In this document: positions 1 through 64,000 of the stretch, one piece after another
Layout: each line of letters opens with the position of its first letter
How positions within the stretch are numbered: the stretch's first letter is position 1
NCBI GenBank assembly: GCA_963705295.1
Contig: OY970065.1
Span: forward strand, 1,824,001 to 1,888,000
Source: Parachlamydiales bacterium
Lineage (GTDB): Bacteria; Chlamydiota; Chlamydiia; Chlamydiales; Rhabdochlamydiaceae
DNA: 64,000 bases
Reading direction: 5' to 3'
Notes under the pieces: model-generated
Seen by the model: the letters and a program-made list of their open reading frames with translations, nothing else
Told to the model about the DNA's origin: nothing
The model's database searches: none
Translations under genes and position numbers: made by a program

Positions 1-14
1 CGACGTCGCGCCGC

Positions 15-920
15 GTGATGTTGGCAACGCTTGTCAAAAAACCGTTCAACAGCCCGGAGTGGGTTTTTGAGATCAAATGGGATGGGTACCGCGCCCTTGC
101 CTTTAAAAACAGAGAAGTTCGTCTGATCTCTCGGAATCAAAAGTCGTTCAATTCCAAGTTTCCCTCCCTTGTCAGAGAATTGAAAAAAATTCCAGGTAAG
201 TGGATCTTCGATGGAGAAATTGTCATTTTAGATAAAAAGGGGAAATCGAATTTTCAGTTGATGCAAAATTATCTCAGAGCTCGAGAAGGGACACTTTTCT
301 ATTACGTCTTCGATATTTTATCGTATAACGGCAAAGATCTGACACAGCTTCCTCTGGTGGAACGGAAAGCGGTATTAAAGAAGCTTCTCAAAAAAGCACC
401 TGTTTCTCATATTCGATACGGAGAGGATGTGGATACATACGGGATCAACTTTTTCAAAGCCGCAGTCAAGCAAGGTCTCGAAGGGATTGTCGCCAAAAGA
501 AAAGCTAGTACGTATCAATTGGGGCGGAGCAGAGATTGGCTGAAAATTAAAAATGGATACAGGCAAGAATTTGTGATCGGAGGGTTTACCAAGCCCAAAG
601 GAAGTCGGGCCTATTTCGGTTCTCTCCTGGTGGGAGTGTATAAAAAAGGAAAACTTGTCTTTGCCGGCCATGTCGGCGGTGGATTTGACCAAAAAACTCT
701 TGAAAGTGTTTACAAAGAGCTCAAAAAACTCGTAACCACAAAATGCCCTTTCGCGAACCCTCCAAAACCCAATATGCCGGTGACATGGGTGAAGCCTAAA
801 CTGGTGTGTGAAGTGGCTTTTGCAGAATGGACATCGGAAGGGATTTTAAGGCAGCCGATTTTTAAAGGGCTCCGTGTCGATAAACCGGCTAAAGAAGTGA
901 TCCATGAAAAACCCGTTTAA
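15..920 (+). CDS. ligD: ATP-dependent DNA ligase, LigD ligase module (adenylation + OB domains); the 5' end may lie outside the window
   Basis: Motif I EIKWDGYR, FDGEIV, YVFDIL, GLEGIVAK, WLKIK, and the OB-fold GHVGGGF and VCEVAFAEWT..G.LRQP.F motifs. Confidence 0.9.
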   Translation: MMLATLVKKPFNSPEWVFEIKWDGYRALAFKNREVRLISRNQKSFNSKFPSLVRELKKIPGKWIFDGEIVILDKKGKSNFQLMQNYLRAREGTLFYYVFDILSYNGKDLTQLPLVERKAVLKKLLKKAPVSHIRYGEDVDTYGINFFKAAVKQGLEGIVAKRKASTYQLGRSRDWLKIKNGYRQEFVIGGFTKPKGSRAYFGSLLVGVYKKGKLVFAGHVGGGFDQKTLESVYKELKKLVTTKCPFANPPKPNMPVTWVKPKLVCEVAFAEWTSEGILRQPIFKGLRVDKPAKEVIHEKPV

Positions 921-1722
921 AAATTTAGATAAGGTTTTATGGAAGGAAGACGGTTACACGAAAGGTGATCTTCTAAAATATTATGAAAAAGTCGCTCCTC
1001 TGATTTTACCGTATTTGAAAGACAGGCCTTTGGTCTTAAACCGTTTTCCGGATGGAATCGAGGGTGGCCATTTTTATCAAAAAAACGCCGGAGTCCATGT
1101 TCCAAAATTCGTTAAAACCATAGCCATTCATCAAGAAAATAAATGGATCCACTATATCGTGGTTCAAAATATCGAAACACTCCTCTATGTCGCTAATCTG
1201 GTAACAGAACTCCATATTTTCAATGCTCGTATCGGTCATCTTGAAAAGCCCGATTATATGGTTTTTGATATCGATCCACTCGGTGTTCCTTTTCGTGAAA
1301 CTATCAAAACAGCAAGACTCATCCATGACATGTTGGATGAGATGGATGCACCCAACTTTTGCAAAACCTCCGGAGGAAAGGGGCTTCACATTTATGTTCC
1401 TACGCGTGGGAAGTATACTCATGATCAAATCAAAACGTTTGTCTATCTGTTTGCTATCGAAGTCCAGAAACGGCTCCCCGATTTGATTTCACTCAAAAGA
1501 ATGCCCTCAAAAAGACACAAAAAAATTTACATCGACTATCTGCAAAATAGAAGACACCAAACCATGGTGGCTCCCTATTCTGTTCGGGCTTTTCCTCACG
1601 CACCTGTCTCGATGCCGCTGAAGTGGAGCGAAGTAAAACCAGGCCTCGATCCTCTCCAATTTACCCTCAAGACCCCGATCAGAAAAACCGATGCTTTCAA
1701 AGGAGTTCTGAAACTTGGATAA
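904..1722 (+). CDS. LigD polymerase (AEP primase-polymerase) module as a stand-alone protein
   Basis: TKGDLLKYY, RPLVLNRFPDG, FYQK, catalytic VFDIDP, KTSGGKGLHIY, YIDYLQN, APYSVRA; overlaps the ligase gene by 17 nt. Confidence 0.9.
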   Translation: MKNPFKNLDKVLWKEDGYTKGDLLKYYEKVAPLILPYLKDRPLVLNRFPDGIEGGHFYQKNAGVHVPKFVKTIAIHQENKWIHYIVVQNIETLLYVANLVTELHIFNARIGHLEKPDYMVFDIDPLGVPFRETIKTARLIHDMLDEMDAPNFCKTSGGKGLHIYVPTRGKYTHDQIKTFVYLFAIEVQKRLPDLISLKRMPSKRHKKIYIDYLQNRRHQTMVAPYSVRAFPHAPVSMPLKWSEVKPGLDPLQFTLKTPIRKTDAFKGVLKLG

Positions 1723-3448
1723 ACACGACGTTGCAAAAATCTTGGATCAAATTGGAGTGTTGCTCGAGCTCAAAGGAGAAAATCCGTTTAAAATCAGGGC
1801 GTATCACAATGCCGCTCGCGCAATCGAAAACTTAGACGAAGATCTTGAGAAAATTGTCGAAGAAAAACAGCTCGAAGAAATTCCGGGCATCGGGAAAAAA
1901 ATTGCCAAAAAAATCACAACACTTATCCAGACGGGAAAATTACCGTATTTTGAAAAGCTTAAAAAAAGAACACCCGAAGGTCTTTTGCAACTCCTCCATG
2001 TTCCTGGTCTGGGAGGAAAGAAAATCAAAACGCTCTATGAAAAACTTAAAATTAAATCGACAGACGATCTTCTGACCGCCTGCAATTTAGGGAAAATTGC
2101 CAAGCTCAAAGGGTTTGGGGAAAAGACTCAAGAAAATATCCGCGCAGGAATTGCAAAATTAAAAGAATACAGTCAGCGGATTCTTTGGTGGAATGCCACG
2201 GAGATTGCACAGCCGCTCTTAGAGAAATTATGTCGGTTGAAATCGGTGAAGAAAGCCGAAGTTGCGGGGAGTTATCGAAGAAAATTAGAGACCGTTGGAG
2301 ATCTTGACTTCGTCGTGGCGTCTTCTTCTCCTGAAGTCGTCATGGATTGGTTTACCAAACTCCCAGAAGTTGCCCTCATTGCTTCTAAAGGCCCGAGAAA
2401 ATCGTCTGTCCGTCTGAAAGACGGGATTGGGGCCGATATTAGGGTAGTTCCTGAAAATCAATATCCTTTTGCTCTCCTCTATTTTACCGGATCTAAAAAT
2501 CATAACATTCACCTGAGGCAGAGAGCCCTTCATCAAGGACTTTCCTTGAATGAATACGGGATCGAGCCGGTGAAGAAAAAACACACAAAACTCCCCAAAA
2601 AAATAACTTCCGAAGAAGAAATCTATAAAACCCTCGGACTTTCTTACATTCCACCCGAGCTCCGAGAAGATTTAGGAGAAATCGAGGCTGCCGAAAAAGG
2701 GAAAATTCCAAAGCTTGTCGAAGAGATCGATATCCGGGGTGTTTTTCATTGTCATACGACTGAATCAGATGGACACAATACCCTTCAAGAAATGGTGGCG
2801 GCGGCTCAAGATCTCGGCTGGGAATATATTGGGATTTCAGACCATTCGAAATCGAGTTTTCAGGCCAATGGGATGGATGAAGATCGTCTTTTTGCCGAGC
2901 TCGAGCGGATTCGGAAACTCAACCGATCGAAAAAATTTTCAACCCATGTTTTCGCTGGACTTGAATGTGATATATTAAATAACGGCTCGCTTGATTTTCC
3001 AAACTCCGTCTTAAAACAACTCGATTTTGTGATCGTTTCAATCCATCGATCGTTCAATATGACCGAAAAAGCCATGACAAACCGGCTGATCAAAGCGATC
3101 GAAAATCCGTACACGACGATGGTGGCCCATCTCACCGGCCGGCTCCTTCTCAAAAGGGACGCCTACGCGCTCAATATTCCTAAAATCATCGATGCGTGCA
3201 TTGCCAATCACAAGATCATAGAGCTGAATGCGTTTCCCAACCGGCTCGATATGGATTGGAGATTTTGGCGGAAAGCCAAAGAAAAAGGACTCAAATGCAG
3301 CATCAACCCTGATGCCCATTCAACCGACCATCTTCTTTATTATAAAGCTGGAGTCCAGTGTGCAAGAAAAGGGTGGCTTGAAAAAGATGACATCTTCAAC
3401 ACCCTCCCCTTGTCCAAAGTACGTGATTATCTAGATTCTGCCAAGTAA
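1715..3448 (+). CDS. polX: DNA polymerase X / PHP-domain 3'-5' exonuclease
   Basis: GENPFKIRAY, HhH IPGIG and VPGLG, AGSYRR...GDLD, DIR, YFTGSK.HN; PHP motifs HCHT, SDH, H, DAH. Confidence 0.95.
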   Translation: MDKHDVAKILDQIGVLLELKGENPFKIRAYHNAARAIENLDEDLEKIVEEKQLEEIPGIGKKIAKKITTLIQTGKLPYFEKLKKRTPEGLLQLLHVPGLGGKKIKTLYEKLKIKSTDDLLTACNLGKIAKLKGFGEKTQENIRAGIAKLKEYSQRILWWNATEIAQPLLEKLCRLKSVKKAEVAGSYRRKLETVGDLDFVVASSSPEVVMDWFTKLPEVALIASKGPRKSSVRLKDGIGADIRVVPENQYPFALLYFTGSKNHNIHLRQRALHQGLSLNEYGIEPVKKKHTKLPKKITSEEEIYKTLGLSYIPPELREDLGEIEAAEKGKIPKLVEEIDIRGVFHCHTTESDGHNTLQEMVAAAQDLGWEYIGISDHSKSSFQANGMDEDRLFAELERIRKLNRSKKFSTHVFAGLECDILNNGSLDFPNSVLKQLDFVIVSIHRSFNMTEKAMTNRLIKAIENPYTTMVAHLTGRLLLKRDAYALNIPKIIDACIANHKIIELNAFPNRLDMDWRFWRKAKEKGLKCSINPDAHSTDHLLYYKAGVQCARKGWLEKDDIFNTLPLSKVRDYLDSAK

Positions 3449-3586
3449 AGCTAGAATAAGTATGATAATGAGAATGAGTCCAATGATTCCAAATGGACCG
3501 TATCCCCAACCAGAGCTATATTTCCATCTTGGAATAGCGCCGATTAACAATAGAATCAGGATTACAATGAGTATTGTGCCTAACAT
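3431..3586 (-). CDS. DUF3309-family small membrane protein (51 aa)
   Basis: MLGTILIVILILLLIGAIPRWKYSSGWGYGP.G..G matches the family pattern; AGGAGG SD just upstream of the ATG at 3586. Confidence 0.85.
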   Translation of the reverse strand: MLGTILIVILILLLIGAIPRWKYSSGWGYGPFGIIGLILIIILILALLGRI

Positions 3587-3637
3587 AATTCCTCCTTCTA
3601 TTCTCATCACTAGCATAAAGGCGAATTATTCTATGCT

Positions 3638-3803
3638 TTATTAACCCGAAGGTCAAATAGTTAACAAAAGGGCTTAGCGAGGCAAAGCCAGATTGATTCT
3701 CGCGAGGAATAACATTCTTGAATACGAAGGATTCCGAGCGAGAATCGATATGGCGAAGCCACAGCAAGCATCTTTGTTAACTATTTGACCTTCGGGTTAA
3801 TAA
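3638..3803. mobile_element. 166-bp MITE-like palindromic element with perfect 31-bp terminal inverted repeats
   Basis: 3638-3668 TTATTAACCCGAAGGTCAAATAGTTAACAAA is the exact reverse complement of 3773-3803; the interior is also self-complementary (GATTCTCGC / GCGAGAATC, GGCAAAGCC, GGCGAAGCC). Confidence 0.7.
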
Positions 3804-4863
3804 TTAAACATGTTAAAGCATGATGATCAGAAAGAGCTGTTTGGGGGTTATATAAAGAATCAAAAGCAGGAATCACCCGGCACTCTTTTATGGTTGAAGT
3901 ATTTCCAGGTTTTAAGAGAGAAATATAATCAATCTTTTCGTCACGAGTACGAGGTCCTCTTGTCCATTGCCTTGACAATTCACTCGTGCATGTCTCTTTG
4001 TCCCCGAGATACCCATGGATGAGATATCGACTCAATAATTTTCCTTCTTCAGAGTCCCTTTCGATATTCAAATCTCCAGCTATGATAGTCGGGAGTGAAG
4101 GGAGGCTTGCAAGATAGTGCACCATCTCTAGAAACTGCTCTTGTCCTTTTGCGGAAGAATGGCCTTCCAAATGGGTTGCAACAATCCGAACCTTATTATC
4201 AATTTCTAAAATCGCAAATCCCCTCCGCATAGTCCATTTATTATTGGAAAAAGGGTGATTCGAAAAATGGGAAACCGAAGTTTTTGTGAAAACCATACAT
4301 CCGCTTTCCATTCCATAACTATTGGGTCCTAAATGGATGTAAAAATGGGCAAACTCTCCGCGAAATTGCTCGATGAGGGCCTCTGCAAGAGCTGTATCAA
4401 AAACTTCCTGCAAAACGACAACATCTGCGCCACTTTTTTGAATTTCAGCAACAATACCACCCAGTCGATCTCTCCAGGGAATACATCCGCCACATGAATA
4501 TTGTAAACCTCCGGTAAATCCCAGGATATTCCACGTCATGAGTTTGATGTCATGGACCGGTTTCTCAGGGGCCCTCCCTAAAACATGGATGAACGGCTTT
4601 TTTTGGAGTGCAAAAGCTAGTTGACGAAATTGGCGACAGATCATTCCCAAAAAAACGATCGACCCGAGAGTAAAAAAAGGAGAAACTACGACACAGACCA
4701 GCGCAGCGAAGGCAACCATTCCTGTATTCAAAACACGATGCGTTAACTTATAGGAAGAATTTAAAGGAGAAATGAGTCGATGACACCACTCGGATACCGT
4801 GCAAAACGGTTCAGCCAAATCCGAAGATATATTATAAAATGTTCTATCAAGTTCGACAGCCAT
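3781..4863 (-). CDS. Endonuclease/exonuclease/phosphatase (EEP) family protein, sphingomyelinase-like, with an N-terminal hydrophobic hairpin
   Basis: LMTWNI, ADVVVLQEVFD, IVATHL, IIAGDLNI, KIDYI, LSDH; hydrophobic stretch near aa 48-76. Confidence 0.8.
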   Translation of the reverse strand: MAVELDRTFYNISSDLAEPFCTVSEWCHRLISPLNSSYKLTHRVLNTGMVAFAALVCVVVSPFFTLGSIVFLGMICRQFRQLAFALQKKPFIHVLGRAPEKPVHDIKLMTWNILGFTGGLQYSCGGCIPWRDRLGGIVAEIQKSGADVVVLQEVFDTALAEALIEQFRGEFAHFYIHLGPNSYGMESGCMVFTKTSVSHFSNHPFSNNKWTMRRGFAILEIDNKVRIVATHLEGHSSAKGQEQFLEMVHYLASLPSLPTIIAGDLNIERDSEEGKLLSRYLIHGYLGDKETCTSELSRQWTRGPRTRDEKIDYISLLKPGNTSTIKECRVIPAFDSLYNPQTALSDHHALTCLIINPKVK

Positions 4864-4911
4864 AGGAAAATTATATATTCATCCGAGAAGCAAGTAAATA
4901 TCTAAGATAAT

Positions 4912-5018
4912 TTATCCTGCATATCCTGCCGCCGAAGGCGATCCTGCACATCCTGTTCTCCTAATATGGGATGACAGGATAAACAGGATCGCCTTCGGCG
5001 GCAGGATGTGCAGGATAA
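4912..5018. repeat. Intergenic palindrome (35-bp arms, 1 mismatch) built of ATCCTG units around GCCGAAGGC
   Basis: 4912-4946 TTATCCTGCATATCCTGCCGCCGAAGGCGATCCTG vs 4984-5018 CAGGATCGCCTTCGGCGGCAGGATGTGCAGGATAA; lies directly after the ligA stop. Confidence 0.9.
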
Positions 5019-5021
5019 GAA

Positions 5022-7007
5022 TTAGAGGAGGGATTCGAATTGTTTCTCGGTGAGGGTGGGTATTTTGAGTTCTTTGGCTTTGTCGAGTTTGGAGCCGGGG
5101 TCTTCGCCGACGAGGACGAAGTCGGTATTTTTGCTGACGGATGAGGAAACTTTTCCACCTCTTTCTTTGATGAGCTGGGCGGCTTGGTCGCGGGAGTAGT
5201 TTTGGAGGGCGCCGGTTAAAACAAAGGTTTTACCAGAGAAAAGATGTCCGGTTCGGGTGATTTGCTTAGGAGGCTCGGGTTTTACACCGTGGGCAAGGAG
5301 GGCTTCGATTTCTTTTAGGTTTTTTGGGTCTTGGAAATAACTCTTGATAGCTTCGGCCATCTTCTCGCCGATCCCTTCGATGCGGAGAAGATCGTCCTGT
5401 GTCATTTTTGCAAGCTGGTGGATCGAGCCGGCTTCCTGAGCGAGGAGTTCGGCTGTTTCTTCACCGACATGGGGGATTCCGAGGGCGCAAATAAGCCGGG
5501 CCAAAGAAACGTGCCTGGATGCATCGATCCCGTGCAGAAGATTTTGGATTGACTTTTCTTTAAAGCCCTCGAGTTTGGCGAGATCGTCAGCTGTGAGGGT
5601 GTAAATATCGGACGGTTTCTTGATGAGTTTCTTTTCAACGAGCTGCTCGGCTACTTTTTCTCCCAAATGATTGATATCCATTCCGTGTTTCCCTGTAAAA
5701 TGGATGAGGCGACCCACCGTCTGAGCCGGACACTCCCGATTGGGACACCGGACAGCGACTTCCTTCTCTAGCCGTACAACGGGTGTTGCACAAACGGGAC
5801 AATGGGAGGGCATTTTCCACGGATGGGTATGGGAGGGGCGTCTTTTTTTATCAACTTCGATCACTTGAGGAATGACATCTCCCCCTTTCGCAATGACAAC
5901 ATAGTCACCTTCCCGGATATCTTTTCGAGCAACTTCCCGTTCATTGTGCAAAGTCGCCCTGGAAATCGTGCTTCCTGCAAGAAAAACAGGCTCGAGTTCT
6001 GCGACAGGAGTTAAAATCCCTGTTCTTCCGACCTGCACCCGGATTTCTCGAATGCGGGTGGTCGCTTGCAGCGGAGCAAATTTATAAGCAACAGCCCACC
6101 GTGGACTTTTCCCTGTAGTTCCGAGAAGGGGCCAATATTTTAAAGGATCGACTTTGATGACGATCCCATCGATGTCGAAGGGAAGGGTTTCCCGTTCTTT
6201 TTCAATCTTGTGTGCAAATTTTAAAATTGAATCGACACTGTCACAGACGGCCCGGTGGCGGGTAGAAAAAACAGGAAGATCGAATTGATGGAGGTATTCA
6301 TGCACTGCGTGCTGGGTCGGTACGGGTGGATTTTCCCTTTCTGCAATGCCATAGAAAACCGCCTGCAAACCCCGCTGAGCGACTTCATGAGGATCGAGGA
6401 GTTTTAAAGATCCTGCAGCAGCGTTGCGAGGATTTGCCCATGGCTCTTCACCCGCTTCTTCTTTTTCTTCATTTTGCTTTTGAAAAGCTCTGTGAGGCAT
6501 GAACACTTCACCTCGGATTTCAAGATCTCCCTCGTAAGGAATTTCTAACGGTATCGACCGGATCGTTTTCATATTCGCTGTGATGTCATCACCGACTCGT
6601 CCATCGCCCCGTGTCAGGGCCCGTGTGTATTTTCCTTTCTCGTACCGAACCGAAACAGCAACGCCATCCATCTTAAGCTCGACACAAAAAGGAACTTTTT
6701 CTTTTTCTAAAAGGCGGTGGACACGAGCGACATAATCACCCAGCTCTTCGGGATTATAGGTGTTATCGAGCGACAGCATCGGAGTGGTGTGCGTCCCATG
6801 TCTAAACCCCTTGGTGAGCGCCTCTCCGACCCGCTGTGTCGGTGAAGTGGGGGTGACCCACTCCGGATGCTCGGCTTCAATTTTTTTGAGTTTGGCATAT
6901 AGTTGATCGTACTCGTAATCAGAGATGGCAGGGTGGTTTTCTATGAAATAATGCCGGTCGTGTTTTCGGACTTCTTCAATGAGTTTTAGGTATTCACTTT
7001 TTGACAT
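5022..7007 (-). CDS. ligA: NAD-dependent DNA ligase
   Basis: ISDYEYD, PMLSLDN, ELKMDG, TRGDG, NPRNAAAGSL, C4 zinc finger, HhH repeats, C-terminal BRCT. Confidence 0.98.
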   Translation of the reverse strand: MSKSEYLKLIEEVRKHDRHYFIENHPAISDYEYDQLYAKLKKIEAEHPEWVTPTSPTQRVGEALTKGFRHGTHTTPMLSLDNTYNPEELGDYVARVHRLLEKEKVPFCVELKMDGVAVSVRYEKGKYTRALTRGDGRVGDDITANMKTIRSIPLEIPYEGDLEIRGEVFMPHRAFQKQNEEKEEAGEEPWANPRNAAAGSLKLLDPHEVAQRGLQAVFYGIAERENPPVPTQHAVHEYLHQFDLPVFSTRHRAVCDSVDSILKFAHKIEKERETLPFDIDGIVIKVDPLKYWPLLGTTGKSPRWAVAYKFAPLQATTRIREIRVQVGRTGILTPVAELEPVFLAGSTISRATLHNEREVARKDIREGDYVVIAKGGDVIPQVIEVDKKRRPSHTHPWKMPSHCPVCATPVVRLEKEVAVRCPNRECPAQTVGRLIHFTGKHGMDINHLGEKVAEQLVEKKLIKKPSDIYTLTADDLAKLEGFKEKSIQNLLHGIDASRHVSLARLICALGIPHVGEETAELLAQEAGSIHQLAKMTQDDLLRIEGIGEKMAEAIKSYFQDPKNLKEIEALLAHGVKPEPPKQITRTGHLFSGKTFVLTGALQNYSRDQAAQLIKERGGKVSSSVSKNTDFVLVGEDPGSKLDKAKELKIPTLTEKQFESLL

Positions 7008-9072
7008 GAAAGACCATCGTTGCTAAGGGCGCAAGTCTAATTAAAAAGCCGTCAGGGACCACTTGGATTGCACCATTCATTTTGCCCGATCCGCCCCATT
7101 CTGCTCGATCGGTATTCATGATTTCCTCGACCTGTTTTGCTCCTGGAAACCGGATGAAATAATTATCATAATAATTGGGTGTAAAATGGTGGACACAGAT
7201 GAGAAATTGATCGCCGCTTTTTCGGATGTAGCTGAGAACAGAATTTTGAATATCTTGAAAATCGATCCATTCGAAACCGGTCGGATCGAAATCTCTCTCC
7301 CAGAGGGGCGGATGGTCCAAATAGAAATGATTGAGACTGCGGAAGCACTCTTGCAACCGGCTGTGTCTTTCGTAGTGGAGAAGATTCCAGGCGATTTCCT
7401 CCTTGCAGTTCCACTCACTCCACTGTCCGAGCTCGCATCCCATAAAAATCAGTTTTTTCCCAGGTTGACACAGCATGTAGCTATAAAAAAGTCTGACATT
7501 TGCAAATTTTTGCCAATCGTCGCCCGGCATTTTAGAAATGAGGCTCGCTTTTCCATGAACCACCTCATCATGAGAAATAACTAAGATAAATCTCTCCGAA
7601 AAAATATAGATGAGGCCAAATGTCAAATCATTTTGATGGAACTTTCTGTGGATGGGATCTTTTTGAAAATATCTCAGCGTATCGTTCATCCAACCCATGT
7701 TCCATTTGAGATCGAAACCAAGGCCATTCCACTCGGTCGGCTGTGTCATTCCCGAAAAAGAGGTCGACTCTTCTGCGCACACCAGAGCTCGCGGGTGCAA
7801 TTGATGCATAATCGAGTTGAGATGTTTTATAAATTCGATCGCTTCGAGATTTTCGTGTCCGCCGTACGGATTGGGAATCCAATCACCCGGGTTTCGGCCA
7901 TAATCCAAATAGAGCATCGAAGCCACAGCATCGACACGGAGTCCATCGATGTGCATTTTTTCAATCCAAAAAAGAGCATTTGCCAGCAGAAAATTTGAGA
8001 CTTCGTGTCTGCCATAATTGAAAATGTACGTATTCCAGTGGGGATGAAATCCTTTGCGGGGATCTGCATGTTCATAGAGAGGCGTTCCATCAAAGCGAGC
8101 GAGGGAAAAATCATCCGTTGGGAAGTGGGCTGCGACCCAATCGAGAATAACCCCAATTCCAATAGTATGGAGATGATTCACAAAATACTGGAAATCTTCT
8201 GGAGTCCCATACCGGCATGTCACGGCATAATACCCACTCACTTGATACCCCCACGATTCATCGAGCGGGTATTCGCTGATTGGCATCAGCTCTATATGAG
8301 TGAACCCCATCATTTTGCAATAAGCACCGAGCTCATGAGCAAGCTCCCGATAACCCAGCCCTTTCTTCCATGAGCCGAGATGCACTTCATAGATATTGAG
8401 CGGCCGATTCAGATGCCCCCGTTTTTCGATCCACTCGGAATCTGCCCACTTAAATCGATCGACATCAAAAAGGGATGAGGCTGTTTTAGGACGGATTTCA
8501 CTGGCATAAGCATACGGATCGGCCTTCAATAATCTCCGACCATCTTTCGAATGGATTTCGAATTTGTATTTTTCATTCTGCTCCAGCCCTGGAATAAAAA
8601 TTTCCCAAATCCCCGAAGCTCCCATCGATCGCATCGGATAGACCCGGCCATCCCATAGATTAAAGTCGCCGACCAAAGAAACCGACTTTGCATTCGGGGC
8701 CCAAACAGCAAATTTCGCGCCGCGGCATCCTTGATGCTCCGTCAGCCTCCCTCCCATCCGATCGAAGAGTTTATAGTGGGTTCCCATTCCAAAGAGGTAG
8801 CAATCGAGCTCCCCAAAAGTCGGTAAAAAAGAGTACGGGTCGTACTGCAACACTCCATTTGCATGATAAATTTTGTAATCGAGCGGTTTTACAGATGCAG
8901 GAGCTTTCACCTCGAACAAACCGGCATCATCGACTTTCTTCGCTTCGACAATCTTACCCTGGAGTTCGATATGACAGCTCTTTGCCCCCGGACGCCAAAT
9001 CCGGATGACCTTGTCATGAAGACCTAAAACACCATGAGGATTATGTAGTTCAAACAACTCTACCTGCAACAT
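6994..9072 (-). CDS. glgB: 1,4-alpha-glucan branching enzyme
   Basis: FAVWAPNA, IYEVHLGSW, WGYQ, GLRVDAVASM, AEEST, SHDEVVHGK; ATG at 9072 is preferred over 9135. Confidence 0.97.
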   Translation of the reverse strand: MLQVELFELHNPHGVLGLHDKVIRIWRPGAKSCHIELQGKIVEAKKVDDAGLFEVKAPASVKPLDYKIYHANGVLQYDPYSFLPTFGELDCYLFGMGTHYKLFDRMGGRLTEHQGCRGAKFAVWAPNAKSVSLVGDFNLWDGRVYPMRSMGASGIWEIFIPGLEQNEKYKFEIHSKDGRRLLKADPYAYASEIRPKTASSLFDVDRFKWADSEWIEKRGHLNRPLNIYEVHLGSWKKGLGYRELAHELGAYCKMMGFTHIELMPISEYPLDESWGYQVSGYYAVTCRYGTPEDFQYFVNHLHTIGIGVILDWVAAHFPTDDFSLARFDGTPLYEHADPRKGFHPHWNTYIFNYGRHEVSNFLLANALFWIEKMHIDGLRVDAVASMLYLDYGRNPGDWIPNPYGGHENLEAIEFIKHLNSIMHQLHPRALVCAEESTSFSGMTQPTEWNGLGFDLKWNMGWMNDTLRYFQKDPIHRKFHQNDLTFGLIYIFSERFILVISHDEVVHGKASLISKMPGDDWQKFANVRLFYSYMLCQPGKKLIFMGCELGQWSEWNCKEEIAWNLLHYERHSRLQECFRSLNHFYLDHPPLWERDFDPTGFEWIDFQDIQNSVLSYIRKSGDQFLICVHHFTPNYYDNYFIRFPGAKQVEEIMNTDRAEWGGSGKMNGAIQVVPDGFLIRLAPLATMVFHVKK

Positions 9073-10246
9073 CCGCTTCTTTTTGTGCAAAAAGATAGAC
9101 GGCTCCCACCAAACATGCCCCCAATCCCATCCCAATGACAGGAAGAGGGCCTATTTGCGTACATAAGAGACTCGCCATAAAGGGGACTATAATTCCTCGC
9201 AGTCCAACTGTCAAAATATTTACTGTCGAATAAAGGCTGCTCTCCTGATTTCCAGCAAAAAGAGGTCCCGACAGATGCCAAATCAAATGACTCCCCGCTT
9301 GAGCAACGCCGTACAAGAAAAAAGCGACAAAGAACCAGTTGAGATGCCAGCTAGCCAATATCCAGCATAGGGCAGACGCTGCAAAAAGAAGGCATGCCAT
9401 CCCCGTCAACCTATAAATTCCTCCATACGACATCTTTTGTCTCCAAAAAGGAGTCGCGATCACAAACCCAAGCCCCATCCATACAAAGCGACTGAGCAAC
9501 ATATCGCCATGACTGACAGCGAGACCATCTGCAGAATACAGAACCAACGCCGGCATCATCAGCATCAGCCCAATGCCCCCCAACATAAATCCAAACTGGA
9601 ACCGTGCAAAATCAGGCCGCTCCCTCAAAAGATTTAAACTATCTTTCCACGGTGCAATCATGGGATGATGCTTTGATGGTGTCGATGCGAGCTTCGATTC
9701 TCCGACAGGAACCATGCCTTGAATAACCCATGAAAGAACTCCAATGACCGCTCCAAATCCCAGTATCGACTCCCATGAAACATGCGATGTCCAAAGAGCA
9801 AAACCAATGATGGCTCCTCCTAAAAAGTTCAGCGCCGAGCTCCAAGAGAAAAACGTCTCCCGTTTTCCTTCGGGGACATTCTGCTTCAATATCTCCATCT
9901 GAGCCGGCATCCCCCCTCTCTGAAAGAAATAAAAAACGGCCGCCCCCGCAATAAACACCCACACATTCTGTACAAACGGAAAAATCAAAAATGGCACCCG
10001 GGCCATCAACCACGATCCCATCCAATTCGCCCTCAGCCTACCCCGATTCCTCCACAGACTCGCCCCCCAATAAAACGAAAGCAGTGCCACCGCCGGCTTG
10101 ACCATATTGAACAGTCCAATCTGAAGCGGACTCGCCCCCAAATCTTTCCTCAATATAAACGGCAATATCGCAATAAACCCTGCTAACGGCTCATGGATCA
10201 ACCCGAGCAAAAAATAAGCGATCCTCGTCTTCCTGGACACATTCAT
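9050..10246 (-). CDS. MFS-type transporter
   Basis: About 12 hydrophobic segments in 398 aa with a central loop. Confidence 0.75.
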   Translation of the reverse strand: MNVSRKTRIAYFLLGLIHEPLAGFIAILPFILRKDLGASPLQIGLFNMVKPAVALLSFYWGASLWRNRGRLRANWMGSWLMARVPFLIFPFVQNVWVFIAGAAVFYFFQRGGMPAQMEILKQNVPEGKRETFFSWSSALNFLGGAIIGFALWTSHVSWESILGFGAVIGVLSWVIQGMVPVGESKLASTPSKHHPMIAPWKDSLNLLRERPDFARFQFGFMLGGIGLMLMMPALVLYSADGLAVSHGDMLLSRFVWMGLGFVIATPFWRQKMSYGGIYRLTGMACLLFAASALCWILASWHLNWFFVAFFLYGVAQAGSHLIWHLSGPLFAGNQESSLYSTVNILTVGLRGIIVPFMASLLCTQIGPLPVIGMGLGACLVGAVYLFAQKEADVAGRVV

Positions 10247-10277
10247 AAGAGGTCCATTATATCAGAATTTGTTTTAT

Positions 10278-10305
10278 TTGAGTTTTGAGGAAATTCAGGT
10301 ATAAT
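10278..10305 (+). promoter_or_regulatory. Putative sigma66/70 promoter giving a leaderless transcript
   Basis: TTGAGT-N16-TATAAT, then 6 nt to the ATG at 10312; no SD sequence. Confidence 0.45.
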
Positions 10306-10311
10306 GCTCCT

Positions 10312-11355
10312 ATGACAATACAATCTTTAAAACCTTTCGTTGCTTCTACAACTTTTTTTGAGAAAGCTGATCGTGTTACTAATTATTTGATTTTCCCAGC
10401 AGCCGTTTTAGGTCTTCATGCTCTGACTATACGTAAAACAAAAGACCGTTTAATAACTTACAGTGCATATTTTGCCATAACCTACGCTCTCCGAAAAATT
10501 TTTTCAGCTGCCATCGGTTACATGGTTTATCCAGCATGGCAGTACCCCGTGGACATGCTCTCAAGACTTGCTCATCACCATATCACGCAACTCAACGATT
10601 TTACAGTTCGAAATATTACCCTTTACAAGTCGGGTGTTCGCTATGCCGGTTTTGTGATTACAAAACCTGGGCTAGATCCAAAAAAATGGTCGATGCATGC
10701 GTTTGGAAATGCCATGGCGATGGAACATGCCATGTCGGAATATGCCAAGGAAAATGCAAACAATGGATGCAACACCCTTCTTCTCAATGGCCCGTCTGTT
10801 GGAAATAGTGGCGGTTTTCCGACGAGATATGCAATGGGGGCTGGCTTCGAGGCAGGAATGCAGTTTTTGGAAAAAGAAATGCAAGCAACCCATCTCATTT
10901 TCAATGGACTTTCTCTGGGCAGTGGAATGCTTTCAGAAGCAGTACTTTCCCACACATTCCAAACAAGAAAAGTTCGGTATTTGGCTATTTCCGATAGAAC
11001 CTTTGCCGATCTCGTGAAAATTGCGAAATTTTTTGTTCAGCGTGTCATAGGATCCCTGGGCAATCCTCTCTGTGACATCCTTTTTCACTTTAGCGGAACA
11101 AATTTAAGAGGGGTTGCCGCCGCACACAAATTAAGTCATTTAAGGATTCAGCAGATTGTTATCCAAAGTACTCTGAAAAATGACGGAGTCATACCCAAGG
11201 AGGCATCACTCCTCACCGCCTTGCGATCTACTTCACTGAGCCATTTTACACCCCTGGAATCTCCTGACATTCGTCATAATGATCCCCTTCCAAAGAATAT
11301 CCAAGAGCAATTGGACGGTGAAATCCGGGAGTTCCTTTCCCTACCTACCTTATGA
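10312..11355 (+). CDS. Alpha/beta-hydrolase-fold protein, chlamydial CHLPS 43-kDa-like family
   Basis: N-terminal hydrophobic segments, FGN, nucleophile elbow GLSLG, DRTF.DL, DGVI, C-terminal His. Confidence 0.55.
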   Translation: MTIQSLKPFVASTTFFEKADRVTNYLIFPAAVLGLHALTIRKTKDRLITYSAYFAITYALRKIFSAAIGYMVYPAWQYPVDMLSRLAHHHITQLNDFTVRNITLYKSGVRYAGFVITKPGLDPKKWSMHAFGNAMAMEHAMSEYAKENANNGCNTLLLNGPSVGNSGGFPTRYAMGAGFEAGMQFLEKEMQATHLIFNGLSLGSGMLSEAVLSHTFQTRKVRYLAISDRTFADLVKIAKFFVQRVIGSLGNPLCDILFHFSGTNLRGVAAAHKLSHLRIQQIVIQSTLKNDGVIPKEASLLTALRSTSLSHFTPLESPDIRHNDPLPKNIQEQLDGEIREFLSLPTL

Positions 11356-11357
11356 CA

Positions 11358-12209
11358 CTATTTCTCGAAGCGATCGAGGAAATAGGTCTTACCCTGTTCC
11401 AGTAATAGAGAGCCTACGCGCCGGAGTTTTTTATTTAAACGGAATGTTTTGAGCGGTTTTTTAAGTTCAAGAACGATTTCTCGTGTTTGGGCCGCGTGAA
11501 TGATAACACGCCGGAGGAGATGTTTAGACCACTCGAAATCAAGGGTGTCTCCTTCCTCTGTCTGGAGATGGATAAAGCGGCCGGCATGGAAGGTGCTCTC
11601 GGGAAGAAACGACCACTTAGAACCTTCTTGTTGGAAGAAAAGAGACCGAATTTTCCGGCTTCCTTCTCGGAGGAGCGCTAAAGGAGAAGTGAAAAGAATG
11701 GGTGAGAATCCCAGGTGATCTTTATCTTCAAGACGAGGAGATAAAATCCCTTCAAAGCCCGTTAAAAACAGCTGGTGAAAACACCGAATTTCCCCCTCCG
11801 TCGTTGTCTCAGGAACCATCTGTCCTAGCCGAAACCAGACAGGAAGGATTTCTCTAAGATCACCTCGACGACGAACGAGCTCCCAATCGAGTTTTTTGCT
11901 CATCCCGAGGGACAGTCTCTCTAAAGAAGTTGAAAAATCTGCCTCTTGATCGATTTTATGCTTCCGATACCCCTCCGCAGTGTGGCCATAAATCCAAACC
12001 ACTCCTTTTTCCAAATCGAGTTCAACGGTGAAGTTTGAAACAGGACCTTTCCAATCGAGTTTTTGTTCTCTTGTTTCGTGCGTGAGGAGATTTTCAAACT
12101 TTAAAACCGTCGGATAAGCGACAACCTTCCAAGAAGTCCAAGGAATCAAACAAGCCGTACCTGGCAAATGACAAAACGGGCGGAGTCGCTCAGCTATTTT
12201 GATTTTCAA
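11358..12209 (-). CDS. Conserved chlamydial hypothetical protein (CT865-like)
   Basis: RPF.H.PG..C.IP N-terminus, LSLG..K.LDW, FEWSK...RR, Y.LDRFEK C-terminus; position between glgB and mtaB matches recalled C. pneumoniae order. Confidence 0.65.
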   Translation of the reverse strand: MKIKIAERLRPFCHLPGTACLIPWTSWKVVAYPTVLKFENLLTHETREQKLDWKGPVSNFTVELDLEKGVVWIYGHTAEGYRKHKIDQEADFSTSLERLSLGMSKKLDWELVRRRGDLREILPVWFRLGQMVPETTTEGEIRCFHQLFLTGFEGILSPRLEDKDHLGFSPILFTSPLALLREGSRKIRSLFFQQEGSKWSFLPESTFHAGRFIHLQTEEGDTLDFEWSKHLLRRVIIHAAQTREIVLELKKPLKTFRLNKKLRRVGSLLLEQGKTYFLDRFEK

Positions 12210-13432
12210 GCAACCACTCTCCCGACAAGCCCTTCCGGCATATTTTTCAATGTCTCCACTTCAACCACCGTGTTTCTTGTTTCTTTGGAAAGACAATTAA
12301 CAGGGAGAAAATTTTCGGTATGACCAAACTCATCGGTCTCCATCAAAACCTTCACCCTTTTGCCGACGTACGCTTCTCTCATTTCAAAAGCGAGCTTTTC
12401 CGACTCGCGTAAAATCGCTTGCTTCCTCTCTTGGATTTCATCTTGAGAAACTCTCCCTGGAAATAATGCTGCCCTGGTTCTCAGACGAGGGCTATAAGGA
12501 AACATATGCACCTTCGCAAATCGAACGGTCCGCATCACTTCTAAGGTTTCTCCAAAATCGGTGCTGGTTTCTCCCGGAAATCCGACAATAATATCGGTTG
12601 TGAAGGTGAAATCAGGTGCCGCTTTCTTGAGCCGCTCAACGGTTTCTAAGAAAATCTGCTTCGTATACTTTCGATTCATCCGTTTCAATGTCACATTCGA
12701 ACCGGCTTGTAGAACGATATGGAGCGAATGGCATGTCTTTTTGCCCGACAAAATCGCATCCATGAGTTTGTCATCGACTTCATCCGGATCGATTGATGAA
12801 AGACGGATCCTTTCTAACCCCTCGATCTGGTCGACCGCCTGCACTAAATCAGCAAGTTTCTGCCCTTGATCTTCATAATCACCAATGTTGATTCCAGTCA
12901 GAACCACTTCCTTATATCCATTTTCAACAAGACCTTGCACTTCCTTCAGAATATCGTCTACAGATCGAGAACGAGATCGCCCCCGCACATAAGGAATAAT
13001 ACAATACGTGCAAAACGAATTGCATCCGTCTTGGACCTTGACGAAAGCTCTCGTGTGCGCTGAAAAATGATCGATCTTAAATTCCGGAAGTTCTTCTTCT
13101 GGAAAAACAACCGAGAGTAACTCTTCTTTCTTCTTATTGGAGACAACGTGCGTCACGCCTTCAATCGCCTGAATTTCCTCCGGCAGTCTTTCTGCCAAAC
13201 AACCGGTCACAATAATCGACGCTTCGGGATTTTTCCGATGCAGCTGCCGAATCTGCTGCCGGCTGTGACTGTCGGCCGATTCAGTGACCGTGCACGTGTT
13301 GACGATGCAAAGATCAGCCTCTTCCCCTTCTAAAACTTCCCGGTATCCGAGTCGTCTCAGCTGCGAGGCGTAGGCTTCCGATTCGTATTGGTTGGTGCGA
13401 CACCCTAATGTTGCAATTTTAAATTTTTTCAT
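12206..13432 (-). CDS. mtaB: tRNA t6A37 methylthiotransferase
   Basis: TLGCRTNQYES, NTCTVT, radical-SAM KVQDGCNSFCTYC, RGRSRSR, HMFPYSPR. Confidence 0.95.
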   Translation of the reverse strand: MKKFKIATLGCRTNQYESEAYASQLRRLGYREVLEGEEADLCIVNTCTVTESADSHSRQQIRQLHRKNPEASIIVTGCLAERLPEEIQAIEGVTHVVSNKKKEELLSVVFPEEELPEFKIDHFSAHTRAFVKVQDGCNSFCTYCIIPYVRGRSRSRSVDDILKEVQGLVENGYKEVVLTGINIGDYEDQGQKLADLVQAVDQIEGLERIRLSSIDPDEVDDKLMDAILSGKKTCHSLHIVLQAGSNVTLKRMNRKYTKQIFLETVERLKKAAPDFTFTTDIIVGFPGETSTDFGETLEVMRTVRFAKVHMFPYSPRLRTRAALFPGRVSQDEIQERKQAILRESEKLAFEMREAYVGKRVKVLMETDEFGHTENFLPVNCLSKETRNTVVEVETLKNMPEGLVGRVVA

Positions 13433-13815
13433 ATTAATAAAAGGGCCAAGTCATCCATCGTATCGGGATTTCGGACCAAATCTACAGAAAGATTACTTCC
13501 CAAACGCCTGGCAAAAATAGCGGCAATAAAAGAAGTTGCATTTAAGGCGATCGCAACCATCGGATCAAACGGTTTTTCGAGTGCAGCCATCACCAAAAGT
13601 CCACTCGCAATTCCAATGATCCTCGAGATCAACAGCGGGGCCAAAATTTCTTGATGCTCCTGTGCATCTTTATTCACTCGGGTTAAATATAAACCAACCA
13701 GTCCACTGATGGCTATATCCGTTCCGTTGTAAATTAAAGCATTCTTCTCAGGGATATTTCTAGAATAAGAAATTAATGCTCTTGAACAAACTGAAGCTAC
13801 GATTCCAATTGCCAT
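13429..13815 (-). CDS. Hypothetical small membrane protein
   Basis: 128 aa with several hydrophobic segments; TATAAT 6 nt upstream of the ATG; overlaps the mtaB start. Confidence 0.55.
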   Translation of the reverse strand: MAIGIVASVCSRALISYSRNIPEKNALIYNGTDIAISGLVGLYLTRVNKDAQEHQEILAPLLISRIIGIASGLLVMAALEKPFDPMVAIALNATSFIAAIFARRLGSNLSVDLVRNPDTMDDLALLLI

Positions 13816-13883
13816 GGGATAATTATACCCGTAATAAAGATAAATCTATAGACAAAATATTTCGTTGTCACTATGCATGGGAT

Positions 13884-14465
13884 ATGTCCATTTTTAGTGT
13901 GACAACGTCTCTTTTCTTTGTCCTCAACTCACTCGGAAATGTACCCTTTTTTGTGGGACTCCTCAGTAGCTATCCTCTTAAAAAACAAAAAAAAATTATC
14001 ACCCGAGAGATGCTTATTGCCCTGCTGATTCTGATCATCTTTAATTTTTTTGGAAATCAGATCCTCCATATCCTCGGGATTGATCAGTGCGTCGTCGGAA
14101 TTGCTGGTGGAACCCTTCTATTTATTATTTCTCTCAGCATGATCTTCCCTAAAAAAAACCATCTTAAAGTTCCCAACCGAGAACCGTTTATCTTCCCTCT
14201 AGCCATCCCCGCTATTGCAGGACCAGGTGCGATCACAGCTGTGATGATCTACTCTCAACAAATGCACCCGTTTCATATGCTCATCCCTATCATCCTTGCC
14301 TGGGCAGCCTCCGCCTTTGTCCTCCTCGCCTCTTCCAACATCAAGTTATTTTTAGGCCAAAAGGGGCTCGTTGCCTGCGAAAGACTCGGTGGAATGGTCA
14401 TCTCCTTGATCGCCGTGCAGATGTTTACAACCGGTGTCGTCGGCCTTGTCCAAAACAAATTTTAA
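13884..14465 (+). CDS. MarC family membrane protein
   Basis: LFFVLNSLGNVPFF, IAGG.LLF, PLAIPAIAGPG, G....ERLGG. Confidence 0.9.
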   Translation: MSIFSVTTSLFFVLNSLGNVPFFVGLLSSYPLKKQKKIITREMLIALLILIIFNFFGNQILHILGIDQCVVGIAGGTLLFIISLSMIFPKKNHLKVPNREPFIFPLAIPAIAGPGAITAVMIYSQQMHPFHMLIPIILAWAASAFVLLASSNIKLFLGQKGLVACERLGGMVISLIAVQMFTTGVVGLVQNKF

Positions 14466-15183
14466 ATTAACTTTCCTCGGAACGCGCGGGGAAATCAAAC
14501 CCAAAACTTCCCGTCATCGGATGCACACCTCATTGATGATTTCCCACATGAGAACCAAAATCATGATCGATTGCGGAACATCCTGGCTTGGCAGGCTCGG
14601 TAAAATTAAAGCTGATCATATCATCCTCACCCATGCCCATCCCGACCATGCTTTCGGCCTCAAAAATGGAGCTCCCTGCCCCGTTTGGGCCACACAAGCG
14701 ACCTTCGACTACATTCAAAAATTTCCCATCAAACAAAAACATCTCATCCAGCCTCGTAAAAAAATCCGCATCGCCGGTGTCACGTTCGAGCCGTTTCCCG
14801 TTCTCCATTCGATCCGGTGCCCTGCCGTCGGCTACCGCATCACCTGCAAAAAAATAAAATTTTTCTATGTACCCGATGTCGCTTATATTCCCGACATCGA
14901 CGAGGCGTTCCAGAGCATCCAATTTTACATTGGTGACGGAGCAACACCCTGGCGCCCCATGATCCGTAAAAACAAACAAACCGGTGAAATCTTCGGCCAT
15001 GCTACAATCCGGCAACAACTCACCTGGTGCCATAAACAACATGTCCCCAAAATGATCATCACCCACTGCGGCTCTGAGATTGTCTCCAAAGAAAAACTCG
15101 TGCTCCCCCGCATTCAAGAATTTGCAAAACAAAGAGGCGTCGAAGTTGTTCTCGCTTATGATGGTCTGGAGCTTTCTCTATGA
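14434..15183 (+). CDS. Metallo-beta-lactamase-fold hydrolase (start uncertain)
   Basis: FLGTRG, IDCG, THAHPDH, VLHS, YVPD, GH, ITH, AYDG. Confidence 0.85.
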   Translation: MSSALSKTNFKLTFLGTRGEIKPKTSRHRMHTSLMISHMRTKIMIDCGTSWLGRLGKIKADHIILTHAHPDHAFGLKNGAPCPVWATQATFDYIQKFPIKQKHLIQPRKKIRIAGVTFEPFPVLHSIRCPAVGYRITCKKIKFFYVPDVAYIPDIDEAFQSIQFYIGDGATPWRPMIRKNKQTGEIFGHATIRQQLTWCHKQHVPKMIITHCGSEIVSKEKLVLPRIQEFAKQRGVEVVLAYDGLELSL

Positions 15184-15959
15184 AAGAATATTTATGGACA
15201 TCCGCTGGTGGTAGACTTCAATATCAAAGCGCGCAGGGTACAAGCGCGGTGAACTGGTTATTTCTTCCAGGTGGACCAGGACTGGGCTCCGAAGCTCTCG
15301 CAGATCTGACCGGGCTTCTCAAAGATAAAATCCCCGGGGTTATCTGGCATTTCGATCTACCCAATGACGGCTCAAATCTTTTAAAAGATAAATCACTATC
15401 CAACTGGCGCGCTGCTATTACCCAAGCCGTTACAGCTTTTGAGAAAGTCGTCTTGGTTGCACACTCCACTCCAGGCATGTACGTCCAAACCATGCCTCAA
15501 CTTGAAAACCTATTACATGGCCTTGTCCTCATCGGTTCTGCACCCGATGCTTCATGGCAAAAATCACTCCCTAAAGAAATCATCGAACCAAAAAATGATG
15601 ATGAACTGAGGAAATTGTTAATTGCCTCAGCACACCAGTGCTTTGTCACAGACAAATCTCTAGAACAGGGAAAAGAATTATTTAAAAGAATTCCTGTCAA
15701 TAACAGAGCGCATGAACTCTCCTCAAAAATTTTTGACGTAGAAAATTATAAGGCGACATTCATCCCAAAACATCTGAAGACCCTGATTATAACCGGTTCG
15801 AGCGATCACATCACTCCTTCTGCCCTGTTCAAAAACAATCCGCTCTATCAAAGAGAGAATATTTTAATCAGAGAAATCCCTCAAGCTGGCCACTATCCGT
15901 GGTTTGAAAATCCCAAAGAAGTCGCTCACGCATTTCAAGATTTTTCTAGAAAAACCTGA
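15180..15959 (+). CDS. Alpha/beta hydrolase
   Basis: FLPGGPG oxyanion loop, VAHS.PG elbow, GSSDHITP, AGHYPWFENP. Confidence 0.85.
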   Translation: MKEYLWTSAGGRLQYQSAQGTSAVNWLFLPGGPGLGSEALADLTGLLKDKIPGVIWHFDLPNDGSNLLKDKSLSNWRAAITQAVTAFEKVVLVAHSTPGMYVQTMPQLENLLHGLVLIGSAPDASWQKSLPKEIIEPKNDDELRKLLIASAHQCFVTDKSLEQGKELFKRIPVNNRAHELSSKIFDVENYKATFIPKHLKTLIITGSSDHITPSALFKNNPLYQRENILIREIPQAGHYPWFENPKEVAHAFQDFSRKT

Positions 15960-15963
15960 AAAG

Positions 15964-16077
15964 ATACGGCCAAATTTGGCCGTATTCCCCCCAATACGGC
16001 CAAAAAGCTTGAAATTTGGCCGTATTTACCCTAAAATTGGCCGTATATGGACTTTAGAGACAAAAAAATGGCCGTAT
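15964..16077. promoter_or_regulatory. Six TGGCCGTAT boxes upstream of and overlapping the Fic gene start (putative operator array)
   Basis: ATACGGCCA at 15964 and 15994; TGGCCGTAT at 15977, 16017, 16038, 16069; perfect 22-bp palindrome at 15964-15985. Confidence 0.65.
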
Positions 16078-17411
16078 TACACCGGTTAAGCCAAGAGTCA
16101 GAAACAATCAGTTTATTGGAGCTCCTTAAAAAATTGGGCGAGGAGTTCGCTGAACGGAGTGTTAGACGTTGGTTGATGGAGATGATCAAAGAAGGTTTAG
16201 TTGAAAAAATAGGAAGCAAAAGAGCCACAAAATACAGAGCTACGACACGTGCCCAATCCCGTCGAATTGACACAAGGAGTTGTTTTAGCTCAGATAGTCT
16301 AAAAGTGCTGATCCAAGTGCGAAAACCGCTTTTTGAGAGGAATCCTTCCGACTACTCCGAAGAATGGTTCGATTCTTACAAACCGAATGCAACGTTCTAT
16401 ATTCCCCTAAGTTTTAGGACACAACTTCATCAAGCGGGTAAAAGATCTAAACAACACGACCCTGCTGGCACCTATGCTCATCAAATTTTTGATCGTTTAC
16501 TCATAGACCTTTCCTATAATTCCTCAAGGTTAGAAGGAAATTCATATTCTCTTTTAGATACCCAACGTTTAATTCTTGAAGGTAAAGGAGCCGAAGGAAA
16601 ACTCTACGAAGATAAAGTGATGATTCTAAATCACAAAGAAGCCATCCATTATTTAGTCGATAATGCGCCGCGCTTAAAAATAAGCACGAGGACAATCTAT
16701 ACTCTTCATTACCTTCTCTCAGATGGTTTAGTAGAAGCCGAGCATTCTGGAAAAGTTAGAGATCATACGATTCGTATTGGAGGCTCAACCTACATTCCTT
16801 TCGAAGATCCAAAACGGCTCCGTTTCCAACTGGAGCGGATAACAGAAAAAGCCTCCCTCATAAACGATCCTTATGAACAGAGTCTTTTTTTACTTGTTCA
16901 TATCAGCTATTTACAAGCTTTTTCTGACGTCAACAAAAGAACAGCGCGCTTAAGTGCAAATCTACCTCTTATTACACATAATTTTGTTCCTCTTTCCTTC
17001 AATGATGTCGAAAGGAATGATTATATTTCTGCGATCATTGCGATTTATGAATTACAAAATGTGCAGCCCTTAGTAGATCTTTATATCTATTCTTACATGC
17101 GGACTTGCGCTATGTACGATTCAACTATAAAAGCCATAGGCTTTGATGAAGTGCGGGTCCGTTACAGGCAAGAGCGCCGTGCGATTATCCGTAATATTAT
17201 TCTTCATCAACTCACCGATGACGGTATGAAAGATTACATCGATTCTCAAACAAAAAAATTAATTCCTGAAAATGACCGAGAAGCTTTTATTGCGGATATT
17301 ATGGAAGATCTTCACATGATGAATGGTAATCGCATTGCAGGACTCGGAATTACTTTAGATCAACTGGCTGATTGGTCAAAAAAAACCGGATTCGCGGAGC
17401 GAGAGGAATGA
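16047..17411 (+). CDS. Fic-family protein with an N-terminal winged-HTH domain
   Basis: N-terminal wHTH (SVRRWL..MIKEGLVEKIG....TKY), SSRLEGN, ILNHK, Fic-like motif YLQAFSDVNKRTARL. Confidence 0.9.
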   Translation: MDFRDKKMAVLHRLSQESETISLLELLKKLGEEFAERSVRRWLMEMIKEGLVEKIGSKRATKYRATTRAQSRRIDTRSCFSSDSLKVLIQVRKPLFERNPSDYSEEWFDSYKPNATFYIPLSFRTQLHQAGKRSKQHDPAGTYAHQIFDRLLIDLSYNSSRLEGNSYSLLDTQRLILEGKGAEGKLYEDKVMILNHKEAIHYLVDNAPRLKISTRTIYTLHYLLSDGLVEAEHSGKVRDHTIRIGGSTYIPFEDPKRLRFQLERITEKASLINDPYEQSLFLLVHISYLQAFSDVNKRTARLSANLPLITHNFVPLSFNDVERNDYISAIIAIYELQNVQPLVDLYIYSYMRTCAMYDSTIKAIGFDEVRVRYRQERRAIIRNIILHQLTDDGMKDYIDSQTKKLIPENDREAFIADIMEDLHMMNGNRIAGLGITLDQLADWSKKTGFAEREE

Positions 17412-17421
17412 GATGGTCATC
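17375..17421. repeat. Left copy of the duplicated radC 3' end (att-like direct repeat)
   Basis: 30 bp at 17375-17404 are identical to 23472-23501, and 14 bp at 17408-17421 are identical to 23522-23535. Confidence 0.9.
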
Positions 17422-17436
17422 CATATTGCCAATACA

Positions 17437-18372
17437 TCATGTAAAAAAAAGAGGGGCTGTAAAAATCAAACTATCGATCCGATCGAGCAATCCTCCGTGA
17501 CCGGGCAAAAGTGTCCCAAAGTCTTTGACTTTGACATCACGCTTTAGGGCTGACATCGTAATGTCACCCAGAAATCCGGCAATGCTTAGGATAACTCCTA
17601 CGAAAGCAGCTAAAGTAGAACCCATAGGTGTCAAAAAAGGTGCAATGAGTATCGAGAAAATAACCGTCGTAACGATTCCTCCTAAAAGTCCTTCGTAGGT
17701 TTTTTTTGGACTAATACTCGGCACAATCTTATGTCTCCCAAAAAGCTTACCCCACATGTATTGGGATGCATCGTTGATTTCCGTAATAAAAAGCAAAAAC
17801 AACATCAGACCTAAAGGTCCTGCTTTGAATCCTATCTGAGAAGAAAAGACAGGTAGATAAGCAACATAGCTCAAGCTATACCCAGCCATCATAATTCCCC
17901 AGTACATGCTCCCCATAGCTTGGAGAAAACCCTCCGTCGTGCCCACGATGATCATCCGAATGGGAATGAGCAGATAAACATATACCGGAATAAAGATCAG
18001 AAAAAGAGTATAACATTCCATCAAAATAAAACCGTATTGGATCGGAATAGATAAATAGAGCCATAATCTGACACGTTGATCTTCTAGACGTTTAGGAATG
18101 ACAAAAAGATATTCCCGAAGGGCAAAGAGGCTAATGAACATCCAAAGTAAAATTAAGCACCAGGGACGGGTCAGAAAAACGATTCCAAAGACACCTACAA
18201 TATACCACCAGGCCAGGATACGTTCTTTAAGATCGGCAAATCTACCTTCTGAATTTTGTTTTATCCAAATAAAAATCTGAAAAAGTCCTAGCAAGGCAAC
18301 AATGAAAAACAATGCCCATAAAATGGGTGGTGTGAGTAATGGAAACCATTCAAAAAATAAATTATTTTCCAT
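17437..18372 (-). CDS. Phosphatidate cytidylyltransferase, YnbB/CdsA-like; C-terminus probably shortened by a 1-bp loss in a T tract
   Basis: ND.SQY.WGKLFGRHKI.P.ISPKKT.EG, GD...SALKRD..VKD.G.LLPGHGG.LDRIDS. Confidence 0.9.
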   Translation of the reverse strand: MENNLFFEWFPLLTPPILWALFFIVALLGLFQIFIWIKQNSEGRFADLKERILAWWYIVGVFGIVFLTRPWCLILLWMFISLFALREYLFVIPKRLEDQRVRLWLYLSIPIQYGFILMECYTLFLIFIPVYVYLLIPIRMIIVGTTEGFLQAMGSMYWGIMMAGYSLSYVAYLPVFSSQIGFKAGPLGLMLFLLFITEINDASQYMWGKLFGRHKIVPSISPKKTYEGLLGGIVTTVIFSILIAPFLTPMGSTLAAFVGVILSIAGFLGDITMSALKRDVKVKDFGTLLPGHGGLLDRIDSLIFTAPLFFT

Positions 18373-18447
18373 TTAAGATAAAGACTATACCTCAATTTTG
18401 TTATCTGGGGTGCTTTTTTTTACCAATTCCTCTATAATCCCCTATCT

Positions 18448-19056
18448 ATGGACATTGGATTATACAATTTAAAATATCCCTTTAGGAAAATGATCGGTTT
18501 TTTACTCCCCTTTTTTAGAAATACCCATCCTAATTGGGTTAGTTTATCTCTCATTCCCATTGGGTTATTCACAGCTTTTATTTATTTCTTTGCTCCTCAG
18601 GCACCCATTCTCTATACCATAGGAGCCTTGATGATTCTTTTTCGAATGGTGGTTGGAACTTTAGATGGCCTTATCGCTGTTAAATTCGAAAAGAGCACAC
18701 CGAGTGGCGAAATCATTAACCGGATCGCCCCAGAAATCTGCGATATCTTTTTGATGATCGCCCTCAGCTATTCAGCGCCGGCCTATACTTACCTGGGTAT
18801 CTCGGCGATGGGAATGTGCTGGGCAGTGACATTTTTTGGGCTCGTTGGGATTGTAGCTGGAAGGAAAATTCAAAGCGTTGGTCCAGTAGGACAGACCGAT
18901 CGGATTGCAGCATTGAGTTTATGCTCCGTCCTCCAATATTTTAGTTCTACTTATCATTGGGGTTTTGATTTTATCTATCTCTTTTTGTGGTGGGTTATTG
19001 TGGGCAGCCTCATCACAGTAGGACTCCGGATTTGGCGCACCTTTCGAATTTTATGA
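18448..19056 (+). CDS. CDP-alcohol phosphatidyltransferase, YnbA-like
   Basis: LY.LK..FR, HPN.VS, R....LDG.IA......TP.GE.IN......CD, GP.GQTDR. Confidence 0.85.
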   Translation: MDIGLYNLKYPFRKMIGFLLPFFRNTHPNWVSLSLIPIGLFTAFIYFFAPQAPILYTIGALMILFRMVVGTLDGLIAVKFEKSTPSGEIINRIAPEICDIFLMIALSYSAPAYTYLGISAMGMCWAVTFFGLVGIVAGRKIQSVGPVGQTDRIAALSLCSVLQYFSSTYHWGFDFIYLFLWWVIVGSLITVGLRIWRTFRIL

Positions 19057-21020
19057 AGTCTCTACGTCAACGTTTTCCTATTTTACAAGACGGAATTTTC
19101 CTGAATCACGCTGCTACAGCCCCAGTATCCTATGCGACGATCGATCGAATGAAAGCTCTTTGCGATGAAATGCAAAAGCCTCTAGGAGAACATTTCTACC
19201 GCTGGCTCGGGATCTTGGAAGAAACCCGTCGTTTGGTAGCCGAACTTCTCCATGCACATCCGAGTGAAATCGCTTTCACACAAAACACATCATCTTCGCT
19301 CAGTATCATCGCTGGATGTATCGACTTTAAACCAGGAGATCGGGTTCTTGTTCCCCGAGATGAATTCCCTTCTAATCGATATGTTTGGCAAAATCTTAAA
19401 TACCGGGGTGTTGAGTGCTCCTTTTTCGATATTCCGAATGATCAACCCTTACTTGAAGTCTTAGAAAAACAAAATCTTTCCAAGGTTCGTTTAATCGCCC
19501 TAAGCCTGGTCGGTTATCAGACTGGAAAAAAACATGATCTAAAATCGTTTGGGCGATTTTGCCTAGAAAATAACATTTTTAGCTGTGTTGATGCTATTCA
19601 AGCTGTTGGCACAATTCCTATAGATCTTAGAGATTCTCAAATCGATTTTCTAGCCGGAGGCGCTCAGAAATGGCTTCTTGGACCTATTGGATGCGGATAT
19701 TTTTATATTCGTAAAGATCTAATTGAAAAAGTGAATGTCCCTCTCGTAGGTTGGACTAGCACAAGCTACCCTGAAAACTTTGATCTCATGGAGCTCGATT
19801 TCGCTCCTGAAGCACTCCGATTTGAGCCCGGACTTACCAATATCGCTTCCATTGGCGGTTTCAATCAATCGCTGCGAGAATTGGGAAATATTGGTTGGGA
19901 TTATATTTATGAGAAAATCGCAACCAATACACGTTATCTTATAGAAAATCTACGTCAGGTTGAGGGTCTTGAGCTGGCTACCCATGATCCACAAAATCTT
20001 GGTGCCCTCGTCAGCTTTAGAATACCTAAGACCATCAATCCTAAAAAACTCCTTCCTGAACTTGCGAAAAAAGGGATTGTGATTACCGCAAGAGGAAATT
20101 CCCTACGTGTATCGCCCCATTTTTACAATACTACCACTGAACTAGATACATTCATGCAAACCATCGCCAAGCAATTCGATAATCGTCGTATTTTTTTCCC
20201 TGATATACATATTAAAAAACTGCCTCAGAAACAATCGATTTTGCTGCTGGGAGCAACTGGCATATTAGGACAAGAGATCGCTCTCTATCTAGCGGAAAAA
20301 GGGTTCAATGTCACAGGAATTGGTAGAAATATAGCCACCTTAAATGAGCTTCAACAAAAGATTGAAGGTCAATTTCAAACTGGTTTTGAACCGATTGTTT
20401 TAGATCTCATGGATCAAGAGGCTATTACAAAATTTTTCGATACACAACTGTCGCAGCAAAAAAAATATGTTGGACTCATCAACTGCGCTGGAATTGTTGA
20501 AGCAGAACGAGCAGCCGCTTTGAACCCTGTAAAACTCTCCGAAATGTTTCAGGTCAACATGTTAGCCCCCTCTCAATTCATGCAGAATTTTATTTCGAAT
20601 CTCTGTTCAGAAGATGCCATCGGCATCTTAAATATTGTTTCTCCTTCTGGACGTTGTGGTTATCCATTGCTTGGAGGTTATGCTGCGACCCATGCTGCAT
20701 TATGGACCTTTAGCGAGAGTTTAAATCGAGAATTGTTCAAAGAAAAGTTACACGTCACGACTTATGTGGCCGCTCCTATCCATTCTCGCATGCAAAAAAG
20801 GATTGGCCGAACTTTGCTCCGTTACTTTCAAATGAAAGGAAAGTTTAATTACGACCATGCTGAGGAAGTCGCACGTCTTGCGGTGGATGCCTTCTTTGCA
20901 CGAAAAGAGGTTGTTATGAGCCTCAAAAACCGTATTCGTCTGATTTTGAATGCCCTAGCTCCCCGTTTCCTGACCCGCAAAATTTCCAAATTTTGGCTTT
21001 TAGAAAATGCCAAATATTAA
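19053..21020 (+). CDS. Fusion of a PLP-dependent class-V aminotransferase-like domain and a C-terminal SDR domain
   Basis: FLNHAA.AP, EFPSN, VDAIQAVG, PLP lysine GAQKWLLGP, RFEPG, LRVSPHFYN; then LLGATGILG, LINCAG, VN, NIVS, GYAATH. ATG at 19053 overlaps the upstream stop (ATGA). Confidence 0.85.
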   Translation: MKSLRQRFPILQDGIFLNHAATAPVSYATIDRMKALCDEMQKPLGEHFYRWLGILEETRRLVAELLHAHPSEIAFTQNTSSSLSIIAGCIDFKPGDRVLVPRDEFPSNRYVWQNLKYRGVECSFFDIPNDQPLLEVLEKQNLSKVRLIALSLVGYQTGKKHDLKSFGRFCLENNIFSCVDAIQAVGTIPIDLRDSQIDFLAGGAQKWLLGPIGCGYFYIRKDLIEKVNVPLVGWTSTSYPENFDLMELDFAPEALRFEPGLTNIASIGGFNQSLRELGNIGWDYIYEKIATNTRYLIENLRQVEGLELATHDPQNLGALVSFRIPKTINPKKLLPELAKKGIVITARGNSLRVSPHFYNTTTELDTFMQTIAKQFDNRRIFFPDIHIKKLPQKQSILLLGATGILGQEIALYLAEKGFNVTGIGRNIATLNELQQKIEGQFQTGFEPIVLDLMDQEAITKFFDTQLSQQKKYVGLINCAGIVEAERAAALNPVKLSEMFQVNMLAPSQFMQNFISNLCSEDAIGILNIVSPSGRCGYPLLGGYAATHAALWTFSESLNRELFKEKLHVTTYVAAPIHSRMQKRIGRTLLRYFQMKGKFNYDHAEEVARLAVDAFFARKEVVMSLKNRIRLILNALAPRFLTRKISKFWLLENAKY

Positions 21021-23514
21021 TAAATCGATCGCGGATTACATTGAATGTCTCGCATCGGAATTTGATTCTCAAATTGCTATAACGTACTATCACCGATTCC
21101 GCTCGACAACTTACACGTATCGTCAAATCTATGAATTGGCTCTTAAATGTTCGGTTTTCTTTTATGAAAAAGGAATTATTAAAGGGGATCGCATATTGAT
21201 TTATGGAGACAACTGTCCCGAGTGGGTTGTTGTTTTACTAAGCTGCGCCTTGACGGGTATTATTTTAGTTCCTATAGACAGTAAGTCTCCACCTGAGTTT
21301 GTAGAGAAAATAAGGAAAGAAACCGATGCTAAATGGGTCATTTCTGATGCTTCTATTCCCTCGCAAAATACCGTTTTGGATCATCTTTTTTCGATTATCG
21401 AAGCGCATGACTCTAGTCTGTTTTTCAAAAAAAGAGCCCGCTTAAGTCGTGATGATATTTTCGAGATTCTTTACACATCGGGAACTACGGCAGCTCCTAA
21501 AGGCGCCGTCATTCGACATCGGAATTTTATTGCGAGCATTTGGGGACTGCGGGAGCACCATTTAGTTTGTAATAAAAACTGCCGATTTTTATCGATGCTT
21601 CCCTTAAGCCATGTTTTAGAACAGAATGGAGGTTGCCTCTCTGTACTTCGATTTGGAGGCCAGATTGTATATGCGAAACAAGTCCGATTTGCTCGCATCG
21701 TTGAAATCCTAATCCAAGAAAAAATTACCCATATTGTCAGCGTACCGGCTATTTTGAAGAGATTTCAAAACAAAATTGTAGAAGAAAGCGAAACTGGGGG
21801 CACGTCGCATCAATTAAAAAAGCTGCTCCATTTCTCTCAAAATCTTCCTACATTTCTGAGACGACTTTTGTCTCGACCTTTGAGGCAAAAAATTGGACCC
21901 CATCTTCAAGCTTTCCTATGTGGGGGCGCACCATTGAATTTAAGTACTGAGACTTTTTGGGAGAATTTAGGAATTAAGGTCATTCAAGGTTACGGTCTCA
22001 CGGAAAGTTGTGCCATGAGCTGCATAAATACCTTTAATCATCGTCAAAAAGGATCTGTAGGAAAACCCATTCCCAATCAAACTCTCACCCTAGGTAAGGA
22101 CAACGAAATCCTTCTTCGCGGAGATAACATCATTTCCGAATATTACAATGCTCCTGAACTCAATCGAGAATATTTTCGAGATGGATGGTACCATACGGGT
22201 GATGTAGGTCGATGGGATGATGAAGGGAATTTATATATCGTTGGCCGTTTAAAAGAGATGATTCTCACCTCCAATGGACTCAATGTTTTCCCTACAGACA
22301 TTGAAGAAATCTTAAATAATATGGAGGGGATAAAGGAAAGTGCTGTCTTCGAGGATCCTCTGCATGAAGGTAAACTTCTAGCAGGCATTATTCTGGAGAA
22401 TCAAGAAATTGACACGCATATCACCCTTGAAAAAACAAATCGACAACTTGCAACGCATCAACACTTAAGTCAGCTAATTCCTTGGTTTCACCCTTATTTA
22501 CCTAAAACTGTTTCTTTAAAGATTAAGCGGAATGAACTTCCAAAAATCTATGAGCAATATTCCACAAAAAAAGTGAGCGTCTCACAACCACAACAAGATC
22601 CTCTTCTTCATATCATTGCTGAGATCTGTCGGGTTCCCGCCTCAGGCTTAGCCCCTGAAACGACTTTAGTTAAAAACTTAAATTTTGATTCACTCAATCT
22701 TGTCGATCTTGTAATTCGACTTGAGTCACAGTTCCGCGTTGATATTGACGAAGCCCAGTTAAACCGAGATTGTAGTATCCAGCAACTCCGCAAACTCATT
22801 ATAGCAGCGCAAAAAATAAAGAAACCACCTCGTCTTTCCCCTTTCTATTGGTCTAGATCTGCAAAAATCATCAGACGGATTTTGCGTATGACCATGGAAG
22901 GAATTATTCGAAGATGGATCAAGATTGAAGTGGTCGGAGTGATTCCTGAAATTCCTAAAAATCGACCGACAATTTTCATTGCTAATCATACAAGTCACTT
23001 AGATACTTTTTCCATTCTGGGAACGGTTCCTTCCTATTTCAAATACCGTATCGCTATCGCAGCAGCCTATGACTATTTTTTTGGAGAGAAAAAAAAGAGA
23101 AGTTTTTTCATGAATCCACTTTTAATCCCTATGTTCCCTTTCCACAGAGATGACTATTTTAGTGAAAATCTGAAAAATATGGGCGAACTTCTCAAGAGTG
23201 GACAACACCTACTCATTTTCCCTGAAGGGACTAGGAGCCGAAATGGAACTATGGCATCTTTTAAGCCTGGTATAGGAATGATTGTAAAAGAAATGAACGC
23301 TCAGGTTGTCCCTATTCACATCGATGGAGCTTATCAGCTATGGCCTTCCTCTGCATCCTATCCGAAAAAAGGAAAGATTCAAGTACGGTATGGCAAACCG
23401 ATAAGCTTCGATTCCACCTTTTCTCCTGAAACGATTACATCCACCTTAGAAACCCATGTCCGCGAACTCGCGTCAAAAAAAACCGGATTCGCGGAGCGAG
23501 ACGAACGAGTTTGA
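21007..23514 (+). CDS. Tri-domain acyl-AMP/acyl-CoA ligase - acyl carrier protein - lysophospholipid acyltransferase
   Basis: ILYTSGTT..PKG, QGYGLTE, GWYHTGD.G, GR.KEMI, PKT.SLKIKR; ACP FDSL with the Ser intact; acyltransferase ANHTSHLD and FPEGTRS. Confidence 0.9.
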   Translation: MPNINKSIADYIECLASEFDSQIAITYYHRFRSTTYTYRQIYELALKCSVFFYEKGIIKGDRILIYGDNCPEWVVVLLSCALTGIILVPIDSKSPPEFVEKIRKETDAKWVISDASIPSQNTVLDHLFSIIEAHDSSLFFKKRARLSRDDIFEILYTSGTTAAPKGAVIRHRNFIASIWGLREHHLVCNKNCRFLSMLPLSHVLEQNGGCLSVLRFGGQIVYAKQVRFARIVEILIQEKITHIVSVPAILKRFQNKIVEESETGGTSHQLKKLLHFSQNLPTFLRRLLSRPLRQKIGPHLQAFLCGGAPLNLSTETFWENLGIKVIQGYGLTESCAMSCINTFNHRQKGSVGKPIPNQTLTLGKDNEILLRGDNIISEYYNAPELNREYFRDGWYHTGDVGRWDDEGNLYIVGRLKEMILTSNGLNVFPTDIEEILNNMEGIKESAVFEDPLHEGKLLAGIILENQEIDTHITLEKTNRQLATHQHLSQLIPWFHPYLPKTVSLKIKRNELPKIYEQYSTKKVSVSQPQQDPLLHIIAEICRVPASGLAPETTLVKNLNFDSLNLVDLVIRLESQFRVDIDEAQLNRDCSIQQLRKLIIAAQKIKKPPRLSPFYWSRSAKIIRRILRMTMEGIIRRWIKIEVVGVIPEIPKNRPTIFIANHTSHLDTFSILGTVPSYFKYRIAIAAAYDYFFGEKKKRSFFMNPLLIPMFPFHRDDYFSENLKNMGELLKSGQHLLIFPEGTRSRNGTMASFKPGIGMIVKEMNAQVVPIHIDGAYQLWPSSASYPKKGKIQVRYGKPISFDSTFSPETITSTLETHVRELASKKTGFAERDERV

Positions 23515-23535
23515 ACCGATGATGAGATGGTCATC
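23472..23535. repeat. Right copy of the direct repeat (actual 3' end of radC)
   Basis: Matches 17375-17421 apart from a net 17-bp segment missing from the left copy. Confidence 0.9.
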
Positions 23536-24138
23536 GAAGCCGATTCCCATGACTTTACTGGATCTTAGGAGATGTTGTGTGAGTTCAAGGTCGGCCCCTG
23601 ATGGAGTGGGATCGCCACTCGGATGATTGTGAGCGAGGATGAGGCTGCTGGCTTTATGGCGTACAGCTGGAAAAAATATTTCACGTGGATGGACTAAGAC
23701 CTCGGAAAGGGTACCGATGGAGACTTTTTCGCAGCCGATGAGCCGTTGTTTGACATCTTTCAAGATCACCATCAAGATTTCGTGTTTTTGATGGGCTAGA
23801 TCGTTTTTTACCAGTTCATAGGCTTCTTTTGCTCGGATGGGCAAAGAGGGTGAGAATGTTTTTTGGGTTAGCTTGAGGGCGATGCCAAAGGCGGCTTTGA
23901 GTTGAATCGCTTTCGCTCTTCCAATTCCCTTGATTTCCATGAGCTCTTCAATCGATGCTCCTAAAAGTTTTTCTCCAAACTTTGCAACGATTTCTTGAGA
24001 CAGTTCGAGGACCGATTTTTCTTTGGTTCCGGTCGTCAGCAAAATAGCGACGAGTTCCGTGAGTGAAAGAGCGTCGATTCCCAGTGACATGAGACGCTCG
24101 CGGGGCCTTTCTTGCGGAGGTAGTTTAAGCAAGCTCAT
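23473..24138 (-). CDS. radC: RadC (UPF0758/JAB domain) protein
   Basis: ERPRERL...G..ALS..EL.AILL.TG, IKGIG.AKA, VHPREIF, AHNHPSGDPTPS.AD, DHLII. Confidence 0.95.
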   Translation of the reverse strand: MSLLKLPPQERPRERLMSLGIDALSLTELVAILLTTGTKEKSVLELSQEIVAKFGEKLLGASIEELMEIKGIGRAKAIQLKAAFGIALKLTQKTFSPSLPIRAKEAYELVKNDLAHQKHEILMVILKDVKQRLIGCEKVSIGTLSEVLVHPREIFFPAVRHKASSLILAHNHPSGDPTPSGADLELTQHLLRSSKVMGIGFDDHLIIGSNSFVSLRESGFF

Positions 24139-25402
24139 AGATAAATGGTTTGACTTTGGATTCTAGCCGTCCGGGGATTTCGACGTGAAGCAAAATATCG
24201 TTCTCGTCGTAATCACTCGTGATCACTCTTCCTTCGCGCATGATTTCGCTCACCAAGGCATAATGACTTTGTGGAATGCGCAGGCGTACGGTTTTGCGGA
24301 GGGCTTGGATTTCATGGATCATCCGCTCCAACAACTGATCAAAACCTTCTCCTGTCACAGCCGAAATCTGAACGGTTTTCGGATACTTGACGCGGAATTG
24401 ATAAAGAATTCCTGGATTTGTACACGCATCGACTTTGTTTAAAACGGTGATCGTGGGCCGATCGGCTGCTTGGAGCTCTTTAAGAACATGGAGCGTCGCT
24501 TCCGCTTGCAACAGAGCCATCGGATTGCTCACGTCGATGATATGGAGCAAAATGTCGGTATGCACCGCTTCTTCCAGTGTGCTTTTGAAAGCGGCAACAA
24601 GGGTATGCGGTATTTTTCGAATAAATCCAACCGTATCGATGAGCAACACTTCTTGCCGGTTAGGTAAAATAAATTTTCTCGTTGTCGTATCGAGTGTTGC
24701 AAAAAGTTTATCTTCGACTAAAACGTTCGATTTTGTCAGAGCATTGAGAAGGGTCGATTTTCCGGCATTCGTATATCCAACAATGGCAAACGTGGGAATT
24801 CCGGTGCGGAGTCTTTGCCTGCGCTGCGTCTCCCGTTGTTTTTTAACCTCTTCGATCTCACTTTGGAGTTGTTGGACGCGGGTCTTAAGAAGTCTTCGGT
24901 CAATTTCAATTTGGAGCTCTCCTGCACCTCGCAGATAGGCGCCTGCTCCTCCGCCACCCGCTGTCTGTCTTGAAAGATGGGTCCACATTCTTTTCAAGCG
25001 GGGCAGTTGATATTTTACCTTGGCAAGTTCGACCTGCAAACGGGCTTCTCGTGTCTGAGCTCTCTGGGCAAACACTTCGATGATCAGTTCAGTCCGATCC
25101 ATCACGGGGCGAGAAAAAAACTTTTCGAGATTTCTTTGCTGATTCGGTGTGATGTCCTCATCGAACAAAATAATATCGACAGCCGATTCTTGAGCCTGTG
25201 CCAAAAGCTCTTCGAGCTTTCCAGAGCCGAGAAACATCCCCGCATCGATTTTTTTCAATAAACAAGGGACTTTATCAACGGCTGTAAGTCCATACGTCTC
25301 ACAAAGCCTTTCCAATTCGCGTAAATAATCTTCACAAGTAGGTTTATCCTTAACAGAAGAATAACTCCCGATAAGAAGGGCTGTTTTTGCATTTTTAAGC
25401 AT
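24125..25402 (-). CDS. hflX: Ribosome-associated GTPase HflX
   Basis: GSGK, QQRNLE, GYTNAGKST, LFATLD, DTVGFI, NKVD, ISA. Confidence 0.97.
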   Translation of the reverse strand: MLKNAKTALLIGSYSSVKDKPTCEDYLRELERLCETYGLTAVDKVPCLLKKIDAGMFLGSGKLEELLAQAQESAVDIILFDEDITPNQQRNLEKFFSRPVMDRTELIIEVFAQRAQTREARLQVELAKVKYQLPRLKRMWTHLSRQTAGGGGAGAYLRGAGELQIEIDRRLLKTRVQQLQSEIEEVKKQRETQRRQRLRTGIPTFAIVGYTNAGKSTLLNALTKSNVLVEDKLFATLDTTTRKFILPNRQEVLLIDTVGFIRKIPHTLVAAFKSTLEEAVHTDILLHIIDVSNPMALLQAEATLHVLKELQAADRPTITVLNKVDACTNPGILYQFRVKYPKTVQISAVTGEGFDQLLERMIHEIQALRKTVRLRIPQSHYALVSEIMREGRVITSDYDENDILLHVEIPGRLESKVKPFIYELA

Positions 25403-26135
25403 TGATGGATATCTCCAAACCGTCGTAGGCTAGTCGAATACGGGGTGGCAGTTTTGCTTTCGAATGATCGAGTTCGTGCGAAATATGGGTCAGCCATGTT
25501 TTTTTAGCGCCCACTTTTCCTGCAAACTCCGCAACTTCTTCCAACCCGAGGTGCGCCGGCGATGGTGTATATCTTAGTCCGCTCAAGACCAATACTTCAA
25601 CCCCTTTCAATTCCTCGAATACCCACTTGGAATAATTTTTCAGATCAACCACATAGGCGAAATTTCCTATCCGAAAACCTGTGATTTTCATCCCATTTTG
25701 CTCATAGCTCATCACACGCCACCGCTGTCCCTCAAACACCACCTCGCCAAAATCTTTCTCTAAAATTTGGAAGTCAAATTTTCCTAAGAGATACTCAGAC
25801 CGCTTTTTAAGATCCTCATACGACTGCTGCGACAGAAGACACGGCAGCCTTTTCTTTTGGCAAAAAACCCTCAGATCATCAATCCCTGCAATATGATCAT
25901 AATGCGTATGCGTGACGACAAGTCCAGCCAAATGATCGATACCAAACCGGAGAGCTTGCGTCCGAAAATCGGGCCCTACATCAAACAGAAACCACTTCCT
26001 TCCCCATTTTAAAACCCCCGACGGCCGCATCCTGTGATTCCGCTCATCCTTCGACCTGCACACCGCGCATTTGCATGCCACGACTGGAGTCCCCAATGAT
26101 CCCCCGGTCCCCAAAAACAGAAACGATTTTTTCAC
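25395..26135 (-). CDS. phnP: MBL-fold phosphodiesterase, PhnP/LipB-like
   Basis: FLGTG.S.G.P...C.C.VC, D.GPDFRTQ, THTHYDH..GIDDLR, THISH, AYDG; GTG start. Confidence 0.85.
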   Translation of the reverse strand: MKKSFLFLGTGGSLGTPVVACKCAVCRSKDERNHRMRPSGVLKWGRKWFLFDVGPDFRTQALRFGIDHLAGLVVTHTHYDHIAGIDDLRVFCQKKRLPCLLSQQSYEDLKKRSEYLLGKFDFQILEKDFGEVVFEGQRWRVMSYEQNGMKITGFRIGNFAYVVDLKNYSKWVFEELKGVEVLVLSGLRYTPSPAHLGLEEVAEFAGKVGAKKTWLTHISHELDHSKAKLPPRIRLAYDGLEISINA

Positions 26136-26202
26136 AACTCCTCTCCGAATTCAAAAAAGTATGTTGTATAAAAGAGATTTATCCGTCTATAGATTGAAAG
26201 AC

Positions 26203-26335
26203 AGAAAAACATGATATGAAGGATATAATGATATGAAGGATGGAAATTTCCAAAATTAGCAAGGAATTCACGAATCAAATGTCCCTTCTTTTTATCCTCC
26301 AAATCCTAAATATCCTTCATATCATGTTCTCTTTC
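26203..26335. repeat. Degenerate member of the 9-bp-periodic palindrome family
   Basis: Perfect 19-bp IR AACATGATATGAAGGATAT (26208-26226) / ATATCCTTCATATCATGTT (26310-26328), with further ATGATATGAAGGAT and ATCCT units. Confidence 0.75.
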
Positions 26336-26360
26336 TCTAGTTATGCAACCCAATATCTTA

Positions 26361-26609
26361 TCATTTCTTAGCTAATCTTTTGAAAGGCGCTGCCTTTTCT
26401 CTAACAAATTCTTCAAGCAAATCATCAAATTCATCATTTTGAATATCTTTAGCCATCTTCTTTTTTTTATGCATATTAAGATTGGGCAGATGTTCGATGA
26501 CAAATTGTCTTAATGTTATACCTTCTTTTGCTGCTAACATTTTTAAATAAGTATGCTGTTTAGCAGGAAAGTCTATGGTTAATCTTACCGTATCGTGTTT
26601 GTGTGTCAT
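26361..26609 (-). CDS. Small ribbon-helix-helix-like protein (antitoxin-like, no adjacent toxin)
   Basis: GGAGGT SD before the ATG at 26609; VRLTIDFP...H..LK.LAA.EG.TL..FV pattern; acidic then basic tail. Confidence 0.6.
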   Translation of the reverse strand: MTHKHDTVRLTIDFPAKQHTYLKMLAAKEGITLRQFVIEHLPNLNMHKKKKMAKDIQNDEFDDLLEEFVREKAAPFKRLAKK

Positions 26610-26660
26610 ACACCTCCATAAAAATATAAGTTTACCGTATCGCCGTAAATAAGTCAACCT

Positions 26661-27542
26661 TCACAAGTTATTTATTTTCAATAACTTAGCGATTTGTGAA
26701 CCTAAATATCCATGATAAAGAAGGCCGCGAGAGCCGAGAGCTGTGATCACCCAAGTATTCGGAAGCAGTTGCTCTATGATCGGAAAATAATGTGCAGGGT
26801 TGGTGACGCGGATGCCGGCGCGGCAATGGATGACTTCACCTTCGGGTTGTAGGAGATTGATTGCGGTTTCTAAGCATGGTTTGTCATCGGTAAAGTCGCG
26901 CTCATAGGTTGCACCCCAATGGCAAAGATCGGGCGTGGCGGTGATAGCTTGGTATTTTTTTGCTGAGATACTTCTTTCCAACGGGGCGTTGAGCTTGCAT
27001 GTTAAAACCTGTCCTTTCACGAAATTGATTTTGAGGCTTTGGCACTGGGGGAATTGACGGATCCCAGCACCTGCAGCTAAAACAACACTATCGAAATCCC
27101 GGAGCTCATTCAAGGTTTTGATTTTTTGGTGAATGAGTTTTGCTCCTCTTTTTTGACAAGCTCGCCAAAGTCCTTCGAGATAAAGTTCGGGGAAAACCGT
27201 CACTCCTGATTTAATTAAAAAAGTAGTGGGCCCAAGCATTTCGACATCGTCGCCGAGAAAGCACTCGCCGATTTTGAGAATGCCCCCCGTATGGCAAACG
27301 GGCTTTCCTATTTCTGTTTCTGAGATTTCTAAGAGGTGCCGGGCGAGTGAAAGGGCTTCATCCGCATGCCAACTTCTCCGTCCTTTCTCGCCCGGATACG
27401 GATTTAAGAGTCCGGAGGAAATTCCTGAAGCGCCGCCACCTACCCCTTTCTCATCAAAAACGGTTACCTGAAAATGCTCCGATAAAAAATAAGCCGCACC
27501 CAGTCCAGCAAATCCAGCGCCAATGATACCGACGCTTCTCAT
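26661..27542 (-). CDS. FAD-dependent oxidoreductase (DAO/MnmC-C-terminal-like; CT375-like)
   Basis: IIGAGFAG, GGGASG.SSGLL, KGQ, GATYE, AGIR, LGSRGLLYH. Confidence 0.9.
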   Translation of the reverse strand: MRSVGIIGAGFAGLGAAYFLSEHFQVTVFDEKGVGGGASGISSGLLNPYPGEKGRRSWHADEALSLARHLLEISETEIGKPVCHTGGILKIGECFLGDDVEMLGPTTFLIKSGVTVFPELYLEGLWRACQKRGAKLIHQKIKTLNELRDFDSVVLAAGAGIRQFPQCQSLKINFVKGQVLTCKLNAPLERSISAKKYQAITATPDLCHWGATYERDFTDDKPCLETAINLLQPEGEVIHCRAGIRVTNPAHYFPIIEQLLPNTWVITALGSRGLLYHGYLGSQIAKLLKINNL

Positions 27543-28297
27543 CACCAAATGATTCCAACATGGCCAGATAGAGGTAGGGGATCCGGAGGACATCTATCGA
27601 TAATTCCTTGAATGAGTGGCAAATACTCATCGGCTATCTTGTTATGGATTGAAAGGATACGAAACAATGTTTGTAATTCAGAAAGTGATTTTGTCTGATA
27701 AAAATAAAGCTTCCCATCGAAACCTTGAGTTTTTAAATACTTCAAAAAAACTTCATCTCTTTCATAATAAATACATAGAGCTACTTGACCATCGTGAAAT
27801 CCTAGCAAGTCGAAACCACTCACGAAGGAACCTGGTGTCGTACTTCGAAACAACATTTCCCTTCGTAAAGGAGTTCCTCTATCAAAAATATGATTCCAAT
27901 CGCCGTTGATATGTTTGAAAACAGCAGGAACTCCCGGATAAGGAGGAGGAATCGCTTCACTCTTAACCTCTGCTAAGGCCTCTGCTAAGACCAGGGGGTG
28001 TTTTGGTAAATCTTCTATTTCTTTCTCATGGCCAAATAAGCGCGCAACTAAATCTCGGATTGTATGATCAGGAGCATAGAATGTAACCTCTCCATTACAA
28101 ATTAAACATTTTCCTTTTAAAGTGCACCGACCGTCAACAATCGGACCGTACATTTTCACAGCAGCCGCACGATTGACTTTGTGACAGCACCGAAACAAAG
28201 TAACGGCTTCAATGAGAGGATCATGTCCGAAAGGACAGGTCAAAGTATTTAAAAATCCTTTAACATCAAAACTAACAGGTTTGGAAGCAGTAGCCAT
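27542..28297 (-). CDS. Hypothetical protein with an N-terminal U-box/RING-like domain
   Basis: LTCPFGHDPLIEAVTLFRCCHKVNR...KCLICNGEV....PDHTIRDLV; the real start is likely 28297 because the longer ORF runs out of frame inside gltA. Confidence 0.65.
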   Translation of the reverse strand: MATASKPVSFDVKGFLNTLTCPFGHDPLIEAVTLFRCCHKVNRAAAVKMYGPIVDGRCTLKGKCLICNGEVTFYAPDHTIRDLVARLFGHEKEIEDLPKHPLVLAEALAEVKSEAIPPPYPGVPAVFKHINGDWNHIFDRGTPLRREMLFRSTTPGSFVSGFDLLGFHDGQVALCIYYERDEVFLKYLKTQGFDGKLYFYQTKSLSELQTLFRILSIHNKIADEYLPLIQGIIDRCPPDPLPLSGHVGIIW

Positions 28298-28313
28298 AGG
28301 GAGAACAAGAATA

Positions 28314-29477
28314 TTAGATCTTCGGGCCGTTGTAAAGGTATTTGGGGCGGACGATGGGGGTTCCCTTGCCGCCGCGGGCTTCGAGACGCTCGTAGACGAT
28401 TTGGCGGGAGATTCCGACGATACGGGAGAGGCCAAAAAGCATTGTAAAATATTCTGGATAATCGAAGCCGGAGACGACGAGGAGGGTGCCGGAGATAGCA
28501 TCGATATTCGGATGGGGGTCGGAGATTTTGGGGTTTTCTTCCAGGACTTTCGTCCCCTCGGTTCTGAGAAGAAGGGCAATTTTTACAAGGGGATGATCAG
28601 GATAATGTTTTTGAAGAAATTCATAGATCACCTTGGCCCGTGGATCTTCGACCCGGAGGACCGCATGTCCAAATCCAAAAACGAGTTGATTGGAAGAGAG
28701 TCTTTTTCGGATGAGGTTTTCTACTTGAGAAGGAGATGCGTTGTCACCGAGTTCTTTTAAAACATCTCGAAGAAACTCGAGACAGTCTTGATTGGCCCTG
28801 CCATGACGGGGACCGGCTAAGGCACACATAGCTCCGCATATTGAACCGTACATATCTTCGAGACCAGAGGCGATTGCTTTTCCCACAAAGGCCGAGAGAT
28901 TTCCCCCTCCATGGTCGTAGTGAACAATGTTGAAAAGTCTAAAAGCTTCGGTGAGTTTTGCCAAATCTTTTCCCGGGACATTGACCATCGCCGAAAAATT
29001 CTCCATGTAGCCGAGATCGGGCCTAGGTGTAGGGGTATCTCCCCAACCAGCATGGTGGTTGATAACCGTTGCAACAAGGTGTGGAACCTTGGCAATCAAG
29101 TTAAGGCAATCTTCCCGATAATCGCCGATCTTTTCAAACATTCCCAAAATCAAAAGAGCCGCTGAGAAAAGCTTCATCGGATGGCCTTGCCTAGGAAGCT
29201 TCTGGATACTTTGGACTGTTTCAGGCTTGAGTGTCGCCCTTCTTTGCAAATCGGCGAAAAACTGACGTATCTCTTCTCCATTCCCTTCTTTTCCGAAAAC
29301 CAAAAGATAGATCACTTCTTCGGGTCTTTTCATCACGAGCTGTTCGACAGGTCTTCCCCCATAGAGAAGTCCTTTTACTGGATCGACGGTCGAGGTTGGA
29401 CAATACCCGACAGGAACTCCTCGTAGTCCTGTCTCGAGATTTTCTTTAGTGATGGTAAATAAAACTTCGTCTGTCAT
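28314..29477 (-). CDS. gltA: Citrate synthase (eukaryote-like motif set)
   Basis: [42 protein letters not shown]. Confidence 0.95.
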
Positions 29478-30454
29478 AAGAGATTTTTCACCATCTCACG
29501 TTCTTCAAGAAGTTCTTTTTCTGTGAGTCCAATCTTCTTCTTGAGGAAATCATCCCAGGGTACATCTTTCACAATTTCAATATGACCATTTCCAGAACTA
29601 CGACACGGAAAAGAAAACACTATGCCAGGCTTGATTCCATACAGATTACCGTCGGAGAGAACTGCCATAGAAAACCACTGGCCGGGCTCCGTCGGTTGTA
29701 TCAACGACTTCATCCCATCCAAGGCGGCACTTGCCGCAGAAGCAGCGGAGGATTTCCCCCGCGCTGCAATGACAACAGCCCCTCTTTTTTGAACCTGAGA
29801 GACAAAATCTTCTTCGAGCCATTTTCGATCTTTAATGACATCAAGGGCTGGTTTCCCATAAATACGGGCATTCACAAAATCGGGAACTTGCGTCGACGAA
29901 TGATTCCCCCAAATGGTCATGTGCGTCACAGCAGCCACAGGTACCTGGGCTTTTTGAGCCAGCAGCGAAACGCTTCGATTTTGATCGAGACGGGTCATTG
30001 CAAAAAAGCGGTGTTTTTGGGCATTTTTTTGGGCGATCAGACAATTGGTGTTGCACGGATTTCCGACCACAAGAATCACAGCCCCTTCTGCTGCAACCTG
30101 GCCCAAAGCCTTCCCCTGCTCGACAAAGATCTGCCCATTTTCGGCCAGAAGATCTTTCCGCTCCATTCCAGGACCACGCGGTTTGGCTCCCACCAAAAAT
30201 ACGGTATCGACACCCTCGAAAACCTCTCTTGGATCAGAGCCTATCTTCACCCCTTGCAACAGAGGAAAAGCACAGTCTTCAAGCTCCATGACAACACCTT
30301 TCAGACCCTCGACAACCGCCGGAACTTCTAAAAGATGTAAAATGATCGGCTGCTCGGGACCGAAGAGCTGCCCGCTGGCGATTCGAAAGAGCAAACTATA
30401 CGCAATTTGCCCTGCACCACCCGTGACTCCAACCCGTTTGACATTCTTGTCCAT
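29474..30454 (-). CDS. mdh: Malate dehydrogenase (cytosolic/chloroplast type)
   Basis: [58 protein letters not shown]. Confidence 0.97.
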
Positions 30455-30499
30455 CAAACCGGATTCTAGGAGATAATTCGAAAAACTGCAATAAAAGGA

Positions 30500-30573
30500 T
30501 GCGGCCACCTGGATTTGAACTAGGGACCTCGACATTATCAGTGTCGCGCTCTAACCAACTGAGCTATGACCGC
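30500..30573 (-). tRNA. tRNA-Ile (GAT)
   Basis: GCGGTCA/TGGCCGC acceptor stem, AGCTCAGTTGGTTAGAGC D-arm, CGACA-CT-GAT-AA-TGTCG anticodon arm, GTTCAAATC T-loop (one T-stem mismatch). Confidence 0.95.
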
Positions 30574-30587
30574 ATGATAGACTAACT

Positions 30588-30660
30588 TGGAGGTTAGGAG
30601 ACTCGAACTCCTGACCCTCTGAATGCAAATCAGATGCTCTACCAACTGAGCTAAACCCCC
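30588..30660 (-). tRNA. tRNA-Ala (TGC)
   Basis: GGGGGTT/AACCTCC acceptor with G3:U70, TCTGA-TT-TGC-AT-TCAGA anticodon arm, GTTCGAGTC T-loop. Confidence 0.97.
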
Positions 30661-30752
30661 CAAAACTAACCTAGAATACCATATCTGGAGATTATGGTTT
30701 TACGCAATCTTTTTCCTTGAATCTATACCTCTAAAAAATTTAAATAAAGATT

Positions 30753-31124
30753 ATGAACCTTAGAAAATATGCAAAAATTTTTGGTATTGTTTTAGCAGTC
30801 CTCGGGATTTTAGGATTTATTCCTGGGTTTACGAGTAACGATCATCTGCTGGGCATCTTCTTCGTGAACGGTTTTCTCAATTTATTCCATTTAGTGACGG
30901 GTATCATCGGCTTTGTTGTCGGGTCTGCCGGAACACGTCCTAGTAGATTTTTCTTTCAAATTACTGGTGTGGTCTATGGTGTCCTGGCTTTTGTTGGACT
31001 TGGGTTTGGATTCGGCTTTATTCTTGGTTTTATAGCCAATGATATGGCAGATAGCATCCTTCATCTCGTCCTTGCTTTGATCTCTCTGTATTTGGGATTT
31101 TTATTTAAGCAGGCCAAAGAATGA
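30753..31124 (+). CDS. DUF4383-like membrane protein
   Basis: GILGFIPG...LLGIF.VN...N..HL..G, AD..LHL; four hydrophobic segments. Confidence 0.75.
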   Translation: MNLRKYAKIFGIVLAVLGILGFIPGFTSNDHLLGIFFVNGFLNLFHLVTGIIGFVVGSAGTRPSRFFFQITGVVYGVLAFVGLGFGFGFILGFIANDMADSILHLVLALISLYLGFLFKQAKE

Positions 31125-31816
31125 TTTTAATCCGGAAGTCAAAAGACAGGGGTCATGCCAATTACAAATGGTTAGATAGCTACCATACGTTCTCTTTTTC
31201 CACATACCACGATCCTGCCCACATGCAATTTGGAGTGCTCCGTGTGATCAATGAAGATCGGATTGCACCATCGCGGGGATTTGACTTGCACAACCACGAA
31301 AATATGGAAATCGTCACGTATGTGATCGAAGGATCCCTGAAACACATCGACAATCTCGGTCATACAACGTTGATTCGAACCGGCGATGTTCAACGGATGA
31401 GCGCCGGAACAGGAATCGAGCACGGTGAATTCAATGGATCGGATAAAGATTTTGTCCACATGCTCCAGATTTGGATTTTTCCCGAGAAAAACGGTTTGAC
31501 CCCCAGTTATGAGCAAAAAAATTTCCCCGATCTTAAAAACCGCCTCTGTCTTGTGGTTTCAAAAAAAGGAGAAGACGGCTCTCTGACAATCCATCAAGAT
31601 GTCAAGATTTTTGCCTCCCGCCTTGAAGACAAAGAGATTGTGTATGAACCCAAGAGATCGGTTTGGATTCAAGTGATCGAAGGTCCACTGACGTGCAATG
31701 GAACTGTTTTGCAAACCGGCGATGGTGCTCAAATCACCGATGAGAACAAGCTTGTGCTCACTAGCCCCAAATCACATTTTCTTCTCTTTGATCTTCCGAA
31801 AGTACGTAGTAGCTAA
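31121..31816 (+). CDS. Pirin family protein (YhhW-like)
   Basis: RG.A...WL.S.HTFSF, LRVINED, H.H.NMEI.TYV, H.D, VQRMSAGTGI.H.E, LQIWI.P. Confidence 0.93.
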   Translation: MILIRKSKDRGHANYKWLDSYHTFSFSTYHDPAHMQFGVLRVINEDRIAPSRGFDLHNHENMEIVTYVIEGSLKHIDNLGHTTLIRTGDVQRMSAGTGIEHGEFNGSDKDFVHMLQIWIFPEKNGLTPSYEQKNFPDLKNRLCLVVSKKGEDGSLTIHQDVKIFASRLEDKEIVYEPKRSVWIQVIEGPLTCNGTVLQTGDGAQITDENKLVLTSPKSHFLLFDLPKVRSS

Positions 31817-32731
31817 TTCTATAGCACCTCTTGTAGCCGGGGTTTTTGCAAGACGATTCAGCATCATAAAATCATGGAACGTTCCTAAAAAGCGGACTGC
31901 AGTCACCTCCACTTCCGCCTCCATCAGTCGGTGGGCGTACGCCTCGCCTTCATCTCTTAAAACGTCATTTTCATCCGTGATAATCAAAGCCGGCGGCAGT
32001 CCCTGTAATTGATCGAGAGATGCATAGAGTGGAGACAGCAGCGGTTTTTTTCTGGAGGCATCATCGGGCTCATACGCATTCCAAAACCAGTGCATCGCTT
32101 TTTTCGTGAGCCATGGTCCTTGAGCAAACTCGTCGTAAGAAGCCGAATTCATTGCTCCACTTGTTACGGGATAGAATAACGCTTGAAAATCGATCTTGGG
32201 ACCATGTCTCTCTTTTGCTAGAAGAGTCACGCCAATGGCCAAATTGCCTCCCGCACTATCCCCAGCCACAACAAGACGCGACGTATCGAGATTCAGTTCT
32301 TTCCCATGCTCCGCAATATATTTTGTTGCAGCGTACGCTTCTTCTAAAGGGATGGGGAATTTCGCTTCAGGAGATCTGGAAAAATTGACGAAAACAACAG
32401 CCGCATTACCACCGACAGCCAGTTCGCGGGCAAGCCGGTCGTGGGTATTCATACTTCCTAAGATCCATCCGCCCCCGTGAAAATAAACAATTGGCATCAA
32501 TTTTTTCGTTCCTTGAGGCCGGAAAATTCGGAGAGAAATTTCATGGACTGGTCCGGGAATTTTTTTATCTTCAATCGCAACCTCCAATTTCTCTACCGGC
32601 TCTGATTGTAATCTTTCTAAAACAGCGCGCGCATCGGCTGGACTCAATGTGTAAAGAGGAGGCCCCTTGCCCGCGGACAACTCCTTGATAAAATTCTCCG
32701 CCGTCTTCTCCAAATAAATTGTTTTCGCCAT
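31772..32731 (-). CDS. Esterase/lipase of the HSL family
   Basis: YFHGGGW, GDSAGGN, D.LRDEGE.Y, H.F. Confidence 0.93.
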   Translation of the reverse strand: MAKTIYLEKTAENFIKELSAGKGPPLYTLSPADARAVLERLQSEPVEKLEVAIEDKKIPGPVHEISLRIFRPQGTKKLMPIVYFHGGGWILGSMNTHDRLARELAVGGNAAVVFVNFSRSPEAKFPIPLEEAYAATKYIAEHGKELNLDTSRLVVAGDSAGGNLAIGVTLLAKERHGPKIDFQALFYPVTSGAMNSASYDEFAQGPWLTKKAMHWFWNAYEPDDASRKKPLLSPLYASLDQLQGLPPALIITDENDVLRDEGEAYAHRLMEAEVEVTAVRFLGTFHDFMMLNRLAKTPATRGAIELATTYFRKIKEKKM

Positions 32732-32801
32732 ATTTCCTCCAAAAACCTTCTTATAGCGGATGCATCTTTTAAATAATTAGAAAACTTCTTATTGTTTCCC
32801 G

Positions 32802-33551
32802 ATGGCGACATCTTCTAACTGGCTTTATCTTTCACCCATTCTTGCTGGAGGACTTCGGGCTCTTGTTGGAACGCCACTCGATGCGGTTGCAACACGCGAA
32901 ATTCTCTTAGGAAAAAATACCTTCCAAGTGATGAAAGGGATGTCGGCTCGCGATTATTTTCGGGGACTTCAGCCCAATGGAGCGAAGTTTATGTTCAGAA
33001 CCCCTATGCAGTTTGCAGCTGTCCGCCTTTCTTCCCTCGTTGTACCAACACAGCTCGATGCAGCCGTCCGCGGTGTCTGCTTTGGTGTTTTAACCGGAGC
33101 CTTCGAAACAGTCGTTTTCAACGGTTGCAACTCACTCCGCACCCGCTTCATTCTAGGCAGTGGATGGAATGTGCTCAGGACAGAAGGACCTTCCGTCTTA
33201 ACGAAGGGCTTAAGCGCTGCTTTTGCTCACAGAGCCTTCAGCTGGGCTATTTTTCTCGCCATCTATGAAAAGTTAAGAGAAAACTACCCTTCTCACGGAT
33301 TTGCCGTCAGCACCGCCTCCGGCGCGATCCAAGTCATCTCCACCGCTCCGTTCTATATCGCCGCCATCGAAAAACAACGAGAGAAAGCTACGGCCGAAAG
33401 ACTCCACCGCACCCTTCTCAGACTCATGAAAACCCGTGGACTCATCGGCGGCCTTTTCCTCCCCGCCCTCGCTCCCCGCCTCATCCATTCCGCCATCACT
33501 TCAGCCCCCCTCCTCTGGCTCATGGAAAAACTCCAGCTCATCCATCGGTAA
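32802..33551 (+). CDS. Mitochondrial carrier family (SLC25)-like protein
   Basis: Three ~80-aa repeats: GTPLDAVATR...YFRGLQP; NGCNSLRTR...RTEG...LTKGL..........AIYEKLR; TAPFYIAAIEKQ...KTRG...LF....PRL. Confidence 0.75.
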   Translation: MATSSNWLYLSPILAGGLRALVGTPLDAVATREILLGKNTFQVMKGMSARDYFRGLQPNGAKFMFRTPMQFAAVRLSSLVVPTQLDAAVRGVCFGVLTGAFETVVFNGCNSLRTRFILGSGWNVLRTEGPSVLTKGLSAAFAHRAFSWAIFLAIYEKLRENYPSHGFAVSTASGAIQVISTAPFYIAAIEKQREKATAERLHRTLLRLMKTRGLIGGLFLPALAPRLIHSAITSAPLLWLMEKLQLIHR

Positions 33552-33568
33552 CGCAATCCGAGATTCAA

Positions 33569-33826
33569 TCACCGATATACTTCTCTACGATGACCTATTT
33601 TTAGGATTAGAACAATGAGAGTATTTTCGAATACAGAATATAGAATGCGATAGTCTCCTTGTCTAACTCGATAAATATCATCGCTTCCGTGCATTTTTTC
33701 GCAGCCTGCAGGAAATGGATTTGAGGCTAACTTATCTACTCTTTTGGCTATTTTTTTCTGTTCTGATGGAGGGAAATAATCCAACTGCTTTTCAGCTGCC
33801 TTGCTAAATTGTATTTTATATTTCAC
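33569..33826 (-). CDS. RelE/ParE-family toxin
   Basis: Y.I.F...A.K.L, NP.P.G..K, YRVRQGDYRILY, IGHRREVYR; GTG start overlaps the antitoxin stop. Confidence 0.9.
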   Translation of the reverse strand: MKYKIQFSKAAEKQLDYFPPSEQKKIAKRVDKLASNPFPAGCEKMHGSDDIYRVRQGDYRILYSVFENTLIVLILKIGHRREVYR

Positions 33827-34095
33827 AATTTCAGCTTGCGTTTGATTGTTTCCCAAGAAAGAGATCCATTTTTCTTTACATCTATAAGCGCTTTTCTCGC
33901 GTCATCCAAATCAATTTGATTTTCTATTGCTTCTAACGCCTCAAGATCTTCAATGGAAACAATTGCAACAACTTTTTTCCCTTTTCTAGTGAGAACAGCT
34001 CTTTTACCAGCGTAAGCGACTTTATTGGCTATATCAGCTAAATGGCTTCTGGCATCCGAGAAGGAAAATTCTTCAGAATATGAAAATGTAGTCAT
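33823..34095 (-). CDS. Phd/YefM-family antitoxin
   Basis: SFSDAR.HL.......V......VLTRKGK...AIVS.ED; SWE.IK..L tail. Confidence 0.9.
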   Translation of the reverse strand: MTTFSYSEEFSFSDARSHLADIANKVAYAGKRAVLTRKGKKVVAIVSIEDLEALEAIENQIDLDDARKALIDVKKNGSLSWETIKRKLKL

Positions 34096-34114
34096 AATAC
34101 CTCAACTGAATAAA

Positions 34115-34140
34115 GTGTACCAAATGTACATTAAGTACAC
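34115..34140. promoter_or_regulatory. Palindromic operator of the Phd/YefM-RelE operon
   Basis: GTGTAC-CA-AATGTACATT-AA-GTACAC with three GTAC cores 9 bp apart, about 20 nt upstream of the antitoxin start; TGTACA cores are established YefM operator half-sites. Confidence 0.65.
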
Positions 34141-34248
34141 CATTGAAAACTGTATCCTACTGATTATCAATACTTTTTGCTTTATTCCGCTAGCACTTCT
34201 GATGGAAAAACTTGATAAAAAAAATCATTACGGTTAAGCAGGATTTAA

Positions 34249-35262
34249 ATGCAGACATACAAAGCCATTGAAATTACAACACCTGGCAAATTGAAGCTTG
34301 TCGAAAGATCTATCCGTCAGCCAGGGCGAGGACAAGTTCGTCTTCGTGTCGAAGCTGCTGGCATCTGCCATACGGATGTATTGGCTATAGAGGGGCAGTG
34401 GCCAGGTCTAAAATATCCGTTAGTTCCAGGACATGAAATCGCGGGTCGGATTGAAGCCGTCGGAGAAGGAGTTAACAACTGGAAAATAGGACAACGTGTC
34501 GGTGTAGGTTGGTTCGGTGGGCAGTGTTATGAGTGCGAACCGTGCAGGCGTGGAGATTTTGTAAACTGTATCAGACTCATCATTCCCGGATTTACGACAG
34601 ATGGAGGGTATGCCGAACTGGTCATTGTTGAAGCCAGAGCATTAGCATCTATCCCGGATGACCTCAGCAGTGAAGATGCAGCTCCTCTCACGTGCGCTGG
34701 TGTGACCACTTACAATGCACTCCGAAATGCCCAGCTTCGATCGGGAGATGTTGTTGCCATACAAGGCATCGGCGGTCTTGGACATTTAGCAGTTCAATTC
34801 GCCAGACGGATGGGTTTCTATACCGTGGCCATCGCCCGCGGTAAAGAAAAGGAAAAGCTCGCTCTAGAGCTAGGTGCACACAAGTACATCGATAGCACAA
34901 GCGAAGATGTCGCAGAGGCCCTCCAAAAAATAGGAGGCGCCCAAGCCATCCTGGCGACAGCCGCCAGCGGAAAATCGATGGGCCCCTTGCTCCCTGGCTT
35001 GAAGGCGCGGGGCAAACTGATCGTCATTGGCATTTCGGAAGAACCTATCGAGGTATTAACGCCTCAACTGATCGCCGGTACCAAAACCATTCAAGGCCAC
35101 GCCGCGGGGACCGCCATCGATATCGAAGACACCCTCAGGTTTAGCTTTCAACAGCACGTCCATTCTATGAATGAGGTTGTTTCTCTCGAAAATGCCCCCG
35201 AGGCTTACCTGAAAATGAAGCAAAATGCCGCCCGCTTCCGCATGGTTTTAAAAATAAGATAA
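34249..35262 (+). CDS. Zinc-dependent alcohol dehydrogenase (AdhP-like)
   Basis: GICHTD, PGHEIAG, structural Zn C..C..C.......C, CAGVT.Y, GIGGLG. Confidence 0.93.
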   Translation: MQTYKAIEITTPGKLKLVERSIRQPGRGQVRLRVEAAGICHTDVLAIEGQWPGLKYPLVPGHEIAGRIEAVGEGVNNWKIGQRVGVGWFGGQCYECEPCRRGDFVNCIRLIIPGFTTDGGYAELVIVEARALASIPDDLSSEDAAPLTCAGVTTYNALRNAQLRSGDVVAIQGIGGLGHLAVQFARRMGFYTVAIARGKEKEKLALELGAHKYIDSTSEDVAEALQKIGGAQAILATAASGKSMGPLLPGLKARGKLIVIGISEEPIEVLTPQLIAGTKTIQGHAAGTAIDIEDTLRFSFQQHVHSMNEVVSLENAPEAYLKMKQNAARFRMVLKIR

Positions 35263-35360
35263 GCATAATTTTAAATATCTCAAACTTTTGTTTTTACTGG
35301 CGACTTTGTTCTCAATTCATTAAAATTTAATCAATTTTTAAAATTACGATTTAATTCAAT

Positions 35361-38300
35361 ATGGCATCAGAAACACCTTCTCATTTGGCGAGAAAAAATC
35401 ACTTTAATTGCTTTGATTATGGAAAAGCATTACAAAATCTCGGCGAAAGTCATGAAAATGTTGATCCTGAAATAGGTCCTTTTGGGCTGACATTTCTAGG
35501 AATAAACAAGATGGGAGCATTTAAACGTCTCATCGATGAATTCGAAACTATTTTCATTGAAGCTGTCAGTGGTTCTGGAGAACTTCGCTCGCAATTACAA
35601 GCGAATTATACTCCTGAACGAGCTTTTCAAATTTACAAAGAGAACAAAGATCTATTCCAAAGATTGAGTGGCTCTGCTTATTGGTATATCCAAACAAGTC
35701 TCAAACTTGCCTCAGAAATTTTCTGGAAGGCGTTATCAGTTCCGGAATCAAATAAAGAAAAACTTCACGAATTACAAATTAAATGGCTACTCCATGCAGA
35801 ATGGGCACATCTATCTACACCTAATCTTTTAAAGGCTAGGGAATTATTACAGAAAATTAAAGCTTATGCTGAAGAGGCCAAAAAAGAGTTAGAATGGACT
35901 GAGGGAAAAAGGAATTTTAATCCTTTTCATATTTCAGAAATTGCAGTGCCTAAAATTCCTTATTTATCAAATCCACGCTCCGTTAAAAATCCTCTTCATA
36001 CTCCCTCTCTATTTCCGCAATTTAGTGAAAAATATCAAATTTACATCTCAAGCTTGATTAGCCAAATTTCAAGAGTGAATAAGTCACTCGCTGAAGCTAT
36101 GTTAGTCCGCTTAGAATTAGCTTCTGAATCTGAAGACTTACAATCAGATGATGTCCTTTTTGGTTGTGTAAAAAAAATTCAGAGCTTAGTAGATCCAAAT
36201 AGCTTTGGGAAATTAGGTCTTCCTGTAGATAAACCTAGAAAAACCCTCAATCGAGAAGCCTTTCAGGTTTTCCCTTTACACATTTTAGAATTTTCAGACG
36301 AAGTAACAAAAGCACGTTTAAACAATTTAAAGTGGATGCGCGTTGAAAATGGAATTCCGTGTCGACCCAGTAGTAATGATTCTAATCAACTCTGTTTGAC
36401 TTCTGCCTTTAAGAATCTTCTTATTGATATTCCATCCTATGTCCACCCGTACGATTTAGCTCTTTTTAATATCGGAATACATAATATTCAGTCCTGGAAT
36501 CAACGCATTTTCGGTGGATCAGCCTCCTTGGATTTTAAGCAGATTGATTTCTCAACTTTAAACCAATTCTTTTTGAACGTCTTTTCCTTTATTCAAAAAG
36601 CAGCACTGCAAACTCAACCTAATAATGGTTGGGCGCGATTATTAGGAGCAAAATTAGTTCAAGCTTTAGATTTTGCCAACCGTTTTTTAATATTTATTCG
36701 TACAAGAGAAAACACCCTAAACTTAAACATAAGTAGTGATTATGCACTTTTAATAGCCGGGATTAGAGATTTCTGTGATTTTGTTACAAGCAATATAAAC
36801 AATGAACCTGAGAAAAACAAAGCGATTATAAAGATTTTTGAAGAAACTCGAGAATCTCTAATTCACGAGTTCTTTGGTTTATTAAGAGCCCAAAAAATCT
36901 CAGATGTTGGAATGTTAGAAAACTGCTTAGATTTATTACGCTCCTGTATAGCAGCTGATCATCGCAATCATGTAGGTGTGATACAGAAACTTTTGTTCGA
37001 TAAAAATATTTCATCAATCACTCTGCAAGATATAAGAAAAGCTTTAGAGAGCCGTGCTTTTAATCTTCCAAAAGAAAAAATCTATTCAGAAATAAAACTG
37101 CTTTTAGAAACAGCCTATCTCTTGAGAAATAAAAAGTTCTCCCCTGCTCTGGTTCATATTTTCCAAGCATTTGATCTAGAATTTGAGACCTCTTTAGTAA
37201 AAACTTTAACGAGAGATAGTGAAGTTCGGATAAAAGCTTCGATAGCCCTTTTGGAAAATGTAGATTTTCAACTTCCTCTGGCGTATGCGGATATTTTAGA
37301 TGCGCTCACTTTTTTATCTAGTATAAACTTTCATGAACGGATTCTTTTTAACTTTATTGATCACTATTTAAAACATTTCAAAGGCGAAGATTTTAAAGCC
37401 TTAGATATGCTACTTCTAGTTAATTCCGAAGATCGAGTCAAAGCTTATTCACGGTCAAGACTACAATATCTGCTTCTAAATGACCCCTCATCCATCATTG
37501 ATGATGCAACAAAACAAGAATTTGAACGTATCTTTCAACGATTTCCCACACTTCGAGCAGAGTTGAGTGTGGATGTAACCCCCTTGCTTGAAGGCTTTAT
37601 TCAAGATCTTCCGAGGCAAATTGAAGAGAACATGCAGCTGCCCGAAAATGAGATACCCCTTTTCAAGGCTAATCGCTTAACACCAGAGCAGGCACTTGAG
37701 ATTGTTAGATTTTTCTTACCTTCCAAGCAAACTCCTTATTTAGAGAAAATTGACCAACCATTTTATTCTTATATTGAAGCGGTAATCACGGGGTCGGCTG
37801 CAGAAGAACTAATAGATAAATTTTTGAATCTTGTACTTTTTAATTTTCGAAGCTTTCCTGCATCGGAAAACTTCAGAAAAGAAGTAAGAAAATTGCTGGA
37901 GATCGTTGTATCGAGACCCTGGACCCCCTTCGGTCATCAATTATGCATACACTTTGATGTGGAGCCGCCTTATAAAATACTCAACCGATCTCGTGTTCAA
38001 ATACTCCGAATGTTACTGAATGATAAGGCCGTCGGCTCTAAGAAACTGCGAGATTTAGAAAAACTGACTCCAGGGTTAAAAGGAATTTCCGAATTTTATG
38101 GCTGCGAGAATACGGAAAAGGTTTTGGATTTGATCGAGCAATTTCTACAATATCCAATCTACCATTCTAATACTTTTGACCTACTACAAATTCATTTATC
38201 GGTGACATCTGAAACTTCCTCACAAAAATTCGATTTTCTTTCAGCCCAATTTAAGCAGCTCCTGCAATTTCAAACGAAGACACGTGCTACTCTCAAAGCA

Positions 38301-41300
38301 TTAAAAGAGAATAATTTTGGAGAATTTAGCAAATGGAGGGATGAACTTCATGTTGATATTGTAGGTCTGGATCAACCCTTACCAGCTATTTTGTATATCT
38401 ATCTCAACTTTTTGGAAGAACTAGAAGATGCACTGAGAAATTCAGTACGTTCTCAATCTGGAGATAAGAGCAAATATATTATTCAAGCTCTTAAAAAAGC
38501 TTATCCTACTTCAGAAAAAGAAATTTTCGAACGATGGTTAAATAGAAACAAAATTCCTAAAAGAGATTTTGAAAATTATTGTGTTGTTTTACAGCGGCTA
38601 AATCTCATAGTACAAAATGAGAATGAAATTCTGTCCATTTTCCAAACCATTTATAACATTAAAAGTCTGTATGCCTCTGATGAAGATTGGATTGTTAAAT
38701 TCCCCTTAAGCAGAGTTGATATCTGTTTAAACGTTCTTTCTCTAGACGAAAGAAGACAGCTTGCCAGCGCCCTTTCCCTCCTAAACGGGGCAAAGTATAA
38801 TATTGTCTCCAAGGATGCCTTAAGCGCTTTCAGACGACTCCTGTTAGAAGATACAGACAATCATCAAAAAGATTTAGATTTGCTCTCTGATGCCCATATA
38901 GTCGCAGAAGCTAATAAGAAATTTCAGAGACTAAGAAAAGAAGAGGAAAGGATCGCCTTCAGAGAAGAGTTGCAAAGAAAATACCACGATAGATCAAAAT
39001 TCCTAGAAACACTTTTTCCCATTTTACTGAAAGATTACGCGGCAGAAAATAGAAAACGAAACTTTTGGGAAGACCTAATAAGTGTGTTATTTCCAGATAT
39101 TTCAGGCGCCGAAGTTTCAACAAACATGCGTCGCATCGCCCATAGTTTTATATGGGGTCTCAGGCAAATAAGTCCCGAGATTTTCTCTCAATTGTTTAGT
39201 GAGGATGGTAGTTTAATAGGAGCTAAAAAATATAACCGTCATGTCGTTAATCCTGTGTATCATCTTGATCCTTCAATACCGGTTGGTCATGTCAAATTTT
39301 TCCCTGATTCTCCTGGTATTCAGGAAGCTGCTAGAATTGTTAGTGTTTTAGTCGAAAGTCCCATTCCTAACTCTGAGTTGTTAAAATTCCCAGCCTCCAC
39401 AGCCGGTCAGCAAGATGACTATCCCGTTCTTCTCAGCGAGCATAATGCAGGGCGATCACTTTTGGAAATTTGGAATCGAAATGAAAAAATAAAATTACAT
39501 TCTGCATCTTTTACCCGCGAATTTCTGCGTGTTTTATTAACGAGAGACCAAGATGGTCTACCGTCAAATTATAATCTCGATGAGGTTGAAAATTCCGGAA
39601 CCTACCGCTTGGTTTGCATTGAAGATGAAGCAGCTTTTGGAGATGTCGTATTGAAAGAAGGAAATGACCTCAAGCTCATGCTTGTGAGTGCCGTCTTGTG
39701 TTGTGATGAAATGAATCAACCTATTGATCCATCAGTACGTGCTTTTATTTTATCTCTCGATATCTTTAATTTCGTTAATCATTTCATTACAGATATTTCT
39801 CACTACAACAGCAAATTATCACAAACAGACAAAGGCTCTTGTTTCTTCGATCGAGCGGCGTGTGAATTTTGGGCAAAGCATAAAGATCATCCCGTGGCCA
39901 TAGCTTTCCCTTTCCTAGATGATAAGTTGGTAAGAGAAATGATAAGGGTCCTTTCGAAACTTCAGGAGCTCGTAGCCGCTCATCCACTTATCACTCATAT
40001 ACAAATCTTAAAAGCCATTTATCCAGAGTTAATTCCTTACTATGCCTCTGTACTAAAAGAAGCCATTAGTCCTAGAGAAAGGTTCGATAAGGTTCTAAAA
40101 AAGGGTCGTGGGAGTGAATGTTTGAAGGTCCATGGATCTTACATATCGACTCGGAATAATACGCAAATTTATTTATCGTATTTTGGCCATGTCCCCAATA
40201 CAAAGGAATTGACAAGACCCGAGGCTTTAGCTGGGGCCGTGGCTAAAGATGCCCTACTCAGTATTGAGAAACAACTAGAGGTCTTAAAACCCGTAAGGGT
40301 CGGTTTAGAACGAGGAGATAGCTCCGCCTTTAAACTACTACCCAACATTGATTTAAAAGAGAAGGTCTTAAATGGTATTCAAGGTTCTTGGCCGCCGCTC
40401 AAACTATCAAAACTCTCCCCTCAAATTCGAAGAGACGTCTTCCAAGTCTTGCTGGTAGGCGGATTTCATGTGTTAGATTTTTCTGATTGCTCTGACATAA
40501 CGACAGACGAGATCAAAGAAATTTTGAACAAAAATCCAGACTTGAGATCATTAAACCTCGCTTGCTGTCATCAATTAGATATTCCCCAGCTTGTACCCGT
40601 GATAGCTTCCGCGTGCCCTAACCTGGAAATGCTAAGATTAAGTATGCTGAACATGAGATATTTAGATTATGCAGGCGAGGTCCCTAAAAAAGAAAGATTA
40701 CGCGGACGACGCAATCCAATCAATCATGCATTTATACAGCGATGCTTCAATACTCTTGATTTATCTCAACCTTTTCAAACACCTTTGATGCTGCAATCTT
40801 CGGCTCCTTCGATGATAGACACTTGGCGGAGTGGGCCACTGTTCATTTTTAGAAATTTGAAGCACTTATACATCGATAATTGTACAAACTTGGAAAGTGT
40901 TGCTTTGGTTGCCCCTTCACTCGTACGATTACATGCTCGCGGCTGCACTTCTCTACAGAATTTAAAAATACTTACATTTCAGCAAAGCACCGCTTCGTTT
41001 GAAAATAGTAGATATTGTTTTGGGAATCCTTTTATTCCAGAACACGTTGAATTAAGTTGCTATGATAATCTTGGATCGCTTCCCCATTCACCGTCAATTT
41101 ATGCCCAGACAAAAGTCGATTCAATTAATCTCCATTTAGGCGAGGAAAAAATAACTTCCCTTGATTTATATATCTTTAACTATATGATTTCCTGGTTCCA
41201 TCCAATCGAAATTCGACTTATTGGCATTGCTAATCAAAATTACAATAATGAACTTTTGGAAAGTCTTTTCGCTTTACTGCAAAAATCAAAGCTAAAGGTC

Positions 41301-41585
41301 TCTTTTGATGAGTTAGACCCGTTCAACACTAGACAAGTCAGATTTCAAGAACTGCGTGAAAGGGAAATAGAACTGTCTCATCAAATAGACTTTTTTAATA
41401 AAGCAGCTCAAAAAGGATTTGCCGATGCCCAATATTGTTTAGGGCTATATTACAACAACCACCCAAATTTTCCAAATGCGAGAACTGCAGCAGTTAAATG
41501 GTTTTCTGAAGCTGCTAAGCAAGGACATGCTCGAGCTCAATCAGCTCTCCGTCGTTTTGATAAACAAGCTGAACTGTTAAATTAA
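35361..41585 (+). CDS. 2074-aa multidomain protein: atypical (PI3/4-kinase-like) domain, Cys-containing LRRs and a C-terminal Sel1 repeat; candidate effector
   Basis: HVKFFP..PG..EA, DQDG.PSNY, LVCIEDE.AF; LDFSDCSDIT, LRSLNLACCHQL, LKHLYIDNCTNL; AQYCLG.YY......AVKWF..AA.QGH..AQ..L. Confidence 0.6.
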   Translation: MASETPSHLARKNHFNCFDYGKALQNLGESHENVDPEIGPFGLTFLGINKMGAFKRLIDEFETIFIEAVSGSGELRSQLQANYTPERAFQIYKENKDLFQRLSGSAYWYIQTSLKLASEIFWKALSVPESNKEKLHELQIKWLLHAEWAHLSTPNLLKARELLQKIKAYAEEAKKELEWTEGKRNFNPFHISEIAVPKIPYLSNPRSVKNPLHTPSLFPQFSEKYQIYISSLISQISRVNKSLAEAMLVRLELASESEDLQSDDVLFGCVKKIQSLVDPNSFGKLGLPVDKPRKTLNREAFQVFPLHILEFSDEVTKARLNNLKWMRVENGIPCRPSSNDSNQLCLTSAFKNLLIDIPSYVHPYDLALFNIGIHNIQSWNQRIFGGSASLDFKQIDFSTLNQFFLNVFSFIQKAALQTQPNNGWARLLGAKLVQALDFANRFLIFIRTRENTLNLNISSDYALLIAGIRDFCDFVTSNINNEPEKNKAIIKIFEETRESLIHEFFGLLRAQKISDVGMLENCLDLLRSCIAADHRNHVGVIQKLLFDKNISSITLQDIRKALESRAFNLPKEKIYSEIKLLLETAYLLRNKKFSPALVHIFQAFDLEFETSLVKTLTRDSEVRIKASIALLENVDFQLPLAYADILDALTFLSSINFHERILFNFIDHYLKHFKGEDFKALDMLLLVNSEDRVKAYSRSRLQYLLLNDPSSIIDDATKQEFERIFQRFPTLRAELSVDVTPLLEGFIQDLPRQIEENMQLPENEIPLFKANRLTPEQALEIVRFFLPSKQTPYLEKIDQPFYSYIEAVITGSAAEELIDKFLNLVLFNFRSFPASENFRKEVRKLLEIVVSRPWTPFGHQLCIHFDVEPPYKILNRSRVQILRMLLNDKAVGSKKLRDLEKLTPGLKGISEFYGCENTEKVLDLIEQFLQYPIYHSNTFDLLQIHLSVTSETSSQKFDFLSAQFKQLLQFQTKTRATLKALKENNFGEFSKWRDELHVDIVGLDQPLPAILYIYLNFLEELEDALRNSVRSQSGDKSKYIIQALKKAYPTSEKEIFERWLNRNKIPKRDFENYCVVLQRLNLIVQNENEILSIFQTIYNIKSLYASDEDWIVKFPLSRVDICLNVLSLDERRQLASALSLLNGAKYNIVSKDALSAFRRLLLEDTDNHQKDLDLLSDAHIVAEANKKFQRLRKEEERIAFREELQRKYHDRSKFLETLFPILLKDYAAENRKRNFWEDLISVLFPDISGAEVSTNMRRIAHSFIWGLRQISPEIFSQLFSEDGSLIGAKKYNRHVVNPVYHLDPSIPVGHVKFFPDSPGIQEAARIVSVLVESPIPNSELLKFPASTAGQQDDYPVLLSEHNAGRSLLEIWNRNEKIKLHSASFTREFLRVLLTRDQDGLPSNYNLDEVENSGTYRLVCIEDEAAFGDVVLKEGNDLKLMLVSAVLCCDEMNQPIDPSVRAFILSLDIFNFVNHFITDISHYNSKLSQTDKGSCFFDRAACEFWAKHKDHPVAIAFPFLDDKLVREMIRVLSKLQELVAAHPLITHIQILKAIYPELIPYYASVLKEAISPRERFDKVLKKGRGSECLKVHGSYISTRNNTQIYLSYFGHVPNTKELTRPEALAGAVAKDALLSIEKQLEVLKPVRVGLERGDSSAFKLLPNIDLKEKVLNGIQGSWPPLKLSKLSPQIRRDVFQVLLVGGFHVLDFSDCSDITTDEIKEILNKNPDLRSLNLACCHQLDIPQLVPVIASACPNLEMLRLSMLNMRYLDYAGEVPKKERLRGRRNPINHAFIQRCFNTLDLSQPFQTPLMLQSSAPSMIDTWRSGPLFIFRNLKHLYIDNCTNLESVALVAPSLVRLHARGCTSLQNLKILTFQQSTASFENSRYCFGNPFIPEHVELSCYDNLGSLPHSPSIYAQTKVDSINLHLGEEKITSLDLYIFNYMISWFHPIEIRLIGIANQNYNNELLESLFALLQKSKLKVSFDELDPFNTRQVRFQELREREIELSHQIDFFNKAAQKGFADAQYCLGLYYNNHPNFPNARTAAVKWFSEAAKQGHARAQSALRRFDKQAELLN

Positions 41586-41594
41586 GTCTCGTAG

Positions 41595-41623
41595 TTGCCA
41601 CGATCTGGAAGATGGCTTAGAGT
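41595..41623 (+). promoter_or_regulatory. Putative sigma66/70 promoter for umuDC (leaderless)
   Basis: TTGCCA-N17-TAGAGT, then 6 nt to the ATG at 41630. Confidence 0.45.
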
Positions 41624-41629
41624 AAAGGT

Positions 41630-42031
41630 ATGGTTAAGCTATCGTTCTTTTTGGCGCCGGTGCAGGCGGGGTTTCCGTCGCCGGCGGATGATTATGTGGA
41701 GAAGAAGCTCGATTTGAATGAGTTGCTGGTGACCCATCCGGCTGCGACTTTTTTTGTGAGGGTGGAGGGACATTCGATGCGAGATGCTCAGATTTATGAT
41801 GGGGATGTGCTCATTGTCGATCGGTCGCTGCAGGCTGAAAGCGGATCGATTGTGGTGGCGATTTTGAGTGGTGAATTTACGGTTAAACGGCTGCAGAAGA
41901 AAAAAGACCGGCTGTTTTTGGTGGCCGAGAATCCAACGTTTGCTCCGCTGGAGATTTTACCAGAAATGGATTTTCAAGTATGGGGTGTTGTAACGTATGT
42001 CATCCACAAAGTACGCGTTAATCGATTGTAA
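41630..42031 (+). CDS. umuD: DNA polymerase V subunit UmuD (S24 peptidase)
   Basis: [36 protein letters not shown]. Confidence 0.93.
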
Positions 42032-43220
42032 TAATTTCTACGTTTCGTGCGAGCGGGTCTTTAATCCTAAATTAAGAAATCGGCCTGTCGTGATTTTGTC
42101 GAATAATGATGGGATCGTGATTGCCCGCTCTAAAGAAGCAAAAACTTTAGGGATCCCGATGGGTGCTGCTGCTTTCCAATGCAAAGAGATTTTTATAAAA
42201 CAGAGCGTGGTTGTTCGCTCTTCTAACTACACGCTGTACGGCGACATGTCGGAAAGGGTGATGATGATTTTGGAAGATTTTGGATTTCCGATCGAAGTTT
42301 ATTCGATCGATGAAGCTTTCTTAGAAATTCCGACCGATATCGAGCAGCACTTTGCTTCGCGGGTTCGGGCCCTGGTTCACCAATGGACGGGGATTCCTAT
42401 TTCGATCGGGATTGGAATCACCAAAACGTTGGCTAAAGTCGGAAGCGATCTTGCCAAAAAAAGAGATGACGGGGTGTTTGATTTTCACGACTCTAGCCAA
42501 GTTTTTGATACTCTTCCGGTGCAAGAGATCTGGGGAATCGGAGCGCGCATTGGCGCCTCTTTAAACCGGGTAGGGATTCACACCGTCCGGGAGTTGATCG
42601 AGTGCAACGACAGCTGGATTCAAAAATATTTCTCCGTAGCACTTCTCCGCACTGTTTTGGAACTCCGAGGGGTGAATTGTTTTGCTTTAGAAGAAATTCC
42701 CCCTCCAAAAAAAGGGATTATTTCTTCCCGTTCGTTTGGCCATGTTGTCACTTCGTTTGACGAACTCAAACAAGCTGTTGCTACGTTTACAGCCATTGCA
42801 GCCGAACGACTCCGCGCGCAGTGCTCGCTGGTTTCTCATCTGGGAGTTTTTGTCGTGGGAAAAGATCGATTCAGCCGCTCAGCAACGTGCTCTCTCCCTT
42901 TTCCAACGGCCTATACTCCTTACCTCATCACGCATGCTCACCGGCTTCTCTCTGAACTCCACCGCGAAGGAAACGGATACCGGAAAGCCGGCGTGGTTTT
43001 TAATAATCTCCTCTTTGAAAGTGAAACCCAGCTCGATCTCTTTCAAAACACCAAATCGACCGACTTTATCCATCTCGTCGATGCCATTAACCGAAAAAAA
43101 AATAAACGGGCTGTTTTCTTTGCTGCGGAAGGAATGTCGCCCTCTTGGAAACCGGTCTCCGCTTCTTGCTCCAAACATTTCACAACCCAGTGGAATGAAC
43201 TTTTAACTATTCGTATTTAA
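41997..43220 (+). CDS. umuC: Y-family DNA polymerase V subunit UmuC
   Basis: [56 protein letters not shown]-terminal S..FTT.W.EL. Confidence 0.95.
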
Positions 43221-43246
43221 ATCAATTCGATATAAAATTAAATAAT

Positions 43247-44221
43247 ATGAACATTGCAGTCATTGGGGCCTCTGGCCATGTTGGAAATAATTTGTGTCGA
43301 GCACTTTTGCAAAAAGATTATAAAGTCAAAGCTTTAATCCACGTTCACTCGAATGCACTGGAACGTCTCGAGATGGAAAAAATGCGCGGCGATATTCTCG
43401 ACACCTCCGATCTCAGAAAATTTCTCCAGGGAGTCGATGTTGTCTTCCATGCTGCAGGCAAAATCTCGATCGATGGAGATAAAGATGGAAGTGTTAGAGC
43501 GGTCAATGTGACGGGAACAAAAAATATCGTCGAAGCGTGTTTGACGACCAATGTGAAAAGGCTTGTCTATTTTAGTTCGATCAATGCTCTTCAACAACAA
43601 CCTCGTGAAGAACTCGATGAAAATCGCCCCTTTGTCGGAGAAGAAGGTTTTTTACACGACGTTGCAAAATCGGATGCTGAAAAAGAAGTGATGAAAGGAG
43701 TGGCTCAAGGGCTCGATGCCGTTATTTTGAATCCGACTTCTGCCGTTGGACCGTACGATTTTCAACCGTCTCTCATGGGTCAAGGGCTCATGGCTCTTTA
43801 TAACCGGAAAATTCCTACCCTCATCGATGGTGGATTTGATTGGATTGATATCCGAGACCTCTCAAAAGCTGCTATCGCAGCAATGGAAAAAGGGAAATCG
43901 GGCGAACGGTATGTCATTTCTGGAATGTGGAAAACCGTTAAAGAATTAGCCTTTTTAGTACAAGAAATCACCGGACGGCCAGCTCCCCGCTTCACATCTC
44001 CTCTTTGGCTGGCTCGCATGGGAGTTCCCATTGCCAAAGCTTATAGTTTTTTCACGCATACCCCTATGCTGTATACCAATGAAACCTTAGATGTCCTTGT
44101 CCGTTGCAATCGAAATATCAGCTCGCTCAAAGCGAAAAGAGAACTCGGATTTTATCCCCGGCCTCTTTCAGAAACCTTAAAAGATACCTTCGAATGGTTT
44201 AAACAAGTGGGGATGATTTGA
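43247..44221 (+). CDS. Extended SDR / NAD-dependent epimerase (dihydroflavonol reductase / HpnA / 3beta-HSD-like)
   Basis: IGASGHVG, GDI.D, FHAAG, VNV.GT.N, Y.SS, NPT..VGP.D; active-site motif reads HDVAK. Confidence 0.85.
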   Translation: MNIAVIGASGHVGNNLCRALLQKDYKVKALIHVHSNALERLEMEKMRGDILDTSDLRKFLQGVDVVFHAAGKISIDGDKDGSVRAVNVTGTKNIVEACLTTNVKRLVYFSSINALQQQPREELDENRPFVGEEGFLHDVAKSDAEKEVMKGVAQGLDAVILNPTSAVGPYDFQPSLMGQGLMALYNRKIPTLIDGGFDWIDIRDLSKAAIAAMEKGKSGERYVISGMWKTVKELAFLVQEITGRPAPRFTSPLWLARMGVPIAKAYSFFTHTPMLYTNETLDVLVRCNRNISSLKAKRELGFYPRPLSETLKDTFEWFKQVGMI

Positions 44222-45240
44222 AAAAGATAGTGATACTCTTATTTGCGATTTTTCCACTGCTCGCATCGACGACCCATTTTCAAGAATGGGTCAAAACAAC
44301 ATCAACCGATTTAAAAGATAAAGGCGAAATAGTTCGAACGTGGATCGGTCCCGTTCAATATGTGTGGATCGGAGATCGAAACAATCCTGTTGTCCTTTGC
44401 ATCCAAGGAGCCTATGGAGGATGGGATCAATCTCTTTTAATCGGGGAAAATTTGCTCGATCAAGGCTTTTCAGTTTTGGCTATTTCTAGGCCTGGATATC
44501 TCGGTTCAAAGTTCATTTCATCGGAGATCTTATCGAATGAGGATCAGGCCCGTGCCATGATCGATGTTCTCGATGCGCTCTCTATCGAGCAGGCGGCTGT
44601 GATAGGGTTTTCTGCAGGTGCTCCGGTCGCCTTCCAAATCGCCAAAATGTTCCCCAAGCGAGTATCACGACTGGTCTTAGAGTCTGTAGGAAAGCCCGAA
44701 AACGATATCCCTTTCTATCATTTTTTAAATGCCTTGGTGAGCTACAAGCTGACAACACGCGATGTTTCCACGATCGATTTTGAAACCTACATGCTCCAGC
44801 TCACCGTCCATTCCGACTTTCGCTCGACAGCTCAAAAAATCCTTGCTATGGATAACTGTTTACCTAAAGATCAACTGGGTAAACGGATTGATTTTGTCCT
44901 AAAAGATAAAAAACAAAAGAGATTTTTAAAAAAACTGATCTTTTCTTGGATGCCTTTATCGACGAGGATCGATGGGATCCAAAACGACCTCATTGCAACA
45001 AATCTAGAGAGTTGGCCTAGACGGTCTCGTTTTTATAAACAATTTGAAACCCCAACCGTCATCGTTCAGGCCGTTAATGATTCTAAAGATAATTATGCTC
45101 TAGCCAAATACCTGCATTCTCAAATATACGATTCAGAATTGATCTCGGTCGAAGGGTGCGGCCACTTTATTTGGCTCGGACCCAACACCGAAGCCTGGGA
45201 AAGTCGCGTGGTTAACTTTTTAAAGCAGCACGTAAACTGA
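44218..45240 (+). CDS. Exported alpha/beta hydrolase
   Basis: Signal-peptide-like N-terminus, QGA.GG.DQ, SRPGYLGS, GFSAG, GCGH. Confidence 0.85.
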   Translation: MKKIVILLFAIFPLLASTTHFQEWVKTTSTDLKDKGEIVRTWIGPVQYVWIGDRNNPVVLCIQGAYGGWDQSLLIGENLLDQGFSVLAISRPGYLGSKFISSEILSNEDQARAMIDVLDALSIEQAAVIGFSAGAPVAFQIAKMFPKRVSRLVLESVGKPENDIPFYHFLNALVSYKLTTRDVSTIDFETYMLQLTVHSDFRSTAQKILAMDNCLPKDQLGKRIDFVLKDKKQKRFLKKLIFSWMPLSTRIDGIQNDLIATNLESWPRRSRFYKQFETPTVIVQAVNDSKDNYALAKYLHSQIYDSELISVEGCGHFIWLGPNTEAWESRVVNFLKQHVN

Positions 45241-45514
45241 GAAGTTGAGTTTCCAAAAGATATGTCGAGGAGACGGAAGAAGATGTCTGCGGGGCGGTTG
45301 GCTGAAAGCAAAGTTTTACGTACCTTTCGTAAGATGTTTCAACCTTTGTTTCAACCAGAGGAATTAGTTCCATGTCAGCAAGTGGCTGAGGTTGAGGAGC
45401 TTGGATTTTCTTTGCAAAGAGCTCTTGAATCAGTTTCCGAATAGCATTAACAATATAATCAACAGTGGTGTTAATTACTGCTAGCGAATCATAAGCAATC
45501 TTGTTAATCATCAT
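45212..45514 (-). CDS. Hypothetical protein
   Basis: GGAGG SD upstream and an AT-rich promoter region; no motif recognised. Confidence 0.5.
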   Translation of the reverse strand: MMINKIAYDSLAVINTTVDYIVNAIRKLIQELFAKKIQAPQPQPLADMELIPLVETKVETSYERYVKLCFQPTAPQTSSSVSSTYLLETQLLSLRAALKS

Positions 45515-45599
45515 AATTCCTCCGATTGCTTTTAATTATATAACAATCGTTAATAATAGTAAACTATTAACTATATGTAAGTTAAAATTTTAACTATGT

Positions 45600-45730
45600 A
45601 GGAGAACAGGATATGCAGGATCGCCCCGAAGAAAAGAAAAGATAGGGGCGGCAGGATGGGCATGATAGGAAGGCATCTTTTCATCCTGGATATCGTGTCG
45701 CCGAAGGCATCATGCAGATCATGTTTTCCT
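45600..45730. repeat. Second, diverged copy-pair of the 4912-5018 palindrome unit
   Basis: AGGAGAACAGGATATGCAGGATCGCC matches the reverse complement of ~4936-4962 with one mismatch; the second arm TCATCCTGGATATCGTGTCGCCGAAGGCATCATGCAGATCATGTTTTCCT resembles 4912-4962. Confidence 0.85.
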
Positions 45731-45746
45731 GATGTTCCTAATGCAT

Positions 45747-46832
45747 CTAACTATATACATGGGGGAGTTTCCAGTATGGGTGGGAAAGGTCTTTTTCGTA
45801 GGTCTTAGTCTCATCATTATAGATCCTTACAGGGCCAATGTCCTCTCCGTACCTTTCTTGGAGGTATTTCTTGGTTTGATTGGGAACGTAGACTTCGATC
45901 CCGTCGAAATTTGCTTTTTTGAGGGGGAAAATGGTGTCAAAGGCGGTGGGGACTTTAAATCGGCTTTCGCGGATTTTCCAAGTATCGGCCATAAAAGAAC
46001 TGACCTCGTTGGAAAGAACAAAGGTTAAAGTCTTTTCTTTAGGATCGATTTTGAAAAAGTAGATATCGAGGTGATTCCGGTTTTCTGGAATATAAACACG
46101 TACGTAAGTTTTTGGTCTAGATCGGTTGGACCAATCTTGCACATGATATTTTGTCTTATCGAGTTCATTGAGGGCTCGCATCACATTGTCGAAGTCAGGA
46201 AGGAGGACTGCCAGATCGACATCGATATCCCATGGAATCGCTCCGCCGTATCGATAAGCTCCTAGACAGGTCCCGCAGTCAATCCAGAAAGGGATGTTTT
46301 TTTCTTTAAAGATTTTAACGATATTTCGGAGCAGTTCTTTTTCGTGCGGAAGGACATTTTCATCGCCAGGCCTTCTCTTATGTTCGGGAGGGGCAATAAA
46401 TTCCATCGGAGTTGAGATATTGAGTCCGAGGGACTGGTAATAATCTAGATTGGATGCCACTTGTTTCGATTCGAGGGAGGTGACAAGATGGTGATGCCGC
46501 TCTCTTGTCGATGAGGAAAAATACCCTATTCCTTTAACAAGAGATCCGAGGGGTAGTGCAAGGGGAAGGCTGAGAATCGATGCAGTACTCTTTAAAGGAT
46601 AGTGATTTTGGTAGTCGAACCGTTGTTGAAAATGGTACTGCCCTTCCTCTAATGAGGCGACTTTTCCAGCGAAAACATAGTGCATCGGAGACAGAAGTAT
46701 ATTCCCGGCTTTTTCTAAACCGGTTGCATCTTCCGCTGCAGTGTTGAGAAAAACATTACTACAAATTAAATGGTAGGCTGTGACAACAGGCATTCCAAAA
46801 TAAATGAAACCTTGAATCAATTTATCCCACAT
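45747..46832 (-). CDS. LicD/fukutin-family nucleotidyltransferase-fold protein with an N-terminal extension
   Basis: FWIDCGTCLGAYR.GG.IPWD.DVD, LDIY, IFPLK...F.G.....P......L...YG. Confidence 0.88.
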   Translation of the reverse strand: MWDKLIQGFIYFGMPVVTAYHLICSNVFLNTAAEDATGLEKAGNILLSPMHYVFAGKVASLEEGQYHFQQRFDYQNHYPLKSTASILSLPLALPLGSLVKGIGYFSSSTRERHHHLVTSLESKQVASNLDYYQSLGLNISTPMEFIAPPEHKRRPGDENVLPHEKELLRNIVKIFKEKNIPFWIDCGTCLGAYRYGGAIPWDIDVDLAVLLPDFDNVMRALNELDKTKYHVQDWSNRSRPKTYVRVYIPENRNHLDIYFFKIDPKEKTLTFVLSNEVSSFMADTWKIRESRFKVPTAFDTIFPLKKANFDGIEVYVPNQTKKYLQERYGEDIGPVRIYNDETKTYEKDLSHPYWKLPHVYS

Positions 46833-46929
46833 AAAAATCTCCGAATACTTATGCTATACAAAATCTTGGGATCTTCTGTCTACATAAAATCATTTTGCTT
46901 TTTGTTCGGGGTTTTGTTAAGGAAAGAAT

Positions 46930-48546
46930 ATGAACAAATCGATCATCGCTACGTTATTGAGCTACAGTTTATTGAGCTGTGGACTTCATGCTGTTGACTC
47001 GACTCTTCAATTGCGACATAGAGATCCAGGAGGTGTCGGTTATAGTCAAGGGTACACCTCTGTCGACTATTTCTTAGCGACGGAAGGAGATACGGCCGAA
47101 TTTCTACTCGATTTGCGAGGCCATGTCTTCAATGATGCCCGTTTTGCTGGCAATGCTGGACTGGGGGTTCGATTTCCACTCATGGATTGTGAGTATCGAC
47201 TGGGCGCGAATGCTTTTTATGATTTTCGCGATGCCTCCAATTTGTTCGCTCACCAAGTCGGTGCTGGTTTAGAGTGGCTGGGTGAGACGTTCGATGTCAG
47301 GATGAACGGCTACATTCCGTTTGGAGCAGAGAGTAAGACAGAAGAGAGGGCATTTAAAGGGTTTAGAGGCCACCATGTGATGATCTATCGAAAATCAAAA
47401 GACACCCTCCCTTGCATCGATGCCGAGGTTGGCATCCCTATGCCCGATTGGTGTTACTTTGCTGCAGGTCCGTATTATCTTCTCAAACAGAGAAATCATG
47501 GTCTAGATTTCGGAGGTGCCTGGGGAGCTAAAGTCCGTGCAGAAATGACATTTGTTCGGTATCTCACCGTTGGATTTCAGATCACACACGACCATATTTT
47601 CCATACGCGCGCCCAAGGAATCCTTGCAATCAATTTACCGATTGGAAAATGGAATAAAAGATCCGAACAAGAAGGGCGAGTCTTTTCACAAGTTCGTATC
47701 ATGAGAAATGAGATCATTCCGATCGAAGTGAAGAAAAAACGGCTCACTCCTTTAACCCATTACATCGAGGCCAAAGAGGAGAAAAAAGAGAAGAAACCCA
47801 AAATTAAGGAAGAATCTCCAACACCCTCTGAAGATGAAAAGCCTGTAAAAAAACCGAAAAAGAAAAAAGAAAAAGAGCCTAAGCCAGAGAAAGAAAAACC
47901 TGCTCCTGCTGCAGTTGTCGAACAACCTGAGCAACCACCTCCAGAAAAAAAAGGGAAGAAAGTTTTTCAAAAAGTCAAAAAAATCAAACAGAAGAAAAAA
48001 CATAAGCTAAAGAAGAAGGAAATAGAAGAGAAAGAGGAAGAAACCGTCAAATTCGTATTCGTCGATAATAAAGCCAGAAAAAAGAAAGGTGATGGGTCGT
48101 ATGAAAAACCGTTCCCTTCTTTAAAAGAGGCTGAGTCGCAATCCAAACCCGGCGATGTTATTTATGTTTTCCCTGGAGATGGAACAGCTAAAAATATGAA
48201 TGAAGGGATTGTTTTAAAAGATGAACAAGTTTTAGCGAGCTCGGGCTCTCCCCTGTTTATTGAAAATGTCATCATCCCCCCTCAAACTCCCGGTGAAAAA
48301 CCAGCCATTACCAACATTCATGAAGAACACCCTGTGATCACCAATCCGGGCAATACCTCCTTAGATGATTTTCTTTTTGTACCACCGTGGCAATTTTTGT
48401 TTGAAAACTGGTCGGAGGCCTCTCCAGCCTTTGAGGCAGGAAATCCAAATGTTGCAGCAGAAGCCGAAGGATTTCATGTCATGCCACCCCCTGTTGAACC
48501 CAATGATGGAGCAGGTGACAACTTTGTTTTAGTTGATAACAATTAA
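46930..48546 (+). CDS. Inverse-autotransporter beta-domain protein with a Lys/Glu/Pro-rich linker and a short beta-helix-type passenger start
   Basis: Signal peptide, GVGY..GYTS, DLRGHVFND, GAN.FYD.R, Q.G.GLEWLG, D.R.NGY.P, R.EII; FVDN....GDGS.E.PF.SL..A......GD.IYV.PGDG. Confidence 0.75.
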   Translation: MNKSIIATLLSYSLLSCGLHAVDSTLQLRHRDPGGVGYSQGYTSVDYFLATEGDTAEFLLDLRGHVFNDARFAGNAGLGVRFPLMDCEYRLGANAFYDFRDASNLFAHQVGAGLEWLGETFDVRMNGYIPFGAESKTEERAFKGFRGHHVMIYRKSKDTLPCIDAEVGIPMPDWCYFAAGPYYLLKQRNHGLDFGGAWGAKVRAEMTFVRYLTVGFQITHDHIFHTRAQGILAINLPIGKWNKRSEQEGRVFSQVRIMRNEIIPIEVKKKRLTPLTHYIEAKEEKKEKKPKIKEESPTPSEDEKPVKKPKKKKEKEPKPEKEKPAPAAVVEQPEQPPPEKKGKKVFQKVKKIKQKKKHKLKKKEIEEKEEETVKFVFVDNKARKKKGDGSYEKPFPSLKEAESQSKPGDVIYVFPGDGTAKNMNEGIVLKDEQVLASSGSPLFIENVIIPPQTPGEKPAITNIHEEHPVITNPGNTSLDDFLFVPPWQFLFENWSEASPAFEAGNPNVAAEAEGFHVMPPPVEPNDGAGDNFVLVDNN

Positions 48547-48552
48547 AAAAGC

Positions 48553-48580
48553 TTGATTATCAAACTCTTTTTGGTATGAT
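48553..48580 (+). promoter_or_regulatory. Putative sigma66/70 promoter of the sterol reductase gene
   Basis: TTGATT-N16-TATGAT with a TG extension, 30 nt upstream of the ATG. Confidence 0.4.
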
Positions 48581-48610
48581 CCAAATTTTTACGTAAAAAA
48601 TGGGACTTAA

Positions 48611-49915
48611 ATGAAAAAGCCTGTCACTTGGATGCGAAAAATTGGTGTTCCGCTTCTGCTCATGATTTGTTGCCCTCCTATGGCCATTTTAATGTGGTAT
48701 ACAAATGTCTATTTAAACGGATCACTTTTACAACTGTGGGATCTTTTTAAACATTTCGGATTTTTCACCACGCTCTTCGATATTTGGGGTCATATTTTCT
48801 TCGGATCACCTACTGCTTGGAAAATGATTTTTGGATTTGCGACCGTCCAACTCATCTTCATGAAACTCTTACCAGGAAGACTCATCGAAGGCCCCATCAC
48901 TCCGCATGGAAACGTCCCTGTTTATAAAGAAAATGGTGTGTTTTCGTTTGTTTTAACAATCACCTCCTTTCTTGTTTGCTCGGAGGTTCTCGATCTATTT
49001 CCCAGCACAATTATTTATGACAATTTGGGTCATCTCTTGGGGGCACTGATCATCTTTAGCATGGGATTTTGTACCTTTTTATATATCAAAGGACGCGTCG
49101 CTCCTTCTTCCAAAGATTCAGGATCGACAGGTCATTTCATTTTTGACTTTTTTTGGGGCATGGAACTCTATCCGAGGGTCTTGGGGTGGGACATTAAAAT
49201 GTTCACCAATTGCAGATTCGGGATGATGGGATGGAGCCTGATCATTCTTTCATATGCAGCAAAACAACATCAACTCTATGGACTCAGCGATTCGATGTTG
49301 GTTTCAGTCCTTCTTCAGCTCATCTACATTGGAAAATTCTTTGTTTGGGAAGGAGGATACCTCCGCTCCATGGATATCATGCATGACAGAGCCGGCTATT
49401 ACATCTGCTGGGGATGCCTTGTCTGGGTTCCCGCCATTTATACATCTCCTGCCCTCTATCTTGTGAACCATCCTAACCATTTGGGACTAGGATTATCGAT
49501 CTTATTGCTCATCGTGGGAACTCTTTCCATTTTCATTAATTATTTTGCAGACCGGCAAAGACAACGGGTGCGCACAACGGAAGGAAACTGTCTAGTATGG
49601 GGCAAAAAACCTCATCTCATCGTCGCTCATTACAAAACCTGTGAAGGAGACCCTAAACAAAACCTCCTTCTCGCATCAGGTTGGTGGGGACTCGCCCGTC
49701 ACTTCCATTATCTTCCTGAAGTTTCTGCAGCACTTTGCTGGACCCTTCCAGCACTTTTCAACTATTTTCTCCCGTATTTCTATGTCGTCTTTTTAATGGC
49801 CCTCCTTCTCGATCGTGCTTTCCGGCAAGAGAGACGGTGCCGATTTAAATACGGCGATTCTTGGGACAATTATTGTGAAAAGGTTCCCTTTAAAATGATC
49901 CCTTATCTCTTTTGA
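48611..49915 (+). CDS. Sterol delta-7 reductase (7-dehydrocholesterol reductase; ERG4/ERG24 family)
   Basis: GP.TP.G..PVYK.NG, DFFWGMELYPR, DIK.FTNCRFGMM, DIMHDRAG.YICWGCLVWVP, LL.SGWWG.ARHFHY, RC..KYG..W..YC..VP...IP. Confidence 0.93.
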   Translation: MKKPVTWMRKIGVPLLLMICCPPMAILMWYTNVYLNGSLLQLWDLFKHFGFFTTLFDIWGHIFFGSPTAWKMIFGFATVQLIFMKLLPGRLIEGPITPHGNVPVYKENGVFSFVLTITSFLVCSEVLDLFPSTIIYDNLGHLLGALIIFSMGFCTFLYIKGRVAPSSKDSGSTGHFIFDFFWGMELYPRVLGWDIKMFTNCRFGMMGWSLIILSYAAKQHQLYGLSDSMLVSVLLQLIYIGKFFVWEGGYLRSMDIMHDRAGYYICWGCLVWVPAIYTSPALYLVNHPNHLGLGLSILLLIVGTLSIFINYFADRQRQRVRTTEGNCLVWGKKPHLIVAHYKTCEGDPKQNLLLASGWWGLARHFHYLPEVSAALCWTLPALFNYFLPYFYVVFLMALLLDRAFRQERRCRFKYGDSWDNYCEKVPFKMIPYLF

Positions 49916-49918
49916 GAT

Positions 49919-51154
49919 TTAGTTTTTCGTTACTTCAAATAGATTGATGTTGAAGATACCATTTGGACCCGAGCTGGTTTCCGCTGGGGAGCCCCCTACC
50001 ACAAAGAATTTTCCATTCTTACTAAATGAGGGTAAATACGCCCCAGATGGAACAAGAGCATTTGCAGTGACACTTTTGAAGTTGTTAGATTCATCTATTT
50101 TAAAAAAAGACATATTTCCAACAGAGGGATATACTCCATCTTCACCTAGTTTAACTATTCCAAAGGTGTTGCCATCTCTATAGAAGTTTGAAGCAATAAT
50201 GTCTCCATCGGCTGCCATAGTCGCTTTCAACGATAATTTTTTTCCATCGAATACAAATTCTTGGATATTTTGATCATTCCCAGGGATGAATGTCATGGAG
50301 TCACTCGTGTCTTGAAAGATAGATACATCTCCAGAAGCTAATGCGAGAACTGTTCCAACGATAATGTTAGGATTTTTGTAATTATGGTTATCAGCAAAGA
50401 ATGTAATTGGGAACTGCGGCAAAGCTGCCTCATCGATGAGTTTAAGTTTTTTTGCACCCACTTCATAAACTTGTAAGGTAGCAGGTGGTGAAAGATAAAA
50501 CGTGGACGGATTTATATCCGCAAATCCCAAAAGAAAATAGTTTATATCTTTCCCTTTTCTTTTTAAAACAAAAGTGGCAGGACTATTTGAAAGGCCATTT
50601 ACGACAAATGTGTCTAGAGTTTTGAGATTTCTATTTAAAAGTTTAACGGTCGAAGTATACGTTGTCGTTGTCGGTTGGTTATTGGTGTAAAATAGCAGGA
50701 TAGATTTACCATCCAGTGTAATACCTGCACTGAGATTTATACTGGAGGCATCGTCATAGATCACTTCTTTAACAACCTTAAATGTACCGTTATGAAGTTT
50801 CAAGAGACGAAGCCGTACCTTAGTGTCTCCATTATTATCTAAAATGCCAAAGATTTTGAATTTTTCATCGGTGAAACAATCCCAGACACCACCGTTAGGG
50901 AAGACGAACTTGTCTAAAGGAAGAGTTGCTTTTGAAACCAATCGACCATCGACATTCTTAAAAAGTTCTAATTCAGGAACTGTTTTATCAGCTGGAGCTG
51001 AATTGTAGGCTAAAATGAGCTTACCATCATTTGAAATATTTTTGACCACAGGTGAAGCATCACGGAAAATAGCATCTGTCCGCCGAATTGTAAAGTCTCC
51101 AAAAAGAGTGCAGCAAGACAAAGCTGCTGCAGCAAAAAAACTAAACTTATTCAT
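49919..51154 (-). CDS. Exported hypothetical protein, beta-rich
   Basis: Signal peptide, GGAGG SD, recurring S.DGK / FS.NGK turn motifs suggestive of a beta-propeller. Confidence 0.6.
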   Translation of the reverse strand: MNKFSFFAAAALSCCTLFGDFTIRRTDAIFRDASPVVKNISNDGKLILAYNSAPADKTVPELELFKNVDGRLVSKATLPLDKFVFPNGGVWDCFTDEKFKIFGILDNNGDTKVRLRLLKLHNGTFKVVKEVIYDDASSINLSAGITLDGKSILLFYTNNQPTTTTYTSTVKLLNRNLKTLDTFVVNGLSNSPATFVLKRKGKDINYFLLGFADINPSTFYLSPPATLQVYEVGAKKLKLIDEAALPQFPITFFADNHNYKNPNIIVGTVLALASGDVSIFQDTSDSMTFIPGNDQNIQEFVFDGKKLSLKATMAADGDIIASNFYRDGNTFGIVKLGEDGVYPSVGNMSFFKIDESNNFKSVTANALVPSGAYLPSFSKNGKFFVVGGSPAETSSGPNGIFNINLFEVTKN

Positions 51155-51211
51155 AAAAAACCTCCGGCTTTAAAGGATATATTTAGCAAAGGTTTTTTTA
51201 TAGATAATATT

Positions 51212-51673
51212 TCAAAACTGGCAATGACCACCGTGCTTCTCTAAATATCTTTGGTGGTACTCTTCGGCTCGGTAGAACGGCTCCGCGGGTTTAATCTCCG
51301 TGACAATCGGGTGAAAACTTTTCTGCTGCAGATCATCGACAAATGCCCGCGCCTTTTGTTCTTGTTCCGCCGTATGAAAAAAAATAACCGATCGGTATTG
51401 AGAACCAATATCAGGTCCTTGCCGGTTCTTCGTCGTTGGATCGTGCATCTGAAAGAAAGCCCCTAAAAGATCTTCGTAAGAGATTTTCTTGGGATCAAAC
51501 TCGACACGGACAACTTCTGCATGTCCTGTCCGATCAGTACAAACCTCTTCATACGTCGGATTTGGAAGATTCCCTCCCGAATACCCAACTTCTGCATTTG
51601 TGACACCTTCGAGCTTTCGGAAAGCAGCCTCAATTCCCCAAAAGCAGCCACCACCAAATGTTGCTTTCTCCAT
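51212..51673 (-). CDS. msrA: Peptide methionine sulfoxide reductase A
   Basis: GGCFWG, GYSGG, TGHAE, HDPT..NRQG.D.GSQYRS, AEEYHQ.Y. Confidence 0.97.
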   Translation of the reverse strand: MEKATFGGGCFWGIEAAFRKLEGVTNAEVGYSGGNLPNPTYEEVCTDRTGHAEVVRVEFDPKKISYEDLLGAFFQMHDPTTKNRQGPDIGSQYRSVIFFHTAEQEQKARAFVDDLQQKSFHPIVTEIKPAEPFYRAEEYHQRYLEKHGGHCQF

Positions 51674-51718
51674 TTTTTCATAATAGAATAAAATCGGATT
51701 TTGTCATACCATCAGGCT

Positions 51719-52231
51719 ATGGGACAATTAGAGTTTAATATTGGCGGAATTATTTTATATATTGTCTATTCGTGCCTCCCCTGGGTACTGGGAATACTCC
51801 ACATCCGACGAAAGAAAAATGTCGAAGGTTTTCATAAGTATGAATGCTTACTCCACTACTTTCTTTTTATCGGAGTCGGACTTCAAGGGCTCATTACAGG
51901 AGTGATGCAGATCTTTTATCCAGACTATATTGCTGCATATGCTAAATGGCCCGTTTCTCCTTTTTTAGCAGAGGTGGGAATGGCTAACGTTGCTTTCGGA
52001 ATACTCGGAATTTTAAGTCTTTTTTACAAAAAAGGGTGGCAAACCGCAACGGGACTAGGATATGCACTATTTCTTGGAATGGCTGCGATTGGACATATAA
52101 AGTCAGCTTGGATGGATCACAACTTCAGTCTAGGAAATGTTGGCCCTACACTATGGTCCGATATCATCATTTCACTTTCTATTTTATTTCTATTGTTCGC
52201 TCACAGAAGGGAGAAAACCGCGCATGATTAA
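51719..52231 (+). CDS. Membrane protein (DUF6790-like)
   Basis: Several hydrophobic segments; W..SPF..EVG.AN..FG..G, GH......NFS.GN.G..L..D. Confidence 0.65.
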   Translation: MGQLEFNIGGIILYIVYSCLPWVLGILHIRRKKNVEGFHKYECLLHYFLFIGVGLQGLITGVMQIFYPDYIAAYAKWPVSPFLAEVGMANVAFGILGILSLFYKKGWQTATGLGYALFLGMAAIGHIKSAWMDHNFSLGNVGPTLWSDIIISLSILFLLFAHRREKTAHD

Positions 52232-52517
52232 ATCGTTTGCAAATCAAGAGAGTGAAGAAATCTACCACGGCATTCATACCCATACGATTCGAAAAGATCT
52301 GAGCAGTTTTCTCTTGAAAGTGGCAGAGCGGAGGATGGATATTCTCAATTGTGTCGATAGTTTGGAAGATCTCGCCCTTTGCTTGCCCGCCTATAAAGGT
52401 GAGGTCGGTGTACGGGATGGTCATGGAAAATACAGCATTCCGATCGACGACCCGTATTGGCGGATCACCTTCCGTTGGGATAATAAAGACGCTTTTGATG
52501 TCGAAGTGAAAAAGTGA
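52224..52517 (+). CDS. higB: HigB-like toxin (plasmid-maintenance-killer type), divergent
   Basis: MIKSF....E.IY.G, LEDL, G.YSI.I...WRI.FRW....A.DVE. Confidence 0.75.
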   Translation: MIKSFANQESEEIYHGIHTHTIRKDLSSFLLKVAERRMDILNCVDSLEDLALCLPAYKGEVGVRDGHGKYSIPIDDPYWRITFRWDNKDAFDVEVKK

Positions 52518-52524
52518 GGAAACC

Positions 52525-52800
52525 ATGATCCCTTCTCGAAGAAGACCCACCCATCCTGGAAAAATTCTAGAAGAAGAATTTTTAAAGCCACTCAATTTAA
52601 CTCCGAAACAGTTCGCTCAAAAACTGGGCAATCCGTGGACCGAAGCCGAGGTTAATTCCATCATCCAAGGAGAGCGTGGAATATCTGAAACAGCCGCCCA
52701 CGAATTTGCAAAGCTTCTCGGAACTCCTGTTGATTTTTGGCACCGGCTTGAATACCAATATTACCATTGGAAAGACAATCATCCATCTAGAAATAAATAA
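52525..52800 (+). CDS. higA: HigA-like HTH antitoxin
   Basis: PTHPG.IL.EEFL.PL.LT...FA..LG, I..G.RGIS...A......LGT...FW..L...Y. Confidence 0.85.
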   Translation: MIPSRRRPTHPGKILEEEFLKPLNLTPKQFAQKLGNPWTEAEVNSIIQGERGISETAAHEFAKLLGTPVDFWHRLEYQYYHWKDNHPSRNK

Positions 52801-52862
52801 TCTGGTAGAAAAAAAGTGCAATCTCTAGAATGGCGATTATGTATTTAAGAGGAGTTTTTCAC

Positions 52863-54086
52863 ATGTCTACACGTCTATCATTTGCTCTCGTCGCACTCAG
52901 TTTATGCCTCACAGCGAAGAGTTATCCGGATGAAGCACAACCTGAAATGATCCCCATGGATATCTCATCCATCGAGCCTGTTGAAATCACACCCCCAGAA
53001 GTAGTTCCTGTCCAGCAAGCTGTAGGCCCTGGTGCTGTTGTTGAAAAACCGTTTTCACCTTTCACCGGAAAAATCAAGAGAAACAAGGTGCGGATGCGTG
53101 CACTCGCTGATCTTGAAGCCCGTGTGATTAAAGAATTGCAACGGAGCGATCTTCTCGTTGTCGTCGGTGAAAAAGGAGACTTTTACGCCGTCGAACCTCC
53201 GACGGATACAAAAGCGTATGTTTTCCGTAGTTTTATTCTCGATGGAGTTGTGGAAGGTAACCGGGTGAATGTCCGTTTAGAACCGACCCTCGATGCTCCG
53301 GTGATTGGACATTTGAATAGTGGTGATACGATCAAAGGATCGATCAGTTCTTTGAATAATAAGTGGTATGAAATCTCTCCACCAGCTGGAACCCGTTTCT
53401 ATGTAGCAAAAGAGTTCATCGATTCAATCGGTGGACCTGAAGTGAAAGTGCAACTCGAGAAACGGCGCATTTCTGCAGAACAACTCATCGATGCCGCTGC
53501 ACTTCTCACCCAAGTTGAAATGAAAAAACCGTTCCGTGAGATGGACATTGAGAGAATCCGAAAAAATTATCAAACCGTGATCAATGATTACACCGAATTT
53601 CCTCAGCTCTGCGATAAAGCCAAGGAATCCCTCAATGCTCTCCAAGAAGAGCACACACAGCGAAAAATTGCCTATCTCGAAGAAAAATCAGAAGGCAAAA
53701 TGGGTGATGAAGAAGCTAAAAAAAGTGTCAAAACGGAAGTCGTTCTCAATCCTACAGACCGTATGAAAATGTGGGAGCCTTTAGAAGAAGCCATTTACAT
53801 GGCCTGGGCTACCCGGAATGAAGATCGGTCGATTGATGAATTCTACGCCGAACAACAAGAAAATGCCGTTGCACTTTCAGGTATCGTGGAAATGTACAAT
53901 TCACCCGTTAAACGTAAACCCGGTGACTTTATCATCAAAGATAAAGATCTCCCCGTCGCTTATGTTTATAGCACTCAGGTGAATCTGCAAGACCATGTTG
54001 GCAAAAAAGTCACCCTTCTTGCCGCCCCTCGCTCGAATAACAATTTTGCATTCCCCGCCTACTATGTTTTAGGGATCGCTGAATAA
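52863..54086 (+). CDS. Exported protein with two bacterial SH3 domains (CT017/Ctad1-like)
   Basis: AGGAG SD, signal peptide, FTG.I...KVRMR, G.RVNVRLEP...AP.IG.L..G, WY.I.PP, RSNNNFAFPAY.V. Confidence 0.75.
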   Translation: MSTRLSFALVALSLCLTAKSYPDEAQPEMIPMDISSIEPVEITPPEVVPVQQAVGPGAVVEKPFSPFTGKIKRNKVRMRALADLEARVIKELQRSDLLVVVGEKGDFYAVEPPTDTKAYVFRSFILDGVVEGNRVNVRLEPTLDAPVIGHLNSGDTIKGSISSLNNKWYEISPPAGTRFYVAKEFIDSIGGPEVKVQLEKRRISAEQLIDAAALLTQVEMKKPFREMDIERIRKNYQTVINDYTEFPQLCDKAKESLNALQEEHTQRKIAYLEEKSEGKMGDEEAKKSVKTEVVLNPTDRMKMWEPLEEAIYMAWATRNEDRSIDEFYAEQQENAVALSGIVEMYNSPVKRKPGDFIIKDKDLPVAYVYSTQVNLQDHVGKKVTLLAAPRSNNNFAFPAYYVLGIAE

Positions 54087-54097
54087 AGAATTAAGAG

Positions 54098-54231
54098 AAA
54101 CCACAGAGCCACAGAGAAAATGCAAAAGAGAATATTTCTTGCAGCGAAGCTGCCTCGGTGATCTCGGTGTGCTCGGTGGTAAAATTCTTCTTTCTCCTCC
54201 TAACTCATCTTTCTCTGTGGCTCTGTGGTTT
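54098..54231. repeat. Palindromic element with perfect 22-bp terminal IR, internal GCAGCGAAGCTGC hairpin and 9-bp-spaced CTCGGTG units
   Basis: AAACCACAGAGCCACAGAGAAA (54098-54119) / TTTCTCTGTGGCTCTGTGGTTT (54210-54231). Confidence 0.85.
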
Positions 54232-54260
54232 TTCCCAATCCTGCCTAAAATAAGTATTTT

Positions 54261-55028
54261 ATGGAATTAAGAGAGTGGGCTATTCAAATTCTCAGCACTG
54301 ACAAGCTGGAAGAAAAACTTTTCTGTCCCGAGGTTTTGACCGATTTTTCTCCAGGAACTCCCCTTTTATGGAAAGAACCAGTCAGACCTCCCGGGATGGG
54401 ATTTCATAAACATACCCGGCGGGATAAACTTCCACGGATTCATGAACTGCACCATCTCGATAAACGGGCAGCCTGCCTCCATCGGTTTGCAGGTCACGAA
54501 CTCCTAGCCGTAGAAATTATGGCGTATGCTCTTCTCGCATTTCCTGACGCTCCTCCTAACTTCCGCAAGGGAGTCGCCCATACTTTAAAGGAAGAGCAGC
54601 ACCATGTCCGTCTGTATCAAAAAAGGATGCAAGAGCTAGGAATAAAATTTGGCGATCTTCCCCTCTACCGACATTTTTGGTCGTATGTTCCCCACCTCCA
54701 AACTCCCCTTCAATACGTCAGCGTGATGAGCCTCACTTTTGAAATGGCCAATCTCGATTTTGCACCTTACTATGCAAATATCTTCGCGCAGCACGGAGAT
54801 TTTCTATCAAGCGAGCTGATGCAACGGATTTTTGAAGACGAAATAAAACATGTTTCGTTTGGATACCGATGGCTGAACAAATTGAAAGATCCTCATCAGC
54901 CATCTTTTGAAACCTGGAAAGCAAATCTTCCACCCAAAACGACCCCCTCTAGAGCAAAAGGGCCCCAATTCTTCGCCAATCACCGCCGCTTAGCGGGCAT
55001 CGACGAAGAATGGATCAGATCACTTTAA
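54261..55028 (+). CDS. Ferritin-like DUF455 protein
   Basis: LH.FA.HELLA.E, EE..H, E.ANLD, I..DEI.HV.FG..W, R..AG. Confidence 0.85.
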   Translation: MELREWAIQILSTDKLEEKLFCPEVLTDFSPGTPLLWKEPVRPPGMGFHKHTRRDKLPRIHELHHLDKRAACLHRFAGHELLAVEIMAYALLAFPDAPPNFRKGVAHTLKEEQHHVRLYQKRMQELGIKFGDLPLYRHFWSYVPHLQTPLQYVSVMSLTFEMANLDFAPYYANIFAQHGDFLSSELMQRIFEDEIKHVSFGYRWLNKLKDPHQPSFETWKANLPPKTTPSRAKGPQFFANHRRLAGIDEEWIRSL

Positions 55029-55187
55029 TTTTTTCTTGGGCAGCTTTGCGCCACCTTTTCTAGCTTGACTATACGCAATCGCTACAGCCTGCTTCGTGGA
55101 CATCCCCGGATGGGCATGTTTCTCACGCCGTATATTTTCTGAAATTCCTTTTTTCGATGCTGCTTTTTTTCCTTTAACAAGTGGCAT
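55020..55187 (-). CDS. Small basic protein (55 aa), DUF6496-like; absent from the ORF track
   Basis: Manual translation MPLVKGKKAASKKGISENIRREKHAHPGMSTKQAVAIAYSQARKGGAKLPKKKLK; TAAGGAG SD. Confidence 0.75.
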   Translation of the reverse strand: MPLVKGKKAASKKGISENIRREKHAHPGMSTKQAVAIAYSQARKGGAKLPKKKLK

Positions 55188-55197
55188 ACTTTTCTCC

Positions 55198-55338
55198 TTA
55201 TAGTTGTCCGAAAAGACCCATCACACCAATGACGATGAGATAGATCGCGACAATAAAATTTAGAATCTGCGGGAAAATTAAAATCAAAATCCCTGCAATT
55301 AACGCAATTACAGGATGCACAACTGGATGGACTACCAT
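55198..55338 (-). CDS. Small membrane protein (46 aa), DUF3096-like; absent from the ORF track
   Basis: Manual translation MVVHPVVHPVIALIAGILILIFPQILNFIVAIYLIVIGVMGLFGQL; AGGAG SD. Confidence 0.8.
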   Translation of the reverse strand: MVVHPVVHPVIALIAGILILIFPQILNFIVAIYLIVIGVMGLFGQL

Positions 55339-55394
55339 ATTTCTCTCCTATAATTAGCATAATAATTAGCACGGATTTATTTAAAAGGACTATT

Positions 55395-56663
55395 TTACTT
55401 TAACATTTCAGAGGGGGGGATATTTGGGGAGAAGACAGGATCGTCTGCTAGAGGAGAAGGAGGAAATAGGGGGGCCCGAAGGTGAAGCGTACTATCATCT
55501 GTCAATGTCACTTGGTTTAACTGGAAACAAACCTGGCCCAGCATCGCAGCGATGATGTAGGTATCGTTTGGATCTTTAGGTAAATGGATGCATTCTTTTA
55601 CGTTTGAGTCGATCACCAAAACAGGCTTGGGAAGCGGTGTGTGAAGGTCACAGGCTCTGAAAATCATGAAACACTGATCTTCCTCTATCGGACCCATGTG
55701 GGGATGGATCCGGACATCATCCTGAAATAAGGCCGATTTCAGAAGCTGAGCTGGAGTGGGTCGATTTTCATAGACGAGCATCGATTTCAATAAATCGAGA
55801 AAAGCCATGATTTCAGAGTCGGGTATCTTTTGTTCTTTAAGGGCACTCACAACCTGGATCTCCCAAGGATCATCATCCACGATATCCAACTTTTTCAACG
55901 CGACTTCAGGTTCTAAATTATAAAATTCTTCTCCTAATCGGCACCCCTCCAAAAACTTTTTGCAAGGGGCGCCGATTTGTTGATCAATACCATTCAAGTG
56001 GAGAGCTTTGTTATATTCATTCCCAGGCTTGTAAGGATAGAAAAGAAATTCTTTGACCGCCAAGATAAAGAGCACACAGGCTAAGCTCCAAAGATCACCC
56101 GAAGGTGTCCTTTTCCCTTCTAAAATTTCTTCAGGTGAAGCAAAAGGGTGGGTCGTGTTGTGTTTATATTTTTCTACAAGCCCCATGTGGCCATAATCAA
56201 TGACGAACAGAGTTTTATTGTGGAAAATAAGATTCTCTGGCTTCAAATCGCCATGGATAATACCCCATTTTCGGACCGTGGCAAGAAATTCTAAAGCTTG
56301 CCGAGCAATGCTCTTAATATCTTGAAAAGTCAACACCTCATTATAGATAAAAGAATGGAGCTGGCATGTCGGAAGGTATTCCGTCACAATGTTGATGGAA
56401 TCTCCATCTTGATAAACATCGATGAAAGGAAGTCTATGGGGAATACCCTTTCTCTCAAAATGTTTTAAGAAAGCAATTTCATGGGCAACATTTCTAAGAT
56501 CTTTCGCAGGACATTGCTTAACCGCAACTGTCCGATTCAAAACTCTGTCAAAAGCAGCATAAACCGGTGATAACCCTTGATCGATGAAATCGGTAATCAT
56601 ATAACGGGGCAATGGAATAGCAGGAGGGATAAAACGTCTAGATTCAGAAATTTTTAAAGTCAT
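55395..56663 (-). CDS. Hanks-type Ser/Thr kinase, CMGC-like
   Basis: VAVK, HE, IIHGDLKPENL, IDYG, SPE, DLWSLAC, FLDLL..ML....RPT..QLL...LF. Confidence 0.88.
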   Translation of the reverse strand: MTLKISESRRFIPPAIPLPRYMITDFIDQGLSPVYAAFDRVLNRTVAVKQCPAKDLRNVAHEIAFLKHFERKGIPHRLPFIDVYQDGDSINIVTEYLPTCQLHSFIYNEVLTFQDIKSIARQALEFLATVRKWGIIHGDLKPENLIFHNKTLFVIDYGHMGLVEKYKHNTTHPFASPEEILEGKRTPSGDLWSLACVLFILAVKEFLFYPYKPGNEYNKALHLNGIDQQIGAPCKKFLEGCRLGEEFYNLEPEVALKKLDIVDDDPWEIQVVSALKEQKIPDSEIMAFLDLLKSMLVYENRPTPAQLLKSALFQDDVRIHPHMGPIEEDQCFMIFRACDLHTPLPKPVLVIDSNVKECIHLPKDPNDTYIIAAMLGQVCFQLNQVTLTDDSTLHLRAPLFPPSPLADDPVFSPNIPPSEMLK

Positions 56664-57553
56664 AACTCAAAATTCAAACTACGACGAGGACAGGTTGTGG
56701 TTGGATCAGTTCTGGCTATCCTCTGTTTTTTTGGTCTACAAGGTTTAGGGACATCGATACTATCAACACCTAATTTTACAAATTGAACAGGGGTACCCTG
56801 ATCCGTCAGTTTGTAAGCATGGACAAAACGTGTATTAACCGTTGCAATCTGACGAAGATTATAGAGATACGCTTCTTTTTTTATAGAACTATCGAGCCAC
56901 TCATTGATATTCGAAACATAGAGTGTATCCAATTCTAAATGGTGGTGGTGCATCCAACTTCTTATCTGATGAAATACCCCCGTCTTGTCTGTGACATCTA
57001 AATTGAGATATAAGACACCTTTCCGCAGGTGCATTCCTTTAATGATTTGAAACGTCTCTTCCCGAAAGAGCCAACTTTCCGGTCTAATGAGCTCTGCTTC
57101 TAAATTAAAAAGCTGACAGAGTTCATTCGCAGATTTTATTCCTAATTTTTCTCCATTTTCTAGCAAAAAACTCCCAAATGCATCGATGAAATCGGTTCTC
57201 GTTTTGCTTTGCTTAAGCAACTGCTCCATCGCCCCGTATAAAGCGATCATATGATTATCGATATCACAAATAATGGCACAGGCAGGCTCGGTGATGCACA
57301 TCATATCGTAATTAAACCAGAGTGAAAATCCGACATGGACTCTTTTTTGAGGATCGACCCTGGAACGATTCGTTCTCAGAAAATCGAGAGTTTCCTTTTG
57401 ACCCTCTTCGTTGCATCGAATATACGGATGAGAACTCGTATAAGTTCCCTCCTGTAAAGGTGCAGGAAGTCCATCAAAAAACGGATAAGTAGGAATATTT
57501 TCTTTTCCTAAAAAATTAAGAGAATTAATAACAGGTACCATAAATTCCAACAT
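56660..57553 (-). CDS. Hypothetical protein translationally coupled to the kinase
   Basis: 297-aa ORF with an ATGA overlap; basic C-terminal tail; weak resemblance to a SAM-binding fold (ICDID, DTLYVSNI.EW). Confidence 0.65.
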   Translation of the reverse strand: MLEFMVPVINSLNFLGKENIPTYPFFDGLPAPLQEGTYTSSHPYIRCNEEGQKETLDFLRTNRSRVDPQKRVHVGFSLWFNYDMMCITEPACAIICDIDNHMIALYGAMEQLLKQSKTRTDFIDAFGSFLLENGEKLGIKSANELCQLFNLEAELIRPESWLFREETFQIIKGMHLRKGVLYLNLDVTDKTGVFHQIRSWMHHHHLELDTLYVSNINEWLDSSIKKEAYLYNLRQIATVNTRFVHAYKLTDQGTPVQFVKLGVDSIDVPKPCRPKKQRIARTDPTTTCPRRSLNFEL

Positions 57554-57676
57554 AATAACACAATTTCAATTTAGAAAAAATATGCTATTAATTTTTAAAT
57601 TAAATTTTTTTATATTTAGGGAAGAAAATTTTTATTGCATCTAATGAAAAAATTTAACTATACTCTTGCAATTTTT

Positions 57677-58435
57677 ATGCAACCTGCTCAATTACTAGGA
57701 ACTCCATCTTTTTCTTTCAGGCAATGGTCAACAGAAGATTTGACACGTTTTGTTTCATTATTACAGCCCAAATGGGAAACGACAACATCTTTTTTTAAAA
57801 TATTTGCCAATGTGACCAATCTTCTTGCCGAACAGGAAGAAGAAATTTTATCGATTCCGAAAGGGGATAACCTTTTAGCAGAAATCCCCGCAGAGCCGAC
57901 CAACCCACTCTTCTATTTTCAAAGGGAGCGGTGGCTCGAGAATCACAATCGTCAAGAATTTTTAAGACATCTATCGGGGACAGACGTACGAGAGTTGATC
58001 CTGCCGCGCGGCTCCCTGACCAGGCTTCCACCAGAGATTGGACTCTTAACACATTTAGAAACCCTCGTCATTCTCAACAATCCCCTTCGAACCATCTCAC
58101 CTCAAATTGGACAACTGACACGGCTTAAAAAGCTGATGATTTGTTTCACATCGCTCCGTTTTTTATGTCCTGAGATTCAAAATTTATCCAATCTGGAATA
58201 TGTCGATGTGAGTCGCAATCAGCTCGAGCATATCGACCCTCTTGCCCATTTACCCAATCTCATTCAACTCGATGCAAAGATGAATCGTATCAAGAGATTA
58301 CCACCCGAGGTTCATTGGGATCGTCTCCAAATACTGACACTGCGAAAAAATCCGGTAACAGACTCAGCTGGGACGACCCAGCTCCCGACTCATCAACTCG
58401 CGTGTAGAGGTTTGAACAATCTCAATTTCTTTTAG
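57677..58435 (+). CDS. Leucine-rich repeat protein
   Basis: LTRLPPEIGLLTHLETL, ISPQIGQLTRLKKL, PEIQNLSNLEYVDVSRNQL, LPNLIQLD...N.IKRLP. Confidence 0.85.
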   Translation: MQPAQLLGTPSFSFRQWSTEDLTRFVSLLQPKWETTTSFFKIFANVTNLLAEQEEEILSIPKGDNLLAEIPAEPTNPLFYFQRERWLENHNRQEFLRHLSGTDVRELILPRGSLTRLPPEIGLLTHLETLVILNNPLRTISPQIGQLTRLKKLMICFTSLRFLCPEIQNLSNLEYVDVSRNQLEHIDPLAHLPNLIQLDAKMNRIKRLPPEVHWDRLQILTLRKNPVTDSAGTTQLPTHQLACRGLNNLNFF

Positions 58436-59461
58436 AGTATTGACAGTCGCAGCAGCTCCCAGCTCGCTGAATTTGCGCGCACTCGAGAGAACATTTCTCT
58501 CCAGCGAACCTGTCGCGTGATTATACGCATCGACAGCTTGATTTAAAGCTTTCCCCAGATGAGCCCAATGCCCCGATAAATCCGAAATCCTCTTATAAAG
58601 TTCATGGCCCAGTTCACTCACCCGCTGCGCATGCCGCGAAATGCTCTCTTGTTTCCACCCATAAGCGACAGCCTTCAAAAGGGCAATGAGTGTGGTCGGC
58701 GTTGCTAAAATCACACCCTGCCCTGCTCCAAATTCAATCAGCAGCGGATCCGACTCGAGAGCAATGGCAAAAATGGTTTCCGAAGGAAGAAACAGGACCA
58801 CGAATTCAGGCGTCGGCTTAAAATGTTCCCAGTACGTTTTTTTCCCGAGCTGCACAATGTGCTCTTTCACCCGCTTCGCATGCTGCCGAAACTTCTCCAC
58901 CTTTTGCACATCTTCCACTTCATCAATCCCTTCCAAATACGCATCGAGAGGCACTTTCGCATCAACAACCACCTGCCGCTCACCCGGAAGCTGGACAATC
59001 AAGTCGGGTTTCCTCCGCTGTCCATCACTGATATCAAACCCCTGCTCGATAAAATCACAGTGTTGAACCATCCCCGCCAATTCAACCACCCGCTTCAGCT
59101 GGATCTCCCCCCATCTTCCCCTTCCTGCCGGTGATCTCAAAGCTTTGACCAATTTCGATGTCTCTTGTTTCAGCTGACCTTCGGCATCTAACATAGCATT
59201 CAGCTGCTGTTTTAACGCCCCGTGATCCGATTTTCTCTCATTTTCCAAAAGCCGCATCTGCGCATGGAGTTTATCCATCATCTCCCGAATCATCTTCTGT
59301 TTCTCTTCCAGATCTTCTGCAGAAACTACTTTAAACGACTCCCTCAGCTCCTCTTGATTTTTAAACTTCTCCTCAGCAACCACGCACCGAATCATCAACT
59401 TCTGGTACCGATACGCCAGCACCATGAGGATTAAGAACAAAACAGCCGCAACAATGATCAT
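58364..59461 (-). CDS. rmuC: DNA recombination protein RmuC
   Basis: RGRWGE.QL.R.VE.AG, PD.IV.LP, VDAKVP, FV..F.PSE, TPTTL.ALL; ATG at 59461 overlaps the pssA stop. Confidence 0.93.
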   Translation of the reverse strand: MIIVAAVLFLILMVLAYRYQKLMIRCVVAEEKFKNQEELRESFKVVSAEDLEEKQKMIREMMDKLHAQMRLLENERKSDHGALKQQLNAMLDAEGQLKQETSKLVKALRSPAGRGRWGEIQLKRVVELAGMVQHCDFIEQGFDISDGQRRKPDLIVQLPGERQVVVDAKVPLDAYLEGIDEVEDVQKVEKFRQHAKRVKEHIVQLGKKTYWEHFKPTPEFVVLFLPSETIFAIALESDPLLIEFGAGQGVILATPTTLIALLKAVAYGWKQESISRHAQRVSELGHELYKRISDLSGHWAHLGKALNQAVDAYNHATGSLERNVLSSARKFSELGAAATVNTLKEIEIVQTSTRELMSRELGRPS

Positions 59462-60294
59462 TCGTCTTCGTCCTCGGGTTCGAAGTCTTGGAGGGTTTTG
59501 GATTTTTTTCCAGCGATCATGCGGATGGTTGAAAGAATGACCCCGAGAAGGATGTAGCCCCAGCAGATACCCATGAGCATGAAGGGGAAGAAATGGAGAA
59601 TCCCATAGAGAATAAAAATCGCAGTAATCACGGTGAGAAGAACCAATTGAAACGGAGGGACCCGAAAATGGAGTGTCTTTAGACTCGGAAATTTCCATCG
59701 ACTCACCATCAAAAATCCGAGGACGATCCAAATACACGTCAAAACGACTGCCACCGTCGACTCTTTCCACTGAAACCATTCGTGTGCAAAAGGGCTCATG
59801 AAAAACAGATTGGTTGAAACCGCAGCTATTGCACCCGCAGGAATCGGCAAACCGGTGAAATTCTTCTTCTGCGCCGCCTCTTCCTCCACGTTCCCCTTTG
59901 CCTGGGTCGATTTCACACTAAATCGAACCAGCCTCAAGATCCCGCAGATCGAATAGAGCATCGCTCCCACCACTGCAAAAAACGACAGCCCCGTCCCCTG
60001 CTCCAATGACAAACTCTTCAACAACAATACCGACGGCGCCACCCCAAATGAAACCGCGTCCGCCAGCGAGTCAAAAACAAACCCAAACTCACTCTCCGCC
60101 CTTATAATCCGTGCCACCGCCCCATCCAACAAGTCAGCAAATGCCGCCATCAATAACAACAACAGCGAAGTAAAAAGGACCTGATAGCTCCCCGACCCCG
60201 GCTCAATCATGTTCACCTTAAAGATGACAAAAAGCCCGCACGCGAGCCCAAATGCCGTGATCGCATTCGGTATCAAAAAGACCTGCTTCCTCAT
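59458..60294 (-). CDS. pssA: CDP-diacylglycerol--serine O-phosphatidyltransferase
   Basis: PN.IT...L.CG, D.LDG..AR......SEFG..FDSLAD.VSFGVAP, RL.RF, F.GLP.PA. Confidence 0.93.
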   Translation of the reverse strand: MRKQVFLIPNAITAFGLACGLFVIFKVNMIEPGSGSYQVLFTSLLLLLMAAFADLLDGAVARIIRAESEFGFVFDSLADAVSFGVAPSVLLLKSLSLEQGTGLSFFAVVGAMLYSICGILRLVRFSVKSTQAKGNVEEEAAQKKNFTGLPIPAGAIAAVSTNLFFMSPFAHEWFQWKESTVAVVLTCIWIVLGFLMVSRWKFPSLKTLHFRVPPFQLVLLTVITAIFILYGILHFFPFMLMGICWGYILLGVILSTIRMIAGKKSKTLQDFEPEDEDE

Positions 60295-60395
60295 ACCCTT
60301 ACATTACCATACATTCTAATCCTAAGGAATTTAAATTTTTACTTAACATTTAATTAAGGAAATGTTAAATTATAATTAGGAATAATAGGTATTTT

Positions 60396-61148
60396 ATGAC
60401 AACAAATAGTGTTACAGGATTAAGTGCCATCGCACGAGAAATCAACAACAGTTTTGATATCAAAACGTATACAGAAGAGATGCTTAAATACGTTCAAAAC
60501 CCATCAGCATATCCCCTTTCACAGGTTGTAACAGCATTTCAATTCTTCCAAGCGATGTATAATAAGACTTCCTTCCAGGTACCCGGCGGTCCATCGATCG
60601 ACTTTTCTCAAGTTGACCCTAGCACGGCTGCTCAAATGCATACCTTAGTGGTCAAGGCCCTTTCTGACTATGGCACCGTTCGTGTCCCTTATGCCCCAGG
60701 AAAGACCGTTCCTCTTATGATCACAGAAGTCGTTAATGGCAAGACGGTTACAAAGCCTGCAAGCTTGCTTGATTTGGTTTCAGAACCGAATGGAGCAACT
60801 TTTTCCATCAAATACTCGGGGGACCCTGATCAAATGATCGACAGTCATACTTCACCCCCCTGGGCTCCCGGATTTGCTGGCGCTTTCAATAACGCCTTTA
60901 CAGCCGGACAGAGTTTGGAGAGGGTTGTTAGTAACGTCTCGGATACCTTTGGCATCCCAGGAACCGGCCTCTCCTGCCACTTTCACGATGGAGCGTGGTC
61001 ATTTGATTCGGCGACATTCTCGATTTCTGGAAGTGCTCAGGATTGGATTACAGCCGCTGCAGGTTCGATGGTAACTTCGACTTCTGACTCGGCAGCTGCC
61101 CAGGCGGATGCTGCGGCTTTAGCCCAGTTCATCCAAACGCATATTTAA
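60396..61148 (+). CDS. Hypothetical Thr/Ser/Ala-rich protein
   Basis: 250-aa ORF, T/S/N-rich N-terminus, no signal peptide, AT-rich upstream region. Confidence 0.7.
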   Translation: MTTNSVTGLSAIAREINNSFDIKTYTEEMLKYVQNPSAYPLSQVVTAFQFFQAMYNKTSFQVPGGPSIDFSQVDPSTAAQMHTLVVKALSDYGTVRVPYAPGKTVPLMITEVVNGKTVTKPASLLDLVSEPNGATFSIKYSGDPDQMIDSHTSPPWAPGFAGAFNNAFTAGQSLERVVSNVSDTFGIPGTGLSCHFHDGAWSFDSATFSISGSAQDWITAAAGSMVTSTSDSAAAQADAAALAQFIQTHI

Positions 61149-61182
61149 ATTAAAACAACTTATTGATACAGATAGAAATAAC

Positions 61183-61542
61183 ATGAAAACACGCAAAGAA
61201 GAGATCCTAGAGAAAATTGAAGAGTTCACAGGGAACTTTGAGAAGCCCGATTTGAGTAAAATGGAAGAGTTGATCACCGAGATCTTAAAATTCTTCGAAT
61301 ACAGCCGAGAAAAGCTGCAAGCCACCGATGAGGCCGATCGAAAAGCTGCTCTCCAAGATTTGCAAGACATCCAAAAAAAGCTCGATGAACTGGCAAAAAA
61401 AGCGCTTGAAAAAGCCGGCATTACACAAGACCAACTCTCGAGTTTTATGGCAAATCCTCAAAACTTTTTGCCGAAAGACCAAGACAAAATCCAAAAGATT
61501 CAAAGAGAAATCCAGTCAACCCAAAATTATATAAAACCATGA
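61183..61542 (+). CDS. Small charged helical/coiled-coil protein
   Basis: 119 aa, E/K/Q-rich, G.T.DQL..F..NP.NF motif; ATGA overlap with the next gene. Confidence 0.7.
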   Translation: MKTRKEEILEKIEEFTGNFEKPDLSKMEELITEILKFFEYSREKLQATDEADRKAALQDLQDIQKKLDELAKKALEKAGITQDQLSSFMANPQNFLPKDQDKIQKIQREIQSTQNYIKP

Positions 61543-62582
61543 AAATCCCACATATTTATACTTTACCCACAGCTCCAGGATCTCAACCATCCAGTCAACA
61601 AGCCCTCTATGCGGCCATGAGCTCGGCTCTTTCTCAAACCTCTGCTGCCGCTCCCGTACCGGGTGTTTCTGCGACGACCACCGATACAACCACGACCACT
61701 TTTCAAGCCCTCGCCGATCTCGCGGCCATTGATATGATTCTCCGCCGGATGGCCGACGGCCAAATCGATCCTGCAACAGGTCAAGCCCAGATCAATAAAT
61801 ACATGAATGACCTCGTGAACAACTGCCAAGGAAATGCGATTCCTGCCATCAATAGTATCATCTTAAGTTTGGCAGCCGACTTTAAACTCACCAACGGAAA
61901 CTATGTTCCGATCATGTCACAAGGCTCTTCTAGCTATTTGAATTGCAAATTCGAATGGGATTGGGATCAAAACCAAGGAAACAAGAATACCCCTGACGGA
62001 TGGACATCTATCGGTGGAATCCAACAAATCTGGGCAGCCCTCGGCTCAAAACCATTTCCTCCCAATTTCACCGTCGGACCCAACAATCCGATGGCCTTCT
62101 GTAATTTCCTTCTTTTTGCCTCTGACTCGATGTTATGCCCCACTATTGCACTCAAAGGGAATTACGACCTACAAATGTTCGGAACAACCTACGGCCTTCC
62201 ACAGCCGATGGATTTTGCCCACTTAATTCCTATTTATGTCGAAACTGCTTTTTATCAGCAAGATGTGATCAATACCAATAATCCTAATAACTTTTATAGC
62301 GACATGTGTAACTTTTTAGAACTCTTTCCCAATCGGGAAGATTTAAGTGAACAATACCAAGGTCAAGACATTCAGGATAAAATACCTAACTATTTAAACC
62401 TTCTAGGTCAAATCCAAAACACCATCACCAACCCTGATTATTCTGTCTTTCCACCGAAAGAATGGGCATCCATCCTGGGGCCTAATTACTTGGCCTTTTT
62501 CGGCAATGGAGGCCCAATAGATCTCTCTTTTTTCTATAGCGACATCGAAAACTACCAGATGCAGCAGTATCTAAACTCTTAA
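61539..62582 (+). CDS. Hypothetical protein with an S/T/A/P-rich N-terminus
   Basis: 347-aa ORF with a low-complexity first ~55 aa and an N/Q-rich body. Confidence 0.7.
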   Translation: MKIPHIYTLPTAPGSQPSSQQALYAAMSSALSQTSAAAPVPGVSATTTDTTTTTFQALADLAAIDMILRRMADGQIDPATGQAQINKYMNDLVNNCQGNAIPAINSIILSLAADFKLTNGNYVPIMSQGSSSYLNCKFEWDWDQNQGNKNTPDGWTSIGGIQQIWAALGSKPFPPNFTVGPNNPMAFCNFLLFASDSMLCPTIALKGNYDLQMFGTTYGLPQPMDFAHLIPIYVETAFYQQDVINTNNPNNFYSDMCNFLELFPNREDLSEQYQGQDIQDKIPNYLNLLGQIQNTITNPDYSVFPPKEWASILGPNYLAFFGNGGPIDLSFFYSDIENYQMQQYLNS

Positions 62583-62721
62583 GCCTTAGTAACTTTTAAT
62601 AACCTCTCGCTCAAGCGCTTATATATAAAAATTATTTAAAAATTAAGTTGATATTAAAATCGTATAAATATAAAATAAAATTAGAAGAAATATAATTATA
62701 ATAAAATAGGGAGCAAATAAT

Positions 62722-64000
62722 ATGTCTACTATCTATAACAATCCTAATCCAAATGCCGACGGCGTTGGAGGAGCACAAGGATCACAACAAGGTCAACAGA
62801 ACGGCGGCGTGGGCGATTCTAGTAATTACCCTGTATGGCCTTCCGACTGGCCGGTCGACCCGAATGAGCCGATCCCGCAGGTACCCTCTAATCCGAACGA
62901 GAGTATTCAGCAACAGTTGCAAGATATCGAAAACTACATGAAGTGGCTTTCGCAGCACCCGAACGATCCTCAAACTTATAACGGTGCTTTAGCGATGCTC
63001 CATGCTCTTTTGGTCATCGGTCAAAATGCTAAAAACTTAAGTCCTGCTGATTTAGCTCAATTTAACACCATCATGAACTCGCTCGGAAATTCCGACATTT
63101 TCTCAGGGATCATCCGTATGGTGATGATGGGTGCTTTCTATCAAAACGGTGCCAATGGCTTTAGTAAAACAAACCAGTTTATCGATGCTTTGGCCAAAGA
63201 ATTTGGTCAACTTTCATCGGTTTCACCATTCTTTGCAGGTCTTGCCGCAACGGCTTCTTTAGAACAGAGCTTCATAGAACAAACAGCCGAAGCTGCCAAC
63301 TCACCGTATATCTGGAAAGACCCTAATACCGGTGTCACATGGCTTACGAACGGTCAAGCTGGCGCGTCGAACATCATGACGTTCCAAGACTATCAACTTT
63401 CTGCAATATCAGCTCTATCTTTAGAGATCATCGATAGCCAAGGGAATAACAACGCGTCGAACGCGGTGAACCAGTACTACCAGTCAGAAGTCAATATGAT
63501 CTGCACGAAGTACAAAAACAACCCTGAACTCATCGTGATGTTGCTCCTGGAGCTCATGGCGGGGGGTCAACTCAATGACATAGGTCAAGATGTGAAAGGT
63601 GAGGGTGACCAGACCAATAACTTGACTGCCGCGCAAAAGCTGATCGCGAGCATGCTTGCCCTGCTGCGAGGTGGCTTCCAAGGACCAAACGGTCCCCAGA
63701 ACTCTCAGCAGTTCATCCAAGATCTGAACCAGTTAAAATCGATGGAAACGTTCTTCCCGCAGCTCAAATCTGCGATCGATGGGATCTATAACTCGATCAT
63801 GGGTGGTACAGTGACCGTGACGATCGGCCCTGGAAATAAAACCGTCATCAACACGCTCACGCAAAATACCTACTTTAACTTCCCAACAAAGGCCCAGCTC
63901 GGTCTCGGACCAGACCAAGGCCTGTATTACACAGTCAATGGTCAAACGTTTGAGGTCCCGTACGGAAGTTCAATGGAACTTCCTGCAGGTGCACAAATCT
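62722..64000 (+). CDS. Large hypothetical Q/N/G-rich protein, 3' end outside the window; absent from the ORF track
   Basis: Manually read open frame of 426 codons starting MSTIYNNPNPNADGVGGAQGSQQGQQNGG; GGGAG SD and a long AT-rich upstream region. Confidence 0.85.
   Translation, partial: MSTIYNNPNPNADGVGGAQGSQQGQQNGGVGDSSNYPVWPSDWPVDPNEPIPQVPSNPNESIQQQLQDIENYMKWLSQHPNDPQTYNGALAMLHALLVIGQNAKNLSPADLAQFNTIMNSLGNSDIFSGIIRMVMMGAFYQNGANGFSKTNQFIDALAKEFGQLSSVSPFFAGLAATASLEQSFIEQTAEAANSPYIWKDPNTGVTWLTNGQAGASNIMTFQDYQLSAISALSLEIIDSQGNNNASNAVNQYYQSEVNMICTKYKNNPELIVMLLLELMAGGQLNDIGQDVKGEGDQTNNLTAAQKLIASMLALLRGGFQGPNGPQNSQQFIQDLNQLKSMETFFPQLKSAIDGIYNSIMGGTVTVTIGPGNKTVINTLTQNTYFNFPTKAQLGLGPDQGLYYTVNGQTFEVPYGSSMELPAGAQI

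Follow-up and report, generated by a model that had tools for sequence, protein, structure and literature searches.

A laterally acquired cassette of ynb-type lipid genes with a PLP/SDR fusion in an environmental chlamydia

Closest described systems

The ynbABCD locus of E. coli pairs a CdsA paralogue of the YnbB type with a short CDP-alcohol transferase of the YnbA type, and the same pairing is found in the four-gene chlamydial cassette described here, which was analysed in a window of 64,000 nucleotides (the whole stretch of DNA, to which all coordinates refer). In contrast to ynbABCD, the window contains neither YnbC nor YnbD (PF12147 has no match in the genome), but a PLP/SDR fusion and a ligase-ACP-acyltransferase instead. 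Moreover, E. coli YnbA keeps the fourth aspartate of the transferase signature, whereas the YnbA-like protein of the cassette has a proline there. Where PMC6362211 deals with YnbB, the only experimental datum on the protein links it to the glycolipid MPIase rather than to a phospholipid head group: its overproduction raises MPIase in E. coli, it does not substitute for CdsA in bulk phospholipid synthesis, and CdsA/YnbB are reported to act in making GlcNAc-pyrophosphate-diacylglycerol for MPIase.

A second comparison is offered by the two-step phosphatidylinositol route of Bacteroides thetaiotaomicron, with its PIP synthase and PIP phosphatase (BT_1523/BT_1525), as outlined in the relevant part of PMC9246714. 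In that route, a small CDP-alcohol transferase carries out a CDP-diacylglycerol-dependent head-group transfer, which is followed by head-group processing. Of the named families, those of archaetidylinositol-phosphate synthase and PIP synthase come nearest to the YnbA-like protein, at about 41 bits, far below the cut-off of 180. However, the cassette has no phosphatase, the catalytic signature of its YnbA-like protein is not kept, and no match to inositol-1-phosphate synthase was found in the genome (94.7% complete).

The last gene of the cassette shares with Myxococcus xanthus ElbD, an ether-lipid enzyme, the order acyl-CoA-synthetase-like ligase, ACP and AGPAT-like acyltransferase within one polypeptide, as originally predicted. 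Unlike ElbD, it lacks the N-terminal fatty-acyl reductase, and the neighbouring SDR is not of the FAR type, so ether-lipid chemistry is not implied; in the pertinent section of PMC9131029, ElbD-like homologues outside myxobacteria are likewise described as mostly lacking the FAR1 domain. In E. coli Aas (2-acylglycerophosphoethanolamine acyltransferase / acyl-ACP synthetase), a further likeness, the activation of a free fatty acid and its transfer to a lysophospholipid are combined in one protein. Among named models, those of the Aas type match the acyltransferase domain best (70 bits, far under the cut-off of 1221), although the cassette protein has the opposite domain order and contains a carrier domain. 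Finally, the PLP domain of the fusion and C-DES both lack the loop bearing the persulfide cysteine of SufS, and keep the PLP lysine and the arginine to which the alpha-carboxylate binds in SufS. The cassette protein carries phenylalanine at the first histidine of the SufS-type EHH motif, the residue that presumably stacks on PLP, and matches the EgtE model at 56 bits (cut-off 400); unlike C-DES and EgtE-type enzymes, it joins its PLP domain to an SDR and stays tied to genes for membrane lipids. No characterised pathway that combines these genes was found in literature searches, in agreement with the original prediction.

Layout and boundaries of the cassette

The features of the locus are as follows.

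14434-15183, plus strand: MBL-fold hydrolase (Pfam), same 9-kb island
15180-15959, plus strand: alpha/beta hydrolase (Pfam), same 9-kb island
16047-17411, plus strand: Fic-domain protein (Pfam), same 9-kb island
14466-17374, plus strand: neighbouring part of the island, with the MBL-fold, alpha/beta hydrolase and Fic genes
17375-17421, no strand: left direct-repeat copy, 47 nt duplicated from the 3' end of radC, at the left cassette boundary (aligned to 23472-23540 and to a same-genus radC end)
17437-18372, minus strand: YnbB-type CdsA paralogue (CDP-diacylglycerol synthase family), 311 aa, PF01148, opposite in orientation to the other three cassette genes
18373-18447, no strand: divergent intergenic region of 75 nt between the YnbB-like and YnbA-like genes, with presumed promoters
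18448-19056, plus strand: divergent YnbA-type membrane protein, CDP-alcohol phosphatidyltransferase superfamily, 202 aa, PF01066
19053-21020, plus strand: PLP/SDR fusion, 655 aa, N-terminal class-V PLP domain (PF00266) and C-terminal SDR (PF00106)
21007-23514, plus strand: ligase-ACP-acyltransferase (fatty-acid adenylating, PlsC/Aas-type), 835 aa, PF00501, PF00550 and PF01553
23472-23540, no strand: right direct-repeat copy, the resident radC 3' end (repeat search and alignment)
23473-24138, minus strand: radC (NCBIfam RadC, 224 bits against a cut-off of 180)

The four open reading frames run uninterrupted across 17437-23514, and the arrangement that had been foreseen, three overlapping genes plus a divergent YnbB-like gene with the domains now identified by Pfam, is confirmed. 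The first two plus-strand genes overlap at an ATGA (19053-19056), where the true start of the PLP/SDR frame lies (19053, although the longest reading begins at 18987), and the last two share 14 nt (21007-21020). A consensus promoter scan found no promoters in 18373-18447. All reading frames agree in length with their homologues and no frameshift was found in the cassette genes, so that the repair of a T tract called for earlier is unnecessary; the A8/T8 run corresponds to the terminal codons of radC, inside the flanking repeat. The final ~10-25 residues of the ligase-ACP-acyltransferase extend beyond the ends of the homologue alignments and are partly encoded antisense to the radC end.

That the genes form a discrete cassette, as had been proposed, is borne out by the duplicated radC 3' end that brackets them and by the absence of the 9-kb island holding them between marC and radC in all three same-genus genomes examined. 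The window contains a 21-mer of the repeat exactly two times, against none expected from shuffles, and the count for the whole 2.13-Mb genome is also two. The G+C content is 0.407, compared with 0.45-0.46 in the flanks, and the PLP/SDR fusion is rare in the sample of the phylum. The alpha/beta hydrolase and Fic proteins of the island had no tblastn match in 81 related loci.

Protein families and conservation across genomes

The YnbB-like protein (CTP_transf_1, 211 bits) shares 45% identity with E. coli YnbB across 272 residues (E 4e-74), and its predicted placement rests on this full-length similarity; its alignment to the CdsA encoded in the same genome is confined to the C-terminal 125 aa. 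Together with a BLASTP match of its partner to E. coli YnbA (E 6e-10), this upholds the proposed YnbA/YnbB-like pair. The expected separation from the housekeeping route is supported as well: a housekeeping CdsA gene in an uppS-cdsA context and three further CDP-alcohol transferases lie elsewhere in the genome. That the YnbA-like protein is an ordinary CDP-alcohol transferase, as had been assumed, is not supported. It only just matches CDP-OH_P_transf (22.6 bits, cut-off 22), and in its family the signature (DX2DGX2AR...GX3DX3D, in the form quoted from PMC9246714) retains only the second of its four aspartates, other residues standing in place of the first, third and fourth and of the arginine. 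The family motif is conserved yet non-canonical, with 35 invariant columns across 23 sequences, and these proteins may, judging from the degenerate signature, be no phosphatidyl transferases at all. All 23 members match the archaetidylinositol-phosphate synthase model far below its cut-off, and 8/23 match the PIP synthase model, again far below the curated cut-off. The branch is small (28 representatives at E<=1e-30 versus 1434 at E<=1e-3); some relatives are fused to flavodoxin-like and Methyltransf_20 domains.

In the fusion protein (Aminotran_5, 170.6 bits; adh_short, 93.2 bits; full-length model pLDDT 88.9), the PLP residues Lys206, Asp180, Gln183 and Arg352 are invariant in 80/80 homologues and His356 is found in 79. 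The PLP domain resembles C-DES cystine lyase, its best structural fit (1elq, TM 0.90, rmsd 2.1 A), and SufS, although without the cysteine loop of the latter. Stand-alone paralogues 53-61% identical to this domain reside in non-lipid contexts, and the 61%-identical one takes the place expected for EgtE in an ergothioneine operon, following an EgtB-EgtD fusion (TIGR03440, 553.6 bits; TIGR03438, 372.7 bits). An assignment as alpha-oxoamine synthase was considered and rejected, given class V membership, the C-DES/SufS likeness and the lack of a PF00155 match in the Pfam search. The SDR domain (model pLDDT 92.6) is closest to HSD17B13 (TM 0.82), a membrane- and lipid-droplet-associated enzyme, and to 11-beta-HSD1, a likeness of the model that weakly suggests a lipid-facing substrate. 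The classical SDR of the original prediction is not supported: the YxxxK lysine is kept in 24/80 homologues and replaced by H, Q, N or another residue in 56, including the cassette protein and its clade, and the domain may have little or no redox activity left.

The ligase-ACP-acyltransferase matches AMP-binding (219.9 bits), PP-binding (32.8) and Acyltransferase (68.8) in Pfam, and its three-domain architecture recurs through the best 120 homologues listed; the acyltransferase domain is nearest to Aas-type and AGPAT models, below cut-offs. The claim that most catalytic motifs are intact holds for the PLP lysine, the acyltransferase HX4D, the ACP serine and the adenylation motifs, but not for the SDR lysine or for three of the four transferase aspartates.

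Synteny was counted over 34 distinct fusion loci, after dropping L001, which shares a contig with L003. The YnbA-like gene lies directly upstream of the fusion in 33/34 (at the exception, L017, the upstream DNA ends after 131 nt) and the YnbB-like gene within 2.5 kb in 31/34, the three exceptions being cut by contig ends. These loci form two deep clades and span Chlamydiota, Pseudomonadota, Bdellovibrionota, Planctomycetota, Acidobacteriota, Omnitrophota, Eiseniibacteriota and Vulcanimicrobiota. The predicted gene association is conserved in other genomes, but the conserved unit consists of three genes, the YnbB-like gene, the YnbA-like gene and the PLP/SDR fusion, and not of four. An acyltransferase is fused, free-standing or absent, by clade: it is present in 19/34 loci, as an adjacent three-domain fusion in four and free-standing in 15, and Legionellaceae and Bdellovibrionota loci have neither the ligase-ACP-acyltransferase gene nor any acyltransferase. 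Ligase and ACP are absent from 30/34 loci, two of which end at a contig end right after the fusion. The deep second clade encodes alpha/beta hydrolases and, in 5/9 loci scanned, Methyltransf_20, the same pair of domains that makes up E. coli YnbC. Between loci, the 12 genes tested had no neighbours in common.

Candidate pathway and rival readings

We consider the cassette to be, with a probability of about 0.55, an accessory CDP-diacylglycerol head-group route of the ynb type within glycerophospholipid synthesis, to which PLP/SDR tailoring and a dedicated means of acyl loading would have been added. The YnbB-type CdsA paralogue would convert phosphatidate and CTP into a dedicated CDP-diacylglycerol pool, from which the YnbA-type protein would transfer the phosphatidyl group to an acceptor hydroxyl, by family likeness that of a polyol phosphate or of a hydroxy or amino acid. 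The PLP/SDR fusion, translationally coupled to the transferase gene, would remodel the head group or make the acceptor, its PLP domain catalysing a transamination or beta-elimination at an alpha-amino-acid centre and its NADP-type SDR domain acting on a neighbouring carbonyl or hydroxyl. The ligase-ACP-acyltransferase could then activate a free fatty acid, perhaps taken from the host, on the carrier domain built into it, and acylate the product at its head group or in a lyso-form. The scheme is favoured by the family placements, the separate housekeeping genes, the conserved synteny, the YnbC domains in the second clade, the invariant residues of the PLP site and of the YnbA-like family, and the cassette boundaries.

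Several observations run counter to this scheme. The PLP domain has its nearest relatives among C-S lyases (C-DES by structure, and the paralogue in EgtE position), not among transaminases, and such an enzyme would cleave, and not modify, an amino acid attached to a lipid. The missing SDR lysine, the replaced YnbA-like aspartates, the lack of an inositol-1-phosphate synthase match and the experimental link of YnbB to MPIase belong here as well, and no acceptor-synthesis gene was found linked to the cassette.

The enzymes could, alternatively, aminate the lipid backbone, the SDR oxidising the sn-2 hydroxyl of lysophosphatidate to a ketone resembling acyl-dihydroxyacetone-phosphate, the PLP domain transaminating it and the acyltransferase N-acylating the amine, to give an amide-linked phosphatidate analogue served by its own CdsA and transferase paralogues. 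Such a scheme uses every enzyme once, would explain why the fusion is accompanied by dedicated paralogues of the YnbB and YnbA types, follows the oxidise-then-transaminate logic of the GnnA/GnnB route to lipid A amino sugars, an analogy for a fused dehydrogenase and PLP enzyme, and accords with the acyltransferase in 19/34 clusters. We nonetheless regard it as improbable: the SDR lysine is absent in the clade of the cassette, the PLP domain falls among lyase-type class-V enzymes, the Legionellaceae and Bdellovibrionota loci manage without an acyltransferase, and we know of no such lipid. By analogy with MPIase, YnbA and YnbB might instead join CDP-diacylglycerol to a sugar phosphate, with the SDR and PLP domains turning a sugar hydroxyl into an amine and the acyltransferase perhaps acylating that amine. 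Sugar aminotransferases, however, belong to the DegT family and not to class V, and no glycosyltransferase or nucleotide-sugar gene is conserved beside the core, the neighbours of the 12 tested genes being unshared. This makes a glycolipid anchor quite improbable, despite the YnbB data cited above (PMC6362211, as far as its account of YnbB extends) and the affinity of the YnbA-like family to synthases of phosphorylated polyols, which itself lies far below curated cut-offs.

In the chemistry first proposed, the PLP enzyme would condense an ACP-bound acyl chain with an amino acid and the SDR would reduce the product to a sphingoid-like amino alcohol, to be acylated and joined to a head group through a CDP-lipid. 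The ligase-ACP-acyltransferase order does stand next to the PLP/SDR protein as described, and fusions of class I/II aminotransferase domains to SDRs exist in other organisms, as a lead only. Against this, the PLP domain is of class V, 30/34 loci (two of them truncated) do without ligase or ACP, a CdsA paralogue uses phosphatidate as its substrate, a kinase is lacking, and the SDR lysine is missing; we therefore hold a sphingoid or amino-alcohol backbone to be most unlikely. It is also very unlikely that the genes do not form one pathway, the PLP/SDR protein being, for instance, a C-S lyase in the soluble metabolism of sulfur or amino acids, beside lipid genes to which it bears no functional relation. 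The stand-alone paralogues in non-lipid contexts would fit such a role, but the fused form sits directly downstream of a YnbA-like gene in almost every locus, in both deep clades and in several phyla.

Taken as an accessory head-group route, the four-gene cassette, a lateral acquisition in an environmental chlamydia, probably makes a membrane phospholipid.

The cassette and its chromosomal setting

All four lipid genes that the original prediction had read from the sequence are present as uninterrupted ORFs with the Pfam domains claimed for them, as listed below. None of the four proteins scored above the curated cut-off of an NCBIfam model.

Features of the island and of the lipid cassette
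14466-23472: island between a marC-family gene and radC, containing an MBL-fold hydrolase, an alpha/beta hydrolase, a Fic-domain protein and the four lipid genes
17437-18372, minus strand: ORF, YnbB-type cytidylyltransferase; CTP_transf_1 (PF01148), 211 bits, cut-off 24
18448-19056, plus strand: ORF, YnbA-like protein, 202 aa; CDP-OH_P_transf (PF01066), 22.6 bits, cut-off 22
18987-21020, plus strand: ORF, PLP/SDR fusion, likely start 19053; Aminotran_5, 170.6 bits, then adh_short, 93.2 bits
21007-23514, plus strand: ligase-ACP-acyltransferase; AMP-binding 219.9, PP-binding 32.8 and Acyltransferase 68.8 bits

The YnbA-like and fusion genes overlap by a stop/start ATGA at 19053-19056, so that the fusion most likely begins at 19053 and comprises 655 aa, and the third and fourth genes of the cassette share 14 nt. 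No T tract or frameshift of the kind suspected earlier was found in the cassette, and the ORF lengths agree with those of homologues. A consensus scan for promoters and terminators yielded seven promoter-like sites against 14 expected, none of them in the divergent intergenic region, and an Rfam scan of the 64-kb window returned two tRNAs only. Neither public sequencing runs nor RNA data were listed for 17400-23520. The tRNA-Ile(GAT)/tRNA-Ala(TGC) genes at 30497-30660 (minus strand) form the pair usual for rRNA spacers; 0 rRNA genes were detected in the window.

The cassette is discrete, as had been proposed. Of the same-genus genomes, three were compared at this locus, and all three lack the island and have radC immediately next to the marC-family gene; in the window, ~9 kb (14466-23472) lies between the two genes. 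A direct repeat brackets the four lipid genes: positions 17375-17421 copy the 3' end of radC (23472-23540), apart from a 17-nt gap, and a 21-mer taken from it has two copies in the window, against 0 expected, and two in the whole genome. The G+C content of the cassette is 0.407, compared with 0.464 and 0.452 in the flanks. Matches to the fusion profile at E<=1e-70 were found in 15 of the 300 scored genomes of the phylum, including the window's own (whole fusion spanned in six, partly in two, PLP domain only in seven), and in 0 of 61 genomes of the window's own family. In a quick maximum-likelihood tree, the window fusion nests with Simkaniaceae-type sequences (SH-aLRT 98-99). Combined, the absence of the island from relatives, the repeat, the base composition, the rarity in the family and the tree placement point to lateral acquisition of the cassette at the radC end. 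No integrase gene is found among the annotated ORFs. For the cassette proteins, as for HflX in the flank, the closest relatives come from uncultured Chlamydiota; HflX shares 71-77% identity with MAGs that carry the labels Parachlamydiales and Candidatus Rhabdochlamydia.

Two further features of the island concern its reading frames and a short repeat. The ORFs for the Fic-domain protein and the ligase-ACP-acyltransferase each run into a copy of the radC-end repeat, at 17375-17411 and 23472-23514 respectively, and hence their C-termini are nearly the same peptide, encoded antisense to radC. A 14-nt motif is present in four direct copies at 15972-16077 and one inverted copy at 15964-15977 (region 15964-16083); the copies surround the start of the Fic gene (16047), the last lying within its ORF, and the set could represent an operator array.

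A conserved gene trio of the ynb kind

The window proteins were compared by tblastn with 81 related loci; 80 loci were listed of 237 reported, and 34 distinct loci among those listed carry the fusion (L001, which duplicates L003, was left out). In 33 of these 34 loci the gene immediately upstream of the fusion is the YnbA-like one; the remaining locus has 131 nt of upstream DNA. In 31 loci a YnbB-like gene lies no more than 2.5 kb away, and the other three are truncated at contig edges. The predicted co-occurrence of all four genes thus stands for the trio, which is kept together across the listed loci, but not for the three-domain ligase-ACP-acyltransferase, which is adjacent in only four of the 34, all close chlamydial relatives. 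In two other loci (L025 and L029), flagged ligases proved to be unrelated AMP-binding genes several kb away with 23-24% identity. A separate PlsC-type acyltransferase gene accompanies the fusion in 15 of the 34 listed loci. To look for further pathway genes, 12 neighbouring genes from seven loci were compared with L001-L081 and the whole genome; no gene was shared between loci. The closest relative's cassette is flanked by epimerase and PfkB genes, of which the window's genome has copies (73% and 81% identical) elsewhere, and these two are therefore read as ordinary chromosomal neighbours.

In the same quick tree, the fusions form two clades, each with 100% SH-aLRT. Clade one unites the window with Simkaniaceae-type and Anoxychlamydiales MAGs, Legionellaceae, Bdellovibrionota and Vulcanimicrobiota; clade two contains Parachlamydiaceae, Planctomycetota, Gammaproteobacteria, Omnitrophota, Acidobacteriota and Eiseniibacteriota. 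The clade-two gene order is YnbB-like, acyltransferase, Methyltransf_20, YnbA-like, fusion, and an alpha/beta hydrolase is frequently part of the cluster; Methyltransf_20 was found in five of nine loci scanned and PlsY in one clade-two locus. Four loci, from three Bdellovibrionota and one Vulcanimicrobiota MAG (L015, L019, L020 and L021), have a second, more canonical CDP-alcohol transferase ahead of the YnbB-like, YnbA-like and fusion genes, giving two transferase pairs in tandem, and L020 has an additional second CdsA gene.

The window cytidylyltransferase belongs to the CdsA family by sequence (PF01148) and is similar to YnbB over its full length, including the N-terminal half (45% identity to E. 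coli YnbB over 272 residues). It aligns with the CdsA of its own genome along the last 125 residues only, and scores 95.8 bits with the CdsA equivalog model, for which the cut-off is 385. The YnbA-like protein, with a YnbB-type neighbour, matches E. coli YnbA at E 6e-10 (27% identity over 100 aa) and shares with it the family motif GPxG[Q/K][T/S]DR. E. coli YnbC consists of a hydrolase and a Methyltransf_20 domain, both of which also occur in clade-two fusion clusters, and YnbD of PAP2 and dual-specificity phosphatase domains. The cassette differs from ynb in that the PLP/SDR fusion replaces the usual hydrolase/methyltransferase and phosphatase partners. Given this domain make-up and the YnbB and YnbA matches, the system belongs by its sequences among the clusters of the ynb kind, but has another tailoring set. 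In the literature outside subscription journals, we found neither a characterised pathway with the cassette's gene set, in line with the original prediction, nor a function for ynbA, ynbC, ynbD or a cluster with such domains.

The genome (one 2.13-Mb contig, 94.7% complete) has a second CdsA gene in a uppS-cdsA context and three other CDP-alcohol transferases elsewhere, which argues that the cassette is accessory. The gene following the housekeeping cdsA (L084:158-1498, in the same genome) seems to encode a cytidylate kinase-PlsC-type acyltransferase fusion of 446 aa. The window has one more CDP-alcohol phosphatidyltransferase gene (59767-60276, minus strand; PF01066 64 bits), in a 281-aa open frame; its product probably serves housekeeping head-group synthesis.

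Predicted chemistry of the encoded proteins

The YnbA-like family was aligned as 32 members (31 loci and the window; outgroup, E. coli YnbA) and in a 23-row alignment, and has 35 invariant columns; the protein is strongly constrained and may still transfer a phosphatidyl group. The profile retrieved 28 proteins at E<=1e-30 and 1434 at E<=1e-3 from 1.84 billion representatives. The CDP-alcohol transferase signature is given as DX2DGX2AR...GX3DX3D in a previous study (PMC9246714). The counterpart in the YnbA-like family, [G/A]TLDGLxA-x9-G-x3-NR-x2-PE-x2-D, departs from this canonical form, retaining the glycines and only the second of the signature aspartates. PF01066 at E<=1e-5 was matched by none of nine family members scanned, the window protein lying just above the cut-off (22.6 vs 22 bits). 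All of 23 members matched the archaetidylinositol-phosphate synthase model, eight the PIP synthase, three the PgsA and two the PssA model, always far under the cut-offs; inositol-1-phosphate synthase had no match in the 94.7% complete genome. Among ten longer relatives scanned, seven (P0268-P0286) continue after the YnbA-like part into a flavodoxin-like domain, giving proteins of ~370 aa; two of the seven, of 626 and 645 aa, are also fused to Methyltransf_20, the methyltransferase domain of YnbC. A predicted complex of the fusion with the YnbA-like protein scored 0.00 against a mark of 0.32.

The N-terminal part of the fusion is a class-V PLP domain (PF00266, 170.6 bits). All 80 full-length homologues keep its PLP lysine, Lys206, together with Asp180, Gln183 and Arg352, and 79 of the 80 keep His356. 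Asp180 is presumably the aspartate that pairs with the PLP pyridine nitrogen, and Arg352 aligns with the SufS arginine that binds the substrate carboxylate, so that an alpha-amino acid is predicted as the substrate or donor. An alignment to 5b7s shows that the domain has lost the SufS persulfide-cysteine loop, which excludes a cysteine desulfurase (SufS/IscS/CsdA); with the SufS model it reaches 125 bits, where 475 is the cut-off. The structure predicted for the whole fusion (pLDDT 88.9, pTM 0.78) fits best the cystine lyase C-DES (TM 0.90, rmsd 2.1 A), most SufS entries giving TM 0.80-0.82 at about 3.1-3.3 A. Chlamydiota also hold stand-alone paralogues 53-61% identical to the PLP domain. One of them (61%), sharing the NEFPSN, QKWLLGP and RVxPHFYN motifs, is a non-canonical class-V PLP enzyme following an EgtB-EgtD fusion, with both models above their cut-offs, in a Chlamydiota MAG (L008:304-3691), in what looks like an ergothioneine-type operon in a chlamydia. 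On the strength of the C-DES fit and this gene context, the nearest assignment suggested for the PLP domain is C-S lyase chemistry rather than transamination.

Classical SDRs combine a TGxxxG glycine-rich motif with an N-S-Y-K catalytic tetrad. The SDR domain retains the glycine motif, Asn, Ser and Tyr, but no more than 24 of 80 homologues, all of a distant clade, have the lysine of YxxxK, which is replaced by His in the window protein and by H, Q or N in most others; the domain is accordingly not the classical SDR first supposed. Its model (pLDDT 92.6) is closest to HSD17B13 (TM 0.82) and also matched 11-beta-HSD1, both of them lipid-handling, membrane-associated SDRs, a faint hint that the domain might act on a lipid substrate. 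An arginine after the second SDR strand, a position associated with NADP(H) preference, suggests NADP(H) as the cofactor.

The translated ligase-ACP-acyltransferase has the HX4D and FPEGTRS motifs of the acyltransferase, the serine of the DSL motif in the carrier domain and the motifs for adenylation, and the acyltransferase is nearest to Aas-type and AGPAT models. The architecture is common, recurring through the best 120 of 1105 homologues at E<=1e-3 among 8000 candidates, and these 120 span many phyla. The protein would most likely load a free fatty acid onto its own carrier domain and acylate a lysolipid. It resembles ElbD in its ligase, ACP and acyltransferase but lacks the reductase domain of the four-domain ElbD; according to a review, ElbD has an extra N-terminal FAR1-like reductase, and most ElbD-like homologues outside myxobacteria are devoid of FAR1 (PMC9131029).

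Interpretation and significance

The reading with the best support is that the cassette is accessory and adds a head-group pathway of the ynb kind that depends on CDP-diacylglycerol, with putative PLP/SDR tailoring and its own acyl supply. Its general part, a ynb-kind head-group pathway, is well supported by synteny; chance adjacency of the genes is one rival. A sphingoid route was one option of the original prediction and is rejected: the window fusion has no match to PF00155, the family of alpha-oxoamine synthases and serine palmitoyltransferase, at E<=1e-3. Two ESM Atlas matches at 0.93 join a class I/II aminotransferase to an SDR; they are analogous proteins of another family and suggest no functional name. 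Amination of the lipid backbone is a further rival. For the chemistry of the head-group reading, the degenerate transferase signature, the loss of the lysine from the SDR and the relationship of the PLP domain to lyases speak against a simple 'transfer, oxidise, transaminate' scheme. The product might also be a glycolipid anchor: according to one report, YnbB overproduction increases the glycolipid MPIase, YnbB is unable to substitute for CdsA, and its N-terminal half is assigned no role (PMC6362211). The original observation is confirmed, and the interpretation given with it has partial support.

We further propose, tentatively and with a probability of about three in ten, that the trio makes an undescribed phospholipid class with a PLP-built head group on the lipid, and that the ability to do so travels in a compact cassette between host-dependent and predatory bacteria. 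Candidate head groups would be, for example, amino-, hydroxy-acid- or thiol-bearing; the host-dependent and predatory carriers of the trio are Chlamydiota, Legionellaceae and Bdellovibrionota.

The cassette is a variant of an already known, uncharacterised type of system, and a clean example of a lipid pathway transferred between chlamydial lineages. Clusters of the ynb type are widespread, and the product of E. coli ynbABCD is not yet assigned. The PLP/SDR variant, found in bacteria living inside or preying on other cells, has cofactors that are easy to follow and is reducible to three genes, making the cassette a compact, transferable and experimentally tractable entry to the ynb problem. 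If the proposal is true, identification of the trio's product would provide the first access to the chemistry behind the orphan ynb operon of E. coli, add a class of bacterial membrane lipids and set limits on the general function of YnbA-type transferases.

Follow-up and report, generated by a model that had tools for sequence, protein, structure and literature searches.

Mitochondrial carriers (SLC25/MCF) are regarded as a eukaryotic signature. An open reading frame (ORF) of a Parachlamydiales bacterium (family Rhabdochlamydiaceae; contig OY970065.1) had been predicted, from sequence alone, to encode such a carrier, and the locus raises the question of whether the protein is a carrier at all, where its gene came from, and in which membrane and on what kind of substrate it might act. 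The window, i.e., the whole stretch of DNA that was analyzed, comprises 64,000 nucleotides (contig positions 1,824,001 to 1,888,000, forward strand); its features are listed in Table 1.

Sequence family and predicted fold

The 249-aa ORF is a strongly diverged, minimal (~250 aa) SLC25/MCF homologue, and its resemblance to mitochondrial carriers is far above chance level. In a Pfam search at E up to 10 the sole match was PF00153 (Mito_carr), in three stretches with a total of 39.7 bits (E 4e-10, curated cut-off 22.3); the TLC domain (PF03219) was absent from this search and an NCBIfam search of the ORF gave no family match. Precomputed PF00153 assignments were present on all 22 of the proteins listed, and 30 of 30 ESM Atlas neighbours were Mito_carr clusters. 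Each of the three repeats aligned to a repeat HMM for which 100 generic carriers had supplied 129 canonical repeats (8.4, 32.1 and 5.8 bits). With its relatives the ORF makes up a compact carrier family that is so far without a name, and the very short loops noted in the original prediction are borne out by its median length of 254 aa (n=31), compared to 305 aa in generic carriers (n=118).

An AlphaFold2 model of the protein (21 homologues; pLDDT 86.8, pTM 0.83) consisted of three long-short-long helix units, predicted to form a bundle of six helices and three short matrix helices with three-fold pseudo-symmetry. Foldseek comparison to the PDB returned mitochondrial carriers as all of the best 14 matches. 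By VIA-align the model was superimposed on UCP1 (8hbv) at Z 22.4 with an rmsd of 3.2 over 242 of 249 residues; 11 carriers were found at Z >= 15.7 and the next unrelated fold at Z 7.2. The original prediction of a carrier-like protein in a chlamydial genome, for which a Mito_carr match and the fold had been proposed as checks, is thereby upheld by both: the Pfam score lies above the cut-off, and the model and its structural matches show the six-helix carrier bundle.

Table 1. Features of the carrier locus (positions in the window; helix boundaries, in residues, are those of the predicted model)
Feature	Position	Strand	Remarks
DUF4383	30753-31124	+	With pirin, ancestral left slot border
Pirin	31121-31816	+	Left slot border
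Abhydrolase_3 esterase	31772..32731	-	Pfam 241 bits; inserted between pirin and carrier
Carrier-like ORF, 249 aa	32802..33551	+	ATG start; stop codon 33549-33551
Repeat 1, residues 1-82	32802..33047	+	H1 5-36, matrix helix 40-53, H2 56-80
Repeat 2, residues 83-163	33048..33290	+	H3 87-117, matrix helix 123-134, H4 137-161
Repeat 3, residues 164-249	33291..33548	+	H5 166-191, matrix helices 201-219, H6 223-243
ParE	33569-33856	-	Cargo between carrier and UmuD
Phd	33823-34095	-	Cargo between carrier and UmuD
Zn-ADH	34249-35262	+	Cargo between carrier and UmuD
2074-aa orphan ORF	35361-41585	+	Cargo between carrier and UmuD
UmuD-like S24 peptidase	41630-42031	+	With UmuC-like gene, ancestral right slot border
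UmuC-like Y-family polymerase	41997-43220	+	Right slot border

Gates and central site

All sequence strings quoted in the original prediction were located in the protein, both those read as carrier signatures (PLDAVATR, residues 25-32; YFRGL, 52-56; RTEG, 126-129; LTKGL, 133-137) and those read as degenerate (GCNSLRTR, 108-115; PFYIAAIEKQ, 183-192), and the repeat HMM and conservation table agreed with it in placing repeat 1 closest to canonical and in finding repeats 2 and 3 degenerate. Over 28 family sequences, with identity down to 29%, nine residues were invariant. The complete matrix motif PX[DE]XX[KR]X[KR] of helices 1, 3 and 5 was found in 0/3 repeats, which read PxDxxAxR, GxNxxRxR and PxYxxAxE: P25-x-D27-x-x-A30-x-R32 in repeat 1 (D27 in 25/28 and A30 in 23/28 sequences), G108-x-N110-x-x-R113-x-R115 in repeat 2 (N110 in 23/28) and P183-x-Y185-x-x-A188-x-E190-x-Q192 in repeat 3. 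Of the three matrix salt bridges only the D27-R113 pair could form; in addition there is a single glutamine brace, Q192. Repeats 1 and 2 also carry YFRG (52-55) and EG...TKG (128-136), respectively. The cytoplasmic motif [FY][DE]XX[KR] was complete in one of the three even helices, helix 4, where it is canonical (Y155-E156-x-x-R159; Y155 in 27/28 and E156 in 26/28 sequences); helices 2 and 6 read V-[K/R]-x-x-S and M-E-x-x-variable in a register derived from the repeat HMM and the lengths of the helices. Across the compact family these departures from the gate motifs are conserved.

The basic central site was invariant or near-invariant (R19, K/R62, R90, H143-R144, R226 and H229), and the cavity also contains E102 and Q177. 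R19, H143, R144, Q177 and R226 were present in 28/28 sequences, K/R62 (here K62, at contact point I) in 26/28 and H229 in 25/28, and the aligned contact points on helices 2, 4 and 6 (K/R62; H143-R144; R226/H229) were all conserved. We know of no substrate class matched by the H-R pair on helix 4 and the other contact-point residues; assignment of a substrate class from the contact points was therefore dropped, and the anionic metabolite referred to below is proposed from charge alone.

It had been suggested that loss of the salt-bridge residues could make the protein an ungated leak or a uniporter. The loss itself stands, with one bridge of three possible, but an ungated leak is too strong a reading, since the gate substitutions are conserved and the basic central site is invariant or nearly so. 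This pattern of conservation would be explained better by a transporter that still works, with gates of low barrier, than by a leak.

Distribution, genomic setting and origin

The compact family was found intact in nine genomes of one Parachlamydiales family and as a pseudogene in a tenth (G003). A syntenic orthologue with 65% identity is present in a Parachlamydiales bacterium, and syntenic orthologues were found in eight other genomes at identities down to 39-45%; the locus is on the chromosome and has been passed down vertically. The dN/dS ratio was 0.29 in the least saturated orthologue pair and 0.07-0.46 in the other computable pairs, in which dS was saturated. The intact state of 9/9 genomic orthologues, the dN/dS values and the invariant residues indicate a gene that is functional and not decaying. 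A profile of six of the deepest members (P0029-P0039), searched against 401 genomes of the order, retrieved nothing closer than the known orthologues; a metagenome search with P0030 alone retrieved no relative, and one with the family alignment retrieved four short contigs. The genome encodes at least four TLC/NTT nucleotide transporters and an SctV-type export gate, and these, with the 65% Parachlamydiales orthologue, support a chlamydial setting.

The carrier gene sits in a variable accessory-cargo slot between pirin and UmuD, which elsewhere is occupied by an autotransporter or an efflux pump. Among the genomes examined, the Abhydrolase_3 esterase was found only in this one, with no counterpart in the relatives' loci; likewise ParE, Phd, Zn-ADH and the 2074-aa ORF (33569..41585) were not found in those loci. 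Pirin lies on the same strand 20-120 bp upstream of the carrier in five relatives, and directly upstream in 5/10 genomic loci (G006, G010, G018, G001 and G002); it is one gene away in G000, and all six pirin-linked genomes belong to one genus. It was absent from the carrier locus of G005 and G003 and from those of the two genomes outside the genus (G024 and G211; 0/2), and was present on one of three metagenome contigs with upstream DNA. The DUF4383/pirin operon was accordingly dropped as a functional link, being patchy and genus-bound, and is read as a slot border. A MacB-type envelope efflux operon lies 7 bp from the carrier gene in G002 and G003 and was dropped as a partner, as it was seen only in these two; pirin is ~20 bp from the carrier in G002. 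The tight packing with the MacB efflux operon and pirin resembles ordinary bacterial housekeeping, which speaks against export of the protein. Malate dehydrogenase and citrate synthase genes nearby were dropped as a hint to the substrate, since they reflect genus-level synteny on the divergent strand. A promoter and terminator scan gave counts not above those of shuffled sequence.

In a search of 1.84 billion representative proteins the family ended at E ~1e-19 and the best generic carrier followed at 5.8e-13 (65 bits). No close eukaryotic relative was found among these proteins, and the named nearest outgroups were mixed (beetle SLC25A40, a ciliate, a mite and a fungus). Other chlamydial carriers (11/11 ORFs from nine genomes) passed Pfam at 49-118 bits, compared to 28-57 bits for the compact family, and in trees the two were joined in one split, with SH-aLRT 97 under LG+G4 (91 rows), 96 under LG+C20+F+G4 PMSF (91 rows, quick tree) and UFBoot/SH-aLRT 100/99 in a finished 48-row search (LG+G4). 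The generic rows of the trees, most of them without names, were selected for their similarity to the family profile, and the chlamydial clade could owe something to long-branch attraction. Grouping with the other, more canonical chlamydial carriers points to membership of an old chlamydia-specific radiation rather than to a recent host gene. The gene had been called host-derived; in a recent sense this was not sustained, as there is no close eukaryotic donor, the trees join the chlamydial carriers and GC3 is unremarkable.

Transfer from the current host in recent times, or eukaryotic contamination of the assembly, would agree with the G+C content of the ORF (52.8%, compared to 43.8% for the genome), which is matched by only 0.5% of 948 long ORFs. 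The G+C excess is found at codon position 1 (56.8%), however, which fits a protein rich in Ala, Gly and Arg, and GC3 is within the ordinary range, with 8% of the 948 ORFs as high or higher; compositional evidence of recent transfer was dropped on this ground. The genome is also a single 2.13-Mb contig with bacterial genes flanking the carrier on both sides, and the diverged syntenic orthologues in eight other genomes and the lack of a close eukaryotic relative among the 1.84 billion representatives likewise oppose this explanation, which is considered highly improbable.

Membrane location, transport and known systems

Averaged over the six best 19-aa Kyte-Doolittle windows, hydropathy was 1.11 in the family (n=33) and 1.27 in generic carriers (n=100). 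The best window of the ORF reached 1.51, compared to 2.1-3.0 in three NTTs of the same genome, and none of its six helices came up to the hydrophobicity of the membrane transporters native to this genome. Low hydrophobicity is inherent to the helices of mitochondrial carriers, so that this argument indicates only non-adaptation to a bacterial membrane and not export. Matrix-side loops carry 14 K+R and the opposite side 1; mitochondrial carriers normally show such a positive-inside bias too, which thus does not discriminate between locations. The S/T/P/N/Q fraction of residues 2-12 was 0.55 (genome mean 0.26; 8% of 1152 ORFs as high), a weak and unspecific signal with only 5-12 residues preceding helix 1. 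A six-helix type III substrate would be unusual; moderately hydrophobic transmembrane effectors are described as evading SRP, as found for T3SS substrates, in the available text of PMC12981334.

To our knowledge the only characterized bacterial carriers are injected effectors, and activity has been measured for just one of these, an effector of Legionella. Export to a host membrane is proposed from this precedent together with the weakly hydrophobic helices, and the reading we favor, tentatively and as slightly more likely wrong than right, is that of a low-barrier transporter of an anionic metabolite so exported, location and substrate both being proposals. The SctV-type export gate, the N-terminal composition and the position in an accessory-cargo slot are further points in its favor, the second of them weak. 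The protein would bind a small, multiply anionic metabolite and move it by alternating access, and its low gate barriers would bring its behaviour nearer to that of a uniporter or facilitator than of a strict exchanger. In the weakest step of this reading, the type III system would export the protein, and its insertion into a membrane of host origin would be post-translational; the destination would most likely be the mitochondrial inner membrane, by way of the import route that the host uses for its own carriers, or alternatively the inclusion membrane. The host metabolite pool would thereby be shifted in favor of the bacterium.

The main rival, possible although doubtful, is a transporter of the bacterium's own inner membrane, with matrix loops facing the cytoplasm and an anionic metabolite handled beside the NTTs. 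Such a protein would account for the strong positive-inside bias, which mitochondrial carriers share, and for a chromosomal, vertically inherited locus packed tightly on one strand with a MacB/HlyD/OEP efflux operon (G002, G003), DUF4383 and pirin, although these neighbours vary within the genus and are conserved in 0/2 genomes outside it. It sits less well with the low best window, in a family no more hydrophobic than generic carriers, and with a characterized bacterial precedent that is a secreted effector; on its side, the carriers of Babela (phylum TM6) are read, by annotation only, as own uptake transporters in the available text of PMC4378268. If true, it would make this the first carrier fold native to a prokaryotic membrane. 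Some degenerate eukaryotic carrier relatives are thought to act otherwise than by transport, and the protein may similarly have retained the fold and lost transport, serving as a scaffold, an insertase-like groove or a regulator. The incomplete motifs (matrix motif 0/3 repeats, cytoplasmic motif 1/3 even helices) and low Pfam scores relative to the 11 other chlamydial carriers would agree, as would the carrier-like Legionella effector Lpg1137, a very divergent homologue for which the available part of PMC5621508 reports a non-transport activity. This is nonetheless judged improbable: the invariant residues (R19, H143, R144, Q177 and R226, with K/R62 nearly so) coincide with expected substrate-site positions, the gates still have a matrix salt bridge, the brace at Q192 and the cytoplasmic motif on helix 4, and the model closely resembles a cytoplasmic-open carrier.

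Returning to the favored low-barrier transporter, a wider scheme can be drawn, which as a whole is unlikely. Chlamydiae would have acquired a mitochondrial carrier once, long ago, and derived several subfamilies from it, the 250-aa gate-reduced branch being the extreme: a low-barrier anionic-metabolite uniporter outside the known carrier setting (in the own membrane, in the inclusion membrane, or in host mitochondria after type III injection), forming a second, carrier-based arm of metabolic parasitism beside the NTTs. The compact family offers a candidate, open to testing, for a new means by which chlamydiae draw on host metabolism. If it transports, it would show how chlamydiae reach a metabolite pool not covered by NTTs, and the family would be a naturally minimized carrier, having a single matrix salt bridge and a cytoplasmic motif that is complete only once, for directly testing the salt-bridge-network model of exchange versus uniport; if the radiation reading is true, it would provide a natural "minimal carrier" for how much gating machinery the fold needs. 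The apparent single chlamydial carrier clade also bears on the age of gene traffic between chlamydiae and eukaryotes. A full-text literature search returned no study of a chlamydial carrier and one sentence only, that Pfam lists "a few Chlamydiales" carriers, in the available part of PMC5621508; supplementary tables may list more.

Among solved carriers the closest structures were UCP1 (8hbv/8g8w), UCP2 (2lck) and the ADP/ATP carrier (4c9q/1okc; Z 18-19 to the model), and in sequence the family profile matched only UCP2 and UCP1 (E 5e-6 to 1e-5). The basic residues of the family align with SLC25 substrate contact points, but the gene is bacterial, the proteins are ~50 residues shorter and share 11-16% identity with solved carriers, two of three matrix salt bridges and all but the helix 4 cytoplasmic motif are wanting, and the invariant H-R pair is not known to match any substrate class. 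The other, uncharacterized chlamydial Mito_carr proteins come from the same phylum and group with the family in trees, yet their lengths are 243-291 aa, most have recognizable PxDxxKxRxQ-type motifs, some are in tandem (G224), and they score 29-61 bits with the family profile, no better than eukaryotic carriers.

LncP, a secreted nucleotide carrier, is according to the available text of PMC3252375 injected by Legionella and arrives at the inner membrane of mitochondria, performing unidirectional ATP transport there as well as exchange; it therefore serves as the working model for the favored reading. Both proteins belong to the carrier family and come from intracellular bacteria growing in amoebae; LncP has the three-fold signature motif (PMC3252375, available text) that the compact family lacks, and is delivered by a type IV system, whereas the present genome yielded a type III-like export gate only. 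Lpg1137 is also a bacterial carrier-fold protein with degenerate repeats, but falls outside the Pfam model (PMC5621508, available part), which the compact family passes with cavity residues conserved as in a transporter. The NTT/TLC proteins (PF03219), of bacterial origin according to the available text of PMC3252375, are functional analogues as membrane transporters for metabolic parasitism, and differ in their unrelated 12-helix fold and strongly hydrophobic segments.

Carrier assignment, fold and conserved residues

The open reading frame (249 aa, ATG start, window 32802..33551, + strand) and all motif strings named for it in the original prediction were recovered at that location. The product matched Pfam Mito_carr in three stretches; at E 4e-10 it scored 39.7 bits, above the curated cut-off of 22.3. 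No NCBIfam model matched it. Sequence matches in the PDB were uncoupling proteins only, with UCP2 at 5.9e-5 from the single protein and 4.9e-6 from the family profile. A repeat HMM, built from 129 full-signature repeats out of 100 generic carriers of 260-400 aa taken from profile-search matches and biased towards canonical repeats by this selection, aligned all three repeats (8.4, 32.1 and 5.8 bits). G+C of the ORF is 52.8% (codon position 1, 56.8%), a level reached by only 0.5% of 948 long ORFs; GC3 is ordinary, and the high value probably reflects an Ala/Gly/Arg-rich composition.

AlphaFold2 was supplied with alignment A1, comprising 21 of the 22 proteins of a word-indexed search (the 157-aa fragment P0022 was omitted). 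The resulting model (pLDDT 86.8, pTM 0.83) has helices at residues 5-36, 56-80, 87-117, 137-161, 166-191 and 223-243; the two members of each pair are linked by short helices. The first 14 Foldseek matches in the PDB were mitochondrial carriers, cytoplasmic-open structures (2.2e-5) ranking above the matrix-open one (1.2e-2). VIA-align placed 242 residues on UCP1 (Z 22.4, rmsd 3.2) and returned Z of at least 15.7 for eleven carriers, the next fold scoring 7.2; the feature neighbours in the ESM Atlas were all Mito_carr clusters (30/30). The fold is thus that of a mitochondrial carrier, and the outcome named beforehand as refuting it (no Mito_carr match and another fold) did not occur.

Nine residues (R19, P82, H143, R144, S147, Q177, P183, Q192 and R226) are invariant in alignment A2, which holds 28 sequences at 29-65% identity to the query, with fragments and near-duplicates removed. 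The repeat HMM and the helix register were used to place the gate and contact positions. The matrix-gate motifs read P25-x-D27-x-x-A30-x-R32, [G/P]108-x-N110-x-x-R113-x-R115 and P183-x-Y185-x-x-A188-x-x-x-Q192; under the usual salt-bridge pairing, which we take to apply here, D27-R113 is the only pair able to form. The substituted residues are themselves kept in A2 (A30 and N110, 23/28 each; Y/F185, 27/28). The cytoplasmic-gate motif is complete on helix 4 only (Y155 27/28, E156 26/28, K/R159 20/28); helix 2 carries a base in place of the acid and an invariant-like S78 (25/28), and helix 6 retains the acid (E/D242, 26/28) without the base. Neither of the two gate motifs agreed when tested, and for this reason the protein was not classed as a canonical SLC25 exchanger; homology and fold place it among the divergent homologues of the carrier superfamily.

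Contact points, taken as the positions seven residues past the glycine of the [YF][KR]G motif, are K/R62 (26/28), H143-R144 (28/28) and H229 (25/28), with R226 (28/28) one turn earlier; at the same level the odd-numbered helices present R19, R90 (27/28), E/D102 (28/28) and Q177. The cavity is conserved and strongly basic, a pattern unlike that of a decaying gene. Genomic orthologues are intact in nine of nine cases. The least saturated pair gave dN 0.198 and dS 0.683 (ratio 0.29); in the remaining pairs dS was saturated or not computable, with ratios of 0.07-0.46 where computable. In sum, the product is a genuine, conserved carrier homologue of unusually small size; its gates are reduced, its basic site is invariant and distinctive, and its family has no name.

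Family distribution and the variable slot

The word-indexed search returned 22 proteins at E <=1e-3 among 3597 candidates, the window's own included; the remaining 21, at 53-65% identity, are called hypothetical where named. When 1.84 billion representatives were searched exhaustively with the profile, 496 proteins reached E <=1e-3, with a clear break between 21 family representatives (down to E ~1e-19) and generic carriers (from 5.8e-13, 65 bits). Ten family members that were looked up had no name or were called "hypothetical protein". Members measure 254 aa at the median (n=31, range 242-283); in 118 generic matches the median is 305 aa.

Eight of 60 relatives' genomes gave a match. All eight fall in the 36-genome family-level group to which the window belongs, and the 24 genomes of sister families gave none; within the genus, 7 of 18 genomes had a match, including G003. 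In a phylum-wide sample, 400 genomes were scored; eight of them, the window's own included, carried the compact family at E 1e-90 or better, in addition to the G003 pseudogene. Overall the family is intact in nine genomes, seven of genus g1 (G000, the window's own, with G001, G002, G005, G006, G010 and G018) and two of other genera (G024, G211). The G003 pseudogene lies at the syntenic position, adjoining an efflux operon, and shows that the gene is being lost within the genus.

Nine further genomes of the phylum sample gave weak matches (1e-16 to 7e-6), which are other carriers: 11 ORFs of 243-291 aa were extracted, all 11 pass Pfam at 49-118 bits, and most show recognisable PxDxxKxRxQ-type motifs. 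Tandem carriers in G224 and G036, of about 290 aa, are more canonical than the compact family, and no characterisation of them was found in the literature searches.

In the ancestral gene order of the genus, one strand carries citrate synthase and malate dehydrogenase, and the other carries, in sequence, DUF4383, pirin, carrier, UmuD-like and UmuC-like genes. In the window, the esterase 3' end overlaps the pirin 3' end by 45 bp (31772-31816), and an esterase at this position was seen in no other genome examined. The ParE and carrier stop codons are 17 bp apart, and the carrier-UmuD gap holds the ParE/Phd pair, a zinc alcohol dehydrogenase and a 2074-aa orphan ORF. The latter had no Pfam family at E <=0.001; hints of LRR and Sel1, all below threshold, were confined to its final 374 residues. 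It looks like a large orphan that would interact with the host, and it shares the variable slot with the carrier. The UmuD/UmuC-like pair and the LigD-type ORFs equip this obligate intracellular bacterium for DNA-damage tolerance and end joining.

The slot, bounded by pirin and UmuD, contains the carrier alone in G006, G010 and G018, the carrier (a pseudogene in G003) with a MacB/ABC/HlyD/OEP efflux operon in G002 and G003, and an autotransporter with no carrier remnant in G004. Neighbours are unrelated in G005, G024 and G211. Four metagenome contigs fit this picture: pirin lies upstream in one of three with upstream DNA and UmuD downstream in two of two with downstream DNA. Given these contents, the carrier occupies a cargo slot that varies between species; its neighbours are no reliable guide to substrate.

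Coordinates of features in the window and in relatives' loci (L numbers; genomes in brackets)
Feature	Location	Strand	Remarks
Abhydrolase_3 esterase	window 31772-32731	-	between pirin and carrier
ParE toxin / Phd antitoxin pair	window 33569-34095	-	directly downstream of carrier, convergent
Orphan ORF, 2074 aa	window 35361-41585	+	33-41% G+C per 1-kb window vs genome 43.8%
UmuD/UmuC-like translesion polymerase pair	window 41630-43220	+	
ORFs matching LigD ligase and primase-polymerase pair of G211	window 15-1722	+	
MacB-type tripartite efflux operon in slot	L036 9793-13871 (G002); L037 3047-6762 (G003)		
Autotransporter in slot, 1159 aa	L039 5240-8719 (G004)		PF03797, 118 bits
Carrier pseudogene	L037 about 6800-7450 (G003:C14)		6 in-frame stops (5 TGA, 1 TAA) inside match
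Other chlamydial carriers, tandem pair	L021 384-1250 and 1339-2202 (G224)		pass Pfam Mito_carr
Other chlamydial carriers, tandem pair	L023 1474-2349 and 2371-3012 (G036)		pass Pfam Mito_carr

Origin and membrane of action

Twenty non-family matches of the profile search were looked up and showed no coherent donor, those named coming from a mite, a beetle (SLC25A40), a fungus, a ciliate (carrier), a yeast, a mussel (PMP34) and an alga. In a quick tree of 91 rows (20 family, 11 other chlamydial carriers and the first 60 generic matches of 260-340 aa) the compact family formed one group (SH-aLRT 100), and the split uniting it with all other chlamydial carriers had support of 97 (LG+G4) and 96 (LG+C20+F+G4 PMSF), two metagenome proteins without a name, P0101 and P0114, falling on the chlamydial side. 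A careful search on 48 rows (10 family, 8 other chlamydial, 30 generic), from which the longest branches, P0101 and P0114 were left out, gave this split UFBoot/SH-aLRT 100/99. The trees are unrooted, their generic rows were chosen by family-profile similarity and are mostly without names, and long-branch attraction is a possible contributor to the grouping; against the family profile the other chlamydial carriers score 29-61 bits, no closer than eukaryotic ones (up to 65 bits). These sequence comparisons provide moderate evidence that one old acquisition was followed by diversification inside the chlamydiae. They are good evidence against a recently acquired host gene.

The mean of the six best 19-residue Kyte-Doolittle windows is 1.11 in the family (n=33), 1.27 in generic carriers (n=100) and 1.08 in other chlamydial carriers (n=11), and the best window of the query reaches 1.51 against 2.1-3.0 in three NTT nucleotide transporters encoded alongside it. 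Hydrophobicity in the family has thus not moved closer to that of the bacterium's own membrane proteins. The query's genome, one contig of 2.13 Mb at 43.8% G+C, encodes at least four TLC/NTT genes and one FHIPEP/SctV gene (type III-like export gate). According to a 2026 review (PMC12981334), moderately hydrophobic transmembrane effectors evade SRP and are secreted directly, as had earlier been found for T3SS substrates. The S/T/P/N/Q-rich N-terminus is a weak hint of secretion. Delivery to a host-derived membrane is tentatively preferred on these features, with some doubt. A skew in charge, with 14 K+R on the matrix side and 1 opposite, fits either a host-derived or a bacterial membrane, and action in the bacterium's own membrane, from whose proteins the family differs in hydrophobicity, is a less probable but serious alternative. 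A role other than transport seems improbable.

Full-text literature searches, with subscription journals and supplements outside their scope, found no study of a chlamydial carrier; the one relevant statement found, in PMC5621508, is that Pfam lists a few Chlamydiales. Carriers of Babela are mentioned as "with unknown specificity" (PMC4378268). For delivery to a host-derived membrane, the precedent is LncP, the injected carrier of Legionella, described in PMC3252375 as a secreted bacterial carrier able to reach the mitochondrial inner membrane.
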